Below, piece after piece: positions 1 through 64,000 of a stretch of 64,000 bases of DNA. The position numbers were made by a program, and so were the translations under genes. How positions within the stretch are numbered: the first letter of the stretch is position 1; the number at the start of each line of letters is the position of its first letter. The notes under the pieces were generated by a model. The model was not told where the DNA came from. It saw only the letters and a list, made by a program, of their open reading frames with translations, and did not search any database. The stretch is from Patescibacteria group bacterium UBA6201 (GTDB lineage Bacteria > Patescibacteriota > Minisyncoccia > Phycocordibacterales > UBA918): NCBI GenBank assembly GCA_002422025.1, contig DISV01000005.1, positions 51,617 through 115,616 of the forward strand. Reading direction: 5' to 3'.

Positions 1-570
1 GATAAATTAATCTCACCTTAGCACCATATAAAAGCTTCATTAACATTGCTTTCCAGAACGGCGCACTCTTATTGGCTGCAATCAAAACGAGCAATTTTTT
101 TTCAGTAAAAGGAAGACTTGGAGTAGTCGTTGTTTCAAAATAAATTGGGAAATGCATTGGAATGAAGATAGTATTGTTATGAGCTCGTCTTTTCATCCCG
201 GCGAAGGCCATGGTGTAAGTAAAAGGTTGCGATAGTTGGTGGAAATTTATGTAAAAGCGCGTAGCAATCATGGGTGACTCCTGGCAAAAAAGTAAGAATG
301 GTTTGCCGCCAGCTTTAATTATTTGATTAGTACGCTCATTTGTCAGATGTGATATAAGTAGGACACACTTTTCTTTAAAAGAACTGGGGTCTTTTAAAAA
401 TACATCAGGAGTAATGCATTTAACACCATTAGCCTCGCATTGTTTTACTAGTTCATAGAGAGGCAGCAATGTATGACTAATATAATTAAGTAAATTACGA
501 TCTGAGAGTTTGCTGTCAACAACTTGATTGCCAATGTCAATGACTAAGACTTTATTTGATTTTCTTTGCA
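1..570 (-). CDS. Hypothetical protein, partial (N-terminal ~190 aa; C-terminus lies beyond window start). Possibly a sugar-modifying enzyme in the glycan locus.
   Basis: ATG at rc 568-570 (MQRKSNKVLVIDIGNQ...). The frame stays open to position 1. It lies 8 nt downstream of the GT gene stop on the same strand. It is not in the ORF track because the stop is outside the window. Confidence 0.35.
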
Positions 571-577
571 TGTTTTG

Positions 578-1867
578 TTAATGGTGCCGTCGTCTTTTTG
601 GCAAAAAGGACAGACTAATAATTATTGTATTTTTATATATTAAATATAATTTGGTCGCAAATCTCATCAAAATAGGAAAACTATATAAAAAACGATAAAG
701 TGTTTTGCGGAAAGAGAATTTATCATAAATAGACGTACTGATAACACTAAATGTGGCATTTTGATACTCAAGATATTTTTGTGAAAACAGATTTTCAAAG
801 TATTTTTTCATACTTCGAATACTAAATTCCTCAATTGCTCTTTTGTAAGATAGTGAACCAATTAAATTTCTTTTTTGATTGTTTTCAACTAGGTCGAGTA
901 AAATTTCATTATAGTCTTGTTGAGTTTTTGCAACCTCAACAGTTTTGCCGATTACATCAATGTGACCATTATTTTTTCCATAAATTGAAACTATTGGTAG
1001 CCTGTGAATCATTGCCTCTTGGACAGCTATGCCAAGAGATTCTCCGGCACCTGCACTATGGGAAAAAATGTCCAAAGTATTTAAAAATTTCGAAACTTCA
1101 AAACTATCAAAAACAACTGGCAAGAAATGCACATTAATTCCAAGCCTAGAAGCAAGGTTTTTATATTTATCTGAACCACCTAATACTAAAAAATAAATCT
1201 TTTTATCAGTTATATTTAGTATGTACTTCCATGCATTCATGGCGTGTTCTGAAAAGATGTTGTCATCGTTACGCTGATGAAAGCCAATAACGATGTGCTC
1301 GTTACTTATATTTAAAAGTTTTCTTAAATTCTCGTTAGTTTTTGGTTCCTCCAATCCGTAAAAGCAATAATCACTTTTATTGCTGTTACCTCCGTTTTTT
1401 ATATAGGTCCTTTGTACCCATGGTGAAACAGCAACAGAATATATTAAATTATTACTTACGGTATCTACTGAACCAAATACGTTCCATTCGATAAGAGGTT
1501 TATTGATATGGATAGTTGGAAACTCAGGCCGACCTGACCTAACAGAGAAAATTAAATCTGTTGGGTATTTTTCAAATATTTCAAAAAAATTCGTATTCTT
1601 CCATGCATGATAGCTCTCAGAAATATCTCTGTAACCAACATGAAATTCAACTGGCACCACACCATTTTCCTTCAGCTCTTCCAAGAAACTCAAATCTTGT
1701 GCTGGGAAAGAAGAATCAGAGTATTTATCAAGAATATGGTTACACCAAAAATACCTTACATTAAAAATATCTTTATTTAATACTTTAGACAAAACCATAG
1801 ATTGTCTGTGAGCACCTCCATATGAGAGGCCACCGTAGTTAATAAAAGAAATATTAATTTTATTCAT
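578..1867 (-). CDS. Glycosyltransferase, GT-B fold (GT1/GT4 family)
   Basis: 429 aa. The C-terminal domain has the GT4-type E-x7-E motif (GAGESLGIAVQEAMIHRLPIV). It sits inside the polysaccharide locus. Confidence 0.65.
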   Translation of the reverse strand: MNKINISFINYGGLSYGGAHRQSMVLSKVLNKDIFNVRYFWCNHILDKYSDSSFPAQDLSFLEELKENGVVPVEFHVGYRDISESYHAWKNTNFFEIFEKYPTDLIFSVRSGRPEFPTIHINKPLIEWNVFGSVDTVSNNLIYSVAVSPWVQRTYIKNGGNSNKSDYCFYGLEEPKTNENLRKLLNISNEHIVIGFHQRNDDNIFSEHAMNAWKYILNITDKKIYFLVLGGSDKYKNLASRLGINVHFLPVVFDSFEVSKFLNTLDIFSHSAGAGESLGIAVQEAMIHRLPIVSIYGKNNGHIDVIGKTVEVAKTQQDYNEILLDLVENNQKRNLIGSLSYKRAIEEFSIRSMKKYFENLFSQKYLEYQNATFSVISTSIYDKFSFRKTLYRFLYSFPILMRFATKLYLIYKNTIIISLSFLPKRRRHH

Positions 1868-1870
1868 GAT

Positions 1871-2587
1871 CTAAAGAGTGTCTGCAAAAAAACTATTGAG
1901 GCCATTAAACCCAACTTTTTTGTAATTCTTTGCCTTAAAAAATATATCGTGTTCATTACCTGCATTATCTTCTATACAAATAAGTTTTGGCCGAAAAGTA
2001 TTCCAATCATTACTTGTAAGAACTTCTTGGTCATAGCCTTCCGTATCAATTGTCATGAAGTCAATTTGTTTGACCTCAAATTTCTTTAAAACAGAAGAAA
2101 GTTTAAGTACTTCGATTTTTTTCTCTTCAATAATCTCATGTCCTTCTCGAGATAATTTTTCCGCAGTTTCTTTTGAAAAAGTTGACAGTGTATTTACTTT
2201 GCAAATATAAAAAACAATCTTACCTTCGGTGTTGCTTATGCCAATATTTAAATTAATATCTCTTAATCGACTTTTTTCTAACAAATTAAAGTTATTAATA
2301 TCTGGTTCTATATTGATACCATCCCATCCTTTTTCATAGAACCGCTTTGTATTATTGAGATAATTTGGTTGATTAGCACCGATATCGACATAAAAACCTT
2401 TTTTAGGATAATCTAAAAATCTGTCAATAAATAAATCTTCAGCATATTGGCTATATGACATTTTAGGATGATCCTTGTTCAGAAAAAACTCCTTGTATAC
2501 AAAATAACTTTTTCTTAAATAAATTTTAGTTAAAAAAAGAGTTTTTTTGATACCCCATTTTTTTACTTTTAAAAAAAAATTAATCAT
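1871..2587 (-). CDS. FkbM family methyltransferase (likely sugar O-methyltransferase)
   Basis: 238 aa. Motif FYVDIGANQPNY...KGWDGINIEP is typical of the FkbM SAM-methyltransferase domain. Confidence 0.65.
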   Translation of the reverse strand: MINFFLKVKKWGIKKTLFLTKIYLRKSYFVYKEFFLNKDHPKMSYSQYAEDLFIDRFLDYPKKGFYVDIGANQPNYLNNTKRFYEKGWDGINIEPDINNFNLLEKSRLRDINLNIGISNTEGKIVFYICKVNTLSTFSKETAEKLSREGHEIIEEKKIEVLKLSSVLKKFEVKQIDFMTIDTEGYDQEVLTSNDWNTFRPKLICIEDNAGNEHDIFFKAKNYKKVGFNGLNSFFADTL

Positions 2588-2738
2588 AAAGTATGGTTTA
2601 TGTTACCAATATATCTGCAAATACTATTAGAACACATTCAGATTTGAATTCATTAACTTGCTTCAGATAAAAGGGAGATACATATAATTTTACATTTAAC
2701 GTAAATGAGTAGGTCATCGGCCTACTCATTTGATTGAA

Positions 2739-3935
2739 TTATGTTGATGTGATGAATTCGTTAACCGTCTCTTTTACATACTCACGTTGTTCGCTGGTCA
2801 GTCCTTGGTGACAAGCGAAGACCATTCCACCACGCATAACTTGATCAGTATTTGGGTATGTAGTGGAAGCTAGGCGGTGAGGGATATTCTTGAAAGCTGG
2901 TTGCTTCAGTACATTTCCAGTGAAGATTGGGCGGGTTTGGATACCTTTATTCTCAAGGAAGGTCGCAAACTGCTTGCGATTGAAAGGTGCGTCGTCACGG
3001 ATAATAACAGGGAAGGCTAGCCAATTGGTCTCAGTGTTTTCAGTTTGTCGTGGCAGTATAAAATACTTTTCGTAGCGCTTGAAGAATTCCATAAGTTCAG
3101 CGTAATTTTCTTTTCGAGCTTTACCAAATTCTGGTAACTTCTCTAACTGAACGAGTGCAAAGGCAGCTTGAAGCTCTAATGGCAGGAAATTATAACCAAT
3201 CTCGCTGAAAATGAACTTATTATCGTATTCGATTCCGTCCAATTCTACATTAAAGCGGTTTTCAAGAAGCTCTGAGGCAGCATTTTCTCCAAATAATGAA
3301 GAACGACGTCCCCAACCGCGTAAGACCACTAAACGTTCTGCTAATGCAGCATCATGTACCATAATCATCCCGCCGCCGCCAGCACCGTTAATGATGTGTG
3401 AACCATAAAAGCTGGTGGTAGTGATGTGCGAGTAGCTACCAGTAGGTTTACCTTTATAAAGGCCACCCAAGGTGTCGCAGGAATCCTCAACTAACCATAA
3501 CTTGTGTTTATCGGCAATTTCTCTAAGAACCTCTAAGTTAGGAATGTTTCCAAGAAGAGACGGAATCATTAAAACTTTAGTCTTTGGTCCAATAGCCTTC
3601 TCGACAGCTTCAGGATTGACGATGTAAGTATCTGGGTCGATGTCGACGAAGATTGGTATTAGACCCTTCTGGATTATTGGAGCCACCACGGTACCAAAAG
3701 TCAAAAGAGGAGTAATAACCTCATCTCCTGTTTTTAAATCCATTATCTCAAAAGCCAGCAGGTTGGCAGAGGAGCCTGAATTAACCATTATGCCGTATTG
3801 CTTACCGAATAGTGCAGATACCTTTTTTTCAAAAAGGTCAGCTTTGGGTCCAAGGGCAGTATTACCTTTTAATACTTCAACCACTGCGTTTATTTCTTCT
3901 TCACCATGTACTGATTGAGCGTATGATACTTTCAT
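2739..3935 (-). CDS. ddhC: CDP-6-deoxy-D-xylo-4-hexulose 3-dehydrase (E1), DegT/DnrJ/EryC1 PLP/PMP-dependent family
   Basis: 398 aa. Shows the DegT-family fold (VNSGSSANLL, poly-Gly GAGGGGMIMV). It is divergently adjacent to rfbG and rfbF, the classical ddhABC arrangement. Confidence 0.7.
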   Translation of the reverse strand: MKVSYAQSVHGEEEINAVVEVLKGNTALGPKADLFEKKVSALFGKQYGIMVNSGSSANLLAFEIMDLKTGDEVITPLLTFGTVVAPIIQKGLIPIFVDIDPDTYIVNPEAVEKAIGPKTKVLMIPSLLGNIPNLEVLREIADKHKLWLVEDSCDTLGGLYKGKPTGSYSHITTTSFYGSHIINGAGGGGMIMVHDAALAERLVVLRGWGRRSSLFGENAASELLENRFNVELDGIEYDNKFIFSEIGYNFLPLELQAAFALVQLEKLPEFGKARKENYAELMEFFKRYEKYFILPRQTENTETNWLAFPVIIRDDAPFNRKQFATFLENKGIQTRPIFTGNVLKQPAFKNIPHRLASTTYPNTDQVMRGGMVFACHQGLTSEQREYVKETVNEFITST

Positions 3936-4081
3936 ATGCGTAATAGAGTATAGTATTTAAATCAGCCCAGCAAGCTGAGATGATGTTATAAAGGGGAAAG
4001 AACCTTCCTTCTTAAACAACATATTAATTACCAAACAACAAGATGTGATGTTCGTTGGCGCTCTGTTATCAATACTATTGA

Positions 4082-5188
4082 ATGAATAAATTTTCTATGG
4101 ATACGACTAAATTGGCAAATTTTTATCACGGTAAGACGGTGTTAATAACTGGTCATACTGGTTTTAAAGGTTCTTGGCTATCTCTTGTATTGATTGGTAT
4201 GGGCGCTAAAGTTGTAGGTATCTCTCTTCCTCCAAAGACTTCGAAAGATATCTTTGTAGTAACTGGTCTTGAGTCGCAAGTCTCACATCACGAGTTCGAT
4301 ATACGAGATTTTGAGCAATTGTCTACCTTATTCTCCGCAGAGAAGCCAGACGTCGTCTTTCATCTCGCTGCTCAACCTTTAGTTCGTCAAAGCTATCTAG
4401 AACCTTTGGAGACATTCACCACTAATGTGACCGGAACCGCGAATGTTATGGAAGCCCTTCGTCTTTCACACAGTATTGGGTCAGCTGTAATTATTACGAC
4501 TGACAAGGTCTATGAGAACCGTGAATGGATTTATGGTTATAGAGAAAATGATTCATTAGGTGGACATGATCCGTATAGTGGTAGTAAGGCAGCGGCAGAT
4601 ATTGTTGCAGATTCATATAGAAAATCTTTTTTCTCTCCTGAGAAATATAATGAAACACATAACACACTAGTGGCCACAGCGCGCGCCGGCAACGTCATTG
4701 GTGGGGGAGACTGGTCACAAAACCGCTTAGTACCAGATATTATGCGGGCAGTATTTGAGGGTGATGGAATTGTAACTCTTCGTAATCCTGAGTCTACAAG
4801 ACCTTGGGAGCACGTGCTAGAATCTGTTTCGGGTTATCTCATTTTAGGTATGCGTCTTGGTGAAGGTGATAAAGGGGTGTCTGGCAATTGGAACTTTGGT
4901 CCAAGCTCAGAAGCTTTTATATCGGTAGGAGAGGTGACTAGCAAAACGTTAAATTTTCTTGATAAAGGGACTATGAAGATAGAACGTGACGATACCAAAC
5001 ATGAAGCTAATGAATTAGTCCTTGATGTTACTAAAGCTAACCGTTTGCTCGGTTGGTATTCTAAGTGGAGTATTGATGAAACTCTATTAAAGACAGCTGA
5101 GTGGTATCGGATTACTAATGACGATCCATCATCAGCACTTGCAGTGACTAATCGTCAAATAGAAGAATATTTTTATTTCCAAAAATAA
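4082..5188 (+). CDS. rfbG: CDP-glucose 4,6-dehydratase
   Basis: 368 aa. N-terminus FYHGKTVLITGHTGFKGSWLSLVL is the signature start of RfbG/DdhB, an SDR-family enzyme. Confidence 0.85.
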   Translation: MNKFSMDTTKLANFYHGKTVLITGHTGFKGSWLSLVLIGMGAKVVGISLPPKTSKDIFVVTGLESQVSHHEFDIRDFEQLSTLFSAEKPDVVFHLAAQPLVRQSYLEPLETFTTNVTGTANVMEALRLSHSIGSAVIITTDKVYENREWIYGYRENDSLGGHDPYSGSKAAADIVADSYRKSFFSPEKYNETHNTLVATARAGNVIGGGDWSQNRLVPDIMRAVFEGDGIVTLRNPESTRPWEHVLESVSGYLILGMRLGEGDKGVSGNWNFGPSSEAFISVGEVTSKTLNFLDKGTMKIERDDTKHEANELVLDVTKANRLLGWYSKWSIDETLLKTAEWYRITNDDPSSALAVTNRQIEEYFYFQK

Positions 5189-5192
5189 ACCT

Positions 5193-5966
5193 ATGAAAAT
5201 AGTCATTTTAGCTGGAGGACTTGGTACGCGCATTATGGAGGAAACTAATGTTAGACCTAAACCAATGGTCGAAATTGGTGGAATGCCAATCCTTTGGCAC
5301 ATAATGAAAATTTATTCTCATTATGGATTTAACGACTTTGTAATCTGTCTTGGCTACAAAGGTGAATATATCAAAGAGTGGTTCTCACTCTATAACCTTC
5401 GTCAGAATGATGTAACCTTTGATTTTAGTGCTGGTAGTATGAAGATTCATGATGGTATCAAGGAACCATGGAAGGTGACTTTGGTGAATACTGGTGCCGA
5501 TACGATGACTGGGGGCAGGTTACTCCGACTTAAGGAACTAATTGGAAGTGAGAGATTCATGATGACTTATGGTGATGGGGTAGGTAATGTGGATATTCAA
5601 AAATTACTAGAGCATCATGAAAAGGGCGGAAAGTTGAGTACTGTAACAACTTTTATTCCAGGCGGACGTTTCGGTGTGGTAGAAATAGACGACAGTAATC
5701 AAGTGACGGCTTTTAGTGAAAAGACTGATAATCAAAAGAGAATCAATGCTGGTTTTTTTATTCTTGAACCTAGGGTATTTGATTATTTAAAAGATGGTGA
5801 TGCAACTATTTTTGAGCAAGAACCCCTAAAGACCTTGGCAAATGAAGGGCAGCTAATATCCTATCCACACGAGGGATTTTGGCACCCAATGGATACACTG
5901 AGCGATAAGCATAAACTTGAGGAAATGTGGAGATTAAACCAGGCACCTTGGAAGGTATGGGAATAG
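5193..5966 (+). CDS. rfbF: Glucose-1-phosphate cytidylyltransferase
   Basis: 257 aa. MKIVILAGGLGTRIMEETNVRPKPMVEIGGMPILWHIM matches RfbF/DdhA. It starts 4 nt after rfbG. Confidence 0.85.
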   Translation: MKIVILAGGLGTRIMEETNVRPKPMVEIGGMPILWHIMKIYSHYGFNDFVICLGYKGEYIKEWFSLYNLRQNDVTFDFSAGSMKIHDGIKEPWKVTLVNTGADTMTGGRLLRLKELIGSERFMMTYGDGVGNVDIQKLLEHHEKGGKLSTVTTFIPGGRFGVVEIDDSNQVTAFSEKTDNQKRINAGFFILEPRVFDYLKDGDATIFEQEPLKTLANEGQLISYPHEGFWHPMDTLSDKHKLEEMWRLNQAPWKVWE

Positions 5967-6020
5967 AAGCTTCATCTACACTTTATCTTTACTTGTTATG
6001 GTTGTATTATTTAATTTATA

Positions 6021-6782
6021 ATGGATTATAAAACGTTAGCAAAAGAAGCTCGGATTGCAGTTTTAGGCATGGTGCATAAAGCACAGCTATCGCACATAGC
6101 CTCTAATTTTAGTGTGATAGATATTGCAACGGTTCTCTATGAGAATGTAAATCTTGCAAAAGATAGGGTTGTTTGGTCTGCAGGCTGGAAAGCGGCTACT
6201 GTTTATTACTTTTTAAACAAGAAATCCATCCTATCCGATGAACAACTAGCACAGTTTCCCAACGCTCCATTTTATGGGTTAGCTGAAACGGAAGTTCCCG
6301 GCGTGGAGGTTAATGGCGGATCAATGGGTCACGGACTTTCAGTATCGGTAGGTATGGCTCTTGCTAAGAAACGTTCAAAAGAGGAGGGTATTGTCTACTG
6401 TATTCTCTCGGAAGGTGAACAGAATGAAGGGTCGGTATGGGAGGCTGTAATGATGGCGTACCACCATACTCTAGATAATCTAGTTGCAATTATTGACGTC
6501 AATAAGATTCAAGCTACTGGCTTCACAAAAGACATTCTTAATCTTGAGCCTTTGGAGGATAGGTGGCGCGGTTTTGGATGGGACGTTGTACGTATAGACG
6601 GACATTCTTATGTCGAAATTGAGTCAAGTTTGAAAAAAAGCTCGGGTAAACCGAAAGTTATAATTGCCGACACTATAAAAGGTAAAGGGGTAAGCTTTAT
6701 GGAAGGATTGCTTCTGTATCACTATAAGAGTCTCGATAATGAAACCTATAATAAGGCACTAAGTGAATTACAAAATGACTGA
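6021..6782 (+). CDS. Transketolase, N-terminal (ThDP-binding) subunit of a split transketolase
   Basis: 253 aa. ThDP-binding features (GHGLSVSVGMALAKK; HTLDNLVAIIDVNK). Its 3' end overlaps the next gene. Confidence 0.75.
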   Translation: MDYKTLAKEARIAVLGMVHKAQLSHIASNFSVIDIATVLYENVNLAKDRVVWSAGWKAATVYYFLNKKSILSDEQLAQFPNAPFYGLAETEVPGVEVNGGSMGHGLSVSVGMALAKKRSKEEGIVYCILSEGEQNEGSVWEAVMMAYHHTLDNLVAIIDVNKIQATGFTKDILNLEPLEDRWRGFGWDVVRIDGHSYVEIESSLKKSSGKPKVIIADTIKGKGVSFMEGLLLYHYKSLDNETYNKALSELQND

Positions 6783-7275
6783 AAAACAACCACCACAATT
6801 AAGAAAGGTATTTATAGACACCTTGACGGAGCTTGCTACAAAGGATCCAAAAGTAATTTTGATTATTGCAGATGTAGGATATTCGTATTTTGAATCTTTT
6901 GCTGAGAGATTTCCTAATCAATTTTTAAACGCAGGGGTAGCTGAACAAAACATGATGGGCATGGCAGCTGGTATGGCAAGAGAGGGCTGGAAACCTTATG
7001 TTTATACAATGAGTAATTTCGTCCTGCTTAGACCGTTTGAACAGGTTCGAAATGATATATGTTACGGAAAAGCAAACGTTAAGCTTGTTGCTGTGAAGGG
7101 CAGCACTTCTTATAAATTCTATGGCATGAGCCATAATTTAGTAGAGGGAGAAGAGAAAAATCTACTAAAATTCTTACCGAATTTAAATCATTTTTTCCCC
7201 TTGTCTGATGGGGAACTCAGAAAGCAAATTAATGAAGAGTATTCTCGATTTGGGCCAGCCTATTTTTCTCTGTAG
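6763..7275 (+). CDS. Transketolase, C-terminal (pyrimidine-binding) subunit, short form
   Basis: 170 aa. Pyr domain (FLNAGVAEQNMMGMAAGMAREGWKPYVYTMSNF). GTG start overlaps the upstream subunit. It lacks the usual C-terminal regulatory domain. Confidence 0.65.
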   Translation: MNYKMTEKQPPQLRKVFIDTLTELATKDPKVILIIADVGYSYFESFAERFPNQFLNAGVAEQNMMGMAAGMAREGWKPYVYTMSNFVLLRPFEQVRNDICYGKANVKLVAVKGSTSYKFYGMSHNLVEGEEKNLLKFLPNLNHFFPLSDGELRKQINEEYSRFGPAYFSL

Positions 7276-7287
7276 CCTCTAGTCTAA

Positions 7288-8223
7288 ATGAACAAGCTTA
7301 AAAAAAACAGCGTAGCTATCTTGGGGGTGACTGGATATATTGGACGCGCTCTTTTGAATGAAATCCATAATAATCCTGAATGGGAGGTTGTTGGATATTC
7401 GCGAGATGTTGATGCTGCTATAAATACTTTAGCAAGTTACAACGTGTCCCATGGTGACATCAAAAATTATGAAGAGTTACTAGATAACAAGTACGATGTG
7501 CTTGTTAACGTCACTGGAATCGGTAGCCCGAAAAAATTACATGAAGACCTCGGAGCGGTATTTGCGGTGACGGAAGAGATGGATAGGGTTGTTTTTCAAT
7601 ATTTAGATAAATATCCAGATACTAGAACTTTTAACATCTCATCAGGAGCGGTATATGGTATATCTTCTGGTGATTACGTTGGGCCGAATTCCATAGCCAC
7701 TTTCGCTGTTAATTCGCTCAATTTAAGAGACAGTTATGCTTTAGCAAAGCTTCATAGTGAAGGTAAACATCGTGCAAGAAGTCAATCTTCCATAGTAGAT
7801 TTACGTGTATTTGCTTTTGTGAGTCGATATTTAGATGCCTCTGATTTATTTTTAATTTCTGAGATTGCACATTCTTTGAAGAAGAAAACCTCACTAAAGA
7901 CAAATTCAGTCGATTTGGTGCGTGACTTCACTACGGCGGGCGATCTTGTAGCTGTATTAAAATTTCTGGTGGGCAGAGAACCTGTAAACGATGTTTTTGA
8001 TATGAGGAGTAAAGAACCTCTATCCAAGTTAGAACTTTTACACAAATTAAAAGAGGAGTTGGGATTGACTTTTGAAGTAGAGGAGATGAATGATTCTAGT
8101 CCGACGGGCGTTAAAAATGTGTATGCGCCAACAGAGAGTCGGCTGGAATCACTAGGATACTCACCTCAATACAGCTCGACTGAAAGCGTTATGTCTGAGC
8201 TCAAGGCGTTTCTGACTCTTTGA
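7288..8223 (+). CDS. NAD(P)-dependent epimerase/dehydratase-family (SDR) protein; putative CDP-4-keto-3,6-dideoxyhexose reductase (RfbS/RfbJ-like)
   Basis: 311 aa. Rossmann motif AILGVTGYIGRAL. Its position after the ddh genes suggests the terminal reductase; that specific function is an inference. Confidence 0.5.
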   Translation: MNKLKKNSVAILGVTGYIGRALLNEIHNNPEWEVVGYSRDVDAAINTLASYNVSHGDIKNYEELLDNKYDVLVNVTGIGSPKKLHEDLGAVFAVTEEMDRVVFQYLDKYPDTRTFNISSGAVYGISSGDYVGPNSIATFAVNSLNLRDSYALAKLHSEGKHRARSQSSIVDLRVFAFVSRYLDASDLFLISEIAHSLKKKTSLKTNSVDLVRDFTTAGDLVAVLKFLVGREPVNDVFDMRSKEPLSKLELLHKLKEELGLTFEVEEMNDSSPTGVKNVYAPTESRLESLGYSPQYSSTESVMSELKAFLTL

Positions 8224-9541
8224 TTTTCTTTAGACGTACAATAAGTATGAATGGCAGAGCCAATAAAGTGTAAGAAATAAATGTGGACCATGCAGCACCT
8301 ACGATTCCATATTTTGGTATTAAGTATAGGTTTAGAAGTATATTTAATACGGCGGTAAGAAACGAGGTTACAAAAATCAATACCTTTCGATTCTCCGCAA
8401 TAAGGAAGAAGCGAGTCACTATATCTAGAGAGGCCCAAATTCCTGTCCATACATATATGACGAAGACTGTAGCGCTTGCTGCAAAAGCTGGACCATAGAG
8501 TAATACCATCAATGGTCCAGCCAATAGTGAAGCTGGTAAAGCTACCAGTATTCCTGAAAGTACCATAAACCCTGATAGGATAATTAATCGTTTCTTATAC
8601 TCATGAACACCGACAGATTTTGCGTTGATTATTGCTGGAAAAAGAGACGAGGCTATTATAGCTGGAATGAAAAGCCAGACTTCTGCGATTCTTACCGCTG
8701 CGTCATATAAGCCTACTGCTGAACTGTCTACTAAAGGTTTTAACATTACTTGATCGATGCGAGCATAAATAGTGGAAAATGCGGCAATAAAAATGAAAGG
8801 CCAAGAGTCTTTAAGGAGTTGAATAGCAATAGTTTTGTTAAAACGCCAAGCAAATAGGTTTCCGTAATGTTGAGTTCGAATATGAACGAGCAAGGTAGCA
8901 TATAGTGCTGCCTCCAACAATAAGATCACTCCTATGTACACTACACCTTGACCGAAAAAGATAACTATTAACTTTAAAATGTTTAATGTCAGCGAAACTA
9001 TCAGAGTTATGATGGATGTATATTTCTGAGCCACATCAGCTTGGAATTCATAGCCAATTATGTTGAAAGCGTTAAAGATGAAAGTGCCGGCAAGTGTGAG
9101 TATGACCATACGTGACACGTCATCCTTGGATAATAAAAAAGCAAAGATTATCGTCAGGCTTGTGGCCAGTACTCCAGCAAGCAATTTAAGTACAAAAGCT
9201 GAACCCAGATATTCGTTGCGTTGTTCTGGATATTTAATTAGGTCGCGATAGAGTATGTTGTCTAATCCTAAGGAAGCTATGATAGAAAATAACCCAATAA
9301 AAGAAATAGCATAGCTTAGTTGTCCGTAGTTCTCCGGACCAAGGTAACGGACAAGATAGATGGCTACAAAGAAAGCAATAACTGTATTGATAGTACGAAC
9401 AAAAAGTGCCCACAAAGTGTTGGTTGCGTAGCGCTTAAAACCACTACTGTCCCATCGACCGATTAGTTTCATGTAGATCCAATCAGGCAGGATCTTCTTT
9501 AGTAGATTGTTTAGAAAAATAGTCACGTTATTTGAGGCCAT
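8201..9541 (-). CDS. wzx: Polysaccharide biosynthesis protein / Wzx-like O-unit flippase (MOP superfamily)
   Basis: 446 aa with about 12 predicted TM helices. N-terminal region resembles Wzx ([37 protein letters not shown]). Confidence 0.7.
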
Positions 9542-10463
9542 CTTGGGCTAGGTACCAATTGTAGGTCTCTTTAATACCTTCATGAAGGGCTATTTTGTGT
9601 TTCCAGCCAAGAGAGTGGAGTTTAGAAACATCCAAGAGTTTACGGGGGGTTCCATCCGGCTTTTCAGAGTCCCACACAAGCTCGCCTTTATAACCCACTA
9701 TGTCCCGGACAAGTTCCGCCAACTCCTTGATGGTCACATCTTCACCGGTGCCAACATTAACTATCTCTGAATCATTGTAAGTGTTCATTAAATGAACCGC
9801 TGCGTCGGCTAGGTCATCAACGTGAAGGAACTCGCGCATAGGGCTACCGGTACCCCACATAGATACGGTTGGGGAATTGGTTTCCTTCGCTTCGTGAAAT
9901 TTACGGATGAGGGCAGGGAGGACGTGTGAACTCTCTAAGTCGAAGTTATCGTTTGGACCATAGAGGTTGGTCGGCATTAGGCTAATGAAATTAGTGCCGT
10001 ACTGTTTGTTGTACGATTGGCACATCATTATTCCGGCAATCTTGGCAATGGCGTAGGCTGCGTTTGACGGCTCAAGTGGCCCTGATAGCAAATACTCTTC
10101 TTTAATCGGTTGGGGAGCAAGCTTAGGATAGATACAAGAACTACCTAAAAAACAGAGCTTAGTAACACCACTTTGGTGTGCACCATGAATGATGTTGTTC
10201 TGAATGACGAGGTTCTGGTAGATAAAGTCAGCCGGATGCTCCTTATTGGCAAGAATGCCACCTACTTTGGCGGCAGCGTCAAAAATATATTCGGGTTTTT
10301 CTGTGGCGAAGAATTCTGTAACTGCCTTCTGGTCGAGGAGATTAAGTTCGTCCCGCGTTTTCTTTATGATATTTGTGTAGCCAGCGGATTCAAGTGATCG
10401 CACGATGGCAGAGCCGACCAGTCCGCGGTGTCCGGCCACATAGATTTTCGAAGTCTTTTCCAT
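9528..10463 (-). CDS. fcl: GDP-L-fucose synthase (GDP-4-keto-6-deoxy-D-mannose 3,5-epimerase/4-reductase)
   Basis: 311 aa. [16 protein letters not shown]...[11 protein letters not shown]...YAIAKIAG match Fcl/WcaG. It lies downstream of gmd. Confidence 0.9.
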
Positions 10464-10509
10464 AGTTGTTTAGTAAAAGAGAGTGAGTAAAAAAGTTATT
10501 GTCCTTTCT

Positions 10510-11592
10510 TTATTCTGAATCTGTTCGCACCTCAAAACCACCATCTTTTAAGTGGAGCTCTCGCTTGGCCTCGCTCATATCATGCTCAACCATTTCCTTA
10601 ACCATTTCTTTAAAACCGATACGACGCTTCCAGTTTAATTTTTGTTCAGCGTGACTTGGGTCACCAAGTAGATTCTCTACTTCAGTTGGTCGATAGTACC
10701 GAGGATCAACGGCCACCACCACCTTACCAGTTGACACATCAATGCCTGTTTCGTTTTCACCCTCACCTTCAAAATTAAGCTGGATACCCACTTCCTCAAA
10801 AGCTAACTTACAAAAATCACGCACACTGTATTGTTCACCGGTTGCAAGTATATAATCGTCGGGCAGGTCTTGCTGAAGCATTAGCCACATACCTTCAACA
10901 TAGTCTTTGGCATGACCCCAGTCGCGTAAAGCATTTAGGTTGCCTAAATACACAGTGTTCTGTAGTCCAAGTTTAATGCGACTGACTGCACGAGTGATTT
11001 TTCGAGTTACAAAAGTCTCTCCACGACGAGAGGATTCATGATTGAAAAGAATTCCATTACTTGCGTGTATACCGTACGCCTCACGATAATTAATCGTAAT
11101 CCAGTGAGCATAGAGTTTGGCGACGCCATACGGACTGCGGGGATAGAAGGGGGTATTAAGAGATTGAGGTGCAGGAGCCGCGCCAAACATTTCCGAAGTT
11201 GAGGCCTGATAGAAGCGGGTCTTTTTTTCTAGACCAAGGAGACGAATAGCTTCTAGAATTCTAAGTGTGCCAAGGCCATCAATATCACCCACATACTCAG
11301 GAGTTTCAAAGGAGACCTTCACGTGACTCATGGCACCAAGGTTGTATATTTCGTCAGGCTGCACCTCTTGTATGAGGCGGATAGTGTTGGTGCTGTCACT
11401 TAGGTCACCATAGTGGAGTATAAGCTTTCGATCTTTCATTTCTGGCCCTTGGTACAGGTAATCAATTCGTTCAGTATTGAAGGAACTTGAACGACGAATA
11501 ATTCCGTGTACCTCGTACCCCTTCTCAATCAGTAGCTCAGCAAGGTAGGACCCATCCTGTCCGGTGATTCCAGTAATCAGTGCTTTTTTCAT
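10510..11592 (-). CDS. gmd: GDP-mannose 4,6-dehydratase
   Basis: Track ORF 10510..11679. The conserved Gmd N-terminus [21 protein letters not shown] begins at an internal ATG (rc ~11592). Confidence 0.9.
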
Positions 11593-11728
11593 GTTAGTAG
11601 ACATTATATATGTATATGTCTGGAGAAGTAAAATTTTAATACCTCCATATTTAATATTGGCTTTGGTCAAAAGTGACACTTGCGGTATAGTTTCTCCAAT
11701 ATGAATCCCGTTAGAGTTTAATAGTGTT

Positions 11729-11989
11729 ATGTACTACGTTTATATACTAAAAAGCGAAACTTCAGGACTTTGGTATACTGGCACAACCAATGATTTACGG
11801 AAGCGTTTAAGTCTACATAACAAGAAGCAATCGACTTGGACCAAAGGAGGAGTTCCGTGGACATTGATTTATTACGAAGCGAGTTTATCAAAGGAAGACG
11901 CTTTTGCTCGAGAAATTTACCTCAAGACAGGTATGGGTAAGAGGTACCTCAAGAATAGACTCAAATGCTTCCTAACTCTAACGGGATGA
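11729..11989 (+). CDS. GIY-YIG nuclease superfamily protein (UPF0213/YhbQ-like)
   Basis: 86 aa. [30 protein letters not shown] is a GIY-YIG motif. Confidence 0.7.
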
Positions 11990-14199
11990 AAGACTTACTT
12001 AAATGGGTGATGTACGGGGCGGTGTTTACGGTCCCTTTTGTTTTATTGATAGTTTCTGGGTCCATGTTCTTTCCGTTCATTACGGGAAAAAACTTCGCTT
12101 TTAGAATTTTGGTGGAGATTGGCTTTACTGCTTGGGTGCTTTTGATGTTGATTGATCAGGTGTATCGTCCACGTTTGTCATATATATGGTATGCGATACT
12201 CGGTCTCCTGGGCGTAATGTTTATCGCCAATCTCTTTGGTGAATACTCACCAAAGAGTTTTTGGAGTAATTACGAACGTATGGAAGGTTGGGTGACACTA
12301 CTGCACTTCTCAATGTACTTTGTGGTGCTAGGGTCAGCTTTGACTACTGAAAAGCTATGGAATCGCTTTTTTAATGTTGCTTTGGTAGCGGCGGTAATTA
12401 TGTCTCTGTACGCACTTGGGCAGGTATCTGGCGTGACAGAGGTTAGTCAGGGAGCGAATTGGCGAGTAGACGGACGTCTTGGTAACTCCTCATACCTTGG
12501 TGTTTATATGTTGTTCCATATATTCATAGCGGCCTGGTTGCTCATCCGCACCAAGGCGATTAATCTGAAAATTCTTTATGGTGGATTGATCGCGCTTTTT
12601 GTCTTCATTCTGACGCAGACTGGTACTCGTGGTGCGGTGTATGGCTTGATTGGTGGCAGTATTTTGGCCTTCTTGTACTTGGCTATAATGGCGCCAAAGG
12701 GTGCCGCTATTAAAAAATGGGCTCTAGGCGGATTATTGGTTGTGGTTCTTTTGGTCGGGGGGGTGTGGTCTATTCGCGATACGGAGTTTGTGAAGAACAG
12801 TCCAGTCTTAAGTCGTTTTGCCGGCACGACTTTGTCTGAAGGTAATATTCGCTTCATGGTCTGGCAAATGGCTATAGAAGGAGTGAAGGAAAGGCCGATT
12901 TTGGGCTGGGGACAGGAGAATTTCAGCTATGTGTTTAATAAATATTACAATCCGGCACTTTATGGTGCGGAGCCTTGGTATGACCGTACCCACAATATCT
13001 TTTTCGACTGGCTCATTGCTGGTGGGGTATTGGGGTTGTTTGCTTATCTAGCGATACTTATCAGTAGCTTGTGGTATTCGGTACTGCAACCTTTCTATGT
13101 TCGTCTTAAAAATGGTGTTGATACTCATATACATTTCTCTGTATATGAGCAAGCTCTCATTTTGGGTCTTCTGGCAGCGTATATGTTCCATAACTTGTTT
13201 GTCTTTGACAACCTGGCCAGCTGGATTTTCTACGCGGTAGTATTGGCGCTCATTCATAGTCGAGTCAGTTACGAATGGAAATCTATTTCAAGTATTACCT
13301 TTAGTCAGGCTGTCTGGCACAACGTTGTCTTGCCAAGTGGGGCTGTTGTTCTTTTGCTCACGATTTACTTTGTGAACGTCCCATCAATGTTGGCTGCACA
13401 AAATATTATTGATGCTTATCGGGCCACTGGAGTCTCTCCCAAACTAGAGATGTTTGAAAAGGCTTTTAACCGAGGTGGTTTCGCTGACCAAGAAATATTT
13501 GAACAAACCGCTCAGGTTGGCGGGCAACTCTATAGCAATCCTGCTGCCAGTGAGTCTGATAAGGAGGCTATAGTAAATTTGTTTACTAGGTTGGAAGGGG
13601 AGATGATGGCAAAGAAGCCAAATGACGCACGGCTCTACATTGTCGCTAGCAACTTCTATCGAACGATGGGGGATTTGAATTTGACAATGTCGTCTCTCGA
13701 TAAGGCTGAAAAGCTTTCTCCAAACAAACAAGCAATAAAAGAAGAACAAGGTGTCGTATATATGATGGCGGGACGAAGTGAGGAAGCAATTGAACGTTTT
13801 CAAACCGCCTACGAATTAGATGAAAGAAACGAAAGAGGGAAAGTACGTCTAGCGACCGCATATCTTTTTGCTGACAATCAAGCAGAATTTGAGAAGTTGA
13901 TAAACTTAGAGACCCTACATGAAAATCCCGGCCTTCTATCTGTAGTGATAAACGAACCATTGCTCTTGTCGGTTGCTTATCAGAAGAAAGATTACCCTCT
14001 CTTAGAATTCATTACTAAAGAGAGAATCCAAGTGGCACCATCGGAGCAGGGCCTTCGGACTAATTTGGCAGCTTTGTATTTTGAACAAGGTAAGTATGGT
14101 GATGCTAGAACAGTGATAGAAAAGGCTATTGCAGAAATACCAGCCTTCAAGGCTGAAGGTGAAGCGCTATTAGAAGAAATAGATTCGGCCCAAAACTAG
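11986..14199 (+). CDS. O-antigen ligase (Wzy_C)-like polytopic membrane protein with C-terminal TPR-like region
   Basis: Track ORF 11965..14199. The likely start is MKDLL at 11986, where ATGA overlaps the GIY-YIG stop. Multi-TM N-terminal half carries a Wzy_C-like GTRGAVYGLIGG motif. The C-terminal ~250 aa is soluble and TPR-like. Confidence 0.65.
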   Translation: MKDLLKWVMYGAVFTVPFVLLIVSGSMFFPFITGKNFAFRILVEIGFTAWVLLMLIDQVYRPRLSYIWYAILGLLGVMFIANLFGEYSPKSFWSNYERMEGWVTLLHFSMYFVVLGSALTTEKLWNRFFNVALVAAVIMSLYALGQVSGVTEVSQGANWRVDGRLGNSSYLGVYMLFHIFIAAWLLIRTKAINLKILYGGLIALFVFILTQTGTRGAVYGLIGGSILAFLYLAIMAPKGAAIKKWALGGLLVVVLLVGGVWSIRDTEFVKNSPVLSRFAGTTLSEGNIRFMVWQMAIEGVKERPILGWGQENFSYVFNKYYNPALYGAEPWYDRTHNIFFDWLIAGGVLGLFAYLAILISSLWYSVLQPFYVRLKNGVDTHIHFSVYEQALILGLLAAYMFHNLFVFDNLASWIFYAVVLALIHSRVSYEWKSISSITFSQAVWHNVVLPSGAVVLLLTIYFVNVPSMLAAQNIIDAYRATGVSPKLEMFEKAFNRGGFADQEIFEQTAQVGGQLYSNPAASESDKEAIVNLFTRLEGEMMAKKPNDARLYIVASNFYRTMGDLNLTMSSLDKAEKLSPNKQAIKEEQGVVYMMAGRSEEAIERFQTAYELDERNERGKVRLATAYLFADNQAEFEKLINLETLHENPGLLSVVINEPLLLSVAYQKKDYPLLEFITKERIQVAPSEQGLRTNLAALYFEQGKYGDARTVIEKAIAEIPAFKAEGEALLEEIDSAQN

Positions 14200-14200
14200 T

Positions 14201-15223
14201 ATGCACAGAGATATTAAAGAGAACGTACTCTTGTCACAGTACACGACTTTTGGTATCGGCGGAGAGGCAGAATTTTTTGCAGTTGCGGAAAATGAGGAAG
14301 ACCTAGTCTGGCTTGCAGGCCACGCCTTGGAGCGCGGTCTTCCAGTTAGTATTTTGGGGGGAGGATCAAATCTCTTGGTGGGTGACAGGGGTGTTACGGG
14401 TCTTGTTATTAAAAACGAGATTAAAGGCATTAGTCATGAGGTCCAGGACGAAAATGTTTTGGTAACTGCTGGTGCAGGGGAGGAATGGGATTCTTTTGTT
14501 CTGCACACAGTGAAAGCAGGTTGGTGGGGCCTAGAAAATCTTTCAGCCATTCCTGGTACGGTGGGAGCAACACCAATACAAAATGTTGGCGCGTACGGTG
14601 TTGAGGTAGGGGGGCTGATTAAGGAAGTAAAAGTCTATTCGCTTCGTGAACAGAAATTCTTAGTGATGACTCAAGCGGAATGTTGCTTTGGTTATCGTGA
14701 TTCTATTTTTAAATCAGAGTTGGGCAGGGACTTAGTAGTTGTCAGTGTGACCTATGCTTTACGTGTTACTCCTAACCCACAAATTCACTACAAGGATTTG
14801 GCAGAATATTTTTCCAGTCGAGTAGGACTCCCTTCACAGGAAGAGATTCGAAACGCAGTAATAGAGATTAGATCAAAAAAATTTCCTGACTGGAAACAAC
14901 TTGGTACTGCTGGATCGTTTTTCAAAAACCCTATCATTAGTACGGAGCATTTCAATAAACTCTCAGAGCTATATGCTGGTTTACCAGGGTATCTAACTAC
15001 GGATGGGATGATGAAGGTGTCACTCGGTTGGATATTAGACAAGGTGTGTGACCTACGAGGAGTTCGTGAGGGAAACGTAGGTACGTACGAAAAACAATCT
15101 TTAGTCTTGGTTAATTATGGGGGAGCAACAGAAGTGGAAGTGAGTAATTTTGCAGAGACTATAAAAGACGCAGTGTCAGAGAAGACGAAGATAGAAATTG
15201 AAATGGAACCACAGAGATGGTGA
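14201..15223 (+). CDS. murB: UDP-N-acetylenolpyruvoylglucosamine reductase
   Basis: 340 aa. FAD-binding N-terminus LSQYTTFGIGGEAEFF...ILGGGSNLLV. Confidence 0.85.
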   Translation: MHRDIKENVLLSQYTTFGIGGEAEFFAVAENEEDLVWLAGHALERGLPVSILGGGSNLLVGDRGVTGLVIKNEIKGISHEVQDENVLVTAGAGEEWDSFVLHTVKAGWWGLENLSAIPGTVGATPIQNVGAYGVEVGGLIKEVKVYSLREQKFLVMTQAECCFGYRDSIFKSELGRDLVVVSVTYALRVTPNPQIHYKDLAEYFSSRVGLPSQEEIRNAVIEIRSKKFPDWKQLGTAGSFFKNPIISTEHFNKLSELYAGLPGYLTTDGMMKVSLGWILDKVCDLRGVREGNVGTYEKQSLVLVNYGGATEVEVSNFAETIKDAVSEKTKIEIEMEPQRW

Positions 15224-15240
15224 GGAACGAATAAGCAAAA

Positions 15241-15295
15241 ACAGCGCGACAATTTTATACAAAATTGTCGCGCTGTTTTTATTTTTACAAAAAAA
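15241..15295 (+). terminator. Rho-independent terminator after murB
   Basis: acagcgcgacaatt / aattgtcgcgctgt 14-bp stem followed by a T-run. Confidence 0.7.
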
Positions 15296-15512
15296 TCTAA
15301 TCAAAATGTTTTTTTATTTTTTAAAAAAATAAATTTATGATTTGATAAGTAAAAAATAAAATTTTGACTTATCCCCAACAAAAAAATATTTATGCTGTTA
15401 AAAAATATTTTGTGCGTGATAATTATAGATAAGCAGATATTTTTTCTAAAAACTTTTTAAAAAAATATCGCGGTCGAAGTTTTTTATAAATACAAATTTC
15501 TCATCACACATC

Positions 15513-15674
15513 ATGCCAGCAAAAAAGAAGAAGGCACGTAAGGTAGCAAAGAAAGCTACTAAGAAAGTAGCCAAGAAGAAGACTGCAAAGAAAGCTGCAA
15601 AGAAAGCTACTAAGAAAGTAGCCAAGAAGAAGACTGCAAAGAAAGCTGCGAAGAAGACCGCTCGTCGAAAATAA
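15513..15674 (+). CDS. Small lysine/alanine-rich basic protein (histone H1-like / Hc1-like nucleoid protein), 53 aa
   Basis: MPAKKKKARKVAKKATKKVAKKKTAKKAAKKATKKVAKKKTAKKAAKKTARRK. Not in the ORF track because it is under 60 aa. It has its own AT-rich upstream region and a strong terminator. The antisense 94-aa track ORF (15446..15730) translates to FFAAFF junk. Confidence 0.6.
   Translation: MPAKKKKARKVAKKATKKVAKKKTAKKAAKKATKKVAKKKTAKKAAKKTARRK
15551..15652 (+). repeat. 51-nt perfect tandem duplication (x2) inside the basic-protein gene
   Basis: Unit gaaagctactaagaaagtagccaagaagaagactgcaaagaaagctgc appears at 15551 and again at 15602. It encodes KATKKVAKKKTAKKAAK twice. Confidence 0.85.
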
Positions 15675-15687
15675 TCTCCTAGCTTAG

Positions 15688-15722
15688 AAAACGCCGCACA
15701 CACTGTGCGGCGTTTTCTTTTC
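15688..15722 (+). terminator. Rho-independent terminator
   Basis: cgccgcacacactgtgcggcg hairpin followed by TTTTCTTTT. Confidence 0.75.
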
Positions 15723-15822
15723 ATCCGCATTTACAGGTGTATAAATTACGCAGTCTACGGGACAGTTTCGTGGCAGGTCCGATTTGTGATATGCTGATTT
15801 TCTGCTCAATTATCCTTTCATT

Positions 15823-18336
15823 ATGTCAATTTTAGACCGATTTTTTGGACCCTCCTATACCAAGGAGTTGAAGACGATTAAACCCTTAGTTAACAAGGTA
15901 AATTCTTTAGAAGCCGATCTTTCTACCTTGTCATTAGACGAATTGAAGGAAAAGACTGCAGGCCTGAAGTCCCGCCTTAAGGGTGGTGAGAGTGTTGAGT
16001 CAGTTCTACCAGAGGCTTTTGCTTTGGTTCGGGAATCTGCTAAGCGTACTTTAGGACTTAGACACTACGACGTACAGATTATTGGCGGTACACTTCTACA
16101 TCGCGGAAAGATAACGGAAATGCGTACTGGAGAAGGAAAGACTTTGGTGGGTACTCTACCGGCTTACTTAAATGCCTTGTATGGAGAAGGTGTTCATATC
16201 ATTACTGTTAATGATTATTTGGCACGACGTGATGCTGTTTGGATGGGCCAGGTTTATACGGCACTCGGACTTTCAGTGGGTGTCATCAATCACAACGCTT
16301 CTTATTTATATGACGAGTCACATCAAGAAAGTGATGAACTACGCGACCAAGAAGGTTCTTTCAAGGTTCATTATGAATTCTTGCGTCCTTGTACTAGAAA
16401 GGAAGCTTACTTAGCCGACGTGACTTACGGTACGAATAGTGAATTTGGTTTTGACTACTTGCGCGACAATATTGAATTTGAAGCTGATAAGATTCGTCAA
16501 CGTGGTCACAAGTACGCTATTGTGGATGAGATAGACTCAATCTTGATTGATGAGGCTCGTACTCCGCTTATTATATCCGCACCGGCAGATACGGGAGCTG
16601 ACCTTTATAAGACTTTCTCCAGAGTAGCTGCGCGGTTGGTTTTGGATGAACACTACTTGGTGGATGAGAAGCACAAGAGTGCTACCTTAACTGACGCTGG
16701 AGTGGAGGAAGCAGAGAAGATGTTGGGCCTTGATAATATTTATACTGATAAAGGCATCAAGTATGTACACCATCTAGAAACAGCTGTGCGGGCGAAGGCT
16801 TTATATAACCGTGACAAAGAATACGTAGTGCGTGACGGTGAAGTGGTAATTGTAGACGAATTTACTGGACGTCTTCAGCCGGGACGTCGATGGTCTGATG
16901 GTCTTCATCAGGCTGTAGAAGCTAAAGAAGGAGTTGAGATTCAACGTGAGAGTCGTACTTATGCCTCTATCACTTACCAAAATTACTTCCGCATGTACGA
17001 CAAGCTTTCGGGAATGACAGGGACCGCCCTTACTTCAGCCGAAGAGTTTTATACCGTTTATGGTCTAGAGGTTGTGCCAGTCCCAACTAATACAGAGGTG
17101 GTTCGAATCGACAAGAATGACCTTATCTTCCAGACTGAAAAAGGAAAGTTTGCGGCCATTGCGCGCAAGGTAAAAGAGATAAACTCTACAGGACAGCCAC
17201 TCTTGATTGGTTCAGCCTCAATAGATAAGAATGAGCTCTTGTCTTCCGAACTACATAAAGAAGGCATTAAACACGAAATCTTAAACGCCAAGAATCATGA
17301 GCGGGAAGGAGAGATAATCGCGGAAGCGGGAAGAAAGGGTGCAGTTACCTTAGCTACCAACATGGCTGGTCGCGGTGTCGACATTAAACTTGGTGGTGCT
17401 ACAGCTAGCAAAGATGAAACAGAAGAAGTTAAGAGCTTAGGAGGATTGTTTGTCCTTGGTACTGAGCGTCATGAGGCGCGTCGTATCGACAACCAGCTAC
17501 GTGGACGTTCTGGTCGTCAGGGAGATCCTGGTGAGACACAGTTTTATGTTTCGATGGAGGACTCACTGATGCGAGTCTTTGGTGGAGATCGTATCAAGAG
17601 TTTGATGGGTTCATTTGGGATACCGGAAGATCAGCCGATAGAAAACCGTATACTAAATAAACAGCTTGAGGCTGCCCAGACTCGTATTGAGGGCTTTCAT
17701 TTCGACGCTCGTAAACAAGTTTTGGCTTATGACGATGTTATCAATAAGCAACGACAAGTCATCTATGCACGGCGCAGTCGTTTGCTCCTTGGTGATCAAG
17801 CAGAGGTAAATCAGATGTTGTCTGAGGTGACTGAATTATTGCCAGAAACAGCAGAGATATTAGATAAGAAAAAAATGGAGTTCGGAGAAGCAGCTTGGTC
17901 GGAAATAATCCGCAAACTCTTCCTACAAGTAACGGACATCATTTGGGTGGAGCATTTGGAGGTGATGAATTACACACGCTCTAGCGTGACTCTGCGTGCC
18001 TACGGACAGCGGGACCCATTGATTGAGTACCGAAAGGAGGCGTCCAGGCTCTTTAAAGAGATGCAAGAGAGTACTTTAAGGCGAGTCGCCGAGATACTAC
18101 CTAATGTCCAGCCTGAGGCCATTGCTAAAGAAGAAGAGGAATTAAAACGAGTAGCCAAGGCGGCGCAAGCCATTGGTGACAAGGTTGATAATAAAAAAGG
18201 TCCGCGTAGCAGTGATAAGTCTTACGGACGCAATGACCTCGTCAAGATTACTGACGGCACGAACGTAAAAGAAATGAAATTCAAGAAGGCTGAAGCACTT
18301 CTCGATAGCGGAGAATGGAAGTTGGTGACCAACTAG
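15823..18336 (+). CDS. secA: Preprotein translocase ATPase SecA
   Basis: 837 aa. Unmistakable SecA motifs (GEGKTLV Walker A; DEIDSILIDEARTPLIIS; LAGRGVDIKLGG). Confidence 0.95.
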   Translation: MSILDRFFGPSYTKELKTIKPLVNKVNSLEADLSTLSLDELKEKTAGLKSRLKGGESVESVLPEAFALVRESAKRTLGLRHYDVQIIGGTLLHRGKITEMRTGEGKTLVGTLPAYLNALYGEGVHIITVNDYLARRDAVWMGQVYTALGLSVGVINHNASYLYDESHQESDELRDQEGSFKVHYEFLRPCTRKEAYLADVTYGTNSEFGFDYLRDNIEFEADKIRQRGHKYAIVDEIDSILIDEARTPLIISAPADTGADLYKTFSRVAARLVLDEHYLVDEKHKSATLTDAGVEEAEKMLGLDNIYTDKGIKYVHHLETAVRAKALYNRDKEYVVRDGEVVIVDEFTGRLQPGRRWSDGLHQAVEAKEGVEIQRESRTYASITYQNYFRMYDKLSGMTGTALTSAEEFYTVYGLEVVPVPTNTEVVRIDKNDLIFQTEKGKFAAIARKVKEINSTGQPLLIGSASIDKNELLSSELHKEGIKHEILNAKNHEREGEIIAEAGRKGAVTLATNMAGRGVDIKLGGATASKDETEEVKSLGGLFVLGTERHEARRIDNQLRGRSGRQGDPGETQFYVSMEDSLMRVFGGDRIKSLMGSFGIPEDQPIENRILNKQLEAAQTRIEGFHFDARKQVLAYDDVINKQRQVIYARRSRLLLGDQAEVNQMLSEVTELLPETAEILDKKKMEFGEAAWSEIIRKLFLQVTDIIWVEHLEVMNYTRSSVTLRAYGQRDPLIEYRKEASRLFKEMQESTLRRVAEILPNVQPEAIAKEEEELKRVAKAAQAIGDKVDNKKGPRSSDKSYGRNDLVKITDGTNVKEMKFKKAEALLDSGEWKLVTN

Positions 18337-18383
18337 AAGGTACAAAAATCCCCTGCAGTGCAGGGAATTTTTGTACCTTCTAG
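18333..18383 (+). terminator. Long perfect stem-loop starting at the secA stop codon (terminator/RNA structure)
   Basis: ctagaaggtacaaaaatcccctgcagtgcagggaatttttgtaccttctag forms a ~24-bp stem. It has no clean 3' T-run. Confidence 0.5.
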
Positions 18384-18493
18384 AGTAGTTGTAGTAATCA
18401 GATTTGGGGTTAGTGTTTAATAGTGCTAATTATGGGACAATTATAAAAGATGCGAATCAGTCAAGACCGTATCAGCTAACTTATTGTAAATAT

Positions 18494-18823
18494 ATGAAAC
18501 TCATTCTCCACGTACTCATCGTCGCTTTGGCCCTACTGGTATCTGCTTACATTATTCCAGGTATCGAAGTAGCTAGTGTCTATATAGCCATAATTGCGGC
18601 TTTGATACTTGGTCTACTCAACTTAGTCATAAGACCGATTCTGTTTATTCTAACCCTACCGTTGACCATCATAACCTTCGGACTTTTTGCCTTCGTCTTA
18701 AATGCGCTCATCTTTTGGTTCGCCGCTTCTTTCATCGAGGGCTTTACGGTCACTGGTTTTATACCCGCACTTTTAGGTTCTATCGTGGTATCAATTGCTA
18801 GTGCACTAGCAAGCAAGGAATAG
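18494..18823 (+). CDS. Phage_holin_4_2 / DUF360 family 4-TM membrane protein
   Basis: Track ORF 18404..18823. The conserved family pattern starts at internal MKLILHV (18494): ...PGIEV...NLVIRPILFILTLPLTIITFGLFAFVLNALIFW...GF.V.GF. Confidence 0.75.
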   Translation: MKLILHVLIVALALLVSAYIIPGIEVASVYIAIIAALILGLLNLVIRPILFILTLPLTIITFGLFAFVLNALIFWFAASFIEGFTVTGFIPALLGSIVVSIASALASKE

Positions 18824-18950
18824 AACTTCCAAAAGGTCTTTAGAAAGCGTCCCACGCTTTCTCAACTCCAACTAGCACAACTGCACCACAAGGGCACTTC
18901 TTGTTTCAATGTCGCATTAGATTTCTTAAAGTTCTCGAGTCTGCAGATAT

Positions 18951-18985
18951 AAAAAACACCGCACAGGTTGTGCGGTGTTTTTTAT
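18951..18985. terminator. Bidirectional rho-independent terminator
   Basis: aaaaaacaccgcacaggttgtgcggtgtttttt. It sits between convergent genes. Confidence 0.75.
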
Positions 18986-19002
18986 TTATGCTACGTCACT
19001 AG

Positions 19003-19680
19003 CTAGTTGCCGTCATCCTCATCCTCATCCTCGTCCTCGTCAGACTCAACGCTATCTACATCCTCATCCTCATCCTCGTCCTCGTCAGACTCAACGCTAT
19101 CTACATCTTCCTCCTCATCTTCCGCTACCTGGCTACGTAATTTTTGTAATTGTTCAATAGCTAATTTCAGTAGTGGACTATTGTCACCACGCTCAGCGTC
19201 AATTGTTTGTAGACGTTCGATAATTGCATCAAATAAAGCGGTGCGTTCACCGCTACGCATTTCTCTAGCGGCTTCACTGATCGTATTTCCTGGACCCGAA
19301 TTTAAGGAATCTTCATCGTCGTCATCAGTTGGCTGACCGGCTTTTTCACGAAGTTCTTTAATTCGTTCCTCTGCTTGTCTTCGTAGTTCTTCAAGTTGTT
19401 CTTTGTTTTTGGTACGGAGTTCTTCAACCTCAAGTTTTTGTTGGTCACTTAATTCATTAATAGCATCTTTGCTTTTTTCACGCATCTCATTAATGCGAGC
19501 TCGAGCTTCTTCTATACGTTGTTTAATTTGCTCTTTTTGTTCGCTACTTAGGTTGGAGCCGACAGTATCGGGTATAGTTTGGGCATTGGCAGTTGATACA
19601 AATGCTAATGCAAAAAAAACAGATAATATAAACCCGATTAATATGGTGGTTGGCAGTTTGTGGGCGGCGGTTTTTAACAT
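19003..19680 (-). CDS. Secreted coiled-coil protein with acidic C-terminal repeats (hypothetical)
   Basis: Track ORF 19003..19836. The probable start is MLKTAAHKL at rc 19680, which gives a signal peptide ending ...STANA/QT. It has a long heptad-like central region (EQIKQRIEEARARINEMREKSKD...) and a tail DVDSVESDEDEDEDED x2. Confidence 0.55.
   Translation of the reverse strand: MLKTAAHKLPTTILIGFILSVFFALAFVSTANAQTIPDTVGSNLSSEQKEQIKQRIEEARARINEMREKSKDAINELSDQQKLEVEELRTKNKEQLEELRRQAEERIKELREKAGQPTDDDDEDSLNSGPGNTISEAAREMRSGERTALFDAIIERLQTIDAERGDNSPLLKLAIEQLQKLRSQVAEDEEEDVDSVESDEDEDEDEDVDSVESDEDEDEDEDDGN
19016..19110 (-). repeat. 45-nt tandem repeat (x2 plus partial) encoding DVDSVESDEDEDEDE
   Basis: cctcatcctcatcctcgtcctcgtcagactcaacgctatctacat repeated head-to-tail at 19016 and 19061. 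Confidence 0.8.
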
Positions 19681-19887
19681 GTTGTATATTTTTGGTAAAT
19701 TAAATAAGAATAGAGGCCCGACCCAAACAGGGACGTGCCTCCAATGCGTATATAGTAACCCGTATTTGTCTAGACCGAATTGATGATTGTGGATAGTGGT
19801 TATTTGACCGAAGCTTCTAATGAAGAAATTCGCCATTTGTGTAAGTCATATACAGCTAAGCTAATTTGTGTTATTAATACGGCCACT

Positions 19888-20856
19888 ATGTTTGTAGATG
19901 AAATAACTATAAAAGCCAGCGCTGGTAATGGAGGCGACGGTGTCGCCCGTTGGAGGCAAGAAAAATTTAAACCACTCAGTGGTCCGGCTGGAGGCAATGG
20001 TGGTAGAGGAGGAAGCGTGTATGTTCGCGCTGTTCGTGATTTATCGTTGCTCTCTAAGTACACTGGTTCAAAGGTTTTTAAGGCAAAGGATGGTGAGCAG
20101 GGGCGTAGCCTTAGTCAACACGGCAAGGCATCTGAAGACCTTTATATAGATGTTCCAGTAGGTTCTAGGGTAACTGACCTTGGGCGTGGACGCACTGTAG
20201 AGTTGGAACAAGAAGGACAGACTGAGAAGATATTGGAGGGCGGGCGTGGAGGGCTCGGAAATGAGCATTTTAAGTCCTCAGTTAACCGATCACCCCTTGA
20301 AACAACTAAAGGGAAAAAGGGAGAAGAAGGAGATTTCTTAATTGAGTTAGCCCTCGTGGTGGATGTCGGTTTAATTGGTAAGCCAAATGCTGGAAAATCT
20401 ACTTTACTCAATGCTCTCACCAATGCCCACTCTGCAGTAGGTTCTTATCCCTTTACTACATTAGAGCCACACCTCGGTGATTTGTACGGCTTTGTTTTGG
20501 CTGACATTCCAGGGCTAATTGAGGGAGCGTCAGAAGGTAAAGGGTTGGGTCACAAATTTTTAAAGCATATTTCTAAGACAAAAATGCTCCTGCACCTGGT
20601 CTCCTTAGAAGAAGATGATCCAAAAAATGCATATTATACAATTTTGAAAGAGCTATCTGCCTATGATAAATCTGTAGCAGATAAGGAAACGTGGGTTGTT
20701 TTCACTAAAAAAGACCTTGTTTCTCAACAAAAAATTGACGAGGTATTGAGTAGTATTGACACCCCTCAAAATCGTGTGTTTGTAATATCGACTTTGACCG
20801 CCGAAGGGGTAAAAAACCTGCAAGATTCACTAACTCAGAATCTTAAAAACAAGTAA
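19888..20856 (+). CDS. obg: GTPase Obg/CgtA
   Basis: Track ORF 19780..20856. Obg fold starts at MFVDEITIKASAGNGGDGVARWRQEKF (19888). It has the glycine-rich Obg domain plus G1 (GKPNAGKST) and G3 (DIPGLIEGA). Confidence 0.85.
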   Translation: MFVDEITIKASAGNGGDGVARWRQEKFKPLSGPAGGNGGRGGSVYVRAVRDLSLLSKYTGSKVFKAKDGEQGRSLSQHGKASEDLYIDVPVGSRVTDLGRGRTVELEQEGQTEKILEGGRGGLGNEHFKSSVNRSPLETTKGKKGEEGDFLIELALVVDVGLIGKPNAGKSTLLNALTNAHSAVGSYPFTTLEPHLGDLYGFVLADIPGLIEGASEGKGLGHKFLKHISKTKMLLHLVSLEEDDPKNAYYTILKELSAYDKSVADKETWVVFTKKDLVSQQKIDEVLSSIDTPQNRVFVISTLTAEGVKNLQDSLTQNLKNK

Positions 20857-20963
20857 ATGTTCCAGATTGGTGTACTTACACACATGTATATGTGTGTTTA
20901 GAATTATCTAAACAAACAGGAGAAACAAACTCTTGTAATCGGAAGTACCAAAAGGTAATATAA

Positions 20964-22418
20964 GTGTCAATTATGAGCACTTACAAACCAACTATTGGAA
21001 TCGAAGTCCACGCCGAATTGAACACAAAAAGTAAAATGTTCTGTGCGTGCAAAAATGATCCGCACGCCAGTTTACCCAACACTAATATATGTGCGGTTTG
21101 TCTGGCCCATCCAGGTACACTTCCGCGGGTTAATGCTGAAGCAATTAAAAAAGTGCTGATTCTAGGGCAAGCTATAAAAGGGGAGATTGCTGACTTTAGC
21201 GAGTTCGATCGAAAGCAGTACTTTTACCCGGATATACCAAAGGCCTATCAGCTGAGCCAGTACGCATATCCCTTTGTGAAGGGTGGGGAGTTAGCTGGGG
21301 TGGCAATAACTAGGGTCCACCTAGAGGAAGATACTGCCAGAAGCTCACACACTAATGCAAATGAAAGTAACACTAATGCAAATGGACATAGTGCCGTTGA
21401 TTTCAATAGGGCAGGAGTACCGCTTATGGAACTCGTGACCGAGCCAGTTATACACGATGCAGATACGGCTTCGAACTTCGTTAAGGAACTTCAGCTTATG
21501 CTACGTACACTCGGTATATCTGAAGCTAATATGGAAAAGGGCGAGATGCGAGTAGAGGCCAATATCTCAATTAGTAAAACAGATCAGTTAGGTACTAAGG
21601 TTGAAGTTAAAAACCTCAATTCCTTCAAGGCAATGAGTCAGGCAATAGAGTTTGAGATATCTCGTCAAACCGAGATATTGGATAAAAACGAGGCTGTAAA
21701 ACAGGAAACTCGTGGTTGGGATGAAAATAAATCTCGTACTTTTCTACAAAGATCTAAGGAAAAAGCTGATGAATATCGTTATTTTCCTGACCCTGACATA
21801 CCAAAGTTCGTGATTTCTGAGATTGATATGTTTAGCCGAGATAATTTATCCAATGCTACACGAGATATCCCTGAAAATATAAGGATTAAATACCGAGATA
21901 TCGGCTTAACGGAAAATCAGATAGAGATGTTACTTTTAAATCCTGCGCTACGTAACTTCTTTGAAGTTGGATTTGTTGCTACTTCAGAAGATCGTGGAGC
22001 TGAGTCCACTAGAATGGCAGCAAACTACTTAACTTCAGATGTGGCTGGCCTCTTGTCTGCCAATCCAGAACTAAAATTAGACATGGTTGCTGTACCAGGT
22101 TTTGTAAAACTAGTTTTCATGCTCCAGAAGGGAGAAATAGGCTCACGAGTAGCAAAGGATTTACTACCTCAGGTACTCTTTGAACTAAAGGATCCAGAAA
22201 CTGTAGCCAAGGAACAGGGGTTATTACAGTTATCTTCTACTGATGACTTGATGGGTGTGATTCTGAAGGTTATTGAGAGTAATGAGAAGGTGGTTGCCGA
22301 TTACAAGGCAGGTAAGGAGTCCTCAGTACAATTCTTGGTTGGACAAGCTATGAAGGAAACTAAGGGTTCGGCTAATCCTGCGGTCCTACTTACGTTGTTT
22401 AAGGAGGCTCTAAAATAG
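20964..22418 (+). CDS. gatB: Asp-tRNA(Asn)/Glu-tRNA(Gln) amidotransferase subunit B
   Basis: 484 aa. IGIEVHAELNTKSKMFCACKN...CAVCLAHPGTLP is the GatB N-terminus. The C-terminal GatB/YqeY domain is present. Confidence 0.9.
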   Translation: MSIMSTYKPTIGIEVHAELNTKSKMFCACKNDPHASLPNTNICAVCLAHPGTLPRVNAEAIKKVLILGQAIKGEIADFSEFDRKQYFYPDIPKAYQLSQYAYPFVKGGELAGVAITRVHLEEDTARSSHTNANESNTNANGHSAVDFNRAGVPLMELVTEPVIHDADTASNFVKELQLMLRTLGISEANMEKGEMRVEANISISKTDQLGTKVEVKNLNSFKAMSQAIEFEISRQTEILDKNEAVKQETRGWDENKSRTFLQRSKEKADEYRYFPDPDIPKFVISEIDMFSRDNLSNATRDIPENIRIKYRDIGLTENQIEMLLLNPALRNFFEVGFVATSEDRGAESTRMAANYLTSDVAGLLSANPELKLDMVAVPGFVKLVFMLQKGEIGSRVAKDLLPQVLFELKDPETVAKEQGLLQLSSTDDLMGVILKVIESNEKVVADYKAGKESSVQFLVGQAMKETKGSANPAVLLTLFKEALK

Positions 22419-22466
22419 GTTTAGTTATACACAGGTATTTGAGGTGTTATAGAGCGAACTAGGTCC

Positions 22467-23228
22467 TTGATGTTATATAATTCGGTTATGGAGGAAATCT
22501 CGGTTAACGGAGAAAATTACGTAAAAGCTAGTATCTTAGCCAAGAATTTTGGCTACACTCCGGATTATATCGGACAACTTTGTCGTGCTGGGCAAGTGAA
22601 GTGCACACTTGTTGGACGTAGTTGGTATGTGAATGAAGAGTCGCTTCGAGAACATCGCAAAGGACGTTATCGAAGTAGTTCTGCTAAATCCAAAGAATAC
22701 TTACGTAAGGCAGTAGAAGATCAGTTATTAGTACCGGTTCAGATGCGAACTACTTCAACGGTAAGATATGAACCAGATGAGAAGGAACTTTTTCCGGCAC
22801 TGAATAAAACAGAAGAAACTCATCCTATTGCTTCTGAAGATGATAGTTTAGACTTAAAGGTGGCTATAAATAAGCCTCTATTGGTTGAATCGCTGTCAGA
22901 TAGGCCTGGTGTACCTGTAGCGAGGAAGACTTTAACTAGACATCCTGCACCCGTTTTGCGTACGATTCCTGCTTTACGCCCGATTATAAGCCCCGTACAA
23001 CCCAACTTAACTGCGAAGTCACAAAAAAGTGGCTTCATTCCGAGTCGGGTATCTACAACGGGTACCTTTGCAATATTTTTAGGAATTTTACTAGTTGAGT
23101 CGGTGTTGCTTTTTGGAGTTCTGGGATTAGAGAAGCGCCTCGTTTTGGCCGACAGTAATCAGGCAATGGTTTTGTATGGTTTTGATGCTGATAAGGCACT
23201 TGACTCGATAAAATTCTTCCAAAAATAG
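22467..23228 (+). CDS. Membrane-anchored protein with N-terminal excisionase-type HTH (HTH_17-like) and C-terminal TM helix; hypothetical
   Basis: 253 aa. aa 18-62 (YVKASILAKNFGYTPDYIGQLCRAGQVKCTLVGRSWYVNEESL) fit the HTH_17 pattern. The middle is Pro-rich and the only TM is near the C-terminus (TFAIFLGILLVESVLLFGVLGL). Confidence 0.5.
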   Translation: MMLYNSVMEEISVNGENYVKASILAKNFGYTPDYIGQLCRAGQVKCTLVGRSWYVNEESLREHRKGRYRSSSAKSKEYLRKAVEDQLLVPVQMRTTSTVRYEPDEKELFPALNKTEETHPIASEDDSLDLKVAINKPLLVESLSDRPGVPVARKTLTRHPAPVLRTIPALRPIISPVQPNLTAKSQKSGFIPSRVSTTGTFAIFLGILLVESVLLFGVLGLEKRLVLADSNQAMVLYGFDADKALDSIKFFQK

Positions 23229-23299
23229 CACATCTGCATCTATTTTTGAAAGAATTCAAATATGGAAAATTATCAAAAAATAAACTTAGAAGTCTTCAA

Positions 23300-23330
23300 A
23301 AGATATCCCCATTTTGGGGATATTTTTTAA
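23300..23330 (+). terminator. Rho-independent terminator between the 253-aa gene and the giant gene
   Basis: gatatcccc-atttt-ggggatat followed by TTTTT. Confidence 0.65.
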
Positions 23331-23363
23331 CCAATTTAGTCTGATATTACTATAAAATTACTA

Positions 23364-26300
23364 GTGATGTCAGATAGTACAGAGCCTTCAAACGTAGACA
23401 CTTCAAAGTCGACAAAATTCCTTTCCGTCAAAGAGGCGGCCACTGTCTCTTCTTATACTACTGCTCACGTAACAAGGCTCGCTCAAAAGGGATTAATCAC
23501 AGCTGTGCGTGATGGTCGACAATGGCTGATTGATCCAATTTCTCTCCAAAAATTTGTCTGGGATACAGAAGAAAAAAAGAAAGTAAGAAAGGAACAATTA
23601 CGAAAGGAAAGAGTGGAGGAATTGCATTTATCTAGTACTGGACAAACTCTGGAGGATTCCGATGAGGAGTTTTCAATATTTGATGTTAGAACCGCCGTTG
23701 TTTCCGCCGTCTTCACCACTTGTGTAGCATTGTTGTTTTCTCTGGGGAGTGTTTATGATCAAAATGAACAAATCTTTGCTGGTAGTACGGTGGTGTCAGG
23801 AGTAGAGAGGTTATCCTATGATTTTAAGGATAGAGTGCTTCCTCGAACTCGCGACCTTTCAGCCACCACTCTCTTATCTGCTCCGATTGCAACATATTCA
23901 GGAAAAGTATTGGAATCGTTGTGGTGCGATTTGAAATTACTCTGGTACAAAAATGATAGCTGTGGTGCTCCAGCAATCGAGTACGCTATTCTGCCAATCA
24001 TAAATAACCGTGATGCTGACCCCGAGACTAATGTCACAGTTAACAATACTTACATCACTAATCCTGTAGAGAGAGAAGTCGTAGAGCGAGAAATTGTCCG
24101 TGAAGTTTTTGTCCAAGATGGTCAACTTTCTTTTGCTTCATACATAACTCGTACTGAGTACGACAATCAGGTTGATGCCATAATGCGCTCTATCGAAAAT
24201 ATCGACACGAGCGGAGGTGGTGGAGGTACTAGTAATGTTGCCTCTTTAGAGGATCTTTCTGATGTTGCAGCAATGACTGAAAGTACTGGTGATTTGTTAA
24301 TTTGGACCGGTTCGACCTGGAGTAATATTGCCACCTCTTCTTTGGGGATTTCCGGAGGTAGTGGCGCAGTCGATTCGGTCAATGGTCAGACTGGTGTAGT
24401 GGTACTCGATACTGGGGATGTTTCGGAAAATGGCAATCTATACTTCACCAACGCTCGCGCTCGCGAATCCCTTTCATCATCTGCCACCGGTCTTTCGTAC
24501 GCAACTTCAACCGGTGTTTTTAGCTTAACAGCCGGATACACCATTCCACTCACTGCCTCAACGACTGAATGGAGTAATACTACTAACCTCGTCACTGCCG
24601 GCAGCGCTTCTTGGGACGCTGCTGCAGCTAGTACCACCGCTCTTACTCCTAGCTACCTCCGTGGTCTCTTTTCTAACTCTGCCACCGGCCTCACCTATGA
24701 CTCTGGCACTGGCGCGACTTCACTCACATCTGGCTACACTATCCCACTTTTAGCTTCAACTACTGAGTGGGTTACTGCGTATGGGTGGGGGGATCACTCA
24801 CTGCAAAACTACATCCAGCAAAACGACAACGTAGTATTTGGTAATGCCACTACCACTAGCCTGGTGGTTAGTAACAACATCACAACTTCCTTAAACGATG
24901 GTTGTGTGGAAGTTGCTGGTGGCATACTTACCTCTACCGGTTCTAACTGTGGGATTGGTAGTGGGGGAATCACTAGCCTAAATGGCCTCACTACATCTTC
25001 TCAGTCGTTTGCCACTTCCACCTCAGGAGGTCTTGATCTCAGTATCACTTCTAGTAGTGGTGTACACACTTTCACTGCAGGTCTTTCAGCCGGCTACACC
25101 ATCCCACTTTCAGCTTCCACCACCGAGTGGGCCAACACTCGCAATATCGTCAACGCCTCTTCAACCCTCTGGGACACTGCATACAGCTGGGGAGATCACA
25201 GTACCGCCGGCTACCTAACAACCATCGCTTCTTCCACCATTCGCAACATGTTCTCTAACACTGCCACTGGTCTCACTTATGACTCTGGTACTGGCATCAC
25301 TTCATTGACAGCCGGCTATACTATCCCACTTACTGCCTCAACAACTGAGTGGTCAACCACATACGGATGGGGAGATCACAGTATCGCTGGCTACTTAACC
25401 GAAGTCGCCACTACCACCGTACGTAGCATGTTCTCAACTGGTACTGGTCTTTCATATTCAACTACCACTGGAGAGTTTATCAACACCGGTGTCCTTTCGC
25501 TCGGTGGACTAACCGGTGCTGTGGCTACCTCATCTCTCCATGTCTCCACCTCTACATATGCCTTTACGTCCGGTACCTCATCAATCGCTCTTTCACTCGA
25601 TGGATTTAATTCAACAGACTATCTAACGCTATCCGCTTGGTATGCCACCACCACCGACGCTCTTGATGAAGGTCTAAACAATCTATATTTCACCAACGCT
25701 CGCGCTCGTGAATCACTTTCATCATCTGCCACCGGTCTTTCATACGCAACTTCAACCGGTGCTTTTAGCTTAACGGCCGGCTATACCATTCCACTCACTG
25801 CCTCTACGACTGAATGGAGTAACACTGCTAACCTCGTCACTGCTGGCAGTGCCTCTTGGGACGCTGCTGCAGCTAGTACCACTGCTCTCACTCCAGCATA
25901 TCTGCGTGGTCTCTTTTCAAACTCTGCAACCGGTCTTACTTATGACTCTGGTACTGGCGCGACTTCACTTACAGCTGGCTACACTATCCCACTCACAGCT
26001 TCAACGACTGAGTGGGCTACTGCGTATGGGTGGGGGGATCACAGTGCGGTGGGATATCTCGTCTCTGGTGATATCGACACTTCCTCCGAACTACTCACAA
26101 TTGTTTCAGACGAAACCGGCACTGGCTCATTAGTGTTCAACGCTTCGCCAACTTTCACTGGCAACACCACTTTGGCAAATGCCTCTACCACCAACCTCAC
26201 CGTTTCAGGTAACAGCTATCTCGGTACGGTTGCCTCCGGTACCTGGAACGGTACCGACATCGACATCTCTGACTACACCAATCTCTCAGTCACTGCCACT

Positions 26301-29300
26301 GGCCTCTCCCTGTCCGGTGATGCTGTAGCACTCACTGCCGGCTATATTATCCCACTTTCAGCTTCAACAACTGAGTGGTCAACCGCGTATGGGTGGGGAG
26401 ATCACAGTATCGCTGGTTACTTAACCAACATTACTGGTGAATCACTCGAAGACCTGACTGATGTTGCCACAATGACCAAGTCTACTGGTGATCTTCTTTC
26501 ATGGAATGGTTCAAGTTGGACGAATGTGGCTACGTCATCTCTTGGCTTCAATGACCACGACAGTGTCACTCTTGCTGGTGAAAATTATCTATCACTAGCA
26601 ACTCAACAAATCACGGCCAACGCCATCAACCCAGATAACCTAGCATCCGCCGACTTCGGTGACTTCACCTGCAACGGTACTACTTGTTCGTTTGATACTG
26701 ACTCTGTCAGTGACAACGAGATTGATTACACAACAGTCACTCTCAATGACCTAACTTTCGATGTAGGCAACGTTTCGAAGACCGAGTTTGGTTACCTAGA
26801 TGGAGTCACTTCTGCTATACAAACGCAACTTGATTCAAAACTTTCAACTACCACTGCTGCCTCAACTTACTTAACAATCAACAATAATTTATCTGACCTT
26901 GCCTCCACCACTGTGGCCCGCACTAATCTCGGACTTGGTACCGTTGCTCTACTTAACAGTATTGATATCTCTGATAATACCAATCTCTCTGTATCAGCGA
27001 CCGGCCTCTCCCTGTCCGGTGATGCTGTGGCACTCACTGCCGGCTACACCATCCCACTTTCAGCCTCAACCACTGAGTGGTCAACTGCATACGGATGGGG
27101 AGACCACAGTATCGCTGGCTATCTAACCAATATTACTGGTGAATCCTTCTACGACTTAGTTGACACTCAAAGTTCATACACTGCCAACCGTGTTTTATAT
27201 CAAGGCGGAGGAGGTGTGACTGACTCAGCCAACCTCACCTTCGACGGTTCACTCTTCAGTGTGATTGGTACCGCTTCATCTACAAATCTTTTTACTACCA
27301 ATGCCACTACCACCAATATCACTGCTTCAGGTCACGCTACTCTTGCTACAGCATCATCTACTAACTTCACTGTCTCAGGTAACTCATATATAGGTACGGT
27401 TCTTGGTGGTGCATGGCAGGGAAGCGCAATCGGTGTGCAGTATGGCGGTACCGGAGCAAGTACATTCACTGCCGGAGAAATTCTTGTAGGCAACGGTACT
27501 GGAGCCATCACTTCAACCTCAACCGCCAACCTCAAGGCCACTCTTGGACTTAACAATGTAGAAAACACTGCACTCTCTACTTGGGCTGGTTCATCTAACA
27601 TTACTACCCTTGGTACTATCGTTTCTGGTGTTTGGAATGGAACTACTATAGATGTAGCTCATGGCGGCACCGGAGCTACTACTCTCACCGGTCTCCTTTT
27701 AGGTAATGGCACTGGTGCATTCACTGCTACCACCACATTATCTTCTTCTTATATAGAAGATGCTTATGTTCTCAATACTGGCGACTCTATCTCTGGTAAC
27801 CTAACTTTCTCTGGATTAGCCGCTAATATTGTTCTAGGTTCTAACTGGCTTTCAGGCGATGGAGGAGACGAGGGGCTGTTTGTTGATAGTGTCGGTAAAG
27901 TCGGTATCGGGACGGCTTCTCCCACCGCAGCATTATCAATTACTAATGATGGAACATCTGATCTTGATGTCTTGCTTGATAACGGCACAGTTCAAGGAGT
28001 ATTTGAGTTACAATCAAACAGTGTTGCAAGGTTGGGTACCATAACGAATCATTCATTCGAATTCGTAACCAATAACTCTACTCGTTTTAAGGTAACTAAT
28101 GCCGGGAATATTGGTATAGGCTCCACCTCTCCATCATCTAAACTCACTGTTCAAGGTGACACCTGGATTGGTGGAAACATTACTGCCACTGGCACTTTAA
28201 ATATCACTGATCACTCTACTCTAACTACTGCCTCCACCACCAACCTCACTGTCTCAGGTAACAGCTATCTCGGTACAGTTGCCTCCGGTACCTGGAATGG
28301 TACCGACATCGACATTAGCGACTACACCAACCTCTCTGTATCAGCGACCGGCCTTGAACTTTCGGGTGATGCTATTGCACTCACAGCTGGCTACACTATC
28401 CCACTCACTGCTTCAACTACTGCCTGGAACACAGCCTATAGTTGGGGTGACCACAGCATAGCTGGATATCTAACCAATATTACTGGTGAATCACTTGAAG
28501 ACCTGACCGACGTAGCAGCAATGACTAAGTCTACCGGTGACCTTCTTTCATGGAATGGTTCAAGTTGGACGAATGTAGCGACTTCAAGCTTAGGGATTAC
28601 TGGCACTTCCGACGGCGTCGCTTCTTCAAGTGTGGCGTTTTCGGTCCACAAGAATGGGACGAACCAGACAGTGACAGCAAATACATTTACCTTGCTCACT
28701 TGGTCCACCGAAGTCTTCGACACCAACAACAACTTCGACCTCACCACTGAACGCTTCACGCCAACGGTGGCGGGGAAGTATATTGCGACCGTTGCGTCGT
28801 TTTGTAATGACAGTACAACAAATTGCCAAGTAGCAATATATAAAAATGGTGTCTTGTACTCAAAAAATGTGAATGTTGATCCGAATAATACAGGATCTAT
28901 GGTAACTACTATTGTAGACATGAACGGTACCACTGATTATCTAGAAGCCTATGGATATGATGGTGGAGGAACTACTATCTCCGGCGCTGCAGAGGTCACC
29001 TACTTCTCCGGCGCCCTCATTGCTCCAGCTAACGGCCTCGCCGGCGGTTGGTCTAACGACGGCACGCAGTCATACCTCGCCGACTACACCGACCTCGTAG
29101 CTATCGGTACTTCTACTGCCGCCGCAAAGCTCGATGTGTGGGGAAGTGCTGGTTCAACTGACATACTCGGAATTTCTTCAAGTACTGGTTCACGACTCCT
29201 CACTGTGACAAGTAACGGTAATGTGGGGATTGGAACCACCACTCCTTCGTCGAAACTCTCCGTCTACGGTGACGTTCTGCTCGAAGGCTCAAGCCGTTAT

Positions 29301-32300
29301 CTAAACTTCGGTAGTACTGCAGGTACATCAGGCTACGGTATTCGCGACAACGCCGGAACCATAGAGTTTAAAAACTCTGGTGGCTCTTGGACCGGTATTG
29401 GCACGGGCACTGGCAGTACTGGTTCTAGTAGTGTGGCGTTTTCGGTACATAAGAATAGCACTGCGCAGACGGTGACTTCAGCTACTGTCACGCTTCTTAC
29501 TTGGTCTACCGAACTCTTCGACACCAACAACAACTTCGACCTCACCACTGAACGCTTCACGCCAACGGTGGCAGGGAAATATACAGTTACACTTTCAGCT
29601 TTTTGTGATAATGGTACAACAGGTTGTGCGGTCTACATCTATAAAAATAACGTACTTGTAAACCAAGGCTATACTGGGTCAAACGTTGCTACCGGTGTTG
29701 CAGCTGTTACGGCCATTATAGATATGAACGGTACGACGGATTATCTAGAAGCTTATGTATTTAATAATAATGGTACTACCATTAATGGTGGTAAACATGT
29801 CACCTACTTCTCCGGCGCCCTCATTGCTCCAGCTAACGGCCTCGCCGGCGGTTGGTCTAACGACGGCACGCAGTCATACCTCGCTGACTACACCGACCTC
29901 GTTGCTATCGGTACCACTACCGCAGCCGCTAAGCTTGATGTCTGGGGAAGTGCTGGTTCAACTGACATCCTTGGTATTTCATCCTCAACAGGTTCACGTT
30001 TGTTGACACTCACTAGTGGAGGCAACCTCGGTCTCGGCACTACTACTCCGTCATCTAAACTCTCCATCCAAGGAACTGGTAATCTCCTCTCACTCTTCGA
30101 CACTGCCGGCAACTCTATCTTCAATATTGCTTCTGCCACTACATCTACCTCTACTCTAGCTACCAACCTCGCAATCACCGGCAACCTCTCACTTTCTGGT
30201 TCACTCTACGATAGTACTAGCTCTGCTGGTTCTTCAGGTATGGTGTTACAAAGTACTGGTAGTGGAACTCAATGGGTAGCCACTTCATCACTTGGTATTA
30301 CTGGTGGTACTGATGGTGTCGCTTCTTCAAGTGTGGCGTTTAGTGTGCATAAGAATGGAACAAATCAGACTGTGACAAGCAATGTAGAAACTTTGGTGAC
30401 TTGGTCCACAGAAGATTTTGACACAAATAACAACTTCGACCTCTCAACAGAACGTTTTACTCCTACTATTGCAGGTAAATATATAGTCACAGTCGCTGTA
30501 CGGTGCGATTCGGCGACCACCTTTTGTCAGGCACGTCTGAGAAAGAACGGAAGTGGTATATCAACTCGATATGAATATACAGCCGGAGGTGGCACTCCAC
30601 CTACTACAGTTACAGCTACTGTGGATATGAATGGTACGACGGATTACTTGGATGTTATGGCGACAAATAGTGGGGGAACCACAATAAACGGTGGTGCGGA
30701 ATACACATACTTCTCCGGCGCCCTCATCGCTCCAGCTAACGGCCTCGCCGGCGGTTGGTCAAATGACGGTACTCAGTCATACCTCGCCGACTATACCGAC
30801 CTCGTTGCCATCGGTACCACTACCGCTACTGCTAAACTCGACATCTGGGGAAGTGCTGGTTCAACTGACATTCTTGGTATCTCATCCAGTACTGGTTCAC
30901 GACTTCTCACAGTGACGAGTAACGGTAATTTGGGAATTGGAACCTCTTCACCAACATACAAACTTGATGTAGCTGGAGGATATATAAACGTAGATGGTAA
31001 CAGTGGTGGATATAAAATAAGTGGTAACACCATTCTTCAAGCTTCGAGTACTAACTTCAGTACCTTGGTTGGTAATGGAGCTGGTACAGTACTGCAAGCC
31101 ACCGGTCTATACAACACCGCTGTTGGTTATCAGTCATTAAATGTAGCGACTTCTTCTACTTACAACACCGCTGTCGGTTATCAATCGCTCTTCTCTGATA
31201 CTTCTGGTGGTAGCAACACAGCTACTGGTTACAAGGCTTTGTACTCAAACACCACTGGTGGTTTTAACACCGCACTGGGACGAGAATCTCTCTATTCCAA
31301 CACCACTGGTGTCGCCAACACTGCTTATGGTTACAAATCTCTCTATTCCAACACCACTGGTAGTTACAACGTGGCTAGTGCGTATCAAGCTCTACAGTCC
31401 AACACCACTGGTAGTTACAACATGGCCTTGGGACGTCAGGCTCTCTACTCCAACACCTCTGGACAAGGTAATACCGCGGTAGGGTTTAGAACTGGTTACG
31501 GTGACGGGTCTACATTAAATCAACAATCAGTAGTGGATGAGTACATAACATTGATTGGTTATCAGGCTTCTCGTGATGCTTCAGTGGCTTCGACCACCTC
31601 TCTCACTAACAGCGTTGCGATTGGTTACAACGCTAGATTCTTAGCTAGCAACCAAGTAGTGCTCGGTAATGATTCGGTTACTTCCACTTTGTTGAAAGGT
31701 AATGTCAGTATCGGTACCACCACCAACGCTGTAGCTGGTGGCACAGCAGCCTTCTTAAACATTGATCGTTCAAGTGCGGGGGCGTTCGCCGTGGGTACAT
31801 ATATAAATCTCACTACAAGTGCTTCTCATTTTGGTTTTGCTAACCCTAACGGTTTGGTTGGTACTATTAACACTTCTGCTTCCGCCACCACCTACAACAC
31901 CACTTCCGACCGTCGTACCAAGGAAAATATTACCGAAACCGTACTCGGACTCGATGCCTTAATGCAGCTACCAATACGTGACTTCTCATTCATTAAAGAT
32001 ACTACCCACGCTACAACCTCCGGCTTCATCGCGCAGGAGTTATATGAAATATTCCCTTGGGCAGTCTCAACCAACGGTGACAATGGTATTGACCCACTTA
32101 CCGGCACCAGTACTCCTTGGTCAGTGGACTATGGTCGAGTGACTCCACTCATTGCTCGGGCAGTACAGGAATTGAATTTGAAACTAGAAGATTTGGCCAC
32201 CACTAGCTTGTATGCCGATTTGGAAGCTGATTCATTTACTAAGAGTTTCTTCGATAAACTCATCGCTTGGTTTGCTGACGCTACCAATGGTATTGAGAAC

Positions 32301-32726
32301 TTCTTTGCGAATCGGGTAAGCACTAAGGAGTTATGTGTTGGGGACGGCAGTGGGGCGGAGACCTGTATCACTAAGAGTCAACTAGATTCGCTATTACAAA
32401 GTGCGGCGGTAGGTAGTTCAAACAGTGGGGGAGAAGGAGGTGGTTCTTCCACTCCAGAACCCCTTCCTCCAGTAGACACCACTACTCCTGAACCAACCAC
32501 TAACGATACTGCTGCAACTACGACTACAGACGTAACTACCGACACTACCACAACTACAGACGGAACCACAGACACACCATCACCCGACAATGGAACGATA
32601 ACCGACACTGAACCAGTTCCAGAACCTACGCCTGAACCAGCTCCCGATCCAGAACCAGAGTCAGCTCCGGAACCGGCGCCAGAACCTACTCCAGAACCTA
32701 CTCCAACCCCAGCTCCAACGGAATAA
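23364..32726 (+). CDS. Giant (3120 aa) membrane-anchored repetitive surface fibre: N-terminal cytoplasmic HTH_17-like domain, one TM helix, repetitive ectodomain, tail-fibre-like module with C-terminal S74 intramolecular chaperone domain, Pro/Thr/Glu-rich tail
   Basis: It is a single uninterrupted 9363-nt ORF. The frame-1 GTG is at 23364 and the ATG at 23367. The HTH is LSVKEAATVSSYTTAHVTRLAQKGLITAVRDGRQWLIDPISL. The TM is AVVSAVFTTCVALLFSLGSVY (~aa 109-129). Repeats and the C-terminal module are listed separately. Confidence 0.85.
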   Translation: MMSDSTEPSNVDTSKSTKFLSVKEAATVSSYTTAHVTRLAQKGLITAVRDGRQWLIDPISLQKFVWDTEEKKKVRKEQLRKERVEELHLSSTGQTLEDSDEEFSIFDVRTAVVSAVFTTCVALLFSLGSVYDQNEQIFAGSTVVSGVERLSYDFKDRVLPRTRDLSATTLLSAPIATYSGKVLESLWCDLKLLWYKNDSCGAPAIEYAILPIINNRDADPETNVTVNNTYITNPVEREVVEREIVREVFVQDGQLSFASYITRTEYDNQVDAIMRSIENIDTSGGGGGTSNVASLEDLSDVAAMTESTGDLLIWTGSTWSNIATSSLGISGGSGAVDSVNGQTGVVVLDTGDVSENGNLYFTNARARESLSSSATGLSYATSTGVFSLTAGYTIPLTASTTEWSNTTNLVTAGSASWDAAAASTTALTPSYLRGLFSNSATGLTYDSGTGATSLTSGYTIPLLASTTEWVTAYGWGDHSLQNYIQQNDNVVFGNATTTSLVVSNNITTSLNDGCVEVAGGILTSTGSNCGIGSGGITSLNGLTTSSQSFATSTSGGLDLSITSSSGVHTFTAGLSAGYTIPLSASTTEWANTRNIVNASSTLWDTAYSWGDHSTAGYLTTIASSTIRNMFSNTATGLTYDSGTGITSLTAGYTIPLTASTTEWSTTYGWGDHSIAGYLTEVATTTVRSMFSTGTGLSYSTTTGEFINTGVLSLGGLTGAVATSSLHVSTSTYAFTSGTSSIALSLDGFNSTDYLTLSAWYATTTDALDEGLNNLYFTNARARESLSSSATGLSYATSTGAFSLTAGYTIPLTASTTEWSNTANLVTAGSASWDAAAASTTALTPAYLRGLFSNSATGLTYDSGTGATSLTAGYTIPLTASTTEWATAYGWGDHSAVGYLVSGDIDTSSELLTIVSDETGTGSLVFNASPTFTGNTTLANASTTNLTVSGNSYLGTVASGTWNGTDIDISDYTNLSVTATGLSLSGDAVALTAGYIIPLSASTTEWSTAYGWGDHSIAGYLTNITGESLEDLTDVATMTKSTGDLLSWNGSSWTNVATSSLGFNDHDSVTLAGENYLSLATQQITANAINPDNLASADFGDFTCNGTTCSFDTDSVSDNEIDYTTVTLNDLTFDVGNVSKTEFGYLDGVTSAIQTQLDSKLSTTTAASTYLTINNNLSDLASTTVARTNLGLGTVALLNSIDISDNTNLSVSATGLSLSGDAVALTAGYTIPLSASTTEWSTAYGWGDHSIAGYLTNITGESFYDLVDTQSSYTANRVLYQGGGGVTDSANLTFDGSLFSVIGTASSTNLFTTNATTTNITASGHATLATASSTNFTVSGNSYIGTVLGGAWQGSAIGVQYGGTGASTFTAGEILVGNGTGAITSTSTANLKATLGLNNVENTALSTWAGSSNITTLGTIVSGVWNGTTIDVAHGGTGATTLTGLLLGNGTGAFTATTTLSSSYIEDAYVLNTGDSISGNLTFSGLAANIVLGSNWLSGDGGDEGLFVDSVGKVGIGTASPTAALSITNDGTSDLDVLLDNGTVQGVFELQSNSVARLGTITNHSFEFVTNNSTRFKVTNAGNIGIGSTSPSSKLTVQGDTWIGGNITATGTLNITDHSTLTTASTTNLTVSGNSYLGTVASGTWNGTDIDISDYTNLSVSATGLELSGDAIALTAGYTIPLTASTTAWNTAYSWGDHSIAGYLTNITGESLEDLTDVAAMTKSTGDLLSWNGSSWTNVATSSLGITGTSDGVASSSVAFSVHKNGTNQTVTANTFTLLTWSTEVFDTNNNFDLTTERFTPTVAGKYIATVASFCNDSTTNCQVAIYKNGVLYSKNVNVDPNNTGSMVTTIVDMNGTTDYLEAYGYDGGGTTISGAAEVTYFSGALIAPANGLAGGWSNDGTQSYLADYTDLVAIGTSTAAAKLDVWGSAGSTDILGISSSTGSRLLTVTSNGNVGIGTTTPSSKLSVYGDVLLEGSSRYLNFGSTAGTSGYGIRDNAGTIEFKNSGGSWTGIGTGTGSTGSSSVAFSVHKNSTAQTVTSATVTLLTWSTELFDTNNNFDLTTERFTPTVAGKYTVTLSAFCDNGTTGCAVYIYKNNVLVNQGYTGSNVATGVAAVTAIIDMNGTTDYLEAYVFNNNGTTINGGKHVTYFSGALIAPANGLAGGWSNDGTQSYLADYTDLVAIGTTTAAAKLDVWGSAGSTDILGISSSTGSRLLTLTSGGNLGLGTTTPSSKLSIQGTGNLLSLFDTAGNSIFNIASATTSTSTLATNLAITGNLSLSGSLYDSTSSAGSSGMVLQSTGSGTQWVATSSLGITGGTDGVASSSVAFSVHKNGTNQTVTSNVETLVTWSTEDFDTNNNFDLSTERFTPTIAGKYIVTVAVRCDSATTFCQARLRKNGSGISTRYEYTAGGGTPPTTVTATVDMNGTTDYLDVMATNSGGTTINGGAEYTYFSGALIAPANGLAGGWSNDGTQSYLADYTDLVAIGTTTATAKLDIWGSAGSTDILGISSSTGSRLLTVTSNGNLGIGTSSPTYKLDVAGGYINVDGNSGGYKISGNTILQASSTNFSTLVGNGAGTVLQATGLYNTAVGYQSLNVATSSTYNTAVGYQSLFSDTSGGSNTATGYKALYSNTTGGFNTALGRESLYSNTTGVANTAYGYKSLYSNTTGSYNVASAYQALQSNTTGSYNMALGRQALYSNTSGQGNTAVGFRTGYGDGSTLNQQSVVDEYITLIGYQASRDASVASTTSLTNSVAIGYNARFLASNQVVLGNDSVTSTLLKGNVSIGTTTNAVAGGTAAFLNIDRSSAGAFAVGTYINLTTSASHFGFANPNGLVGTINTSASATTYNTTSDRRTKENITETVLGLDALMQLPIRDFSFIKDTTHATTSGFIAQELYEIFPWAVSTNGDNGIDPLTGTSTPWSVDYGRVTPLIARAVQELNLKLEDLATTSLYADLEADSFTKSFFDKLIAWFADATNGIENFFANRVSTKELCVGDGSGAETCITKSQLDSLLQSAAVGSSNSGGEGGGSSTPEPLPPVDTTTPEPTTNDTAATTTTDVTTDTTTTTDGTTDTPSPDNGTITDTEPVPEPTPEPAPDPEPESAPEPAPEPTPEPTPTPAPTE
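24436..28600 (+). repeat. Intragenic array of ~10 copies of a 40-65-aa motif (..SATGLTYDSGTGATSLTAGYTIPLTASTTEW.TAYGWGDHS..)
   Basis: The DNA motif ggctacac(c/t)atcccact(c/t) recurs near 24533, 24732, 25093, 25313, 25775, 25975, 26340, 27043 and 28385. It includes a ~370-nt segment duplicated at ~90% nt identity (24436-24800 vs 25680-26045). There are also three copies of a ~100-aa module GTWNGTDIDISDYTNLSV.ATGL.LSGDA.ALTAGY.IPL.ASTT.W.TAY.WGDHSIAGYLTNITGES (26230, 26960, 28280). Confidence 0.85.
28585..30965 (+). repeat. Three tandem ~810-900-nt (~270-300 aa) intragenic repeat units
   Basis: Each unit starts SLGITG.SDGVASSSVAFSVHKNGTNQTVT (28585, ~29395, 30291). Each contains ..FDTNNNFDLTTERFTPTVAGKY..DMNGTTDYLEAY..YFSGALIAPANGLAGGWSNDGTQSYLADYTDLVAIGT and ends ..SNGN(V/L)GIGTTTPSSKLSV. 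Several 100-nt blocks are almost identical at the nt level (e.g. 29010-29110, 29815-29915, 30720-30820). Confidence 0.85.
31110..31480 (+). repeat. Tandem 48-51-nt repeats encoding ~8 copies of a 16-17-aa N-T-A-x-G-Y-x-(S/A)-L-Y-S-N-T-T-G motif (tail-fibre / YadA-head-like beta-solenoid repeat)
   Basis: YNTAVGYQSLNVATSST / YNTAVGYQSLFSDTSGGS / NTATGYKALYSNTTGGF / NTALGRESLYSNTTGVA / NTAYGYKSLYSNTTGSY / NVASAYQALQSNTTGSY / NMALGRQALYSNTSGQG. Confidence 0.8.
31900..32200 (+). other. Peptidase S74 / C-terminal intramolecular chaperone (auto-cleaving) domain of phage tail-fibre / tail-spike type
   Basis: TSDRRTKENITETVLGLDALMQLPIRDFSFIKD....SGFIAQELYEIFPWAVS....VDYGRVTPLIARAVQELNLKLEDL. This matches the SD(R/K)xxKxNI...LxxLxxLxV..Y.yk......hiGfIAQEv..v.P consensus of endosialidase / T5 L-shaped-fibre chaperone domains. 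Confidence 0.7.
32430..32723 (+). repeat. Low-complexity Pro/Thr/Glu/Ala-rich C-terminal tail (TPEP/PEPT repeats)
   Basis: ...TPEPLPPVDTTTPEPTTNDTAATTTTDVTTDTTTTTDGTTDT...EPVPEPTPEPAPDPEPESAPEPAPEPTPEPTPTPAPTE*. Confidence 0.8.
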
Positions 32727-32748
32727 TCGTTAGTGTATAATTGCTTTT

Positions 32749-33306
32749 ATGGAACTAGATAAGGCGATAGAGGCATTGCTTTTTTATAAAGCTGAGCCAA
32801 TAAAAAAGGCGGTTTTAATGAAAACTTTAGAAGTGGGGGAGGGGGAGCTTGTCGCTGCCTTGGAAGTGCTCAAAGAGCGCTTGCAAGGTGGTGCAACGAC
32901 ACTCATCACTACTGAAGAGGACGTGTCTTTAGTAGTCGGTCCACAATTTGACGATTTGGTCGAGAGTATTCGTAAAGACGAAATGAAGCGTGGTATTGGT
33001 CGGGCCGGTGCCGAGACCTTGGCCATAGTGATGTATCGCGGTCCAATTGGTCGCGTTGAGATTGATCGTATTCGTGGTGTTAACTCTTCATATATATTAC
33101 GTAACCTGGAGATGCGTGGGTTGGTGGAGAGGCGAGTAGGTAAGAGGCAGAACGAATTCGTCATTACAACTGAGCTACTTCGTCATTTGGGGATACGAGA
33201 AAAAACTGAAATGCCAGATTATGCTAAGGTACTAGACGCGCTTGAAGCCTTCGAAAACAGTGCATTTCCAAACGACGAATCTCTGCGTCAGACTGCAGAA
33301 AAATAA
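32749..33306 (+). CDS. scpB: Segregation and condensation protein B
   Basis: 185 aa. Two winged-helix repeats (IEALLFYKAEPI...; ETLAIVMYRGPIGRVEIDRIRGVNSSYILRNLEMRGLV). Confidence 0.85.
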   Translation: MELDKAIEALLFYKAEPIKKAVLMKTLEVGEGELVAALEVLKERLQGGATTLITTEEDVSLVVGPQFDDLVESIRKDEMKRGIGRAGAETLAIVMYRGPIGRVEIDRIRGVNSSYILRNLEMRGLVERRVGKRQNEFVITTELLRHLGIREKTEMPDYAKVLDALEAFENSAFPNDESLRQTAEK

Positions 33307-33530
33307 GTTTAACGTATATTGAATACGTCGCACTTATTTTTCCTTGTCTGACTTGACCTTCATTCATTTTCAAAAGCACCAAGAAGAGGATATTATTGAA
33401 AACGACGAATCTCTGCGTCAGGCTACGGAAAATTAATCTCAATGTATGAGATATACGCCTCGTTTAATTTTCCTTACCTTCCTTGACCTTTATTCGTTTT
33501 GAAAATCACCACAGAGGAAGTATAAAAAAT
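33271..33530 (+). repeat. 128/132-bp tandem duplication spanning the last 36 nt of scpB and the downstream terminator-like hairpin
   Basis: Unit 1 is 33271-33398 and unit 2 is 33399-33530. Both begin aacgacgaatctctgcgtcag(a/g)ct(g/a)c(a/g)gaaaa(a/t)taa. Both contain an A-run/hairpin/T-run element, then ttccttg.cttgacctt.attc.ttttcaaaa.cacca.agagga. Confidence 0.8.
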
Positions 33531-33556
33531 GAATCTCCAAATTAGACTCAATAAAA

Positions 33557-34705
33557 ATGACTGATTTAGAAAACAACAAAATTAAAGAAGAGAGTCTGGA
33601 GGGACAGGACTTGTCTTTCGCGCTGGCCTCAGGAGCTAAAACCTCAAATATGCCAGTGCGCCGACAACTGGCTATTGTCGCACTACTCCTTATCGGGGTT
33701 TTTGGATTTGGTGCCAGTGCGTTATGGTTGGGTGGTGACGGAGGCGGTAATGATAATCAGGCGGCTTCGTTATCAGAATCAGTGGTGTCGGGAGAGGACA
33801 AAACTGATACTGAACGAATTAGTTTTGATGACCTAGAACTCTTGGCACAAGGGGCCATTGTCATAGATGTAAGCAGTGGTCGGGTACTTTACCAAAAAGC
33901 TCCAGATGAGTCATTGCCACTGGCGAGTATTACCAAACTAATGACGGCCCTGGTCGCTAGTGAGGTAGTGGAAGATGGTGCTGTCATCTCGGTAACTACA
34001 TCGGCGCTCAATCAGTCGGGGGACAGTGGGCTCGGGGAGGGTGAGCAATTTTCATATAAAAACCTATCTGACCTTATGCTCCTTATTTCCTCTAATGACG
34101 GAGCTTACGCTTTGTCGGCTTACGTCGGTGGCTCGCTTGACCAAAACTCACCGGAGGTTGCTTTCGTGAAGGCGATGAATGTGCGAGCCAAAGAACTAGG
34201 TCTCTCACAAACCTCGTTTCGTAATCCGACTGGACTAGACATATCTCCAACTGAAGCCGGAGCATACGGCAGTGCACGTGATGTAGCAAAGCTAATGGAA
34301 TATATCTTAAAAAATTCGCCTGAACTTCTCGAAGTAACCACTTATATTGATACTGCGGTTTATAATGAAGCCGGTATCTTTCATCAGGCTGATAACACTA
34401 ATTACGTTGTTGATGCTATTCCTCACACTATTGCTTCAAAGACTGGCTACACCACCCTCGCTGGAGGGAATCTGGTGGTGGCTTTCGATGCTGGTCTGAA
34501 TCGTCCGGTCATTGCGGTGGTGCTCGGCTCCACGCACCAGGGACGATTTTCCGATATATTAAAATTAGTGGAAGCAGCGAAGACTGAAATTTTAAACAAG
34601 GAAGTCAAAGCAAAGGATAATTTAAGAATGGGTAATCAGTCGTCTTTATATCAATGGGTTTTAGGTGCTTTAATAAATCGGTCAATTGATCAGCTCAACT
34701 CTTAA
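33557..34705 (+). CDS. dacA: D-alanyl-D-alanine carboxypeptidase (peptidase S11, PBP5/6-like)
   Basis: 382 aa with an N-terminal TM helix. Has SxxK (ASITK), SxN (SSNDGA) and KTG (KTGYT) motifs. Confidence 0.75.
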   Translation: MTDLENNKIKEESLEGQDLSFALASGAKTSNMPVRRQLAIVALLLIGVFGFGASALWLGGDGGGNDNQAASLSESVVSGEDKTDTERISFDDLELLAQGAIVIDVSSGRVLYQKAPDESLPLASITKLMTALVASEVVEDGAVISVTTSALNQSGDSGLGEGEQFSYKNLSDLMLLISSNDGAYALSAYVGGSLDQNSPEVAFVKAMNVRAKELGLSQTSFRNPTGLDISPTEAGAYGSARDVAKLMEYILKNSPELLEVTTYIDTAVYNEAGIFHQADNTNYVVDAIPHTIASKTGYTTLAGGNLVVAFDAGLNRPVIAVVLGSTHQGRFSDILKLVEAAKTEILNKEVKAKDNLRMGNQSSLYQWVLGALINRSIDQLNS

Positions 34706-34714
34706 CATCTCTAT

Positions 34715-35788
34715 ATGGAACTTACCCTCATTAAAGTATTTATACCAACCGCATTAGCATTCTTGATTGGCGTATTAACGACTCCGCTTATTACGCATTA
34801 TTTATATAAGTATCAAGCATGGAAGAAAAAATCTGGCAAAGGTAACGGTTATGGTGGGGGAGGGACGCCACTTTTTGACGCTCTGCATAAAGAACGTGAT
34901 ACCAACACCCCAAGGCTCGGCGGTATTGTTATTTGGTCTAGCGTGTTTTTAACGGTATTACTATTGGCCGTATTTGAATTTCTTTTTCCTGATTCTGTTT
35001 TCGGTAAGCTTAATTTTCTTTCACGGTCCCAGACATGGCTACCACTTCTGGCCCTAGCAGTGGGTGCTGTGGTTGGTTTTGCTGATGACGTACTCACTAT
35101 TCAAGGCCGAGGCAAACATTTTGCGGGCGGACTACCACTGTCACAAAGACTTATGGTGGTGACCGTTACCGCGTTTCTTTCTGCTTGGTGGTTTTTCGAT
35201 AAGCTAGAGGTGGACAGTGTTTCCATGCTCGGTTTTGGAGACGTCACTCTTGGCATTTGGTTCATTCCTTTCTTTGTGTTTGTGGCTATCTGCGTTTATT
35301 CGTCGAGTGTTATCGACGGTATCGACGGTCTAGCTGGTGGAGTGTTTATGTTTATCTTTACGGCCTATGCGGGCATCGCTTTGTGGCAAAACCAAATAGA
35401 CATCGCTGCACTTTCAGCAACTATCGTCGGTGGCATCTTGGCTTTCTTATGGTTTAACATTCCACCAGCTCGTTTCTATATGTCCGAAACGGGGGTGATG
35501 GCTCTCACGATGTCGCTCACTATCATTGCCTTCATGACGGACACCTTGGGGGAAGGGGAAGGAGTGTCGCTCTTGCCAGTGGTTGGTTTTTTACTGGTGG
35601 CTACTGTAGTGGCTAATACATTACAAATAGTTTCCAAGAAATTCTTTGGGCGAAGATTGCTTAAGATTGCGCCACTGCATCACCATTTCGAAGCCGAAGG
35701 ATGGCCACAGTATAAAGTGACTATGCGTTACTGGGTGCTCGGCTTTGTGTTAGCGATTATCGGAATGATATTAGCGATTGGAATATAA
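34715..35788 (+). CDS. mraY: Phospho-N-acetylmuramoyl-pentapeptide transferase
   Basis: 357 aa polytopic membrane protein. Has the MraY motifs DGIDGLAGG and PLHHHFE. Confidence 0.85.
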   Translation: MELTLIKVFIPTALAFLIGVLTTPLITHYLYKYQAWKKKSGKGNGYGGGGTPLFDALHKERDTNTPRLGGIVIWSSVFLTVLLLAVFEFLFPDSVFGKLNFLSRSQTWLPLLALAVGAVVGFADDVLTIQGRGKHFAGGLPLSQRLMVVTVTAFLSAWWFFDKLEVDSVSMLGFGDVTLGIWFIPFFVFVAICVYSSSVIDGIDGLAGGVFMFIFTAYAGIALWQNQIDIAALSATIVGGILAFLWFNIPPARFYMSETGVMALTMSLTIIAFMTDTLGEGEGVSLLPVVGFLLVATVVANTLQIVSKKFFGRRLLKIAPLHHHFEAEGWPQYKVTMRYWVLGFVLAIIGMILAIGI

Positions 35789-36905
35789 TCTTCATATGGT
35801 AGCTCCTAAGTCAGTTGACAGAATATTGCTCGGTATTGTGCTTACTCTGGTAGCTGGCGGTTTTTTTATTTTTTCCTCTGCTTCATTGGGACTTTTGGTG
35901 GATGGTAGTGTGAAATTTTCTTCTGTCGCCTTCAATCAAATAGTGTTAGGAATTGGTGGGGGAATGGTGGCGATGTTTATCATGAGTCGTATCTACTACC
36001 GGACTTGGCGACGTTTTGCTTTTTATATTTTCCTTTTGGCTATCGGTTCATCATTCTTGGTCTTCGTGCCAGGACTAGGTCTCGAACACGGAGGGGCTCG
36101 GCGTTGGATAGATGTGGCGGGTTTTTCCTTTCAACCAGCCGAATTCTTAAAGATTGCCTTTGTTATATATGTGGCAACTTGGTTTTCTGCTATTAAAAAA
36201 GGCAGTAATAATTTTTGGCAAAGCACTGCACCTTTTATTGCTAGCGTGTTTGTGGTCGGAGTTGTAATGTTGCTTCAAAAGGACACTGATACTTTTCTAA
36301 TTATGGTGACCGCTGGTACTACGATGTTCTTCGTTCAAAGCGGTAAGTGGCGCGAGATTCTAGTGATGGGTTTGGTTATGATAGCGCTGGTCGGAAGTCT
36401 CGCTTTCGTGCACGATTATGTTAAAAATCGACTACTAGCATTCGTTAATTCTGATTATGATCCGCAAGGGGCTGGCTACCAGGTGAAGCAATCTTTGATA
36501 GCGGTTGGCTCCGGCGGAGTGTGGGGAAGGGGATTTGGTCAAAGTGTACAGAAATTTGAGTATCTACCTGAACCAATCGGAGACTCGATTTTTGCTGTCT
36601 ACGCGGAGGAGTTTGGTTTCGTTGGGGCCTTTATCCTCATCATGCTCTTTGCTGGATTTGTTTTTCGTGGCTATCGACTCGCGACCCATGCACCTGACGA
36701 CTTCGGAATGCTTCTGGTAGTCGGCTTAGTCACAATGATTGTCCTTCAGGCTTTTTTACATATAGCAGCGATGGTGAAATTTGCTCCGATGCTCGGACTG
36801 CCGCTGCCTTTCATTAGTCATGGCGGAACGGCTATGTTGATGACCTTGGCAGCGGTAGGGGTTATTTTGAATGTCTCTAAATACCAAAAGAACTTCAAGC
36901 GTTAG
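35778..36905 (+). CDS. ftsW: SEDS-family peptidoglycan glycosyltransferase FtsW/RodA
   Basis: 375 aa, ~10 TM. SEDS signatures (QPAEFLKIAF; GGTAMLMTLAAVGVILNVS). It lies in an mraY-ftsW-murG context. Confidence 0.8.
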   Translation: MEYNLHMVAPKSVDRILLGIVLTLVAGGFFIFSSASLGLLVDGSVKFSSVAFNQIVLGIGGGMVAMFIMSRIYYRTWRRFAFYIFLLAIGSSFLVFVPGLGLEHGGARRWIDVAGFSFQPAEFLKIAFVIYVATWFSAIKKGSNNFWQSTAPFIASVFVVGVVMLLQKDTDTFLIMVTAGTTMFFVQSGKWREILVMGLVMIALVGSLAFVHDYVKNRLLAFVNSDYDPQGAGYQVKQSLIAVGSGGVWGRGFGQSVQKFEYLPEPIGDSIFAVYAEEFGFVGAFILIMLFAGFVFRGYRLATHAPDDFGMLLVVGLVTMIVLQAFLHIAAMVKFAPMLGLPLPFISHGGTAMLMTLAAVGVILNVSKYQKNFKR

Positions 36906-37100
36906 TGATTTGTTATATTGAATACGTAGAGGCGTAGCCTAGGGTAGGCCGTGTTATTATGGAAAGGTTAAATTCTTTATGAGTCCCGTTAGAAATAGCG
37001 GACACGTTATAATACATGAAGCACAATTGGTCGAATCAAATTATTAAAATTTATCTAGCGATGTGGACAGTTCACACGTCCGCGTCCTATTTCTAACGGG

Positions 37101-38222
37101 ATGAGAATAGTACTAGTAGGCGGTGGAACTGGCGGACACTTTTACCCGTTAATGGCGGTTGCAGAAGCTGTGCGCGAGCGTGACCAGGGGGAGGGAAGAG
37201 AGACCGAGCTTTTTTATATGGGTCCAGATGCATATAGCGTCGAATCCCTAAGTGCTCTCAATATTAAACTCGTACGTTGTCCGGCTGGCAAGAAACGCAA
37301 TTATTTTTCACTCTTGAATTATTTGGATGGTTTCAAAACTCTCTATGGAGTGATGGTGGCTTTTGTAAAATTATTGAAACTCTATCCCGATGTTGTTTTT
37401 AGTAAGGGTGGATATACGAGTGTGCCGATTACTATTGCTGCGTCACTCTTACGTATCCCAGTCGTGATTCATGAGTCAGACGCTGTTCCGGGGCGCGCTA
37501 ATAAGCTGGCTGCGCGCTTTGCTCGCATTATTGGTATTGCTCATGCAGAAGTCGCCGATTTCTTCCCAAAGGAAAAGGTGATTAATGTGGGAATGCCAAT
37601 TCGGCGCGCCTTTATGCAACCAATCAATAATCCACACGCCGTGCTTGGTATAAGTAAGGATCGGCCAGTCATCCTAGTGACTGGAGGATCGAGTGGCGCA
37701 GAACGATTAAATAACTTTGTTCTAGCTGCCTTATCAAAACTTCTTGCCACTTACACCGTCGTGCATCAAGTAGGGGATAATAACGTACAAAAGGTCTCTT
37801 CAGCCGCCACATCGTTGTTCACTGATCAATCAGCCTTATCCCACTATTATTTGTTTGGACATTTACCACAGGAAAAATTTGCAGCGGCTTTTCAGGCAGC
37901 TGATTTAATCGTGACACGAGCGGGTAGTACCACATTGTTCGAAATCGCTTTAAATAAAAAGCCAGCCATCTTGGTTCCGATACCAGAGGAGATAAGTCGT
38001 GATCAGCGCAGTAATGCCTATGCTTATGCTCGTATCACTGGCGCCACAGTCCTCGAGGAGCATAATCTTAGTGATGATATTTTAGTGGCTGAGATAAACA
38101 GAATATTGGGAGACCGCGAGTCCTATGAAAGAATGGTGGAGGGAACCAAGGCTTTGACATCGGACCAGGCGGCGTATAAGCTGGCTGATATATTGATCGA
38201 AATCGGACACTCACACGAGTAA
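37101..38222 (+). CDS. murG: UDP-GlcNAc:undecaprenyl-PP-MurNAc-pentapeptide GlcNAc transferase
   Basis: 373 aa. N-terminus MRIVLVGGGTGGHFYPLMAVAEAV. C-terminal GT28 domain present. Confidence 0.9.
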   Translation: MRIVLVGGGTGGHFYPLMAVAEAVRERDQGEGRETELFYMGPDAYSVESLSALNIKLVRCPAGKKRNYFSLLNYLDGFKTLYGVMVAFVKLLKLYPDVVFSKGGYTSVPITIAASLLRIPVVIHESDAVPGRANKLAARFARIIGIAHAEVADFFPKEKVINVGMPIRRAFMQPINNPHAVLGISKDRPVILVTGGSSGAERLNNFVLAALSKLLATYTVVHQVGDNNVQKVSSAATSLFTDQSALSHYYLFGHLPQEKFAAAFQAADLIVTRAGSTTLFEIALNKKPAILVPIPEEISRDQRSNAYAYARITGATVLEEHNLSDDILVAEINRILGDRESYERMVEGTKALTSDQAAYKLADILIEIGHSHE

Positions 38223-38379
38223 AATCGCCAAAATGTGCGACCTTCTTGCTCGGCGTAATTTATTCTCCACGCACCGTATAGCCGATACGGCTTGGTCGTA
38301 TAAATTACGCCGAGCAGCGAATCTCATCCCATTTTGACAATTTTCTGATTTGCTGACCATACTGTAAGATAAATTTAAA

Positions 38380-39846
38380 ATGAACACTGAACTAAAAAAA
38401 GTTGTAACCCGTTTTGCTCCGTCTCCGACGGGGTTCTTACACATTGGGGGAGTAAGGACCGCTCTTTTTGCTTACTTGTACGCCAGAAAAATGGGAGGCA
38501 CTTTTATCTTGCGCATCGAAGATACTGATAAGCAGCGCGAGGTGGAAGGTTCAATTCAGCACATAATGGATTCATTGCGGTGGCTAAATATTGAGTGGGA
38601 CTACGGCCCAGACAAACCAGGGTCTTTTGGTTCTTGTATCCAGTCAGAGCGTCTAGACAGCTACCAAAAGTACGCCAAACAACTGATCGATAAGGGATTA
38701 GCATACCCTGACCCGTATACTAAGGAAGAAGTAGAAAAATTTCGTCAAGATGCTGAGGCGCAAAAAAAGCCATTCCTATTTCGTAATTACCGCCCAGAGA
38801 CTTTTGATGTGTGGGATGGGACACGGCCACTTAGGCTTAAGGTGCCAGAAGTCAAACGGTATGTGTGGCAAGACGCAGTGCGAGGTCAGCTTGAGGCCGG
38901 TGAAGAAATGCTCGACGATATTATCTTAATTAAATCAGATGGTTATCCGACTTATAACTTTGCGCACATTATCGACGACTTAGAAATGGGAGTGACTCAC
39001 ATCATGCGTGCGGATGAGTTCATTGCTAGTCAACCAAAGTTTCTATCTATCTATGATGCTCTAGAAATTCCATATCCAGTCTTCGTTTCACTGCCTCCGA
39101 TTCTGCGAGATGATCGCACGAAGAAGCTCGGTAAGCGCGATGGTGCGAAAGACATTTTGGATTATAAAGTGGAAGGGTTCTTGCCAGAAGCAATGTTTAA
39201 CTTTTTAGCACTGATAGGTTGGAATCCAGGTACTGAGCAAGAACTATTTACAAAAGAAGAATTGATTCAAGCCTTTGATTTAGAGCGTATCCAAAAGTCA
39301 GGTGGTGCTTTCAACGAAGAAAAACTCAAATGGCTCAATAAGGAACATCTAAATCTTTTGAGTACATCTGAGTATGAAAAACTAGTCAGAGCGGCTATTC
39401 CAAAGGCAGTGACGGAGTCTCCATCGTTTGATGAGAATCGTCTCGGAAAACTCATTCCAGTTATTCGCGAGCGCACTCATATAATGTCAGATGTGACGAC
39501 TGCTTTTGAAGCAGGGGAGTACAGCTTTGTTTTTACGGACCCAGATGTTTCCTTGGATACATTACGTTTTAAGAAAGACCCAGAGGTTGCTTCTGCTGCG
39601 CCTCGTCTCCAACATTTAACTGAACTGTTAACAAATGCTGACTTTTCTTCACCTGAAAGTATTAAGGCAGCGGTGTGGGATTATGCTTCAATGGAGGGCA
39701 GGGGAGAGGTGTTGTGGCCGATGCGGGTAGCTCTAACTGGCCTTGAACGTTCCCCAGATCCTTTCACCGTGGCCTACATTATTGGTCAAACTGACACTTT
39801 GCGACGACTCCAGACAGTCTATGATAAGATCGGTCACGTTATTTAG
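38380..39846 (+). CDS. gltX: Glutamyl-tRNA synthetase
   Basis: 488 aa. RFAPSPTGFLHIGGVRTALFAYLYAR (HIGH region) and KLGKRDG (KMSKS-like). Confidence 0.9.
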   Translation: MNTELKKVVTRFAPSPTGFLHIGGVRTALFAYLYARKMGGTFILRIEDTDKQREVEGSIQHIMDSLRWLNIEWDYGPDKPGSFGSCIQSERLDSYQKYAKQLIDKGLAYPDPYTKEEVEKFRQDAEAQKKPFLFRNYRPETFDVWDGTRPLRLKVPEVKRYVWQDAVRGQLEAGEEMLDDIILIKSDGYPTYNFAHIIDDLEMGVTHIMRADEFIASQPKFLSIYDALEIPYPVFVSLPPILRDDRTKKLGKRDGAKDILDYKVEGFLPEAMFNFLALIGWNPGTEQELFTKEELIQAFDLERIQKSGGAFNEEKLKWLNKEHLNLLSTSEYEKLVRAAIPKAVTESPSFDENRLGKLIPVIRERTHIMSDVTTAFEAGEYSFVFTDPDVSLDTLRFKKDPEVASAAPRLQHLTELLTNADFSSPESIKAAVWDYASMEGRGEVLWPMRVALTGLERSPDPFTVAYIIGQTDTLRRLQTVYDKIGHVI

Positions 39847-40193
39847 AGAGCTAAAGCTCTCTAAATAACGTGACCTCAGACTGACCCTTCTAGATAAAGA
39901 ATCGGCTCCGCCGATACATGCCTTTATGTTGCCTTACTCCACGAATAAAATTCGCTGAATGAGGCAACATCTAGTAAGAACACCCTCTAGGTCCATTGGC
40001 CTAGAGGGACCAGGTGTTCTTGCTAGCTAAGGAATTGCCCACCGGCAAGTTCATAATTTCATGTTACGAGCATACGGAGGCTGAGGCCTCCGTATGCTCG
40101 TAACATAGCTAGTAAAAACGTTTTTTTTGTTATTTTCTTAATTCTCAGCACAAAAAATTAGAGTAATTAATCAACATCTAGTAAAATAGTAGG

Positions 40194-41510
40194 GTGATAG
40201 TAGCCAAACCCCTCAAATATTTTGTAGCTTTTATAATCGGTGCTCTTATTTTGCCCGGGCTATTCTTTATGATGCCGACCGTCAATGCGCAAACTGAAAC
40301 TGAGCGCTTACAGGCAGAGATTAAGGAAAGAAACGCTAGGCTTTCAGAGATTGAAAAGGAGATTGCTGGTTACGAAGCTGAACTACAGAAAGTTGGTGCA
40401 GAAAAGAGTACTCTCCAGAGTGCCATCAATCAATTGGAATTAGAGCGGAAGAAAATCCAGGCTGATATTACTTACACTCAAAATAAAATAGACAATACTG
40501 ATCTTGAGATAAACAAATTGTCCTTGGAGATAGGTGATACTAGTGACAGTATTGGCAAGACTGCGGCAGCGGTAGGGGAGATTCTTCGTACAGTGGATCA
40601 AAATGATAGTGAGTCATTGATTGAACTTTTTCTTCGAAACGAGAATCTGTCTGAATTTTGGAATGAAGTCGCGAGCTTAGAGAGCGTGCGAACCGTAATG
40701 AATGACCGAGTCTATGAGTTGACTGTGCTCAAAAGTTCTCTCGAAGGGAAAGTGGGAGAAGAGACAATGAAGCGCAGCGAACTAATGTCTTTAAAAAACC
40801 AATATTCTGGGCAGCAAGAAATTTTGGATAGTAACCGTAGACAAAAGAGTGATCTCCTAACTGCCACTAAGAACGAAGAGGCAGAATATCAAAAGATTTT
40901 GAGTGATAAAAAGGCGGCTCGTGATAAGTTGATAAAAGAAGTTCAATCTATTGAGTCTGAGCTCCAGTTTATGTTGGATCCCAACTCTATTCCGGTTAAA
41001 GGCAGTTCCGTCTTTCAGTGGCCACTTGAAAACATTGTGATCACTCAGTACTTTGGTTACACCAAATTTGCTCTTCAGAACCAAGGTGTCTACAAAAACA
41101 ATATGCATAATGGAATTGACCTCGGTGCCCCGACCGGTACTAAGATCTTTGCGCCACTTGGTGGAACGGTACGCATGACCGCCAATACCGACTTGGTACC
41201 AGGTTGTTATTCTTGGGGACAATGGGCTTTGGTGGACCACCCAAATGGTCTTTCTACGCTCTATGCTCACATGAGCAACACTTCAGTCTCTCCCGGACAA
41301 AAATTGAATACAGGGGACCTGATTGGCTTTGTGGGAGCTACTGGCTATGCTACCGGCCCCCATCTTCACTTTACCGTTTACGCCAGTGCAGCGGTTGAAA
41401 TTAAGAGCTTCAATCAATTCAAGGCGGTTACAGGCTGTGGAGCAGCCCTTTCACCATTCTCTGCGGTCGAAGGTTATCTAAACCCTATAGACTACCTGCC
41501 AGCATCATAG
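40194..41510 (+). CDS. M23 family metallo-endopeptidase with N-terminal coiled coil (EnvC/LytM-like murein hydrolase)
   Basis: 438 aa. Signal/TM, ~230-aa coiled coil, then an M23 domain (HNGIDLGAPTGTKIFAPLGGTV...LYAHMSN...GPHLHFTVY). Confidence 0.8.
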   Translation: MIVAKPLKYFVAFIIGALILPGLFFMMPTVNAQTETERLQAEIKERNARLSEIEKEIAGYEAELQKVGAEKSTLQSAINQLELERKKIQADITYTQNKIDNTDLEINKLSLEIGDTSDSIGKTAAAVGEILRTVDQNDSESLIELFLRNENLSEFWNEVASLESVRTVMNDRVYELTVLKSSLEGKVGEETMKRSELMSLKNQYSGQQEILDSNRRQKSDLLTATKNEEAEYQKILSDKKAARDKLIKEVQSIESELQFMLDPNSIPVKGSSVFQWPLENIVITQYFGYTKFALQNQGVYKNNMHNGIDLGAPTGTKIFAPLGGTVRMTANTDLVPGCYSWGQWALVDHPNGLSTLYAHMSNTSVSPGQKLNTGDLIGFVGATGYATGPHLHFTVYASAAVEIKSFNQFKAVTGCGAALSPFSAVEGYLNPIDYLPAS

Positions 41511-41685
41511 AAAAACTGACTAATAGCCCCATTTTGCTTAGTTTGTAAGAAATACTCATCTTATACGTCATCGGACCAAGGTGAGTATATTTACGAAGTA
41601 TTAGTGGTATTAGTCTCACTTGGGGGCATTGGGGCCTAACATGCAACTCTGACAAGAGTTCACAAGAAACGAATAGGAAGCGGAA

Positions 41686-41865
41686 ATGAAAGATGATGTG
41701 GGGACACCAATCGTGAAATCTTCTAATGAGCCTGTTGCGGAAAATCACGACTCCATTCAACTTACAGTTTGGTCATACTTGGGTTTCTTTCTACTCTGTC
41801 TGGTCGTTCTTACGGTCGACAAATGGTATGGGCCAGTTTCAGGTTTGATCTACAGCCAATTCTAA
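41686..41865 (+). CDS. Candidate small membrane protein (59 aa), hypothetical
   Basis: MKDDVGTPIVKSSNEPVAENHDSIQLTVWSYLGFFLLCLVVLTVDKWYGPVSGLIYSQF. It is preceded by GGAAGCGGAAatg and followed 30 nt later by a GC hairpin plus TTTTATT (41895-41925). It is below the ORF-track size cutoff. Confidence 0.3.
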   Translation: MKDDVGTPIVKSSNEPVAENHDSIQLTVWSYLGFFLLCLVVLTVDKWYGPVSGLIYSQF

Positions 41866-42180
41866 ACTCGTCAACAGAACCACAGTGAAGCATCACGTCG
41901 GCCATTCGGGCCGGCGTTTTATTGTCGCTTCTCTAACATATCTGCATCCTTGGCTTCCAGATTAATTAATGTATCTACAAAAAGTTGTCCCACTTCATTA
42001 TTTAGGATACTTGATAAGGACACCCCTACTTCCACACCCTCATGAAGACAGGAGTAGGGAAGTCAGACACTTTTTCATTCTGAGATTTCCATTTTAAATT
42101 TTCATGGCTCCCCTACCGCTCAGCAGGGGAGAGGGCTGGCTACCCCACATCTGTTTAAAAATTTTTACAAACTGATTAAG

Positions 42181-42224
42181 AACATGCGCATAATTTTTTC
42201 AGAAGAAAAAATTATGCGCATGTT
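42181..42224. other. 44-bp perfect palindrome (20-bp arms) resembling the XerC-binding half of dif; candidate recombination site or strong stem-loop
   Basis: aacATGCGCATAATtttttc-agaa-gaaaaaATTATGCGCATgtt. The arm core TGCGCATAAT is identical to the XerC arm of E. coli dif (GGTGCGCATAAT). It lies 214 nt upstream of a Xer-family recombinase gene. Confidence 0.35.
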
Positions 42225-42437
42225 GGAGTAGGGGACATAAATTAAACAAAACTGAACAATCAAATCCAAATTAAGCACCTGTGGATAACTTTGCTGGCTG
42301 TGGTGTAATATTGCTAGTATTATTCTCTTTACGTACATTGTACGAATAATACAGTATTGATATTCCTACATATATTACTCACTTCCGGGCTCTGTGCCCT
42401 ACACTAACCTACTCTTATTTAAGTTAAAATTTAATGT

Positions 42438-43424
42438 ATGCGATTACGTAAGAGCGATGACCCGATCACTTACTATCTAGTCCCCTTTCTAGAATATTGT
42501 GAAATTGAAAAAGGCCTTTCTGATAATACTCAAAGAAATTACGAACAATACCTTAAGTTGTTCATACATTGGCTTAATGTCGCCAATTTGAATGATTTAA
42601 AGCCTCATGAGATAACCCCGGAGCATATTTGGGATTATCGACTGTTTTTATCACGCAAATACAAAAGTCGCCGTAATTTGCCCCTGTCCAAGAAATCTCA
42701 GAACTACTACTTAATAGCCCTACGCTCACTACTCGATTTTTTTGCCGAAAAGGACCTAGAGTCACTACCGTCAGCCAAAATTAAGCTTGCCAAACAAAAA
42801 GATGACCATACGGTCGCGTTCTTGGATGTTAATGACATAGAAAAGATGGTTAAGGTACCTAATGTCAGTAAGCCAGGTGGTTTACGCGACCGAGCCATTA
42901 TGGAATTATTTTTTTCGTCTGGTTTGCGTATCGCAGAGCTTTGCAAACTCGATCTTGATCAGATGTCGATGCTAAAAGATAATGATGAAACTCGTACGTA
43001 TGAGTTGTCAGTCGTTGGAAAAGGTCGGCATGTTCGCACAATATTTATCTCACCCCGAGCAGCTGGCTGGCTCCGTGAATACATAAAAACAAGACGTGAC
43101 GTCTGGAAGCCTCTTTTTATCAATTATCGAACCCGTCCAAATCCTAATGGTATTGAGACTGAAAGACGTCTCACTCCCCGTTCGATTCAAAGTATGATAG
43201 CTAAGTCGGCGATTATGGCCGGGTTATCAAAAAAAGTCACTCCACACACCCTTCGCCACACCTTTGCTACCGATCTTTTATCCCGTGGTGCTGACTTGCG
43301 TAGCGTCCAGGAGCTTTTAGGTCACCAAAACGTCTCCACGACTCAGATATATACTCACGTCACCAACAAACAGTTACGGGACATCCACGAGCGTTTCCAT
43401 GGTGGTAATGAGAATAAAAAATAA
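42438..43424 (+). CDS. xerC: Tyrosine site-specific recombinase, XerC/XerD family
   Basis: 328 aa. N-terminal SAM-like core-binding domain and C-terminal catalytic domain with R..HxxR..Y (LRHTFATDLLSRGADLRSVQELLGHQNVSTTQIYTHV). Confidence 0.8.
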   Translation: MRLRKSDDPITYYLVPFLEYCEIEKGLSDNTQRNYEQYLKLFIHWLNVANLNDLKPHEITPEHIWDYRLFLSRKYKSRRNLPLSKKSQNYYLIALRSLLDFFAEKDLESLPSAKIKLAKQKDDHTVAFLDVNDIEKMVKVPNVSKPGGLRDRAIMELFFSSGLRIAELCKLDLDQMSMLKDNDETRTYELSVVGKGRHVRTIFISPRAAGWLREYIKTRRDVWKPLFINYRTRPNPNGIETERRLTPRSIQSMIAKSAIMAGLSKKVTPHTLRHTFATDLLSRGADLRSVQELLGHQNVSTTQIYTHVTNKQLRDIHERFHGGNENKK

Positions 43425-43427
43425 AAT

Positions 43428-43457
43428 AAAAACTCCCTACGGGAGTTTTTATTTTGA
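43428..43457 (+). terminator. Rho-independent terminator after xerC
   Basis: aaaactccctacgggagtttttatttt. Confidence 0.75.
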
Positions 43458-43480
43458 ATTAAATTTAGTTAAGGACAGTA

Positions 43481-43594
43481 TTAGCCTTCGCAACTTACGC
43501 AAGTTGATTCACCGGCAAAATGAACGCGAGGTTTAGCGGATGCTCCGCCTTCAACTGCTGGTAAGTTAAAATCAAATTCGTTGTTGTTTTGCAT
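43481..43594 (-). CDS. Candidate 37-aa Cys-containing peptide, hypothetical
   Basis: MQNNNEFDFNLPAVEGGASAKPRVHFAGESTCVSCEG. It is downstream of the 295-aa secreted-protein gene and has no convincing SD. Very tentative. Confidence 0.2.
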   Translation of the reverse strand: MQNNNEFDFNLPAVEGGASAKPRVHFAGESTCVSCEG

Positions 43595-43833
43595 GTCTAC
43601 TATTTTAGCATTTTCACCCCAGACCTAGGTGTGCATAACTCATCTTCGGTAGCTGTGGCTCAAAATAAAGATTTATTTTACCTTCCTACCCTACCAAACT
43701 TGACTTATTAAACTTTCGTGTTATTAGCTTCAGGTCAGAAATTTACCGTATTAGAAAAACGCGGACCTTCGGCCCACGCTTTTCTTTGAGTCATAATTTC
43801 TATCGTTCTGTCGTACTAGTTAATAATTATTGT

Positions 43834-44721
43834 TTACGGAGTCATGGTCAAGCTTCTACGGATTTGGTCGAAGATAGCAATAAGGTCGTCACGATTAAAT
43901 TCAGTGACTGTTCCCTCTTCGTAGTTCTCTAGTACGGTGTAGTGGATGAAGTAGCGGACTGCGAGGCAAGGGTTACTGCCTGGGATAGCGTAGACCATCT
44001 CCTCGTAACGATTGCCTGCACCAGCGTCGCTAGTGGTAGCAAATGAATAGAGTTGTCCGTTGTCGGTCACTGTTGATGTGGCGGCACCTTCAGGTACGAA
44101 GAGCGAGGCCGAACAAGTGGTTATATCAGGCATGGTTTCAATCGCCACGAATGAGTCAGCGCTCAAGTTGGTTCCGGTAGCCATAGATTCAGGAATAGTG
44201 AATCTGACTCCTTCAATCTCTACCCCATCGCCGAGATCATTGTAGGTGTACTCTTCGTCCAAAATAAAATCATTTGGATACTGAACGGTTAGATTAAGTT
44301 CTGTGTCGGTAAATGTTTTTTGGTTGGCCACACCTGGGTTGTTGATGGCGAACTCGGCACTTCTTCGAGAACCAATAGTTAATACATAAGTGCCAGGATT
44401 AATAACCGCTGGTACTGTATAAGAGTATGAACCAGTGTTTGGCACATCATATACGCGATCAATCACACTAACTGAGGCTCCTTGAGATTCAAGACTTGTG
44501 TCTATTAAAAATATTTGGGTCTTTGTGTTTGAATCAAGGTTGGTCCAACGTAAAGTATAAGTTTCCCCAGCGGACAGTGTGTCGGCCGCTGTTGGGTAAG
44601 TAATTGCACCTGGGTCTTCATCAGCCTCCTTACTACTAAATGGTGGTAGGCCTAGGAAGGCCAACATAGCTACGATGACAATAATAACGGCTAAAACTGC
44701 TGCGGCGATTATAGGTTTCAT
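43834..44721 (-). CDS. Secreted/membrane-anchored hypothetical protein
   Basis: 295 aa. N-terminal hydrophobic anchor MKPIIAAAVLAVIIVIVAMLAFLGL, then a Thr/Ser-rich beta-type ectodomain. No recognisable family. Confidence 0.45.
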   Translation of the reverse strand: MKPIIAAAVLAVIIVIVAMLAFLGLPPFSSKEADEDPGAITYPTAADTLSAGETYTLRWTNLDSNTKTQIFLIDTSLESQGASVSVIDRVYDVPNTGSYSYTVPAVINPGTYVLTIGSRRSAEFAINNPGVANQKTFTDTELNLTVQYPNDFILDEEYTYNDLGDGVEIEGVRFTIPESMATGTNLSADSFVAIETMPDITTCSASLFVPEGAATSTVTDNGQLYSFATTSDAGAGNRYEEMVYAIPGSNPCLAVRYFIHYTVLENYEEGTVTEFNRDDLIAIFDQIRRSLTMTP

Positions 44722-44750
44722 ATATGGACTAAGGCTAGACTAACAATTTC

Positions 44751-45569
44751 TCAAAGCATTACCCCACCCAAGAGTTCTTGAATAATTTGATCATAGTCGG
44801 GACGGTGCAAAGTGAGCAAAATGGAGCGGGTACTTCCCTGTCCTAGGCGAGATTCGATTTCGGTGTGTTCTCTTATATAGTACGCAAGTTTATGAGGAAT
44901 AATTTCATCTTGAGAAAGAATTGTAAGGCTTTGGTTGAAGTGAGCACGAAGATCTTCTTTTAGTCTTGTGTAGTGGGTGCAGCCGAGGATGACAGTGTCG
45001 AAAGGATGTTTTGCTCTCTCATCCGTTATGGTCTCTATCGCTCTCTCCAGAGCCTCAGTACTATCTCCGCTTTCTATTAAAGGGACCAGTCTGGGTGTGG
45101 CGACTGAATAGAGTTTAATCTCGCGTGTTGAGCGATTATGAAGCTCCAGAGCGTACTTTCCTGACTCGACAGTACGCTTAGTGGCAATGAGGAGAGTATT
45201 AGTACTGCCTTGATCGATTACTGCTTCCACGGTCGGGATAACGACGCCAAGAATACGTCGGTCAGGATAATTGTCTTTAAGGAACCCGTCTTGAAGCCGA
45301 CGTAGTGTTTCAGAGGATGCAGTGTTGCAGGCAATAATGACGAGTAGACAACCTTTCTTGAATAGTTCCTCTACACCAGTCTTGGTGTAGGTAAATATTT
45401 CCTCCTCGGTCTTATCACCAAGCGGTAGGTTGGCCGTGTCGCCATAAAAAACATAGTCGTATTGTGGCAGTTCTTTAGTTACAGCTTTTAAAATAGTCAG
45501 GCCACCAAGACCAGAATCGAAGAAACCGATCTTTCCTTCCTTATGCACATCTAGAGTTCTGTCATTCAT
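44751..45569 (-). CDS. murI: Glutamate racemase
   Basis: 272 aa. IGFFDSGLGGLTIL, IACNTAS and GCTHY motifs. Confidence 0.85.
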   Translation of the reverse strand: MNDRTLDVHKEGKIGFFDSGLGGLTILKAVTKELPQYDYVFYGDTANLPLGDKTEEEIFTYTKTGVEELFKKGCLLVIIACNTASSETLRRLQDGFLKDNYPDRRILGVVIPTVEAVIDQGSTNTLLIATKRTVESGKYALELHNRSTREIKLYSVATPRLVPLIESGDSTEALERAIETITDERAKHPFDTVILGCTHYTRLKEDLRAHFNQSLTILSQDEIIPHKLAYYIREHTEIESRLGQGSTRSILLTLHRPDYDQIIQELLGGVML

Positions 45570-45656
45570 AAATACAGTATAATAGGTTTAGAAGTAGCAT
45601 TATAAACACGGCTATGTTAATTAACTAGCTGCCTAACTAAAAGGTTTAAATTTATT

Positions 45657-46046
45657 ATGGACTTTATAGACAAAATTCTACGTGCCCACGGTGCAATGGT
45701 GGGTCGGATGCTTATCGGTTTACTATTCGTGTTTTCAGGAATAGGAATCGTGTTGAATGGAGTGGATGGATTTGTGGCGATGATAGAGACCCGTGGTTTA
45801 CCGATGGCTTCCCTACTCGCTTGGGTAGTGGTTCTTATAAAAATCGTTGCCGGTGGCGCACTAATGTTGGGTTACAAGACCAAGGAGGCTACTTTAGCAC
45901 TCTTGGTTTTCACTATTCTTGCAACCGTCCTCTACCATATGAATTTGGACGATATTAACTTGTTTAAGAACTTGGCAATTGTGGGTGGGTTGTTGTATGT
46001 GTATATCTATGGCCCAGGACCAGGCTGGAAATTAAAGACTTCCTAA
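45657..46046 (+). CDS. DoxX family membrane protein
   Basis: 129 aa, 4 TM. GRMLIGLLFVFSGIGIV pattern typical of DoxX. Confidence 0.6.
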   Translation: MDFIDKILRAHGAMVGRMLIGLLFVFSGIGIVLNGVDGFVAMIETRGLPMASLLAWVVVLIKIVAGGALMLGYKTKEATLALLVFTILATVLYHMNLDDINLFKNLAIVGGLLYVYIYGPGPGWKLKTS

Positions 46047-46201
46047 AAAACTTTCTTAAAATCGGCACATACGCACCAGTTTCAGAATTTTCCTCGGTCG
46101 TCGTAGATGGACCTACGCTTCTCTCGTAAAATTCTTCCAACTGGCACGTCTGCACACGATTTGAAAAAAGTCTGGACGAGAAGAAAATTGTACACCATAA
46201 A

Positions 46202-46233
46202 CAAAAGGCCGCCCTTACGGGCGGCCTTTTGTT
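46202..46233. terminator. Bidirectional rho-independent terminator
   Basis: aaaaggccgcccttacgggcggccttttgttt between convergent genes. Confidence 0.8.
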
Positions 46234-46241
46234 TATGGTGT

Positions 46242-46508
46242 TTAACCATTGTATGCGACAGTATTTCCCCAGCAAGACCGGGAAGCATTCCATGGCTGTG
46301 TACCCTGCTTCTCATAGAGAATTCGGGCATAAGCTAGGTTGTCGTGTATGTTTTCAAGATCGAGACCAAGCTTTAAAGCTGTGGACTCGTGATAGCGTTT
46401 ATTGATTTGCATTACGCCGGTGTCGGCGGAATCAACTTTTCCTCTTAGGACTGATCCATCAGATAGGTCGTGGCGGAACATTGATTCACAACGTGCTACC
46501 TGGACCAT
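46242..46508 (-). CDS. Transglycosylase-like (SLT/Rpf-type lysozyme-like) domain protein; start uncertain
   Basis: 88 aa from the first ATG. VARCESMF....GVMQIN...H...ALKLGLD fits the catalytic CES...G(L/V)(M/F)QI core of transglycosylase-like domains. The frame is open for 60 more codons upstream (to 46688) and encodes a signal-like segment LGLILSTFLTAVIAVSGAAS, but that extension has no ATG/GTG/TTG. Confidence 0.45.
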   Translation of the reverse strand: MVQVARCESMFRHDLSDGSVLRGKVDSADTGVMQINKRYHESTALKLGLDLENIHDNLAYARILYEKQGTQPWNASRSCWGNTVAYNG

Positions 46509-47001
46509 GACTGGAATGTCCTTAAAGTACTCGCGGACGATACCTTCGGTATCGGAAATGGCTACTTTCTCCGCTACAACCGTCTCTTCGGTAATCTGGC
46601 CATAAGCAATCGGTGTTGTACTGATCGAAGCTGCTCCAGAGACCGCAATGACGGCCGTCAGAAATGTGGATAAAATAAGCCCGAGGTCTTAGTTTTTAAT
46701 AGCCCGCGCAAAGGGCTGAAAATTGCGAATTACTTTGTCGAACTTCGCGAAGTATGGCTCACTGTACACTTGTACCATTCGCCATACTTCACTTTGTTCT
46801 CCTTGTACTTCATCAATTTTCAGCCCTTTGAACTTTTGAAGGCCTGGCCACGAGAGTTTTAAGGCTCCGTACCAAAAAAACAGCCGTAGCTGTTTACCCG
46901 CATACAATAGCATAAAATGCACCCAAAATCAAATTATGCAACGAGTTACATTTTTGTAAATAGTAAAAAACCCTTATTTTGAGCCATTTATATAATATAA
47001 G

Positions 47002-47029
47002 AGGGTGCGGGTAGACAGGCCCGCACCCT
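47002..47029. terminator. Hairpin terminator downstream of the 67-aa gene
   Basis: agggtgcggg-tagacagg-cccgcaccct flanked by AT-rich runs. Confidence 0.55.
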
Positions 47030-47086
47030 ATTTGTTGCCCTCAAACCACTAGACACAATGAGATCATTACCCGGAACTCTTTCGAC

Positions 47087-47290
47087 TCATCCGCGAGTCT
47101 CTTCGGGTGGACAATCTGGCGTATGGTGTGTTTTTAGGGTTTGAAACCGGCGGAAAGACCCATTTCGTAGTGTCTGTACCGTCATTTCATATTGATCGCC
47201 AGGAAAAATGAAGCCACTGCAGTGGTCACAGATATGCACCATATGAGCATATCTAACTTCTTGACGAAGTGTTCGATAACTATAGGCCAT
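47087..47290 (-). CDS. Small Cys/His-rich protein, hypothetical (possible zinc-binding)
   Basis: 67 aa. HICDHCSGF...HHTPDCPPEE. It is co-directional and downstream of the ROK kinase gene, and is followed by a hairpin. Confidence 0.4.
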   Translation of the reverse strand: MAYSYRTLRQEVRYAHMVHICDHCSGFIFPGDQYEMTVQTLRNGSFRRFQTLKTHHTPDCPPEETRG

Positions 47291-47336
47291 GTTTCACCTC
47301 CTCTGGCTATCCTAGCACAAATCTATAGTTTGGACT

Positions 47337-48176
47337 TTAATCAGTCTGTCCCAAGAGGGCCATTGCGCCATAAAGTCCGCTGTCGTCCTTTAGTTTGGCA
47401 ACCTTTAGCTCTGGGACTGCGATGTCATCAGCTAAAACTAGTTCTGTATGACGTCTGATATTATCGAGCGGTATGGCAGGGTCCCCAGTAATCATTGATC
47501 CTCCAAGTACTATAGTGTCTGGTGACCAGTAGTAGATGGTGTTGCGTAGACCGTGTGCCAAGTAATTGGCCAACTGGTCCCAAATGGCGTCGTCTTGCGG
47601 AATGTCGTATGGCTTAGCACCAGTTCTCTCTTCGATAGCTGCGCCGGAGACTAGGTTCTCTAGGGTTGGTAAAATGTCGTCCCCCAAGATGGTGCGGTCT
47701 ATGTCGAGTATTTGTTTTCCTGGTTCGAAACCTAGGTGGTAGCTGTCAATTTTGCCGTTTTCTATTTTGGCTCCGCCCACTCCGGTTGAAATCGTGTGGT
47801 AGACCATAATGTCCGTACTCTTTCCTGCACCAAAATGAGCTTCACCTAAACCGGCGAGTGCCGCGTCGTTTTCAAGGCACACTTTGGTATTTAGTCTCTT
47901 GGCTAAAGTTTCGGCTAGTGGTTCCTCCATCCATTTTGAGAGTACATCATCGTGTGCGATGTATGTACGGTCTTCGCTCAGCATTCCTCGGACCGCGCCA
48001 CAGGCACCACGGATATTTGTTTTGGCAAGACTCTCAGCTGCCTCTACAATTTTTTCAATTCCTTCCTTAAAGTTGATTGGTGTTTTGAATTTAATCGGTT
48101 TTTCAAACGATTTCAAATCCTCCGAAACTGCTACTCTAGTATTTGTGCCACCAATGTCAAAAAGAATATAACTCAT
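47337..48176 (-). CDS. ROK/BadF-type sugar kinase (glucokinase-like)
   Basis: 279 aa. N-terminal ILFDIGGTNTRVAV actin-fold ATPase motif. No ROK Cys-zinc motif, so it is a glucokinase-like subtype. Confidence 0.7.
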   Translation of the reverse strand: MSYILFDIGGTNTRVAVSEDLKSFEKPIKFKTPINFKEGIEKIVEAAESLAKTNIRGACGAVRGMLSEDRTYIAHDDVLSKWMEEPLAETLAKRLNTKVCLENDAALAGLGEAHFGAGKSTDIMVYHTISTGVGGAKIENGKIDSYHLGFEPGKQILDIDRTILGDDILPTLENLVSGAAIEERTGAKPYDIPQDDAIWDQLANYLAHGLRNTIYYWSPDTIVLGGSMITGDPAIPLDNIRRHTELVLADDIAVPELKVAKLKDDSGLYGAMALLGQTD

Positions 48177-48278
48177 GTTTAATTTTCAGTTGCTAGCTCT
48201 TAGGTTTTAGCATGTTAATCATAACACTTAACATACTTGAAACATTACGGTCACACTCACTCATCATTAAGTCTATTC

Positions 48279-49235
48279 CTATTCAACTATAGGACTTATT
48301 TCTTGGCCAAAGATATTGCTAATGTCCTTGCAATAACTCTCGATGTTATCTTTAAAGTATGGTGGATGGGCACGCTGAATTTGACCGATAAAGTGGTAGC
48401 AAGTAGCAAGAGCAGCGGCAAGGCCAGGTAACTCGGTAGTCAGACTACCTCCAACGGTTTCTTTGTTGGTGAGGGTTAATTCAATTTTTCTTCCCTCTTC
48501 ACCCCAGCCCAGCTCCTCCATGCCAACATAAATAAAAAGTTCACGCTCGTCAGGCACAATGGTCTTGGCGTGCTTGATCTCCTCTGGAGTAAAAAAGCGA
48601 GGTGAAAGTTTGGTGCCAAACAGCTCATCAAACTTAGTGCGGAGCATAGGTGCGATTAGGGTTATGTTTGGTGGCAGGACAAAAGTGAAACCATTAAAGT
48701 GCGCCAAATCTACCCCGACTTTATTGTTGGACTCAATATGTGAAAGTATTGCATGTGGGTCCTCCTTAGTCTTTGCGAGTATCATCGATATATAGGTAGA
48801 GGTGTTATAGGTGTATGGTTCGCGGTTCCGAGGAAAGACCCGGACGTGCTCCTTCTCCATAAAACTCCCAGCCGGCGCGTCTGTGTTATTTGTGAAAAGT
48901 ATTGATGGTATCTGGAGTTCTTCTAAACGCTTAGCAATATTAACCGAGTGCTTACTCCCCGAAGCTGAGATTAAAACTGCGCCATCTATCTCCCCCGCTC
49001 TTTCTATTACCTCTTCAAAATTAGTCTCATTAGCAAATACAGCATCCGTATCGCGAAAGATGATTCGTCCAGTAGATTCAGCATTTCCGCTTCCGATGAC
49101 CAATGGTCTTTTGAAAGAAACCTCTACCTCCGGAAGGGTAGCAGTTGAAAGCATTAATAGGGCGCCATCCACTACCACATCCAAGTCTGGAATATTATCC
49201 AGACTAAATTCTTTTAGGGTATCAAGCGGTGACAT
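48279..49235 (-). CDS. SIS-domain protein; putative bifunctional phosphoglucose/phosphomannose isomerase (archaeal-type PGI/PMI)
   Basis: 318 aa. Two SIS-like segments (LVIGSGNAESTGRII; AVLISASGSKHSVNIAKRLEELQIPSILFTNN). Adjacent to the sugar kinase. Confidence 0.5.
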   Translation of the reverse strand: MSPLDTLKEFSLDNIPDLDVVVDGALLMLSTATLPEVEVSFKRPLVIGSGNAESTGRIIFRDTDAVFANETNFEEVIERAGEIDGAVLISASGSKHSVNIAKRLEELQIPSILFTNNTDAPAGSFMEKEHVRVFPRNREPYTYNTSTYISMILAKTKEDPHAILSHIESNNKVGVDLAHFNGFTFVLPPNITLIAPMLRTKFDELFGTKLSPRFFTPEEIKHAKTIVPDERELFIYVGMEELGWGEEGRKIELTLTNKETVGGSLTTELPGLAAALATCYHFIGQIQRAHPPYFKDNIESYCKDISNIFGQEISPIVE

Positions 49236-49238
49236 AAT

Positions 49239-49979
49239 TCAGGTACTTAGGTCCTTGGTTGTCAGTATAGATTTTTTCAGACGTTTTTTATTTGGACGCA
49301 AGTTACATGTCTTAGACAATTTGTCGATAATGTATTCTTCAGCTTCGTCTACAGAGTCTACGATATGGAAGATATCGAGATCAATCTCGTCAATAGTCTC
49401 ATATTTATTTACCAATTCCTTCTCCATCCATGAGACGAGGGGTTTCCAAAATGCTTGGCCGTATAAGAGTACTGGTACAGCAGTGATTTTTTTTGTTTGA
49501 ATCAGAGTGATGATTTCAAATAATTCGTCCAGCGTTCCAAAGCCTCCAGGGAAATAGACATAGACCTCAGAAGCGTACGCCAGCATAACCTTGCGAGAGA
49601 AGAAGTGGTCAAAGGAGAGAGACTCAGTGGTATACGGGTTGAGGCGCTGCTCCATCGGTAGGCGAATATTGAGACCAACTGAAGTACCTCCAGCCTTAAA
49701 GGCTCCGACGTTGCTGGCCTCCATGATCCCTCCGCCACCACCCGTTACGATGGTGAGGCCGAGTTCGGATAGGCGGGATGCTAACCCCTCGGCCTCATTG
49801 TAGTACTTGTCCCCTGGATGGGTGCGGGCACTTCCCCAGAAGGTAGCGGAAGGCCCAAGCTTTTTAAGCAAATTAAAGCCATTAACAAACTCAGACATTA
49901 TGCTGAATATGCGCCAGCTCTGGTCCTCCGGACGAAGTAGTTCACTAGTCAATCGACAAGTGAGTGGTTCTTCTGACAT
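49239..49979 (-). CDS. LOG family protein (TIGR00730 Rossmann-fold nucleotide-binding; cytokinin riboside 5'-monophosphate phosphoribohydrolase-like)
   Basis: Track ORF 49239..50039. The likely start is MSEEPL. Motifs TGGGGGIMEASN and PGGFGTLDELFEIITLIQTKK. Confidence 0.8.
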   Translation of the reverse strand: MSEEPLTCRLTSELLRPEDQSWRIFSIMSEFVNGFNLLKKLGPSATFWGSARTHPGDKYYNEAEGLASRLSELGLTIVTGGGGGIMEASNVGAFKAGGTSVGLNIRLPMEQRLNPYTTESLSFDHFFSRKVMLAYASEVYVYFPGGFGTLDELFEIITLIQTKKITAVPVLLYGQAFWKPLVSWMEKELVNKYETIDEIDLDIFHIVDSVDEAEEYIIDKLSKTCNLRPNKKRLKKSILTTKDLST

Positions 49980-50157
49980 TTTGGTCTTTTTTTTATCTCT
50001 TCCGTTACCAGACAAGTTTAAAATCAGATCATTGAACATTACTATCAGTATAAGGTGTCAGTTGCTAGTTGTCAGTCACCAGTTGTTAGTAGCTGGTTCG
50101 TTCGCGTTTGATTAATTCGAGGTAAATGCTTCTGTGCCATCGCCTCTAAATATGTAA

Positions 50158-50754
50158 CTAAACTTTCCAAGGAATATCGAATTGTTCAAACTCTGGTAGG
50201 AGTTTTTTATCGTACAGGAGTCTCGAAGTAACTTCGGCGTGTGATAAGGCGCCGGTCAAGGCATTGTGTGGCATTGGTTCGCTTGGAATACCACAGTAGT
50301 TTAAGATGGCGTCTAGATCGAGGTTGCTGCGACGATGCTGTGTGTCCACTGGCGCTTTCTCCCCCCTCTTTACTATGTGCATATAGGCCAAGGTGTGGGT
50401 GTCGATGGTGCGGTGTGCGAGGTCCCATGATAACTTGGCGCGCTCTGCTGCGCTTTGGAGGAAGTCGCGATCAAAGGACGGATTCTGTCCGGTGATAGTT
50501 CGGTTACTGAGGTGTTGGCTCCACTCTAGAAATTCAGTGACCAGCTCCGCTTCGCTTTTCTTACTCACATCTTTAGCTTGTTCCTCTGTAAAGCCGTTAA
50601 TAGTTAAAGATTCTTCGCTTATGTGTGCCCCATCCCAGATTCGGCACTCACCATAAAACCGACGCGTCGGGTTTTCTAGATCTAAGGCACCAATCGATAG
50701 AATTGAACACTTTTCGGGGTGGAGGCCACTGGTTTCAACGTCAACAATCAACAT
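50158..50754 (-). CDS. DEDDh 3'-5' exonuclease (DnaQ/epsilon-like)
   Basis: 198 aa. Exo I MLIVDVETSGL, Exo II FNGFTF-type motif, Exo III H..D near the C-terminus. Confidence 0.75.
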   Translation of the reverse strand: MLIVDVETSGLHPEKCSILSIGALDLENPTRRFYGECRIWDGAHISEESLTINGFTEEQAKDVSKKSEAELVTEFLEWSQHLSNRTITGQNPSFDRDFLQSAAERAKLSWDLAHRTIDTHTLAYMHIVKRGEKAPVDTQHRRSNLDLDAILNYCGIPSEPMPHNALTGALSHAEVTSRLLYDKKLLPEFEQFDIPWKV

Positions 50755-50757
50755 AAT

Positions 50758-51528
50758 TTATTCTATATCAATTTCTACCCCCATTTCGACATCTGTAGCA
50801 CTTTTTACACGAGTGAATCGCAGTGCTCCACCACGGTCCATATAGATTAGTTCCAACTCTTCAGGAGTAACTTTAGTAAGTTTGTAATACATAACCTCGG
50901 ATGCTCCGATGTCAGTAGCAATCTTTAGGTAAGCAGTATTTGCTTCTAGTGAAAAAGGTGTCTCAACATCAGAATCCATTGTGAAGATCAACCAACTACC
51001 AACTGTATCGTCACTACCTTCGTATGAGTCAGTTACTGTTCCGTCGGCTTTGAATTCACGTGTGAACTTATCGTCATCAACGCTCTGCCACTCACCCTCT
51101 ATAGTCTTTGCAGCTTCGAGAATTAAGTTTGTCTCTTCGACATCACCTTCGCCCATATCACCGAAGTTGTATGGAGCGTTATTTGCGTCAAATGGCTGAG
51201 TACAGCTGGTAGTGATACCGGTGCGAGAATTAGTGATAGTTACTTTTTCACCTGCGAAAGTGTATGTATAGTCCCCACTCTCATATATATAAGAATCAGA
51301 ACCGGCTAATCGCACCGCAGTGCGAGTAATTATTCCGTCTACTACGATATCGACGCGTGAGAAGTCAGGACTAAATTCAGCTGAGAAGTATGAATTGTCC
51401 GCGCACATAAAGGAGATGCCGTCTCCTGTCATCGGAACACTATTGTCATCCATGGTCTTTGTGTAGACGACATAGCCGGCGATGGCTAACACTACCAACA
51501 TCACGCCGAGGAAAAGTTTAGTTGACAT
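50758..51528 (-). CDS. Membrane-anchored hypothetical protein; N-terminal domain possibly MliC-like (lysozyme inhibitor fold)
   Basis: 256 aa. N-terminal TM, then C..YF.AEF...SRVDIV.DG...RTAVRLAGSDSYIYESGDYTYTFAGEKVTIT......TTSC, a two-Cys pattern reminiscent of MliC/PliC. The C-terminal domain is acidic. Confidence 0.4.
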   Translation of the reverse strand: MSTKLFLGVMLVVLAIAGYVVYTKTMDDNSVPMTGDGISFMCADNSYFSAEFSPDFSRVDIVVDGIITRTAVRLAGSDSYIYESGDYTYTFAGEKVTITNSRTGITTSCTQPFDANNAPYNFGDMGEGDVEETNLILEAAKTIEGEWQSVDDDKFTREFKADGTVTDSYEGSDDTVGSWLIFTMDSDVETPFSLEANTAYLKIATDIGASEVMYYKLTKVTPEELELIYMDRGGALRFTRVKSATDVEMGVEIDIE

Positions 51529-51587
51529 AAAATAGATTGAGTTGTTTTGTTAAACTTAAATCTATTGTACTCTTGCCGTCTTGAATA

Positions 51588-51628
51588 TAAAAGCCCCACA
51601 ACCTTGTGGTTGTGGGGCCCTTTTTTGT
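51588..51628. terminator. Bidirectional rho-independent terminator
   Basis: aaaagccccacaaccttgtggttgtggggcccttttttg. Confidence 0.8.
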
Positions 51629-51636
51629 CTTGGCGA

Positions 51637-51849
51637 TCACGTGAAGTACTTAATCGCGATGAGGATGATGGCGATGACTAGGCCGCCAATCAGCTTAAGT
51701 ATTGGTGTCCAGTTGCTGGTCTGTTCAGTCGAGGGGTCGGTGTAGTCGTCCAGGGAGTATTCATTTCTGGGAATCCCTCTGGCAGCTTTTTCTATATTGT
51801 TCTCCATAGTCCTTTCTCCAGTTGCATACCGATGCCATTCTGCCACCAA
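51637..51849 (-). CDS. Small C-terminally anchored membrane protein, hypothetical
   Basis: 70 aa (or 56 aa from MENNIEK). Single C-terminal TM ILKLIGGLVIAIILIAIKYF. Confidence 0.35.
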   Translation of the reverse strand: MVAEWHRYATGERTMENNIEKAARGIPRNEYSLDDYTDPSTEQTSNWTPILKLIGGLVIAIILIAIKYFT

Positions 51850-52254
51850 TTATATCCCTTTGCAATTAGCGGCGGGGCGGAGCCCGGCCGCCTCCGCCTC
51901 CTCTTTGGTTTTAAAGGTAATCATATTGGCTTCAGATATTCGTTTAGCTCCCGCGCAATGCGGTAGATGATAGACCTCCCCATTACGGGAGGCGACGTAG
52001 TAGGTGGATAAGGTTCCTGTGGTGGGTGCGGTAGATGCGGAATTTGTCCTTTCCTCCCCCTTTACCCCGTTACCTATCTCTAGAGCAGCGGGAGCAACCG
52101 CTTCTTGCACCACCTGCTCCACTGATTGTCTACCTAACCCAAAGGCGGTTAAAGCCACTAGTACCAATAGGATTGATGAAAAGACCTGGGGCTCGGCAAG
52201 GTAGACCTTGACCCGCACACCCACTTCTCTGATGTTTTGCTGAAGATTTTGCAT
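51850..52254 (-). CDS. Membrane-anchored protein with C-terminal Ada-like zinc-binding motif (YHxPxC...RPxxxC)
   Basis: 134 aa. TM at aa 25-45. C-terminus YVASRNGEVYHLPHCAGAKRISEANMITFKTKEEAEAAGLRPAANC resembles the Ada N-terminal metal-binding-domain-like fold. Its start abuts the stop of the previous small gene. Confidence 0.45.
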   Translation of the reverse strand: MQNLQQNIREVGVRVKVYLAEPQVFSSILLVLVALTAFGLGRQSVEQVVQEAVAPAALEIGNGVKGEERTNSASTAPTTGTLSTYYVASRNGEVYHLPHCAGAKRISEANMITFKTKEEAEAAGLRPAANCKGI

Positions 52255-52429
52255 ACTCTAGCCGTTTAATTATGGATAAGTACAGTTCCTAGCTCTATAA
52301 GTGACAAGATACGGCAAAACTGAAGCCTCAGAGAAACGGGTGTGGGGGTTGATTTTTTCTCTTATTTCTTGTAGGATAGCGCTCATTGCATTGGGTTTTA
52401 TCGCCCACCAATTATATCAATAAGACAGT

Positions 52430-52705
52430 ATGGCAACTAAAAAATCAGCTGGTACAGCTAAAAACCTGCGCGACTCCCAACCAAAATATTTGGGGGTTAA
52501 GCGTGGGGACGGCCAAGCCGTGAATGTAGGACAGGTTATTGTGCGTCAGCGCGGTACTAAAATTGAACCCGGAAAGAATGTTAAGGCTGGTCGCGACCAT
52601 ACTATTTTTGCTATGAAGGATGGAAAGGTCTCTTTCCGTGAGTCCCGCAAGGTTCGCTTTGATGGACAAGTAGTAACCAAAAAGACTGTTGACGTCCTCG
52701 CCTAA
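52430..52705 (+). CDS. rpmA: 50S ribosomal protein L27
   Basis: 91 aa. ...[41 protein letters not shown]. Confidence 0.9.
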
Positions 52706-52728
52706 CTTTTATGATCAAGAGGAAATAA

Positions 52729-52764
52729 GAAAAGGCGCGCCAACGGCGCGCCTTTTCTTATTTT
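52729..52764 (+). terminator. Rho-independent terminator after rpmA
   Basis: aaaaggcgcgccaacggcgcgccttttcttatttt. Confidence 0.8.
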
Positions 52765-52799
52765 GTCCTGTCTAAGTACTAAGTGCCAAGCGCTAAGTA

Positions 52800-53519
52800 C
52801 TATTTACTAACAATCACAATTGATTCAATCACTACAGGTGTTACAGGAATGTCTCTAGCCTTAGTTTCTACTTGTCCGATAGTATCCACGATGTCCATTC
52901 CCTTGGATACACGACCAAATACAGGGTGTTTGGAAGACAGTGGTGGCTTATTGAAATCTAGGCCAGTGTTGTCGACTAGGTTAATAAACCATTGACTGCC
53001 ACCAGAATTTGGCTGACCAGTGTTGGCCATAGCAATAGTGCCTCGGGTATTGCTGAGAAGTTCCCCTTCGACAAATTCGTCAGCGACATTTTCCTCTGGA
53101 CCACCAGTACCATAAATTGACTCATCACTTCCCTTTGAGTTGGGGTCACCACCTTGAATCATGAAGCCTTCAATGACACGGTGAAATTTTGTCTGGTCGT
53201 AAAAGCCTGACTCGGCTAGTTTAATGAAGTTGCTGGTAGTAATCGGCATCTGATCTTCAAAAAGTTCTAGTTCGATTACACCCATATTGGTAGTGATAAC
53301 AGCTGTTCTATTCATATCATTAGTGATTACTGGATTATTAACTTTTTGTTCTTCGGCGGTTAGTGGCCCTGATACTTCTTCATTACTAGAGAGGTCGAGC
53401 TCCCCAGTGTTCGTCCCGGTAGTGGACTGCCAGTAGATTAAAAGTCCTAAGACAAGGGCAGACGCAACTATAGTGATAATTATCAAATTCAATCCTTTCA
53501 ATCCTTTCAATCCTTTCAT
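52800..53519 (-). CDS. ppiB: Peptidyl-prolyl cis-trans isomerase, cyclophilin type, membrane-anchored
   Basis: 239 aa. FHRVIEGFMIQGGDP, GTIAMANTG, SQWFINL, HPVFGRV. N-terminal TM anchor. Confidence 0.85.
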   Translation of the reverse strand: MKGLKGLKGLNLIIITIVASALVLGLLIYWQSTTGTNTGELDLSSNEEVSGPLTAEEQKVNNPVITNDMNRTAVITTNMGVIELELFEDQMPITTSNFIKLAESGFYDQTKFHRVIEGFMIQGGDPNSKGSDESIYGTGGPEENVADEFVEGELLSNTRGTIAMANTGQPNSGGSQWFINLVDNTGLDFNKPPLSSKHPVFGRVSKGMDIVDTIGQVETKARDIPVTPVVIESIVIVSK

Positions 53520-53563
53520 ATTTTAATTTTAGGTTAAAGTCTCAAGGCCTGTACTAATTACAC

Positions 53564-53998
53564 TCACTCAATATTAATTTTAAAAGTCGCGCGATTCTCT
53601 CCTTGGACCAATTCGACCTCATGTTCTCCTGTGGTCTTGATCGGAGTGGCTATCTTGATCATACTTTTCTCAACCACTATTCCTTGCTCCAAGGCGGCAG
53701 CAACTACCCCTTCCGGTTTGATAGCTGCAAAAAGGTGCCCCTTATCGTTCTTGTGGTTTTTAAGAACCAAGGTAGATTCCGACAAGGCCTTCTTAGCTGC
53801 AAAAAATCTTTCCGCAGCTACGCTTTGTTTGACGCCTTTTTCAACTTGAATCTGTTCGATTTGTTTAAGGTTATCCTTTGTTGCTGGTTTGGCCCATCCT
53901 TTAGGGATTAGCTTATTTTGACCAAAGCCATCGGGCACATTGACTACTTCATGCTTACGGCCGATCTTGGCCACATCTTGTAACAGAATGACTTTCAT
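53564..53998 (-). CDS. rplI: 50S ribosomal protein L9
   Basis: 144 aa. MKVILLQDVAKIGRKHEVVNVPDGFGQNKLIPKGWA. Confidence 0.85.
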   Translation of the reverse strand: MKVILLQDVAKIGRKHEVVNVPDGFGQNKLIPKGWAKPATKDNLKQIEQIQVEKGVKQSVAAERFFAAKKALSESTLVLKNHKNDKGHLFAAIKPEGVVAAALEQGIVVEKSMIKIATPIKTTGEHEVELVQGENRATFKINIE

Positions 53999-54149
53999 GC
54001 CGTTAGAGATAGGAAACCCTCAGGTTTCCGTTACTTAGGTAGCTGATAACACTTCGACCGTCTTTTGAAATAAGGGTCTGTAAGAACACACTTAGGTCAA
54101 CTCCATCATCTCTAACGGTATTCATAGGCCTCCTAATATACCTTAAATC

Positions 54150-55463
54150 TTACAACCTGACACCTAATACTTCTCCAATGGTTTTGTCGCCCCCTAGCCA
54201 CTTCAAAGCCGCTTCCATTTGCTTGTCCTCACCAGCCATCATTTCTTGTGGGGTTCGAGGAATGTAGACATTTGGTTCGAGACCTCCTTCTGAGAAAGAT
54301 ATTCCTTCTGGAGTGAGCCATCTTGCTATGGTGACTTTAAGGGCACTCTTGTCGGGTAGGCTAACTAATTCCTGTACTGAGCCCTTACCAAAGGTAGTGT
54401 CACCGATGGTAGTGGCGATATTGTGTTCCGAAAGAGCACCAGCCAAAATCTCTGAAGCAGACGCCGATCCGCCATCAATCAACACAACGAAGTTGTCTGG
54501 ATTCAAATTAAATATCCTCTGTCCTTGGGTGCGGTAAACGTCTTCCTCTTTACCTTCACCGTAGTGTTCGCGCACTACAACTTTGCCGGCTGGTAGGAAG
54601 TAACCAGCGATAGCCACAGCGCTTTCAAGGAAGCCACCAGGATTACCACGCAAATCTAGAATGAGGTTAGTTTTTCCACTTTGTTCAAATGCGACTATCG
54701 CTTCACGCATCTTTGATTCGGAGATACCGTTAAAGCTGTATAGTTTGATAATAAAGGTGTCATTTTTTTCCTCAGTATCTAGTGTTGGAATATTTATAAC
54801 CTGACGGACAATCTTTTTCTCAAGTAGTTCGGTTTCACCTTCGCGATAGACCATTAATGTGACTTCGGTCCCGGCTTCACCACGGATTAGGCGCACTGCC
54901 TCATCTACATTCATACGATCAGTTGAGGTGTCATCAATCCGTGTAATTACGTCGCCAGTCTGGATACCAGCAGCAAGGGCTGGAGATTCAGGTAACGGGG
55001 CGATAATAGTAATTAGGCCTTCACGGAGTCCAACCTCCATTCCAACACCGCTAAAATTACCAGAGATATCTTCTGCAAAATAAGAAGCGTCTTCAGGTGG
55101 CATGTAGACGGTATATGGGTCACCGTAACTGTCTACCATTCCTGCGATGGCTCCGCGTAGTCGGTCAGTTTGGTTAGGAGTACTGGTCGAGGAAGTGGTA
55201 ACAAACTTCTCATCTAAGAGATTCCAGACGCGCCAAAATTCACCGAGATCTGCCTCATCATCGGGCTTTTCTTTAGGATAGAGAAAACTGAATATACTGG
55301 CCTCAAGGGGTGATCCCTCCCCCATTCCACCTTGTCCGAACTGCACTCCTGAAAAAAAGGCAGCTACAGCCAACATGGCAGCTAATCCAACTCCTAATAG
55401 CTTTCCGTTATTCTTGGGATTCTTAGTTGTCTGTTCATTTTGCATGGGGCTATTATCGCACAC
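54150..55463 (-). CDS. ctpA: S41 family C-terminal processing peptidase (CtpA/Prc-like) with PDZ domain
   Basis: 437 aa. N-terminal TM. PDZ (GIQTGDVITRIDD). S41 core (LILDLRGNPGGFLESAV; Ser-Lys dyad context). Confidence 0.85.
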   Translation of the reverse strand: MCDNSPMQNEQTTKNPKNNGKLLGVGLAAMLAVAAFFSGVQFGQGGMGEGSPLEASIFSFLYPKEKPDDEADLGEFWRVWNLLDEKFVTTSSTSTPNQTDRLRGAIAGMVDSYGDPYTVYMPPEDASYFAEDISGNFSGVGMEVGLREGLITIIAPLPESPALAAGIQTGDVITRIDDTSTDRMNVDEAVRLIRGEAGTEVTLMVYREGETELLEKKIVRQVINIPTLDTEEKNDTFIIKLYSFNGISESKMREAIVAFEQSGKTNLILDLRGNPGGFLESAVAIAGYFLPAGKVVVREHYGEGKEEDVYRTQGQRIFNLNPDNFVVLIDGGSASASEILAGALSEHNIATTIGDTTFGKGSVQELVSLPDKSALKVTIARWLTPEGISFSEGGLEPNVYIPRTPQEMMAGEDKQMEAALKWLGGDKTIGEVLGVRL

Positions 55464-55556
55464 CGTTTTCTATATCGGAAATGGTAAAAATAGTTTTGTC
55501 CTCTTACTTATAAACTCCATCTATTAACGTTTCTGCTAGTCTTATATTCTGTTAGA

Positions 55557-57011
55557 ATGGTCCTAATGTTACGTTTATTCAAACGCCCGTCCATTCGTGA
55601 ACCAATTTTTCTCTATAACACCGCCACGCGGAAAAAAGAGGAATTCACTTCACTTAAGAAGGGTTGGGTCACAATGTATAGTTGTGGGCCGACAGTTTAT
55701 GATCATATCCATATTGGCAACCTACGCGCCTATCTCTTACCTGATCTTTTGACGCGACTCTTTCTTTATAATGGTTACCGAGTTAACTCGACTATCAACT
55801 TCACTGATTTTGGTCACCTGACCGATGACGCCGACGCGGGCGAGGATAAGATGATGAAAGGTATGAAGCGTGAGGGTTATGAGATCACGCTAGACAATAT
55901 GCGCGTGTTTGCTGAACCATACATTGAATCGTTCAAAGAAGATAATCTGATGTTCGGTAATCGCCCCCCTACCCAATACTCTCGTGCTAGCGATTATGTG
56001 AAGGAACAAATCGCGCTAATAAGGACACTTGAAGAAAAAGGTTACGCCTACCGTACGAAAGACGGACTCTACTTCGATATTTCTAAGTTCCCCTCATATG
56101 GGAAGCTCGGTAATGTTGATATTGAGAAAATGAAGGCTGGCGCACGAGTCGAGGTCAATAAAGAAAAACATCATCCAGCTGACTTTGCACTTTGGAAGCT
56201 CGCTGACCTTGGTTGGGAGAGTCGTTGGGGAAAAGGTTTTCCTGGCTGGCACATCGAGTGCACGGCGATGGCTTTTGCCACTCTTGGTAAGCAGATTGAC
56301 GTTCATACTGGTGGTGAGGACTTGCAGTACACGCATCATAACGGTGAGATAGCTCAAGCTGAGGCAGTGACTGGTAAGGAGTATGTCGGCTATTGGCTCC
56401 ATAACGCTCATATTACGATTGATAATATGAAGATTGCTAAGTCACTGGGTAATGGAATACGCCTCAAACACTTGGCTGACCGCGGGTTTTCCCCTACTGT
56501 CTATCGTTACTGGTTATTACAGAGTCATTATCGATCTGGTGCTAATTTCACCTGGGAGGCTATGTCAGCCTCAAAGAACGCTTTGACTCGTCTGTATCGG
56601 CTGGTTTATGAAGAGTTGGTGGAATTACGCCCAGGAATGGTTAATGAGGATTATGAGCGACGGTTCTTACAAGCTCTCTCGGATGATCTCGATACCCCAC
56701 GTGCCCTCTCTATACTCTGGGAATTAGCAAAAGATACTAGTGTGCCACCAAAAGAAAAACTTGCGACCATTCATGCTTTTGATTCCCTGCTCGCTATTGG
56801 ACTATCTAAAACACCAGACGAAGGACGTCATGTACTCGGAGTGGTGGAAGTGGAGGATGTGCCAGCTATAGTGCGGGAGCAAAATGCTCGTCGTGAAGAG
56901 GCCCGTGCGATTAAAGACTTTACTCTCGCTGACCAACTCCGTGAAGAAATCAGAAAAAATGGCTACGAAGTGAAGGATACTCCAGAAGGACCCCAGTTAA
57001 CTAAGGTGTAG
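55557..57011 (+). CDS. cysS: Cysteinyl-tRNA synthetase
   Basis: 484 aa. [19 protein letters not shown] (HIGH) and KIAKSLGN (KMSKS). Confidence 0.9.
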
Positions 57012-57136
57012 AAATGAGTAATCGGGGTTCAGAAACGGCTGCCTAGAGGGCGCCGTTTATAGCTATCCCCACTATCCACTTAGTCCACAATCTCCTCTCT
57101 TAAACGTCAATCGACAGTCGGTGCTAAAATAGACAA

Positions 57137-58513
57137 ATGGTTGATCTAAATAAAAGTTTGCGCGTCCCCCCACATAACGTTGAGGCTGAGCGGGCACTCC
57201 TTGGTGCTGTCATACTAAAGCCAGAAACTATCCACGATGTGTCCGCTATCGTTTATCCAGAAAGTTTTTACGCCGACAAACATCGGGAAATCTTTCGTGC
57301 CATTTTTGAAATCTTCGCTAAAGGCGATCCTATCGATTTACTGTCTGTATCAACTCGACTTAAACATAATGGTCAGATAGAGAGAGTTGGTGGGGCTGCA
57401 TACTTAACCGAACTAATCGAAACTGTGCCGGCCGCTGGTAATGCTATCTACTACGCCACTGAGGTCCAGAACAAAGCGAGCTTGCGTGGACTCATTCATG
57501 CTGGCGACGATATTGCAGAACTCGGCTACTCTAACCCAGACAACATAGACGCAACCTTGGACCAAGCAGAAAAGAAAGTTTATGAAGTTACCAACCAGAC
57601 AACACTTCAAAAATTCATCACCATTAGTTCAGCATTGACCGAAGCTTGGGAGCGCTTCGAACACTTGAGTGAAAACCATGATGATATTCGTGGTGTACCG
57701 ACTGGTTTTGCGGGGATAGATAATCTTTTAGCCGGTCTCCAGAAGTCTGACCTTGTCATTTTGGCTGCCCGCCCGTCTATGGGTAAGACTACTTTCGCTC
57801 TAGATCTCGCGCGTAACGCTGCTGTTAAATATAAAAAGTCAGTCGGTATCTTTTCACTCGAAATGAGTTCTCAGCAGCTCGTCGACCGTATGCTCGCCTC
57901 TGAGGCGGGTGTGGACTCTTGGAAGCTTCGTACCGGTAAGCTCAAGAGCGATCAGGAATTCGAAGCGGTGCAGGCGGCAATGACACGCCTCTCTGAAGCG
58001 TCTATTCACATCGACGATCAGCCTGGTACTAATATCTTGAAGATGCGTTCTTCTGCCAGACGTCTTCATCACGAGCATGGTCTCGATTTGCTGATTGTCG
58101 ACTACCTCCAGCTGATGTCTCCTACTAACACCAAGGCTTCAGACTCAATGACACAACAAGTGACCGAAATATCACGTTCCTTGAAGATTCTCGCGCGCGA
58201 ACTCGATGTGCCGGTCCTGGCACTCTCTCAGTTGTCTCGTGCGGTTGAGCAGCGTGGCGGACGGCCGCGACTTTCCGACCTTCGTGACTCCGGTTCTATT
58301 GAGCAAGACGCCGACGTCGTGATGTTTATCCACCGTGAGGATAAACTTAATAAAGAATCTGATCGGCCAAATATCGCTGAGATATTGGTGGAGAAGCACC
58401 GTAACGGTCCGGTGGGAATGGCTGAGCTCTACTTCGACGAGAAGCATGTACGCTTCCTTGATATCGACAAACAACACTCTAATGCCGTGATGGCATCAAC
58501 TGAAGACTTTTAA
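57137..58513 (+). CDS. dnaB: Replicative DNA helicase DnaB
   Basis: 458 aa. N-terminal DnaB domain (PHNVEAERALLGAVIL). RecA-like core with Walker A (ARPSMGKTTFAL). Confidence 0.9.
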   Translation: MVDLNKSLRVPPHNVEAERALLGAVILKPETIHDVSAIVYPESFYADKHREIFRAIFEIFAKGDPIDLLSVSTRLKHNGQIERVGGAAYLTELIETVPAAGNAIYYATEVQNKASLRGLIHAGDDIAELGYSNPDNIDATLDQAEKKVYEVTNQTTLQKFITISSALTEAWERFEHLSENHDDIRGVPTGFAGIDNLLAGLQKSDLVILAARPSMGKTTFALDLARNAAVKYKKSVGIFSLEMSSQQLVDRMLASEAGVDSWKLRTGKLKSDQEFEAVQAAMTRLSEASIHIDDQPGTNILKMRSSARRLHHEHGLDLLIVDYLQLMSPTNTKASDSMTQQVTEISRSLKILARELDVPVLALSQLSRAVEQRGGRPRLSDLRDSGSIEQDADVVMFIHREDKLNKESDRPNIAEILVEKHRNGPVGMAELYFDEKHVRFLDIDKQHSNAVMASTEDF

Positions 58514-58541
58514 TAAACTAGTTTAACTAGTTAAACTTTGT

Positions 58542-59159
58542 ATGAATCCTCTCGATCAACTTATTGCTTATTTTGAAAACTTTCCCGGCATCGGTGCGCG
58601 CCAAGCTCGGCGCTTTGCTTTTCATATTCTCACGATGACTCCGGAGGAGACCAAAGAGTTTTCCACGCTTGTTAGTGGGCTTCAAGATAGTGTCACTGAG
58701 TGCGCTTCCTGTCGCCGCTTTTTTGCAAAAAACGATGGCCATAGTGACATCTGCGAACTCTGTGCTAGTCCTTCTCGTGACAACTCAAAACTATTGGTAG
58801 TCGAGCGTGACACTGATATTCGCTCAATCGAACGCTCCGGTGTTTACAGTGGTCTATACTTTGTACTCGGTGGCACTGTTCCTCTCCTTGAGTCACGGGA
58901 GAATAAAAAACTTCGTGGCGGTGGATTTAAACGTATCATTGAAGCCAGGCTCGGTGCCGGCTTGAGTGAAGTGATACTAGGCTTTTCTGTCAATCCTGAC
59001 GGTGAAAATACTGGTCGTTTCGTCGAATCTATTATTCGTGAGATTGAAGGATCGGATAAGATAAAGGTTTCTCACTTAGGCCGTGGCCTTTCCACTGGGA
59101 GTGAGCTTGAATACGCTGACCCCGAGACTCTCAAGAATGCCTTGCAAAATCGGTATTAA
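58542..59159 (+). CDS. recR: Recombination protein RecR
   Basis: 205 aa. LIAYFENFPGIGARQARRFAFHIL; C4 zinc finger (CASCRRF...CELC); Toprim. Confidence 0.9.
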   Translation: MNPLDQLIAYFENFPGIGARQARRFAFHILTMTPEETKEFSTLVSGLQDSVTECASCRRFFAKNDGHSDICELCASPSRDNSKLLVVERDTDIRSIERSGVYSGLYFVLGGTVPLLESRENKKLRGGGFKRIIEARLGAGLSEVILGFSVNPDGENTGRFVESIIREIEGSDKIKVSHLGRGLSTGSELEYADPETLKNALQNRY

Positions 59160-59219
59160 TGTGTTATATTTACAAGCAGACAGGGAGACTATCATCATGA
59201 ACTAAGAAAGGAATTTCTT

Positions 59220-59429
59220 TTGATGAAAAAGTCTTACGAACTACCACAAAAACAATATGCCTTTCTCCAGTCGGTGAAATCCCAACTGGGTTGGGTCACT
59301 CACTCCATAGTGTCACAGGCACTGTGTAGCGAAGGTCCGATATTCCGCTCCCTCCTTCGTTTCGAAGGAGAAGAGAAAATCATTCAGGATCTCGCCAATC
59401 AACACAATGTGTCAGTCATTTTCGAATGA
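59220..59429 (+). CDS. Hypothetical small protein
   Basis: 69 aa. It is followed by a hairpin (gccgctgatt...aatcggcggc) and a T-run at ~59432-59475. No family recognised. Confidence 0.35.
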   Translation: MMKKSYELPQKQYAFLQSVKSQLGWVTHSIVSQALCSEGPIFRSLLRFEGEEKIIQDLANQHNVSVIFE

Positions 59430-59574
59430 CTGCACCCCAGGCCGCTGATTCCACAAGAATCGGCGGCTTTTTATTATTTTCACTTAAGCTAAATTGAACT
59501 TAAAGCCAAGTTAAAATAACTTTAAATAAAATAATGGAGAATGATGAACACGCCGTGTCCATCATTGTAGTTAA

Positions 59575-59617
59575 AAAACAAAAACTCCCGTAAGGGAGTT
59601 TTTGTTTAATTTTTTCA
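59575..59617. terminator. Rho-independent terminator downstream of rplU
   Basis: aaaaactcccgtaagggagtttttgtttaatttttt. Confidence 0.8.
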
Positions 59618-59624
59618 GGAAAAA

Positions 59625-59969
59625 CTAGATTTTAGTGATTTCAACGCGTGAATACTTCTGTCGATGTCCAATCTTTCGGTCACGGTTACTCTTAGCTTTG
59701 TAACGGACGATGGTGATCTTCTTACCTTTCTTAAGTCCTAGGTAGGTGGCGGTAACTGAAGCACCGTCGATGTATGGAGTACCGATAGTGGCAGCCTTAC
59801 CATCATCAGAGAGTACAACTTTATCAAAAGTAACTTTGTCGCCTTCAGCGTAGTCGCCCAAAAGCTCGACATCAATGATGTCGCCAGCAGAAACGGCGTA
59901 TTGCTTACCTCCAGTTTCAATAACTGCGAAGTCCGCACCAAGCTCCTTTTTAGTCACTTTCTTAGGCAT
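59625..59969 (-). CDS. rplU: 50S ribosomal protein L21
   Basis: 114 aa. FAVIETGGKQYAVSAGDII...KKGKKITIVRYKAKSNRDRKIGHRQKYSRVEITKI. Confidence 0.85.
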   Translation of the reverse strand: MPKKVTKKELGADFAVIETGGKQYAVSAGDIIDVELLGDYAEGDKVTFDKVVLSDDGKAATIGTPYIDGASVTATYLGLKKGKKITIVRYKAKSNRDRKIGHRQKYSRVEITKI

Positions 59970-59996
59970 AGTGGCGATATCCTACCTCAAAGATGG

Positions 59997-60305
59997 TCAT
60001 TTTGCAATACTAGCCTCACCCTTCAGGCGCCTAGCCATAATTAGCCGAACCAGGCCTATTACTAACCCTATAAATGCGGCCCCTACCCCAATAGGCAAGG
60101 TAAACAAAGCAAACCAACCTGCTACAGACATAAAGTATAGTAATTCCCCTAAATCAGCACCTGCTAGTACACAGGGGTTGGTAAACCCTTCGTGTAATTC
60201 ACAGCCTAAAACATTGGCAACCGTCCCGGCTATCAGTAAAGAAATGATGGGAGATATGGCAAAAAGTATCCCGCCATAAATTAAAAATTTGACTAGCTTT
60301 TTCAT
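59997..60305 (-). CDS. Small 3-TM membrane protein, hypothetical
   Basis: 102 aa. Hydrophobic throughout. Pair of Cys in an extracytoplasmic loop (GCELHEGFTNPC). Confidence 0.4.
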   Translation of the reverse strand: MKKLVKFLIYGGILFAISPIISLLIAGTVANVLGCELHEGFTNPCVLAGADLGELLYFMSVAGWFALFTLPIGVGAAFIGLVIGLVRLIMARRLKGEASIAK

Positions 60306-60329
60306 AGAGTGCTTTTAAGTTTTCTATAT

Positions 60330-61382
60330 TTAGTCGTCTTCTCCCTTGGTTGGTTTGTCGAGCGTCATTACCTCCACTCCACCAACTTCACCCGTAATGC
60401 GGGTAACGTCCTTGTCCATCTTGGCAAGTTCTTTGTAGCCGGCGTTGTAGTGGTTGACTGTAGTGGCGAGTGTATTTCCTAACTTTTGGTAATAGTCTTC
60501 ATATTTACCGATATGAATACCGAGCTTCTCGACATTCTTGATGATGTCCTTAGCTTTTTCCTCAATCTCCAAGGCCTTAAGTCCTTGGAGTACGGTTTGG
60601 AGGTAGGCTAAAAATGAGGTCGGTGAGACGATAATGACTTTGTACTTTCCGGCCGCACGCTGAATCAGGTTCTCTTCCCCACCAGTAATGTGGTTTGAAA
60701 GTAGGTCGTAATAAACACCCTCAGACGGAATAAACATAAAGGCAAAGTCAGTGGTCTTTTCTGTCGGGCGCACATACTTGGCGGTCTCAGTAATACGATT
60801 TTTAAGGTCGTTAATGAAAAGCTTCTCCAGCGCCGCACGTTCAGCTGGATCATGAGCTTCCACCAAACGGTTATAGTTTTCGAGCGAGAACTTAGAATCG
60901 ATAGGTATCACTTTATCTTTTACAAAGACTGCCGCGTCCACTATCTCACCGTTTTCAAATGCATATTGCATTTGAAAACTCCCTGGTGGCAGGACGTTTT
61001 GCAGTACGGTCTCAAGATAATATTCGCCAAGGATGCCACGCTGTTTAGGATTTTTTAGTACATCCTGGAGTTGGCGGAGCTGTTCAGCAAAACCCACCAC
61101 TTGGCGGTTAGTCTCACCAAGCTTGGTGAGGCCTTCAGTGACTTCACGAACGATTTTGTTTGATTCGCCGAGCTGAGTCTTAACCGATTCTTGAATAGCG
61201 CGGTTTCCCTCACCGAGTCGACGGTCCATCGTATCGCGCAAGGTCTCCATCTGCTGTTGGATAAACAAAAGTCCGTCTCGGCCATCGGTTTTGTCTTCGA
61301 CCTTTCTAAAGAAAGTGGCGTAGATTTGGATTAGTAAAACAGCCGCTAAGACCACTACTACAATGATTTGAATCGCTTCCAT
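60330..61382 (-). CDS. rmuC: DNA recombination protein RmuC
   Basis: 350 aa. N-terminal TM, coiled coil, RmuC core (FAFMFIPSEGVYYDLL). Confidence 0.8.
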   Translation of the reverse strand: MEAIQIIVVVVLAAVLLIQIYATFFRKVEDKTDGRDGLLFIQQQMETLRDTMDRRLGEGNRAIQESVKTQLGESNKIVREVTEGLTKLGETNRQVVGFAEQLRQLQDVLKNPKQRGILGEYYLETVLQNVLPPGSFQMQYAFENGEIVDAAVFVKDKVIPIDSKFSLENYNRLVEAHDPAERAALEKLFINDLKNRITETAKYVRPTEKTTDFAFMFIPSEGVYYDLLSNHITGGEENLIQRAAGKYKVIIVSPTSFLAYLQTVLQGLKALEIEEKAKDIIKNVEKLGIHIGKYEDYYQKLGNTLATTVNHYNAGYKELAKMDKDVTRITGEVGGVEVMTLDKPTKGEDD

Positions 61383-61449
61383 AAGGGGTATTTTAACACG
61401 TTCAATTCCCGCTTCTCCCCCGTAGGTTTGGTGTTATAATCAACACATT

Positions 61450-61905
61450 ATGTCATTACATTCCGATATCAAGGGCGAACTTAAGGAGGCGATGAAAGCT
61501 AAGGACGAAGTGCGACTTCGTACTGTCCGCAGTATGATGACGGCTTTTACCAATGAGTTAGTAGCCTCTGGTAAGAAGCCACAAGATGAACTAGATGACG
61601 CCGGTGCGCTCTCTGTGATTAAACGTCTAGCTAAGCAGCGCAAGGAGTCCATTGTGCAATTTGAAGCCGCTGGCCGAAACGAGTTGGCTGAACCAGAGAA
61701 ACTTGAGCTCGTGGTACTTGAAGGCTACCTTCCCCAAATGATGAGCCAGGAAGAAATCGAACCGATAGCTAAAGCGAAGCTCGCAGAAATGGGTATTACT
61801 GATAAGTCTAAAATGGGTGTTGCTATTGGAGTGGTCATGAAAGAATTAGCTGGCAAGGCTGATGGAGGTGATGTGAAGGTGGTGGTGGAGCGTTTGTTGG
61901 CGTAG
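61450..61905 (+). CDS. GatB/YqeY domain-containing protein
   Basis: 151 aa. IKGELKEAMKAKDEVRLRTVRSMM...LELVVLEGYLPQ typical of YqeY. Confidence 0.8.
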   Translation: MSLHSDIKGELKEAMKAKDEVRLRTVRSMMTAFTNELVASGKKPQDELDDAGALSVIKRLAKQRKESIVQFEAAGRNELAEPEKLELVVLEGYLPQMMSQEEIEPIAKAKLAEMGITDKSKMGVAIGVVMKELAGKADGGDVKVVVERLLA

Positions 61906-61916
61906 GTTTTTAAATG

Positions 61917-61957
61917 CAAAATGCCGCGGACACCTTAGTGTCCGCGGCATTTTGAGT
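61917..61957. terminator. Bidirectional rho-independent terminator
   Basis: aaaatgccgcggacaccttagtgtccgcggcatttt. Confidence 0.8.
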
Positions 61958-61963
61958 TGATAC

Positions 61964-62194
61964 TCAATGGTAGGCTTGTTTGCTGTCTCTCACGCCTTCA
62001 GCTTGAGCCAATGCGTCTGCGGCGGTGATTTCACCTTTTTCAAGTCGTCGACGAATTTGGGCAAAGTCTCCTGAAGTTGATGTCTCAGAGTCATTGGCCC
62101 CCATCGCGTGTACCTGAGCTTCTATGGCCGCAAGTGCAGCCATAGCCTCGTTTATGTTGTTACCTTTTGGTTGTTGTATTGTTTCAAAACCCAT
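61964..62194 (-). CDS. Hypothetical small protein
   Basis: 76 aa, Ala-rich helical (MAALAAIEAQVHAMG...). It ends at the shared terminator. No family recognised. Confidence 0.3.
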   Translation of the reverse strand: MGFETIQQPKGNNINEAMAALAAIEAQVHAMGANDSETSTSGDFAQIRRRLEKGEITAADALAQAEGVRDSKQAYH

Positions 62195-62243
62195 ATGAAC
62201 AGTCTAACATAGTGTATTTTATAAATTTGCAAAACTAGGTATT

Positions 62244-62477
62244 TTGTTGTATAAAGAAAGCAGAGAGGAGAAAGCGACGATGGATGATAAACGTCTCGAG
62301 TACCTAATGCGTCAACTGCGCGGAAAAATCCGTGCCGGGTGTTCTGGCACTTATCGCCACTTCGTGACACAGGTGTTAAATGAAGCTGGAGAGTACAATC
62401 TCCGACTTCGTGTACGTTACGCTATGGCTATGCGCAGGATGATTGCCACAGAGATGAATTCGGCGGGAACATACTAG
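62244..62477 (+). CDS. Hypothetical small basic protein
   Basis: 77 aa (possibly starting at MDDKRLEYLM). Arg-rich. Confidence 0.3.
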   Translation: MLYKESREEKATMDDKRLEYLMRQLRGKIRAGCSGTYRHFVTQVLNEAGEYNLRLRVRYAMAMRRMIATEMNSAGTY

Positions 62478-62515
62478 TTCCCGCCTTTCCATTCTTTAGC
62501 AAGAAAGGAGCAGCT

Positions 62516-63064
62516 ATGTCGTTCATTGATATGGTCTCATATCGTCGGGCTTGCAAGGGCGCTGAAGAAGGTGTCGATTATGTGACACTAATGGAAGCAA
62601 TCTTTCGGATCTATGAAATGTGGCTCAAAGATAAAGACGAAAGGAAAAAGATTGACTTCCATTCGTACTTTGGCCTAACTACACTTGAACTTGGTATTGA
62701 AGATTTGTTCGAAGCCAAGAAGTACCGGAAAGCTTTTGCTGCGTACTTTCAGCCACGCGCCTTAATGAAACAGGCTGCGCTTCGCGAATTTAAACAAAGA
62801 ATTCCTGTCAAAGTACCGGAGAACAATGTTGAGTTCGCGAACTCGATGCGGGTCCGGATACGAATCAATGAAGCTGTGTCGCTTGAGTTTGAGGCGACTA
62901 GATATCATGGTCCGCTTAGTTGGCGGCACGTAGACGAGTGCTTCAAGGTGATTCGCTTCGGTGAAGGAATTATCTCTGATGAAGATCGTCATCATGCACG
63001 CAAGCAGGCGCTCCAGGTATTAAATAGTGTCCGGGAGCGAACGAACAAAAAGAGTACAAAGTAA
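62516..63064 (+). CDS. Hypothetical protein
   Basis: 182 aa, soluble. No motif recognised. Confidence 0.4.
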   Translation: MSFIDMVSYRRACKGAEEGVDYVTLMEAIFRIYEMWLKDKDERKKIDFHSYFGLTTLELGIEDLFEAKKYRKAFAAYFQPRALMKQAALREFKQRIPVKVPENNVEFANSMRVRIRINEAVSLEFEATRYHGPLSWRHVDECFKVIRFGEGIISDEDRHHARKQALQVLNSVRERTNKKSTK

Positions 63065-63251
63065 AAACGTCCGTCCATTCCTCGGGCTCACGCCCGGGGC
63101 ATTGGCGGACAGAACCGGGCGTTTTTTCTAGAATAGGAACATCCTCCGGATGTACAGCGGTAGCGAAGTACTGGCTGTTGCTAGTTCCGCTATCGTCGGC
63201 GATTCATCCCCGAGCTTATGCTCGGGGCATTCTCGCCGTGCGCTAGTAAAA

Positions 63252-63282
63252 GCGGGAAATGTATTTTGTTCCCGCTTTTTGT
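63252..63282. terminator. Hairpin terminator at the truB 3' end (bidirectional)
   Basis: gcgggaa-atgtattttg-ttcccgc followed by TTTTT. An A-run on the other side serves the minus strand. Confidence 0.65.
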
Positions 63283-63286
63283 ATAT

Positions 63287-63988
63287 CTAAACTGCTTCTG
63301 CGTCTTCGATTTTATAATCTCCTATTTTGGTGCGACGAAGAGATTCTAGTCTGGCTGGATATCCAAAATGACGTCCTAGTTCTTCTCCTAATGAGCGGAT
63401 GTATGTGCCACTGCCCACATGGAAACGTACTTTAATTAATACAGTTTTAGTTTTGTTATCATATATAATATCGAGAAGTTCGGCTTCATAGACCTTCATT
63501 TCACGGATGGGAAGTTCAGCCTCACTTATCATTTTCCCCACCCGCGCTGCTGCGCGGGCCTTTTTATAAAACGGCACACCATTTTGCTTGATAGCTGAAT
63601 AGGCGGAGACTGGGAGAGTTAGGGTGCCGACCATTGAAGCCAAGGCCGCAGAAACTATATCTCTAGAAAAAGTTTCCGCCGCTTCCTTGTCTGTAACTTC
63701 CCTCTCTTCTAATACCCTGCCATCCTTGTCCCCACTTTCTGTCTTCTGACCGATTAATATTTCAGTTATATATTCCTTGTCGAGTTTCGTGAGTTCAGTG
63801 AGACTTTTTGTACCTTCAGCGATTCCAATAATCATTAACCCAGACGCCAAAGGATCCAGGGTCCCAGCATGACCCATTTTTTTAATATTTAACTTTCGGC
63901 GTAATCGGCGAATAACATCAAAAGACGATATTCCAACTGGTTTATCGACTAATAGTATGTGTGGGGATGTGGGTATGTTCATCATCAC
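63287..63988 (-). CDS. truB: tRNA pseudouridine(55) synthase
   Basis: 233 aa. LLVDKPVGISSFDVIRRLRRKLNIKKMGHAGTLDPLASGLMIIGI (catalytic Asp in GTLDP). Confidence 0.85.
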   Translation of the reverse strand: MMMNIPTSPHILLVDKPVGISSFDVIRRLRRKLNIKKMGHAGTLDPLASGLMIIGIAEGTKSLTELTKLDKEYITEILIGQKTESGDKDGRVLEEREVTDKEAAETFSRDIVSAALASMVGTLTLPVSAYSAIKQNGVPFYKKARAAARVGKMISEAELPIREMKVYEAELLDIIYDNKTKTVLIKVRFHVGSGTYIRSLGEELGRHFGYPARLESLRRTKIGDYKIEDAEAV

Positions 63989-64000
63989 GGTACACGATAA

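Follow-up and report, generated by a model that had tools for sequence, protein, structure and literature searches.

A predicted S74 intramolecular chaperone domain, with a conserved Cys-hairpin module and a T/P/E-rich tail behind it, at the C-terminus of a giant patescibacterial protein

Main finding

The window, that is the whole stretch of 64,000 nucleotides analysed here, contains a giant gene whose product was confirmed, from sequence profiles and a predicted structure, to end in a genuine intramolecular chaperone domain (ICD) of the S74 type, followed by a further module and a tail. The module is a conserved and unannotated Cys-hairpin domain located behind the S74 domain and found in cellular proteins only. 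We consider it likely that the giant protein is a cell-anchored surface fibre of a CPR/Patescibacteria-like bacterium, carrying a C-terminal self-cleaving maturation cassette; the taxon was assigned through the relatives of the protein and not through the window.

The features of the locus are collected in Table 1. Residues are numbered from the GTG at 23364, which gives a protein of 3,120 aa ending at the stop codon 32724-32726. The ATG-started product of 3,119 aa is present as an NCBI/ENA entry from a contig of 370,758 bp and is the only member of its 90% cluster. All peptide strings quoted in an earlier sequence-only reading, which had proposed an S74-type chaperone at the C-terminus, were found in the ORF 23364/23367..32726 of the forward strand.

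Table 1. Position of the giant gene, its predicted domains and the ORF upstream of it
Feature	Position	Strand	Basis or remark
253-aa ORF upstream of the giant gene	22467..23228	+	HTH-like N-terminus, hydrophobic stretch near C-terminus
Giant gene	23367..32726	+	ATG at 23367; ORF as called starts at GTG 23364
HTH_17/excisionase-like domain, aa 19-66	23418..23561	+	Pfam, TIGR01764, relatives
Hydrophobic stretch, aa ~105-131	23676..23756	+	Kyte-Doolittle scan
T/S/G/A-rich repeat region	24231..28583	+	GY(T/I)IPL..AST x9, WGDHS x7
Three tandem modules of ~270-300 aa each, C1q-like jelly-roll inside	28623..30983	+	Pfam C1q, phrog_15750, DNA repeats
17-aa NTAxGYxSLYSNTTG repeats, YadA-head-like	31113..31463	+	Motif positions, TRF
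Stem or tip segment, aa 2701-2847, N-terminal of the predicted cut site	31464..31904	+	AF2
S74 intramolecular chaperone domain, aa 2848-~2955, with long C-terminal helix aa 2923-2955	31905..32228	+	Pfam, profile, AF2, Foldseek
Catalytic motif S2848-D-R-R-T-K2853	31905..31922	+	Dyad at aligned catalytic columns
Cys-hairpin module, aa ~2956-3020, ~65 aa	32229..32423	+	Helix, beta-hairpin with C2991 and C3001, helix
G/S linker, then T/P/E/D-rich low-complexity tail, aa 3021-3120	32424..32723	+	Composition

The S74 domain and its Ser/Lys dyad

A search of the full giant protein with Pfam Peptidase_S74 (PF13884) matched aa 2848-2901 (E 2.9e-10, 40.7 bits, cut-off 22), and the C-terminal 374 aa alone scored 44.2 bits (E 2.4e-11). 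The motif TSDRRTKENI begins at aa 2847 (nt 31902), Ser2848 corresponding to nt 31905-31907, and S2848 and K2853 both fall on the columns of a homologue alignment (A1) in which S and K are invariant. Phmmer with aa 2830-3027 returned few sequences from the first homologue set, so that the members of A1 were picked by an S..K regular expression; as this biases A1 towards S..K, a set selected by the downstream module was used as a correction. Ser and Lys were invariant in 54 of 54 cassettes, namely the giant and 53 relatives chosen solely by that module; the S74 profile behind this count derives from the S..K-picked sequences, so that the alignment may be biased, but the residues counted are real. 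This invariance argues that catalysis by the dyad is under selection.

A profile made from the giant and its homologues matched the solved structures 8jov, 6f45, 7dc3, 8hqz and 3gud, with E values down to 2e-18. The S and K columns align to P-A(S587A)-D-L-R-A-K592 of 7dc3 (MyRF); 8hqz (T5 pb1) is also among the solved ICDs matched with Ser and Lys aligned, and the crystallised chain of phi29 gp12 (3gud) begins exactly at the aligned 'SDERHK'. In the AF2 monomer, most of the ICD was modelled at pLDDT 82-94, with the long C-terminal helix followed by a second one at aa 2959-2986. Foldseek matched this model to 7dc3 (E 8.6e-4, probability 1.00, TM normalised to target 0.59-0.66), and 263 BFVD viral models matched the ICD at E<=1e-3, with phage S74 and ICD proteins on top. 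The Pfam score above cut-off and the MyRF and phage fold matches thus bear out the chaperone proposed by the sequence-only reading.

The whole protein is strongly biased in composition (T 509, S 387 and G 341 of 3,120 residues), and when the C-terminal 374 aa were compared with PDB sequences by phmmer, nothing but low-complexity noise came out, a profile search being required. Both observations could be taken to mean that the S74 match arose by chance or from the composition of a low-complexity, T/S-rich protein. We find this hardly credible: it is refuted by a Pfam score nearly twice the cut-off, the E values of the profile against PDB and the independent fold matches (Foldseek PDB, BFVD), and the matched segment is itself not of low complexity.

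The dyad of MyRF (S587/K592) corresponds to S911/K916 of endoNF, and the cut lies N-terminal of the Ser; trimerisation proceeds via a C-terminal coiled coil, and S74 cleavage is switched on solely in the trimer (PMC8326128). By analogy, cleavage of the giant protein is predicted between T2847 and S2848. Because the dyad is conserved, what is known of the S74 family suggests that the giant would trimerise, cleave itself and release its tail together with the chaperone.

The ICD and the tail are separated by a conserved Cys-hairpin module

The sequence-only reading had the P/T/E-rich tail directly adjoining the chaperone. A tail of that composition is indeed present, but it does not follow immediately: about 70 conserved residues that are not of low complexity (aa ~2956-3020) intervene, and the Cys-hairpin module that they form had been overlooked. 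Its motif is FADATNGIxxFFANRVxTKELCVGDxSGxETCITKxQLDxLL, both cysteines (C2991 and C3001) are invariant, and the AF2 pLDDT over the module is 77-87. Representative clusters carrying it number 1,302 at E<=1e-3 and 462 at E<=1e-10. The module had no Pfam or NCBIfam match, and a fold search against PDB returned nothing significant (best E 0.53). Searches of 50,697 GenBank phage records and of IMG/VR did not find it either, all detected copies being in cellular proteins.

The last 93 aa of the giant (3028-3120) contain T 29, P 25, E 11 and D 9, and its tail is 93% P/T/E/A/S/G/D and 2% hydrophobic. Across the module family, the median tail is 95 aa long, and P/T/E/A/S/G/D make up 74% of the tails, as compared with 56% elsewhere in the same proteins. 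Among proteins with the module that are 450 aa or longer, 49/67 combine an S74 domain directly upstream of it with a P/T/E-rich tail downstream. In small secreted proteins of Alphaproteobacteria (Xanthobacteraceae), the module also occurs with no S74 domain; the gene neighbourhoods of these proteins, compared by ORF sizes, revealed no obvious conserved operon. Since it can exist without S74, its role need not depend on the ICD, and its conservation with invariant cysteines suggests that it may have a function beyond being discarded.

These properties bear on an alternative in which the S74 domain trimerises the chain but is not released or does not cleave, the module and the tail, and in relatives also the Ig-like domains, staying in place as the true distal end of the fibre, for instance as a cap or an adhesive tip. 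The conserved module with its invariant cysteines fits such a role. In addition, a Bact_surface_Ig-like domain was detected in 28 of the 152 module-bearing proteins scanned, and lies C-terminal of the module in 26 of them (best 150 representatives); in the relatives P0210 and P0184 this is a folded domain downstream of S74 and module, an odd feature for a merely discarded fragment and one that counts against a self-cleaving fibre. Bacteroidota homologues place a T9SS sorting domain after S74, providing a precedent for functional elements behind the ICD. Nevertheless, the Ser/Lys pair is kept in every cassette of the module-selected set, and the same dyad cleaves in endoNF, T5 pb1, phi29 gp12 and MyRF (PMC8326128; 3gud starts at the Ser). 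We regard this alternative as rather unlikely. Non-covalent retention of the fragment would be compatible with cleavage, and to that extent the two explanations overlap.

Upstream repeats and C1q-like modules

The region N-terminal of the S74 domain consists of 17-aa repeats and C1q-like domains. Each of the three C1q-like tandem modules opens with SSSVAFSVHKN, the starts being at aa 1754, 2021 and 2321. Pfam C1q matched with an E value of 7.7e-9 (36.3 bits, gathering score 23.7; best stretch aa 2325-2455), phrog_15750 gave three matching stretches among the modules, and the corresponding DNA repeats, of families D1 and D4, show 66-83% identity. DNA repeat finding assigned families D2, D3 and D5-D7 to the T/S/G/A-rich region that precedes them. 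C1q-like domains of the C1q/TNF family form trimers, which makes a trimeric giant fibre plausible.

The NTAxGYxSLYSNTTG repeats announced by the sequence-only reading, and regarded there as beta-solenoid-like, are present ahead of S74, over aa 2584-2700, and TRF detected a tandem array with a 51-nt period at 31204-31462. They had no Pfam match and lie in a low-confidence part of the AF2 model; they also drive very high scores to cellular entries named 'tail fiber domain-containing' or 'trimeric autotransporter adhesin'. In the segment between the repeats and the predicted cut, AF2 placed beta strands at aa ~2809-2844 (pLDDT 55-63). No triple-beta-helix family matched upstream of Ser2848, and the 130 aa before the Ser were modelled at pLDDT 41-70; the lack of a recognisable triple beta-helix in this low-confidence model speaks against a self-cleaving fibre.

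N-terminus and probable membrane anchor

Pfam HTH_17 matched the N-terminus of the giant at 19.7-23.9 bits, under the gathering score of 27, and TIGR01764 'excise' at 20.2 bits. The HTH-like domain is also present in the relatives P0164, P0210, P0184 and P0147, and in P0210 it scored 33.4 bits, above the cut-off. With aa 13-167 of the giant as query, BLASTP gave E values of 5e-18 against P0210 and 1.5e-14 against P0164. It is by local HMM and BLASTP that recurrence of the HTH-TM N-terminus was established; the N-terminal 144 aa as a word-index query yielded a single match. In a Kyte-Doolittle scan of the whole protein, hydropathy exceeded 1.6 only in 19-aa windows starting at aa 105-113. This stretch is probably a single transmembrane anchor, with the N-terminus in and the C-terminus out, and the HTH-like domain would then be cytoplasmic.

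The ORF immediately listed upstream in Table 1 had no Pfam match and is weakly similar to the N-terminus of the giant (pairwise E 0.001). It is possibly a partner or a paralogous anchor of the giant protein.

Genomic setting

The neighbours of the giant gene are secA, murB, obg, gatB, scpB, a DD-carboxypeptidase gene, mraY, ftsW, murG and gltX. Since these flanks are housekeeping genes, the giant is not a prophage gene, and on this the sequence-only reading, which had pointed to gatB and scpB, was right. No cluster of phage structural, packaging or lysis genes lies within ~10 kb on each side, PHROGs gave only matches of unknown function on the giant and no structural family, and Rfam detected zero RNA genes in the 64 kb.

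That the gene is nonetheless a tail-fibre gene of a phage or prophage, or part of such a gene acquired by recent transfer, could be argued from tblastn, in which the ICD region matched tail-fibre genes in 150 phage records, and from two further genes in the window, one of the holin family (18404-18823) and one for a tyrosine recombinase (42438-43424). The identity of the ICD to these phage sequences is just 35-40%, however, and the recombinase has an XerC/D-type domain pair and is encoded ~10 kb downstream of the end of the giant gene. Together with the gene neighbourhood and the PHROGs result, the N-terminal membrane anchor and the lack of the Cys-hairpin module in the phage collections searched make a phage origin of this kind very improbable.

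Relatives and comparison with known systems

At least 7,942 cellular proteins in the database match the C-terminal architecture of the giant, including NCBI entries named 'tail fiber domain-containing protein' from Bacteroidia, Paceibacterota, WOR-3 and Limisphaerales. The proposal that a cellular gene has co-opted a phage-type fibre-folding module was thus upheld, though such co-option of S74 is routine, already named in NCBI, and no surprise to the specialist. P0272 and P0212 have aa 2831-3011 and 2831-3061 of the giant in common with it (46-52% identity), and P0164 and P0210 have the N-terminal aa 13-167 as well as the C-terminal cassette. Relatives match the giant at the ends only, that is the HTH-like domain with the TM helix and the C-terminal cassette, and their middles are unrelated. 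In the literature, we found no paper that mentions both Peptidase_S74 and Patescibacteria, nor one that pairs the chaperone of endosialidase with the candidate phyla radiation. The giant-gene literature that we found is centred on Omnitrophota.

With the endosialidase of phage K1F, T5 pb1 and related fibres and spikes, the giant shares the Pfam family, the Ser-x4-Lys dyad and a predicted fold with a long C-terminal helix, and in both cases a long fibrous protein carries the domain at its C-terminal end. Unlike these phage proteins, the giant is cellular, has ~3,100 aa and an N-terminal membrane anchor, and is no virion component. Its ICD is also not the last element: the Cys-hairpin module and a tail of ~100 aa follow, both of which were not found in phage collections.

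The 'tail fiber domain-containing' proteins of Bacteroidota, Verrucomicrobiota, WOR-3 and Paceibacterota resemble the giant in having NTAxGYxAL-type repeats and then an ICD with S(D/S)xRxK, a motif present in 99/120 best matches. They are mostly 450-850 aa long and end 90-165 aa past the Ser, whereas the giant is 4-6 times longer and has the HTH-TM N-terminus in addition. The place behind the ICD, which in many Bacteroidota homologues is occupied by a T9SS sorting domain (Por_Secre_tail, PF18962), is taken in the giant by the Cys-hairpin module, and Por_Secre_tail was absent from the giant in the Pfam search.

The ICA domain of MYRF is the best solved structural match (7dc3) and has the same dyad (PMC8326128). 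Each of the two proteins has an S74 domain together with a TM helix and a domain of DNA-binding type, but in the giant the order is HTH, TM, ~2,700 aa and then S74. As the TM helix sits between HTH and ICD, cleavage of the giant cannot release the HTH, and a MYRF-like freeing of this domain was rejected on the basis of domain order. The giant resembles the trimeric autotransporter adhesins of the YadA family in its short head-type repeats and in probably forming a trimeric fibre at the surface, and JGI names several homologues 'trimeric autotransporter adhesin'. It has, however, neither a C-terminal beta-barrel anchor nor a YadA head or stalk Pfam match at E<=0.1, and is anchored N-terminally, unlike that family. 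CPR cells are not known to have an outer membrane.

Proposed maturation

We infer the membrane topology, trimer formation, cleavage, fragment release and any role in adhesion as follows. The HTH-like domain would be kept in the cytoplasm, one TM helix would anchor the chain, and ~2,990 residues would be outside the cell. The last 273 residues (ICD, Cys-hairpin module and disordered T/P/E-rich tail) would form the maturation cassette. Once the C-terminus is outside, three chains would join via the ICD and the long helices running into the module, and this association would set the register for folding of the upstream trimeric fibre. The Ser2848/Lys2853 dyad would then cut the T2847-S2848 bond, freeing the whole 273-residue cassette and exposing aa ~2700-2847 as the mature distal tip. 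The module would most likely serve as a further element for oligomerisation or capping outside the cell, with a disulfide to stabilise it, and the tail as a solubilising spacer; this is the weakest step of the proposal.

A bolder version, which we think doubtful, is that the two conserved ends (HTH-TM, and S74 with Cys module and P/T/E tail) constitute a CPR-specific system for interchangeable giant trimeric fibres. The module would be a new extracellular domain for oligomerisation or capping, stapled by a disulfide; before being shed along with the ICD at maturation, it would hide the adhesive tip as a trimeric 'transient cap'. The cytoplasmic HTH would link the fibre either to DNA or to a partner in the cytoplasm, for which the neighbouring HTH-TM protein is an example.

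Biological significance

CPR/Patescibacteria are mostly episymbionts, and to our knowledge their attachment to host cells is poorly understood. The Cys-hairpin module defines an unannotated domain family of ~1,300 clusters, present with S74 in cellular giants and alone in small secreted Xanthobacteraceae proteins. The design of conserved ends and a swappable middle recalls the mosaicism of phage tail fibres. If cleavage is true, a membrane-anchored fibre of ~3,100 aa whose distal tip is formed by phage-type self-cleavage would be a concrete candidate for an attachment organelle.

An S74 chaperone domain with an invariant Ser/Lys dyad

The C-terminal region of the giant 3,120-codon gene had been read from the sequence alone as an S74 intramolecular chaperone domain (ICD), and all peptide strings quoted for it were present in the translation, TSDRRTKENI starting at aa 2847 (nt 31902). 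Pfam Peptidase_S74 (PF13884) matched aa 2848-2901 at 40.7 bits (E 2.9e-10, cut-off 22); a chance match is effectively excluded. A profile (A1) built from the window segment and 29 homologous C-termini was run against PDB sequences and matched a putative tail fibre (8jov, E 2e-18), a long-tail-fibre distal subunit (6f45, E 6e-18), the MyRF ICA domain (7dc3, E 2e-14), the T5 L-shaped tail fibre (8hqz, E 3e-10) and the C-terminal fragment of the phi29 neck appendage (3gud). S2848 and K2853 occupy the conserved Ser and Lys columns of this profile, which align with MyRF position 587, an Ala in the mutant that was crystallised, and MyRF K592, and with 'SDERHK', the opening residues of the 3gud chain. 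According to the MyRF structure paper (PMC8326128), S587/K592, the equivalents of endoNF S911/K916, form the catalytic Ser-Lys dyad, and cleavage occurs immediately N-terminal of the Ser. The sequence-only reading thus held on both counts, the S74 match and the Ser-Lys pair at the aligned catalytic positions.

AF2 modelling of aa 2718-3030 as a monomer gave a pLDDT of 82-94 across most of the ICD. Foldseek aligned this model with the MyRF ICA crystal structure (E 8.6e-4, probability 1.00, TM normalised to target 0.59-0.66). Among predicted viral structures, 263 matched it at E<=1e-3, the best of them annotated as phage 'Peptidase S74' or 'intramolecular chaperone auto-processing' proteins. By tblastn, the ICD matched tail-fibre genes in 150 phage records, at no more than 35-40% identity throughout; the homology is real, though not recent. 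Ser and Lys were invariant in 54/54 sequences (the window and 53 relatives picked by the downstream module alone, the S..K motif being ignored), as aligned with an HMM that was itself derived from motif-chosen sequences; Arg stood at +3 of the Ser in 42 of them. This conservation argues that dyad catalysis is under selection in the module-bearing sub-family. The marks of the ICD class that computation can test (profile match, dyad and predicted fold) were all found in the giant.

The presence of S74 in a cellular protein is not unusual, being of a widespread known kind. A search with aa 2540-3027 gave at least 7,942 significant proteins; NCBI names such entries, from Bacteroidia, Paceibacterota, WOR-3 and Limisphaerales, 'tail fiber domain-containing protein', and JGI labels several of these homologues 'trimeric autotransporter adhesin'. 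An S(D/S)xRxK motif lay 90-290 aa from the C-terminus in 99 of the 120 top hits.

A Cys-hairpin module between the ICD and the tail

The ICD had also been described as followed by a PT/E-rich tail. The tail is there, but it does not follow directly: residues ~2956-3020, which are conserved and not of low complexity, lie in between (FADATNGIENFFANRVSTKELCVGDGSGAETCITKSQLDSLL). A word-index search with this module found four relatives, and the HMM built from their alignment retrieved, with HMMER among 1.84 billion representatives, 1,302 clusters with E<=1e-3, 462 of them reaching E<=1e-10. Both Cys (C2991 and C3001 in the window) are invariant across a 40-sequence alignment. In the AF2 model, the two Cys lie on opposing strands of a beta-hairpin, which has a long helix before it and a last helix after it (pLDDT 77-87). 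The module gave no Pfam or NCBIfam match, its fold had no significant match in the PDB, and searches of 50,697 GenBank phage records and of IMG/VR did not detect it. In a 1,745-aa relative (locus L003, 1207-6444), a weak, below-cut-off match to the Peptidase_G2 'IMC autoproteolytic cleavage domain' (E 9e-4) precedes the module, where the Pfam S74 hit would be; different types of intramolecular chaperone may precede the module.

We surveyed the architectures of the top 150 module representatives (152 proteins analysed) and found two. One comprises large to giant proteins (450-6,358 aa) with the module near the C-terminus and, in 49 of 67, S74 detectable directly upstream. In the other, small proteins of 150-340 aa, a signal peptide and a helix precede the module and a tail rich in A/P/E/T follows it; a genome scan with a narrow pattern located such proteins in Xanthobacteraceae, Hyphomicrobiales and other Alphaproteobacteria, several copies per genome. 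Small secreted members (190-340 aa) were seen at loci L012, L013, L016, L018, L020, L023, L025 and L028, the match lying at ~6001-6130 in each, and the MAG CAVRHR01 holds at least four copies. The small alphaproteobacterial genes look monocistronic and, judged by ORF sizes, have no obvious conserved neighbours. Named relatives of the C-terminal cassette (S74, module and tail) belong to Candidatus Paceibacterota and Patescibacteria, and to MAGs of Nomurabacteria, Vogelbacteria, Doudnabacteria, Minisyncoccia and 'Saccharibacteria'; from these taxa, the window organism is probably a member of the candidate phyla radiation (CPR)/Patescibacteria.

Layout and genomic context of the giant

The 3,119-aa product counted from the ATG is a singleton 90%-identity cluster in NCBI/ENA, on a 370,758-bp contig, and its composition is very strongly biased towards T, S, G and A. 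GC is 0.46-0.49 with negative skew over the giant (24000-32000), against 0.41-0.45 with positive skew in the flanks, a difference due to the codons used by the T/S/G/A-rich repeats and not to foreign origin.

Features of the giant and of nearby genes (nt, window; aa, giant protein numbered from the GTG at 23364)
Feature	Position	Strand	Remarks
Giant ORF	nt 23364..32726	+	3,120 codons; second codon ATG
HTH_17/excisionase-like	aa 19-66		19.7-23.9 bits, under Pfam cut-off
Sole strongly hydrophobic stretch	aa 105-131
Repeat region	aa ~290-1740		GYTIPL motif x9, WGDHS motif x7
C1q-like modules, three in tandem	aa 1754-2540; nt 28623-30983		~270-300 aa apiece, C1q-like domain in each; Pfam C1q 36.3 bits; phrog_15750
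NTAxG repeats	aa 2584-2700		17 aa each
Stem or tip	aa 2701-2847
ICD, module, tail	aa 2848-3120
Phage_holin_4_2-family membrane protein	nt 18404-18823
253-aa ORF	nt 22467-23228	+	adjoins giant upstream
Tyrosine recombinase	nt 42438-43424		XerC/D-type domain pair

At the DNA level, the copies of the C1q-like modules share 66-83% identity, suggesting that they arose by internal duplication fairly recently. Domains of the C1q/TNF type form trimers in well-studied family members, and their presence is compatible with a trimeric fibre, though no proof of one.

The gene order is secA, murB, obg, gatB, the 253-aa ORF, the giant, scpB, DD-carboxypeptidase, mraY, ftsW, murG and gltX. These housekeeping neighbours, together with a PHROGs search that found no structural phage family, bear out the earlier view of a cellular gene; a prophage origin is contradicted by the gene context and effectively excluded. 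The holin-family and recombinase genes are each isolated among housekeeping genes, outside any phage cluster, and are no prophage evidence. No Rfam family, tRNA included, reached its gathering score within the whole 64-kb window. The 253-aa ORF has an HTH-like N-terminal segment (..YTPDYIGQLCRAGQVKCTLVGRSWYV..) weakly similar to the N-terminus of the giant (pairwise E 0.001), a hydrophobic stretch close to its C-terminus, and no match in Pfam or NCBIfam; its product may act as a partner of the giant or represent a paralogous anchor.

Mosaic structure of the giants

By BLASTP, the giant and other cassette-bearing giants were similar only at their ends. The relatives P0272 (2,845 aa) and P0212 (2,165 aa) matched it only at aa 2831-3011 and 2831-3061, respectively, with 46-52% identity. 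P0164 (4,338 aa) and P0210 (3,796 aa) matched both the cassette and the N-terminal aa 13-167 (31-33% identity, E 1e-14 to 5e-18), and in the body nothing beyond a few short matches between repeats. It follows that the two ends act like conserved handles, for anchoring and assembly, on either side of an exchangeable middle. In the giant, an excisionase-type HTH-like domain is followed by the only predicted transmembrane stretch (23418-23756, aa 19-131); this N-terminal pair recurs in other CPR giants that otherwise share the cassette alone (P0164, P0210, P0184 and others). The HTH_17-like domain was present in 5/5 giants tested, scoring 33.4 bits, over the Pfam cut-off, in P0210. Among 59 complete large members, a local HMM of the HTH detected it at the N-terminus of 11, each at least 1,419 aa long and with its first hydrophobic stretch at aa 94-204. 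We infer that the giant is a membrane protein with its N-terminus and HTH-like domain in the cytoplasm and its C-terminus outside.

Predicted maturation and relation to known systems

If catalysis is under selection, the module and tail would depart with the ICD as a single 273-residue fragment. The best explanation overall, and in our judgement a probable one, is that, following C-terminal export, three chains would be aligned in register by the ICD and by the helices continuing into the module, the fibre would fold, and the Ser2848/Lys2853 dyad would then cut the T2847-S2848 bond. The ICD-module-tail fragment would be shed or kept as a non-covalent cap, leaving aa ~2700-2847 as the distal tip. 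Of this picture, the analysis itself shows the domain identity, the dyad, the predicted fold, the genomic context, the distribution and the mosaicism, whereas the topology, the trimer, cleavage, release and an adhesive role are inferred.

The tails are of low complexity family-wide (median 95 aa), with 74% P/T/E/A/S/G/D and 9% hydrophobic residues, against 56% and 23% elsewhere in the same proteins. Bact_surface_Ig-like domains occur in 28 of the 152 proteins, downstream of the module in 26 of these 28; in P0210 (aa 3656-3727) and P0184 (aa 1936-2013) this domain (PF16403) lies inside the 'tail', past S74 and the module. Such domains would be unexpected in a fragment destined only to be shed, and suggest that the extension might instead stay on the mature fibre as its functional end, the main rival account. 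We regard this as unlikely given the selection that the dyad appears to be under, and favour cleavage with release or capping.

The giant differs from prophage tail fibres by its gene context, from YadA-type autotransporters by lacking their beta-barrel anchor, and from MYRF-type tethered transcription factors, having its TM helix between the HTH and the ICD. From Bacteroidota T9SS cargo it differs in having no sorting domain; many Bacteroidota homologues carry such a T9SS domain past the ICD. A literature search found no paper linking S74 to CPR bacteria, and neither the Cys-hairpin module of cellular proteins, together with its tail, nor the HTH-TM anchored giant-fibre design appears to have been described. 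An S74 domain in a bacterium will be no surprise to the specialist; the cassette, and the giant as a candidate CPR attachment fibre, merit a targeted experiment.

What the first reader, a model, noticed from the sequence alone, without database searches (positions are those of the whole stretch)
42001..42437. dif-like 44-bp perfect palindrome and CCCCTAC/GTAGGGG motif cluster immediately upstream of a Xer-family recombinase
A ~930-nt non-coding stretch separates the M23 peptidase gene from xerC. Its last 430 nt contain a perfect 20-bp-arm palindrome (42181-42224). The arm core ATGCGCATAAT matches the XerC-binding arm of E. coli dif (GTGCGCATAAT) at 10 of 11 positions. The region also has four copies of CCCCTAC or its complement, as two opposed pairs (42023, 42051, 42110, 42225), and a ctcccc/ggggag hairpin. 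Single-recombinase Xer systems (XerS/difSL, XerH/difH, archaeal XerA) typically have dif right next to the recombinase gene. The 22-nt spacing between arm cores is much longer than a canonical 6-8-bp central region. The true site may be a sub-part, or this may be an accessory or regulatory palindrome.
Basis: partly seen in the sequence, partly recalled or inferred. Interest (0 to 1): 0.6.

Follow-up and report, generated by a model that had tools for sequence, protein, structure and literature searches.

The report
Terminus dif site beside xer, not the palindrome
The flagged interval does hold the chromosome-dimer resolution (dif) site of a Patescibacteria (CPR) bacterium next to its Xer recombinase gene, but that site is a conserved 28-bp sequence about 100 bp downstream of the 44-bp palindrome, which is one of many ordinary intergenic hairpins in this genome.

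Summary
The palindrome is real: 20-nt perfect arms at 42181-42200 and 42205-42224, with a 4-nt loop. It is not the Xer site. It occurs only in this species, varies in a strain with an identical Xer protein, and is one of at least 11 perfect hairpins with arms of 14 nt or more in the 64-kb window.

The dif-like site is TATTCTCTTTA-CGTACA-TTGTACGAATA at 42321-42348, 89 nt upstream of xer. Four lines of evidence support it:
- Its 24-bp core is nearly invariant upstream of xer in all 30 fetched relatives whose Xer is at least 62% identical.
- Similar 11-6-11 sites precede xer in 21 of 55 more distant species.
- In a relative, a 5.85-kb integrase-less, inovirus-like element is inserted in this core, flanked by a 22-bp direct repeat.
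- GC skew, gene orientation and a polar G-rich word all flip there.

The polar word is AGGG[GA]AG. It points toward the site 162:13 and 165:14 across 700 kb, and 34:3 within the window.

This is a new member of a known kind.

The parts
42321..42348 (+). Proposed dif site (28 bp). Left arm TATTCTCTTTA (42321-42331), central region CGTACA (42332-42337), right arm TTGTACGAATA (42338-42348).
   Evidence: It is the best-conserved block of the intergenic region. The core TTCGTTTTAC(A/G)TA(T/C)ATTGTGCGAA lies 32-115 nt upstream of xer in almost all relatives with at least 62% Xer identity (285 nt in L023). A mobile element is inserted in it in L088, flanked by the 22-bp direct repeat TTACGTACATTGTGCGAATAAT. 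It is the only such site in the window. The polar-word switch falls between 42230 and 42486.
42438..43424 (+). The xer gene: a 328-aa tyrosine recombinase of the Xer type.
   Evidence: Pfam Phage_integrase 1.2e-38 plus Phage_int_SAM_1. It is equally similar to XerC (226 bits) and XerD (218 bits) and below both curated cut-offs. Orthologues of about 70% identity occur across Paceibacterota and Kaiserbacteria. The RKHRHY catalytic residues are visible in the translation.
42181..42224 (.). Inverted repeat of 20 + 20 nt with a 4-nt loop (the flagged palindrome). A species-specific intergenic hairpin, not the Xer crossover site.
   Evidence: Searches confirm the repeat. It is absent from L081/L082/L001/L084/L086 and from L092-L094. 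The variant in L096 carries one compensatory pair and a 2-nt deletion. It is one of at least 11 perfect hairpins with arms of 14 nt or more in the window. No T-tract follows it, and the terminator scan does not list it.
42056..42062 (+). AGGGAAG: a copy of the polar (KOPS-like) word pointing toward dif.
   Evidence: The block (C/T)AGGGAAG is conserved in relatives.
42108..42131 (+). Conserved hairpin CTCCCCT-N10-AGGGGAG. Its 3' half (42125-42131) is a toward-dif copy of the polar word. Its 5' half contains the reverse copy CCCCTAC (42110).
   Evidence: There are 9 consensus pairs, mostly conserved, with one compensatory change. The energy is not exceptional.
42230..42236 (+). AGGGGAC: the last toward-dif copy of the polar word on the + strand before the site.
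   Evidence: The block GGAGNAGGGGAC is invariant in the window, L092, L093, L094 and L096.
42023..42029 (+). CCCCTAC: a reverse-oriented copy. It can pair with 42225-42234 in the single-sequence fold.
   Evidence: (I3). It is not conserved in L081-type relatives.
42280..42288 (-). A perfect DnaA-box-like 9-mer (TTATCCACA on the - strand). Conserved, function unknown.
   Evidence: It is invariant in the window, L084 and L092-L094. A match with at most 1 mismatch lies within 60 nt left of dif in 15 of 31 non-redundant loci, against a 1.7% background.
42338..42366 (+). Inferred xer promoter overlapping dif: -35 TTGTAC (the inner part of the right arm), a 17-nt spacer, and a weak -10 TATTCC.
   Evidence: In relatives, TAnnnT hexamers peak 16-17 nt after TTGTGC (17 of 31 loci). 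This is an inference only; the simple promoter scan did not call it in the window.
41895..41917 (+). Intrinsic terminator after the 59-aa ORF (41686-41865).
   Evidence: 9-bp stem, 7 GC pairs, followed by TTTATTG.
43423..43455 (.). Bidirectional terminator hairpin at the convergent junction after xer.

Best explanation
The interval 42001-42437 is the dif region at the replication terminus of a Patescibacteria (Minisyncoccia/Paceibacteria-type CPR) chromosome.

Proposed site and mechanism. The Xer substrate is the 28-bp site 42321-42348: an 11-bp arm, a 6-bp central region and an 11-bp arm, 89 nt upstream of the xer gene. Xer monomers are inferred to bind the two arms, cleave at the arm/centre borders and exchange strands between sister copies to resolve chromosome dimers. 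This is the classical Xer/dif mechanism. Here it is packaged as one module with the recombinase gene, as in XerS/difSL and XerH/difH.

Polar words. A G-rich word, AGGG(G/A)AG, points toward this site from both sides regardless of gene strand. I infer that it orients a DNA translocase (FtsK-type) toward dif, as KOPS does.

Promoter. The xer promoter probably overlaps the right arm, so Xer occupancy could feed back on xer expression (inferred).

The palindrome. It takes no part in strand exchange. It is a fast-evolving, species-specific stem-loop of the kind this genome places at many gene boundaries. Most likely it acts as a transcription-insulating or terminator-type hairpin between the upstream unit and the dif/xer promoter. 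Its right arm probably arose by fold-back copying of an older left arm.

Shown versus inferred. Shown: conservation, position, uniqueness, the insertion junctions in a relative, and the strand-polarity switch. Inferred: Xer binding and cleavage, FtsK reading of the polar word, promoter overlap, and the role of the hairpin.
For: 1. Conservation.
- The core TTCGTTTTAC(A/G)TA(T/C)ATTGTGCGAA lies 32-115 nt upstream of xer in nearly every fetched locus with at least 62% Xer identity; the one outlier is L023 at 285 nt.
- It is the most conserved block in alignments A1 and A2.
- In 21 of 55 loci with 50-57% identical Xer, a [TG]TCG-N16-CGA[AC] 28-mer with 6-10 of 11 symmetric arm positions lies upstream of xer, mostly 35-110 nt. 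I estimate about 2 such loci by chance.
- The site is single-copy in each locus checked and in the window.

2. Mobile-element insertion.
- The same Xer protein (P0008) occurs on contigs with an empty 413-bp intergenic region (L089-L091).
- It also occurs on one contig (L088) with a 5,850-bp insert whose junctions carry the 22-bp direct repeat TTACGTACATTGTGCGAATAAT. The repeat comprises 3 nt of the left arm, the central region, the right arm and one further base.
- The insert encodes a rolling-circle Rep (PF23343 7e-16; phrog_3419 4.5e-22), a Zot/pI-like protein, a small coat-like protein and no integrase.
- Rep homologues sit on free 5-6-kb contigs, two of them with terminal overlaps suggesting circles.

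3. Terminus signature.
- In 62 species loci the top-strand GC skew is +0.037 to the left of xer and -0.084 to the right. Left exceeds right in 53 of 62 loci (p = 1.7e-10).
- 77% of long-ORF length points toward the site on each side.
- In the window, skew is +0.046 on the left and -0.002 on the right, and 80% and 65% of coding length converge on the site.
- In the complete Minisyncoccus archaeiphilus chromosome the locus lies at 48% of the record.

4. Polar word.
- Counts toward versus away from the site: AGGGAAG 162:13, AGGGGAG 165:14, CAGGGGA 107:4. The Shine-Dalgarno-like AGGAGG gives 183:69.
- The skew holds inside genes oriented against it, 118:27.
- In the window the ratio is 34:3 (p = 1e-7), and the flip falls between 42230 and 42486.

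5. The palindrome.
- It is not conserved.
- Ten other perfect hairpins with arms of 14-23 nt occur in the window, almost all at gene 3' ends or between genes.
- L084 has a homologue of the left arm and loop only.
Against: - No biochemical evidence exists that this Xer binds or cuts the 28-bp site.
- The window's own copy departs from the otherwise invariant core at three arm positions: TTCG>TTCT, a T>C in the left arm, and GTGCG>GTACG in the right arm. One of these is the G of the TTCG...CGAA frame shared across the phylum. Its activity is therefore less certain than in relatives, and a second site elsewhere in the genome cannot be excluded from 64 kb.
- The window's own GC-skew switch is weak and is disturbed by a 9.4-kb gene with negative skew.
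- Two reverse copies of the polar word (42023, 42110) lie close to dif, which KOPS logic does not predict.
- A polar word could serve another replication-oriented function (Chi-like) rather than FtsK loading. FtsK was not found among the ten large ORFs of the window that I scanned, and I did not check for it in the genome.
- The palindrome is not next to an annotated gene end, has no T-tract, and shows one compensatory substitution in L096. It may therefore have a function I have not identified.
Confidence: 0.75

Rival explanations
1. The 44-bp palindrome, or a sub-part of it, is the dif site on which the adjacent recombinase acts.
For: The arms contain TTATGCGCA, which matches 7 of 9 positions of the family right arm TTGTGCGAA and 8 of 9 of TTATGCGAA in distant relatives. 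The arms have the correct inward orientation, and the repeat lies 214 nt from xer.
Against: The spacer between CATAA and TTATG is 18 bp, whereas tyrosine recombinases exchange strands 6-8 bp apart (11 bp in difSL, PMC5357621). The palindrome is absent in relatives with 84-90% identical Xer. The GCGC cores are altered in L096, whose Xer is 100% identical. A separate, strongly conserved canonical 11-6-11 site exists 97 bp downstream and is the one used by a mobile element.
Confidence: 0.03
2. The palindrome is an auxiliary Xer-binding element. Two arm-like half-sites held 18 bp apart would bind Xer without recombination, for example to titrate or regulate it. This might compensate for the degenerate dif arms of this species.
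For: The half-sites resemble Xer arms. The dif core of the window lineage is unusually diverged. One compensatory change in L096 keeps the dyad symmetry.
Against: L096 loses GC from the right half-site while keeping the same Xer and the same dif. No equivalent exists in any relative. Hairpins of the same form but unrelated sequence are common in the window. The arm resemblance (7 of 9) has a chance probability of a few percent given the offsets tried (my estimate).
Confidence: 0.07
3. The palindrome is a relic of a small mobile element that once used the dif region, such as a mini-IMEX or the hairpin of a single-stranded attP.
For: The region left of dif is a landing pad. There is an inovirus-like element in L088, and stacked 80-95-bp units built from dif-arm copies around a palindrome in L004, L005 and L060. 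The region around the palindrome is the most divergent part between the window and L096.
Against: Conserved chromosomal blocks (GGAGNAGGGGAC, CCTGTGGATAAC) lie between the palindrome and dif. No dif-arm copies or the CAGCAGATT...AATCTGCG signature flank it. The half-site orientation is opposite to that in the L004-type units. L084 carries a homologous left arm in place.
Confidence: 0.07
4. The palindrome is an operator for an unknown dimeric or tetrameric regulator that recognises the two ATGCGCAT cores, 30 bp (about three helical turns) apart.
For: Pairs and triplets of the palindromic word TTATGCGCATAA recur in many unrelated metagenome contigs. From the match lengths I calculate centre-to-centre spacings of about 22, 32 and 42 bp.
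Against: Those repeats are full 12-bp palindromes in direct repetition, and they occur in unrelated, mostly GC-rich organisms. Here only the 8-bp core is palindromic. The core is changed in L096 (ATACGCAT and a deleted GC) with a compensatory change elsewhere in the stem. That pattern fits a structural constraint rather than a sequence-specific one.
Confidence: 0.06
5. The conserved 28-bp site is not a chromosome-dimer resolution site. It would instead be only the promoter/operator of xer, or the att site of an integrase-type element of which 'xer' is a part.
For: The -35-like and -10-like hexamers overlap or follow the site. The protein is below the curated XerC and XerD cut-offs.
Against: The gene sits in conserved housekeeping synteny (mraY-ftsW-murG-gltX-M23 | xer | murI-DoxX-ROK) in many species. 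The 11-6-11 architecture with a central CATATA is dif-like. GC skew, gene orientation and the polar word all switch at the site. An element without its own integrase is integrated there.
Confidence: 0.06

Closest known systems
XerS/difSL of streptococci and lactococci, and XerH/difH of Helicobacter and Campylobacter (single-recombinase Xer modules)
   Same: The recombination site lies immediately next to the recombinase gene, so the two form one module at the terminus (PMC5357621; here). The arms are imperfectly symmetric. In distant relatives they are nearly symmetric (10 of 11), as expected for one protein binding both arms.
   Different: difSL is 31 bp with an 11-bp central region; here the layout is 11-6-11. 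The protein is not XerS (107.7 bits against a cut-off of 267) and scores equally to XerC and XerD. Whether the genome has only one Xer could not be tested.
XerCD/dif of E. coli and B. subtilis
   Same: A 28-bp site with 11-bp arms and a 6-bp AT-rich centre. The family centre CATATA compares with TGTATA and TATATA. The site lies at the skew switch of the terminus, G-rich polar words converge on it, and integrase-less phages exploit it.
   Different: In E. coli, dif is not linked to xerC or xerD, and two paralogous recombinases are used. The arm sequences differ: TTCGTTTTA and TTGTGCGAA here, GGTGCGCATAA and TTATGTTAAAT in E. coli. The resemblance of TGTGCGAATAA to the XerC arm is in the wrong orientation relative to the centre.
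KOPS (GGGNAGGG, E. coli) and SRS (GAGAAGGG, B. subtilis) FtsK/SpoIIIE-orienting polar sequences; AIMS
   Same: A short G-rich word with more than 90% strand bias. It is independent of gene orientation, flips at dif, and has several copies close to dif (properties of KOPS from PMC5357621). GGGNAGGG itself is skewed 114:14 here.
   Different: The best word is a 7-mer, AGGG(G/A)AG. Recognition by an FtsK gamma domain is untested. A Chi-like or other replication-polar role is not excluded.
IMEX (integrative mobile elements exploiting Xer): CTXphi, VGJphi and TLCphi of Vibrio cholerae
   Same: The L088 insert is a filamentous-phage-type element (rolling-circle Rep, Zot/pI-like protein, small coat-like protein) without an integrase. 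It is integrated at dif. Its attP matches one arm plus the central region and is divergent in the other arm, as described for TLCphi (PMC5357621). A complete dif is regenerated at one junction.
   Different: The host is a CPR bacterium. The element shows no sequence relation to the Vibrio phages. No dif-like attP could be recognised in its free 5-6-kb relatives. It is present in a relative, not in the window.
Rho-independent terminators and intergenic stem-loops
   Same: The palindrome has the form (20-bp perfect stem, 4-nt loop) and the intergenic position of at least 10 other hairpins in the window, most of them at gene 3' ends.
   Different: There is no 3' T-tract. The T- and A-runs lie inside the stem rather than flanking it. 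No annotated gene ends just upstream.

Membership tests
dif site (Xer recombination site): applied to the 44-bp palindrome | Two ~11-bp inverted arms separated by a 6-8-bp central region (up to 11 bp in difSL) | tested here: not met
   18 bp lie between CATAA and TTATG.
dif site (Xer recombination site): applied to the 44-bp palindrome | Conserved at the same position in related genomes | tested here: not met
   It is absent in L001, L081-L086 and L092-L094. It is altered in L096, which has an identical Xer.
dif site (Xer recombination site): applied to 42321-42348 | 11-6-11 architecture with partly symmetric arms | tested here: met
   The site reads TATTCTCTTTA-CGTACA-TTGTACGAATA. The family frame TTCG-N16-CGAA reads TTCT-N16-CGAA in the window.
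dif site (Xer recombination site): applied to 42321-42348 | Conserved and single-copy | tested here: met
   The core is present upstream of xer in all loci with at least 62% Xer identity. There is one copy per locus and one in the window. Whole genomes were not searchable.
dif site (Xer recombination site): applied to 42321-42348 | Located at the replication terminus (switch of GC skew and gene orientation) | tested here: met
   The polar-word flip falls between 42230 and 42486. Whole-chromosome skew was not computable with these tools.
dif site (Xer recombination site): applied to 42321-42348 | Bound and cleaved by the cognate Xer recombinase; resolves dimers | not testable with these tools
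   This needs EMSA or suicide-substrate cleavage and an in vivo resolution assay. The indirect support is the site-specific insertion of an integrase-less element.
Single-recombinase Xer module (XerS/difSL, XerH/difH, XerA/dif) | dif genetically linked to the recombinase gene | tested here: met
   The site ends 89 nt upstream of the ATG. In relatives the distance is 32-115 nt.
Single-recombinase Xer module (XerS/difSL, XerH/difH, XerA/dif) | Only one Xer paralogue in the genome | not testable with these tools
   There is no second homologue in the 64-kb window. The rest of the genome is not available.
Single-recombinase Xer module (XerS/difSL, XerH/difH, XerA/dif) | The recombinase belongs to the XerS or XerA family (XerH has no model in the library used) | tested here: not met
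   XerS scores 107.7 bits against a cut-off of 267, and XerA 183.4 against 220. The best scores are XerC 226/335 and XerD 218.5/329.6, all below their cut-offs.
KOPS/AIMS polar sequences: applied to AGGG(G/A)AG, including 42056, 42125 and 42230 | Strong strand bias that flips at dif and is independent of gene orientation | tested here: met
   Strand bias is 92-96%. The ratio is 118:27 in counter-oriented genes and 34:3 in the window.
KOPS/AIMS polar sequences: applied to AGGG(G/A)AG, including 42056, 42125 and 42230 | Recognised by the FtsK gamma domain and directs translocation | not testable with these tools
   No FtsK was found among the ten large ORFs of the window that I scanned. An ftsK gene is annotated in Saccharibacteria TM7x (10.1101/2022.03.25.485537).
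IMEX: applied to the L088 insert in a relative | No integrase of its own; inserted at dif; flanked by dif and a hybrid site sharing one arm plus the centre | tested here: met
Intrinsic terminator: applied to the palindrome | GC-rich stem-loop followed by a T-tract | tested here: not met
   The stem is present but no T-tract follows on either strand, and the scan does not report it.
Known RNA families (Rfam 15) | A match to a covariance model in 41400-42600 | tested here: not met
   There were no hits at gathering thresholds in the whole window. At E<=5 there were only spurious miRNA-hairpin matches. RNAalifold supports only the local CTCCCCT/AGGGGAG hairpin.

The most novel reading that the evidence does not exclude
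Patescibacteria carry a compact, self-contained terminus module. A single Xer recombinase would be transcribed from a promoter embedded in its own dif site. A conserved DnaA-box-like element sits next to that site, so that Xer occupancy, and possibly DnaA, would couple xer expression or dimer resolution to replication state. In the window's species, whose dif arms have drifted, the arm-like palindrome would act as an extra Xer-binding element. The module would also be a hotspot where filamentous phages and miniature dif-derived elements accumulate.
Probability: 0.1. Interest if true: 0.65.

Novelty: new member of a known kind. Interest (0 to 1): 0.45.

Why it matters
- It gives a sequence-level definition of the chromosome-dimer resolution site, its polar orienting word and the terminus position for a large, mostly uncultured part of the bacterial tree (CPR/Patescibacteria). 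My literature searches found no description of dif, Xer or KOPS in this group.
- The xer-linked site is a practical marker for locating the terminus and checking MAG assemblies in these genomes.
- The same data show that integrase-less, filamentous-phage-like elements use this site in CPR bacteria.
- For the scan itself, long perfect palindromes in this genome are common intergenic hairpins and should not be read as recombination sites without a conservation test.

Tried and rejected
- Rfam and tRNA scans. The whole window at gathering thresholds and 41400-42600 at E<=5 gave only spurious miRNA-like hits on the hairpin. ARAGORN found nothing.
- E. coli-style dif search. CATAA-N6-TTATG with at most 1 mismatch gave 5 hits against 2.9 expected, none near xer.
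- oriC idea. One perfect DnaA box lies at 42280-42288, but there is no cluster (23 one-mismatch boxes against 15.8 expected), and all polarity signals indicate a terminus.
- Larger structured RNA. I tested a structure spanning the G-rich blocks and the palindrome. The single-sequence fold has z = -4.7, driven by the palindrome. The 7-sequence consensus keeps only the local 9-pair hairpin, with a covariation term of +0.75.
- Metagenome scan. ATGCGCATAA-N4-30-TTATGCGCAT returned more than 120 loci. 
- Viral scan for the dif core. There were 10 hits, nine from one unrelated family on large contigs (84-223 kb) and all lacking the left arm. That is about the number I would expect by chance.
- Relatives of the L088 Rep. 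None were found in IMG/VR.
- dif-like attP in free elements. In four free 5-6-kb relatives of the L088 element the best matches were 13-14 of 17, which is background level.
- Alternative site TGTGCGAATAA-N6-... This reading resembles the E. coli XerC arm at 9 of 11 positions. I rejected it because the would-be second arm is not conserved.
- Shine-Dalgarno explanation of the polar word. Rejected: AGGAGG is only 73% skewed, and the word keeps its polarity when antisense to genes.
- The 59-aa ORF (41686-41865). Comparison with the 59-aa ORF of L094 gave no significant similarity.
Full report
**Observation**

The inverted repeat is real. The arms are 42181-42200 and 42205-42224, 20 nt each and 100% complementary, around a 4-nt spacer AGAA. 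It is unique in the window and never arises in shuffles. As a DNA hairpin it folds at -22.1 kcal/mol, z = -11.

Only three exact CCCCTAC/GTAGGGG copies lie in the interval, at 42023 (+), 42110 (+) and 42228 (-). The fourth is GTAGGGA. The CTCCCCT...AGGGGAG hairpin (42108-42131) exists.

The gene at 42438-43424 encodes a 328-aa tyrosine recombinase. It scores equally to XerC and XerD but below both curated cut-offs. The 927-nt gap upstream also holds a 59-aa ORF with its own terminator.

**Organism and context**

The Xer protein has orthologues of about 70% identity throughout Paceibacterota, Kaiserbacteria and other Patescibacteria. The closest genome hit is a Minisyncoccia MAG at 84%.

The neighbourhood is housekeeping and syntenic in relatives: mraY, ftsW, murG, gltX and an M23 peptidase on the + strand, then xer, then murI, DoxX, ROK and others mostly on the - strand.

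**Is the palindrome conserved?**

No. Relatives with 84-85% identical Xer (L001, L081-L086) and 89-90% identical Xer (L092-L094) have unrelated sequence at that position.

A contig encoding a 100% identical Xer (L096) carries a variant. It has G>A in the left arm matched by C>T in the right arm, plus a 2-nt deletion that removes GC from the right core. The ATGCGCAT core on which the dif analogy rested is therefore not maintained, although the stem largely is.

L084 has a homologue of the left arm and loop only. This suggests the right arm arose by fold-back copying.

The window contains at least 10 other perfect hairpins with 14-23-nt arms and 2-4-nt loops, of unrelated sequence. Nearly all are at gene 3' ends or between genes: 39832, 40061, 15237, 46192, 52723, 61917, 18949, 43423, 15686 and 59576. 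The palindrome is one of a common class in this genome.

**The conserved site**

The best-conserved block of the intergenic region lies 97 bp downstream of the palindrome.

An nhmmer profile of this block finds it just upstream of xer in every locus with at least 62% Xer identity. The core is nearly invariant: TTCGTTTTAC(A/G)TA(T/C)ATTGTGCGAA, 32-115 nt from the start codon in all but one locus (L023, 285 nt). Read as 11-6-11, the consensus is nnTTCGTTTTA-CATATA-TTGTGCGAAnn. In the window it is TATTCTCTTTA-CGTACA-TTGTACGAATA (42321-42348).

In 21 of 55 more distant loci (50-57% Xer identity), a [TG]TCG-N16-CGA[AC] 28-mer with 6-10 of 11 symmetric arm positions lies upstream of xer. Examples are ACTTCGCTTAA-TCTACA-TTATGCGAAGT and, in the cultured Minisyncoccus archaeiphilus, ATGTCGTACAA-TGTAGG-TTAAGCGACAT. 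I estimate that about two such loci would be expected by chance.

The site is single-copy in every locus checked and in the window.

**A natural integration experiment**

The same Xer protein (P0008) is found on four contigs with an empty 413-bp M23-xer spacer. It is also found on one contig (L088) with a 5,850-bp insert.

The junctions are clean:
- empty site: ...TTATTCGTT[TTACGTACATTGTGCGAATAAT]CATATA...
- attL: ...[same 22 bp]GTACTTAG...
- attR: ...GACAAATCG[same 22 bp]CATATA...

The repeat covers the last 3 nt of the left arm, the central region, the right arm and one further base. attL is therefore a complete site, and attR has a foreign left arm.

The insert encodes a rolling-circle Rep (PF23343; phrog_3419), a Zot/pI-like protein, a 52-aa coat-like protein and no integrase. 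Rep homologues sit on free 5-6-kb contigs with all genes on one strand, one of which carries a Zot-domain gene. Two of these contigs have terminal overlaps.

This is the pattern of an integrative element exploiting Xer, with an attP resembling that of TLCphi: one arm plus the centre conserved, the other arm divergent (PMC5357621). Inoviruses have been reported in CPR (PMC6813254).

**Terminus evidence**

Across 62 species loci:
- Top-strand GC skew is +0.037 to the left of xer and -0.084 to the right.
- Left exceeds right in 53 of 62 loci (p = 1.7e-10).
- 77% of long-ORF length converges on the site from each side.

In the window, GC skew is +0.046 on the left and -0.002 on the right, and 80% and 65% of coding length converge.

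In the complete M. archaeiphilus chromosome the locus lies at 48% of the record. Whether that record starts at the origin was not checked.

**The G-rich motifs**

I ran an unbiased k-mer scan of 700 kb written so that 5'-to-3' points toward the site. It puts AGGGGA(G), AGGGAAG and CAGGGGA at the top.

| Word | Toward : away |
|---|---|
| AGGGAAG | 162:13 |
| AGGGGAG | 165:14 |
| CAGGGGA | 107:4 |
| GGGGAGAG | 59:1 |
| GGGNAGGG | 114:14 |
| AGGAGG (Shine-Dalgarno-like) | 183:69 |

The bias is independent of coding strand: 324:28 in co-oriented genes, 118:27 in counter-oriented genes and 98:31 in intergenic DNA.

In the window, AGGG[GA]A[GAC] occurs 21 times on the + strand to the left of the site and once to the right. 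It occurs 13 times on the - strand to the right and twice to the left (34:3, p = 1e-7). The flip falls between 42230 and 42486, bracketing 42321-42348.

The copies at 42023 and 42110 are reverse copies, and 42110 pairs with 42125 in a hairpin that recurs in relatives.

This behaviour matches KOPS/AIMS (PMC5357621). Reading by FtsK is inferred, not shown.

**Mechanism proposed**

Xer binds the two arms of 42321-42348 and exchanges strands across the 6-bp centre to resolve chromosome dimers. Polar words on both replichores guide a translocase to the site.

The near-symmetric arms in distant relatives and the gene linkage suggest a single-recombinase module of the XerS/XerH type. The number of Xer paralogues could not be tested.

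TAnnnT hexamers peak 16-17 nt after the TTGTGC of the right arm (17 of 31 loci). The xer promoter therefore probably overlaps dif, which would allow autoregulation (inferred).

The palindrome is most likely a transcription-insulating or terminator-type hairpin, or a neutral fold-back product. Its exact role is the weakest part of the account.

**Caveats**

- The window's site differs from the invariant core at three arm positions, including the G of the phylum-wide TTCG frame.
- Only 64 kb of this genome could be searched.
- No binding or cleavage data exist.

**Comparison and novelty**

The system works like Xer/dif with KOPS and IMEX, and is packaged like XerS/difSL or XerH/difH.

The protein does not meet the curated thresholds of XerC, XerD, XerA or XerS. 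I therefore file it as a new xer-linked dif family within a known kind.

Literature searches returned no description of dif, Xer or KOPS in Patescibacteria. The library does not cover everything.

**Verdict**

Interest is moderate, and it comes from what lies beside the flagged palindrome rather than from the palindrome itself.

Noticed in passing
L004:3770-3933; L005 about 3590-3917; L060 about 3845-3937: Small 80-95-bp units are stacked immediately left of dif: 2 copies in L004, at least 3 in L005 and 1 in L060. Each unit has a dif left arm (TTCGTTTT), then (G/C)AGCAGATT, a palindrome built from right-arm-like sequence, AAATCTGCG, and an inverted left arm plus centre (TTATGTAAAACGAAC). They look like miniature non-autonomous elements or decayed IMEX scars accumulating at dif.
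   Followed up: partly
window 42280-42288; the 60 nt left of dif in L002, L007, L008, L009, L011, L017, L018, L020, L022, L060, L084 and L092-L094: A DnaA-box-like 9-mer (TTATCCACA, at most 1 mismatch, either orientation) lies within 60 nt left of dif in 15 of 31 non-redundant loci. The background is 1.7% of random 60-nt windows. It is often only 1-5 nt from the left arm. A DnaA-type box at the terminus is unexplained.
   Followed up: partly
window 39832-39875, 40061-40106, 15237-15280, 46192-46241, 52723-52763, 61917-61954, 18949-18985, 15686-15718, 59576-59607: The genome is rich in perfect hairpins with 14-23-nt arms and 2-4-nt loops at gene boundaries. Several have no T-tract, and two lie in tandem between gltX and the M23 peptidase gene. 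Why the stems are so long and so perfect is unclear.
   Followed up: partly
window 42321-42348 compared with L092-L094 and all other relatives: Only the window's species (window, L095, L096) deviates from the otherwise invariant dif core: TTCG>TTCT and T>C in the left arm, GTGCG>GTACG in the right arm. Relatives with 89-90% identical Xer keep the consensus. This could reflect co-evolution with Xer or a weakened site.
   Followed up: no
window 23364-32726: A 3,120-aa ORF on the + strand has higher GC (0.46-0.49) and negative GC skew, opposite to its surroundings. It may be a recently acquired or compositionally odd giant surface protein gene.
   Followed up: no
L088:4066-9893 (GCA_050289645.1, JBNKGD010000247.1); L227-L230: A family of inovirus-like elements of about 5-6 kb (Rep PF23343; a Zot-like gene in L088 and L228; genes on one strand in the free contigs, all but one in L088) has more than 170 Rep homologues, nearly all on 1-7-kb contigs. 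One member is integrated at the dif of a Minisyncoccia-type bacterium.
   Followed up: partly
L112:8506-8577, L120:10967-11038, L210, L215, L113, L114 (metagenome contigs): The self-complementary word TTATGCGCATAA recurs as direct repeats in many unrelated metagenome contigs. From the match lengths I calculate spacings of about 22, 32 or 42 bp. It looks like an operator or iteron family and is unrelated to the window.
   Followed up: no
window 42052-42165; L081:5629-5740; L009:3726-3800: There is a conserved arrangement: (C/T)AGGGAAG, then about 40-50 nt, then the hairpin TCCCCTAC...GTGGGGGAG, then in some lineages a T-rich run. It could be a small transcript of about 100 nt. It has no Rfam match and only weak covariation.
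   Followed up: partly
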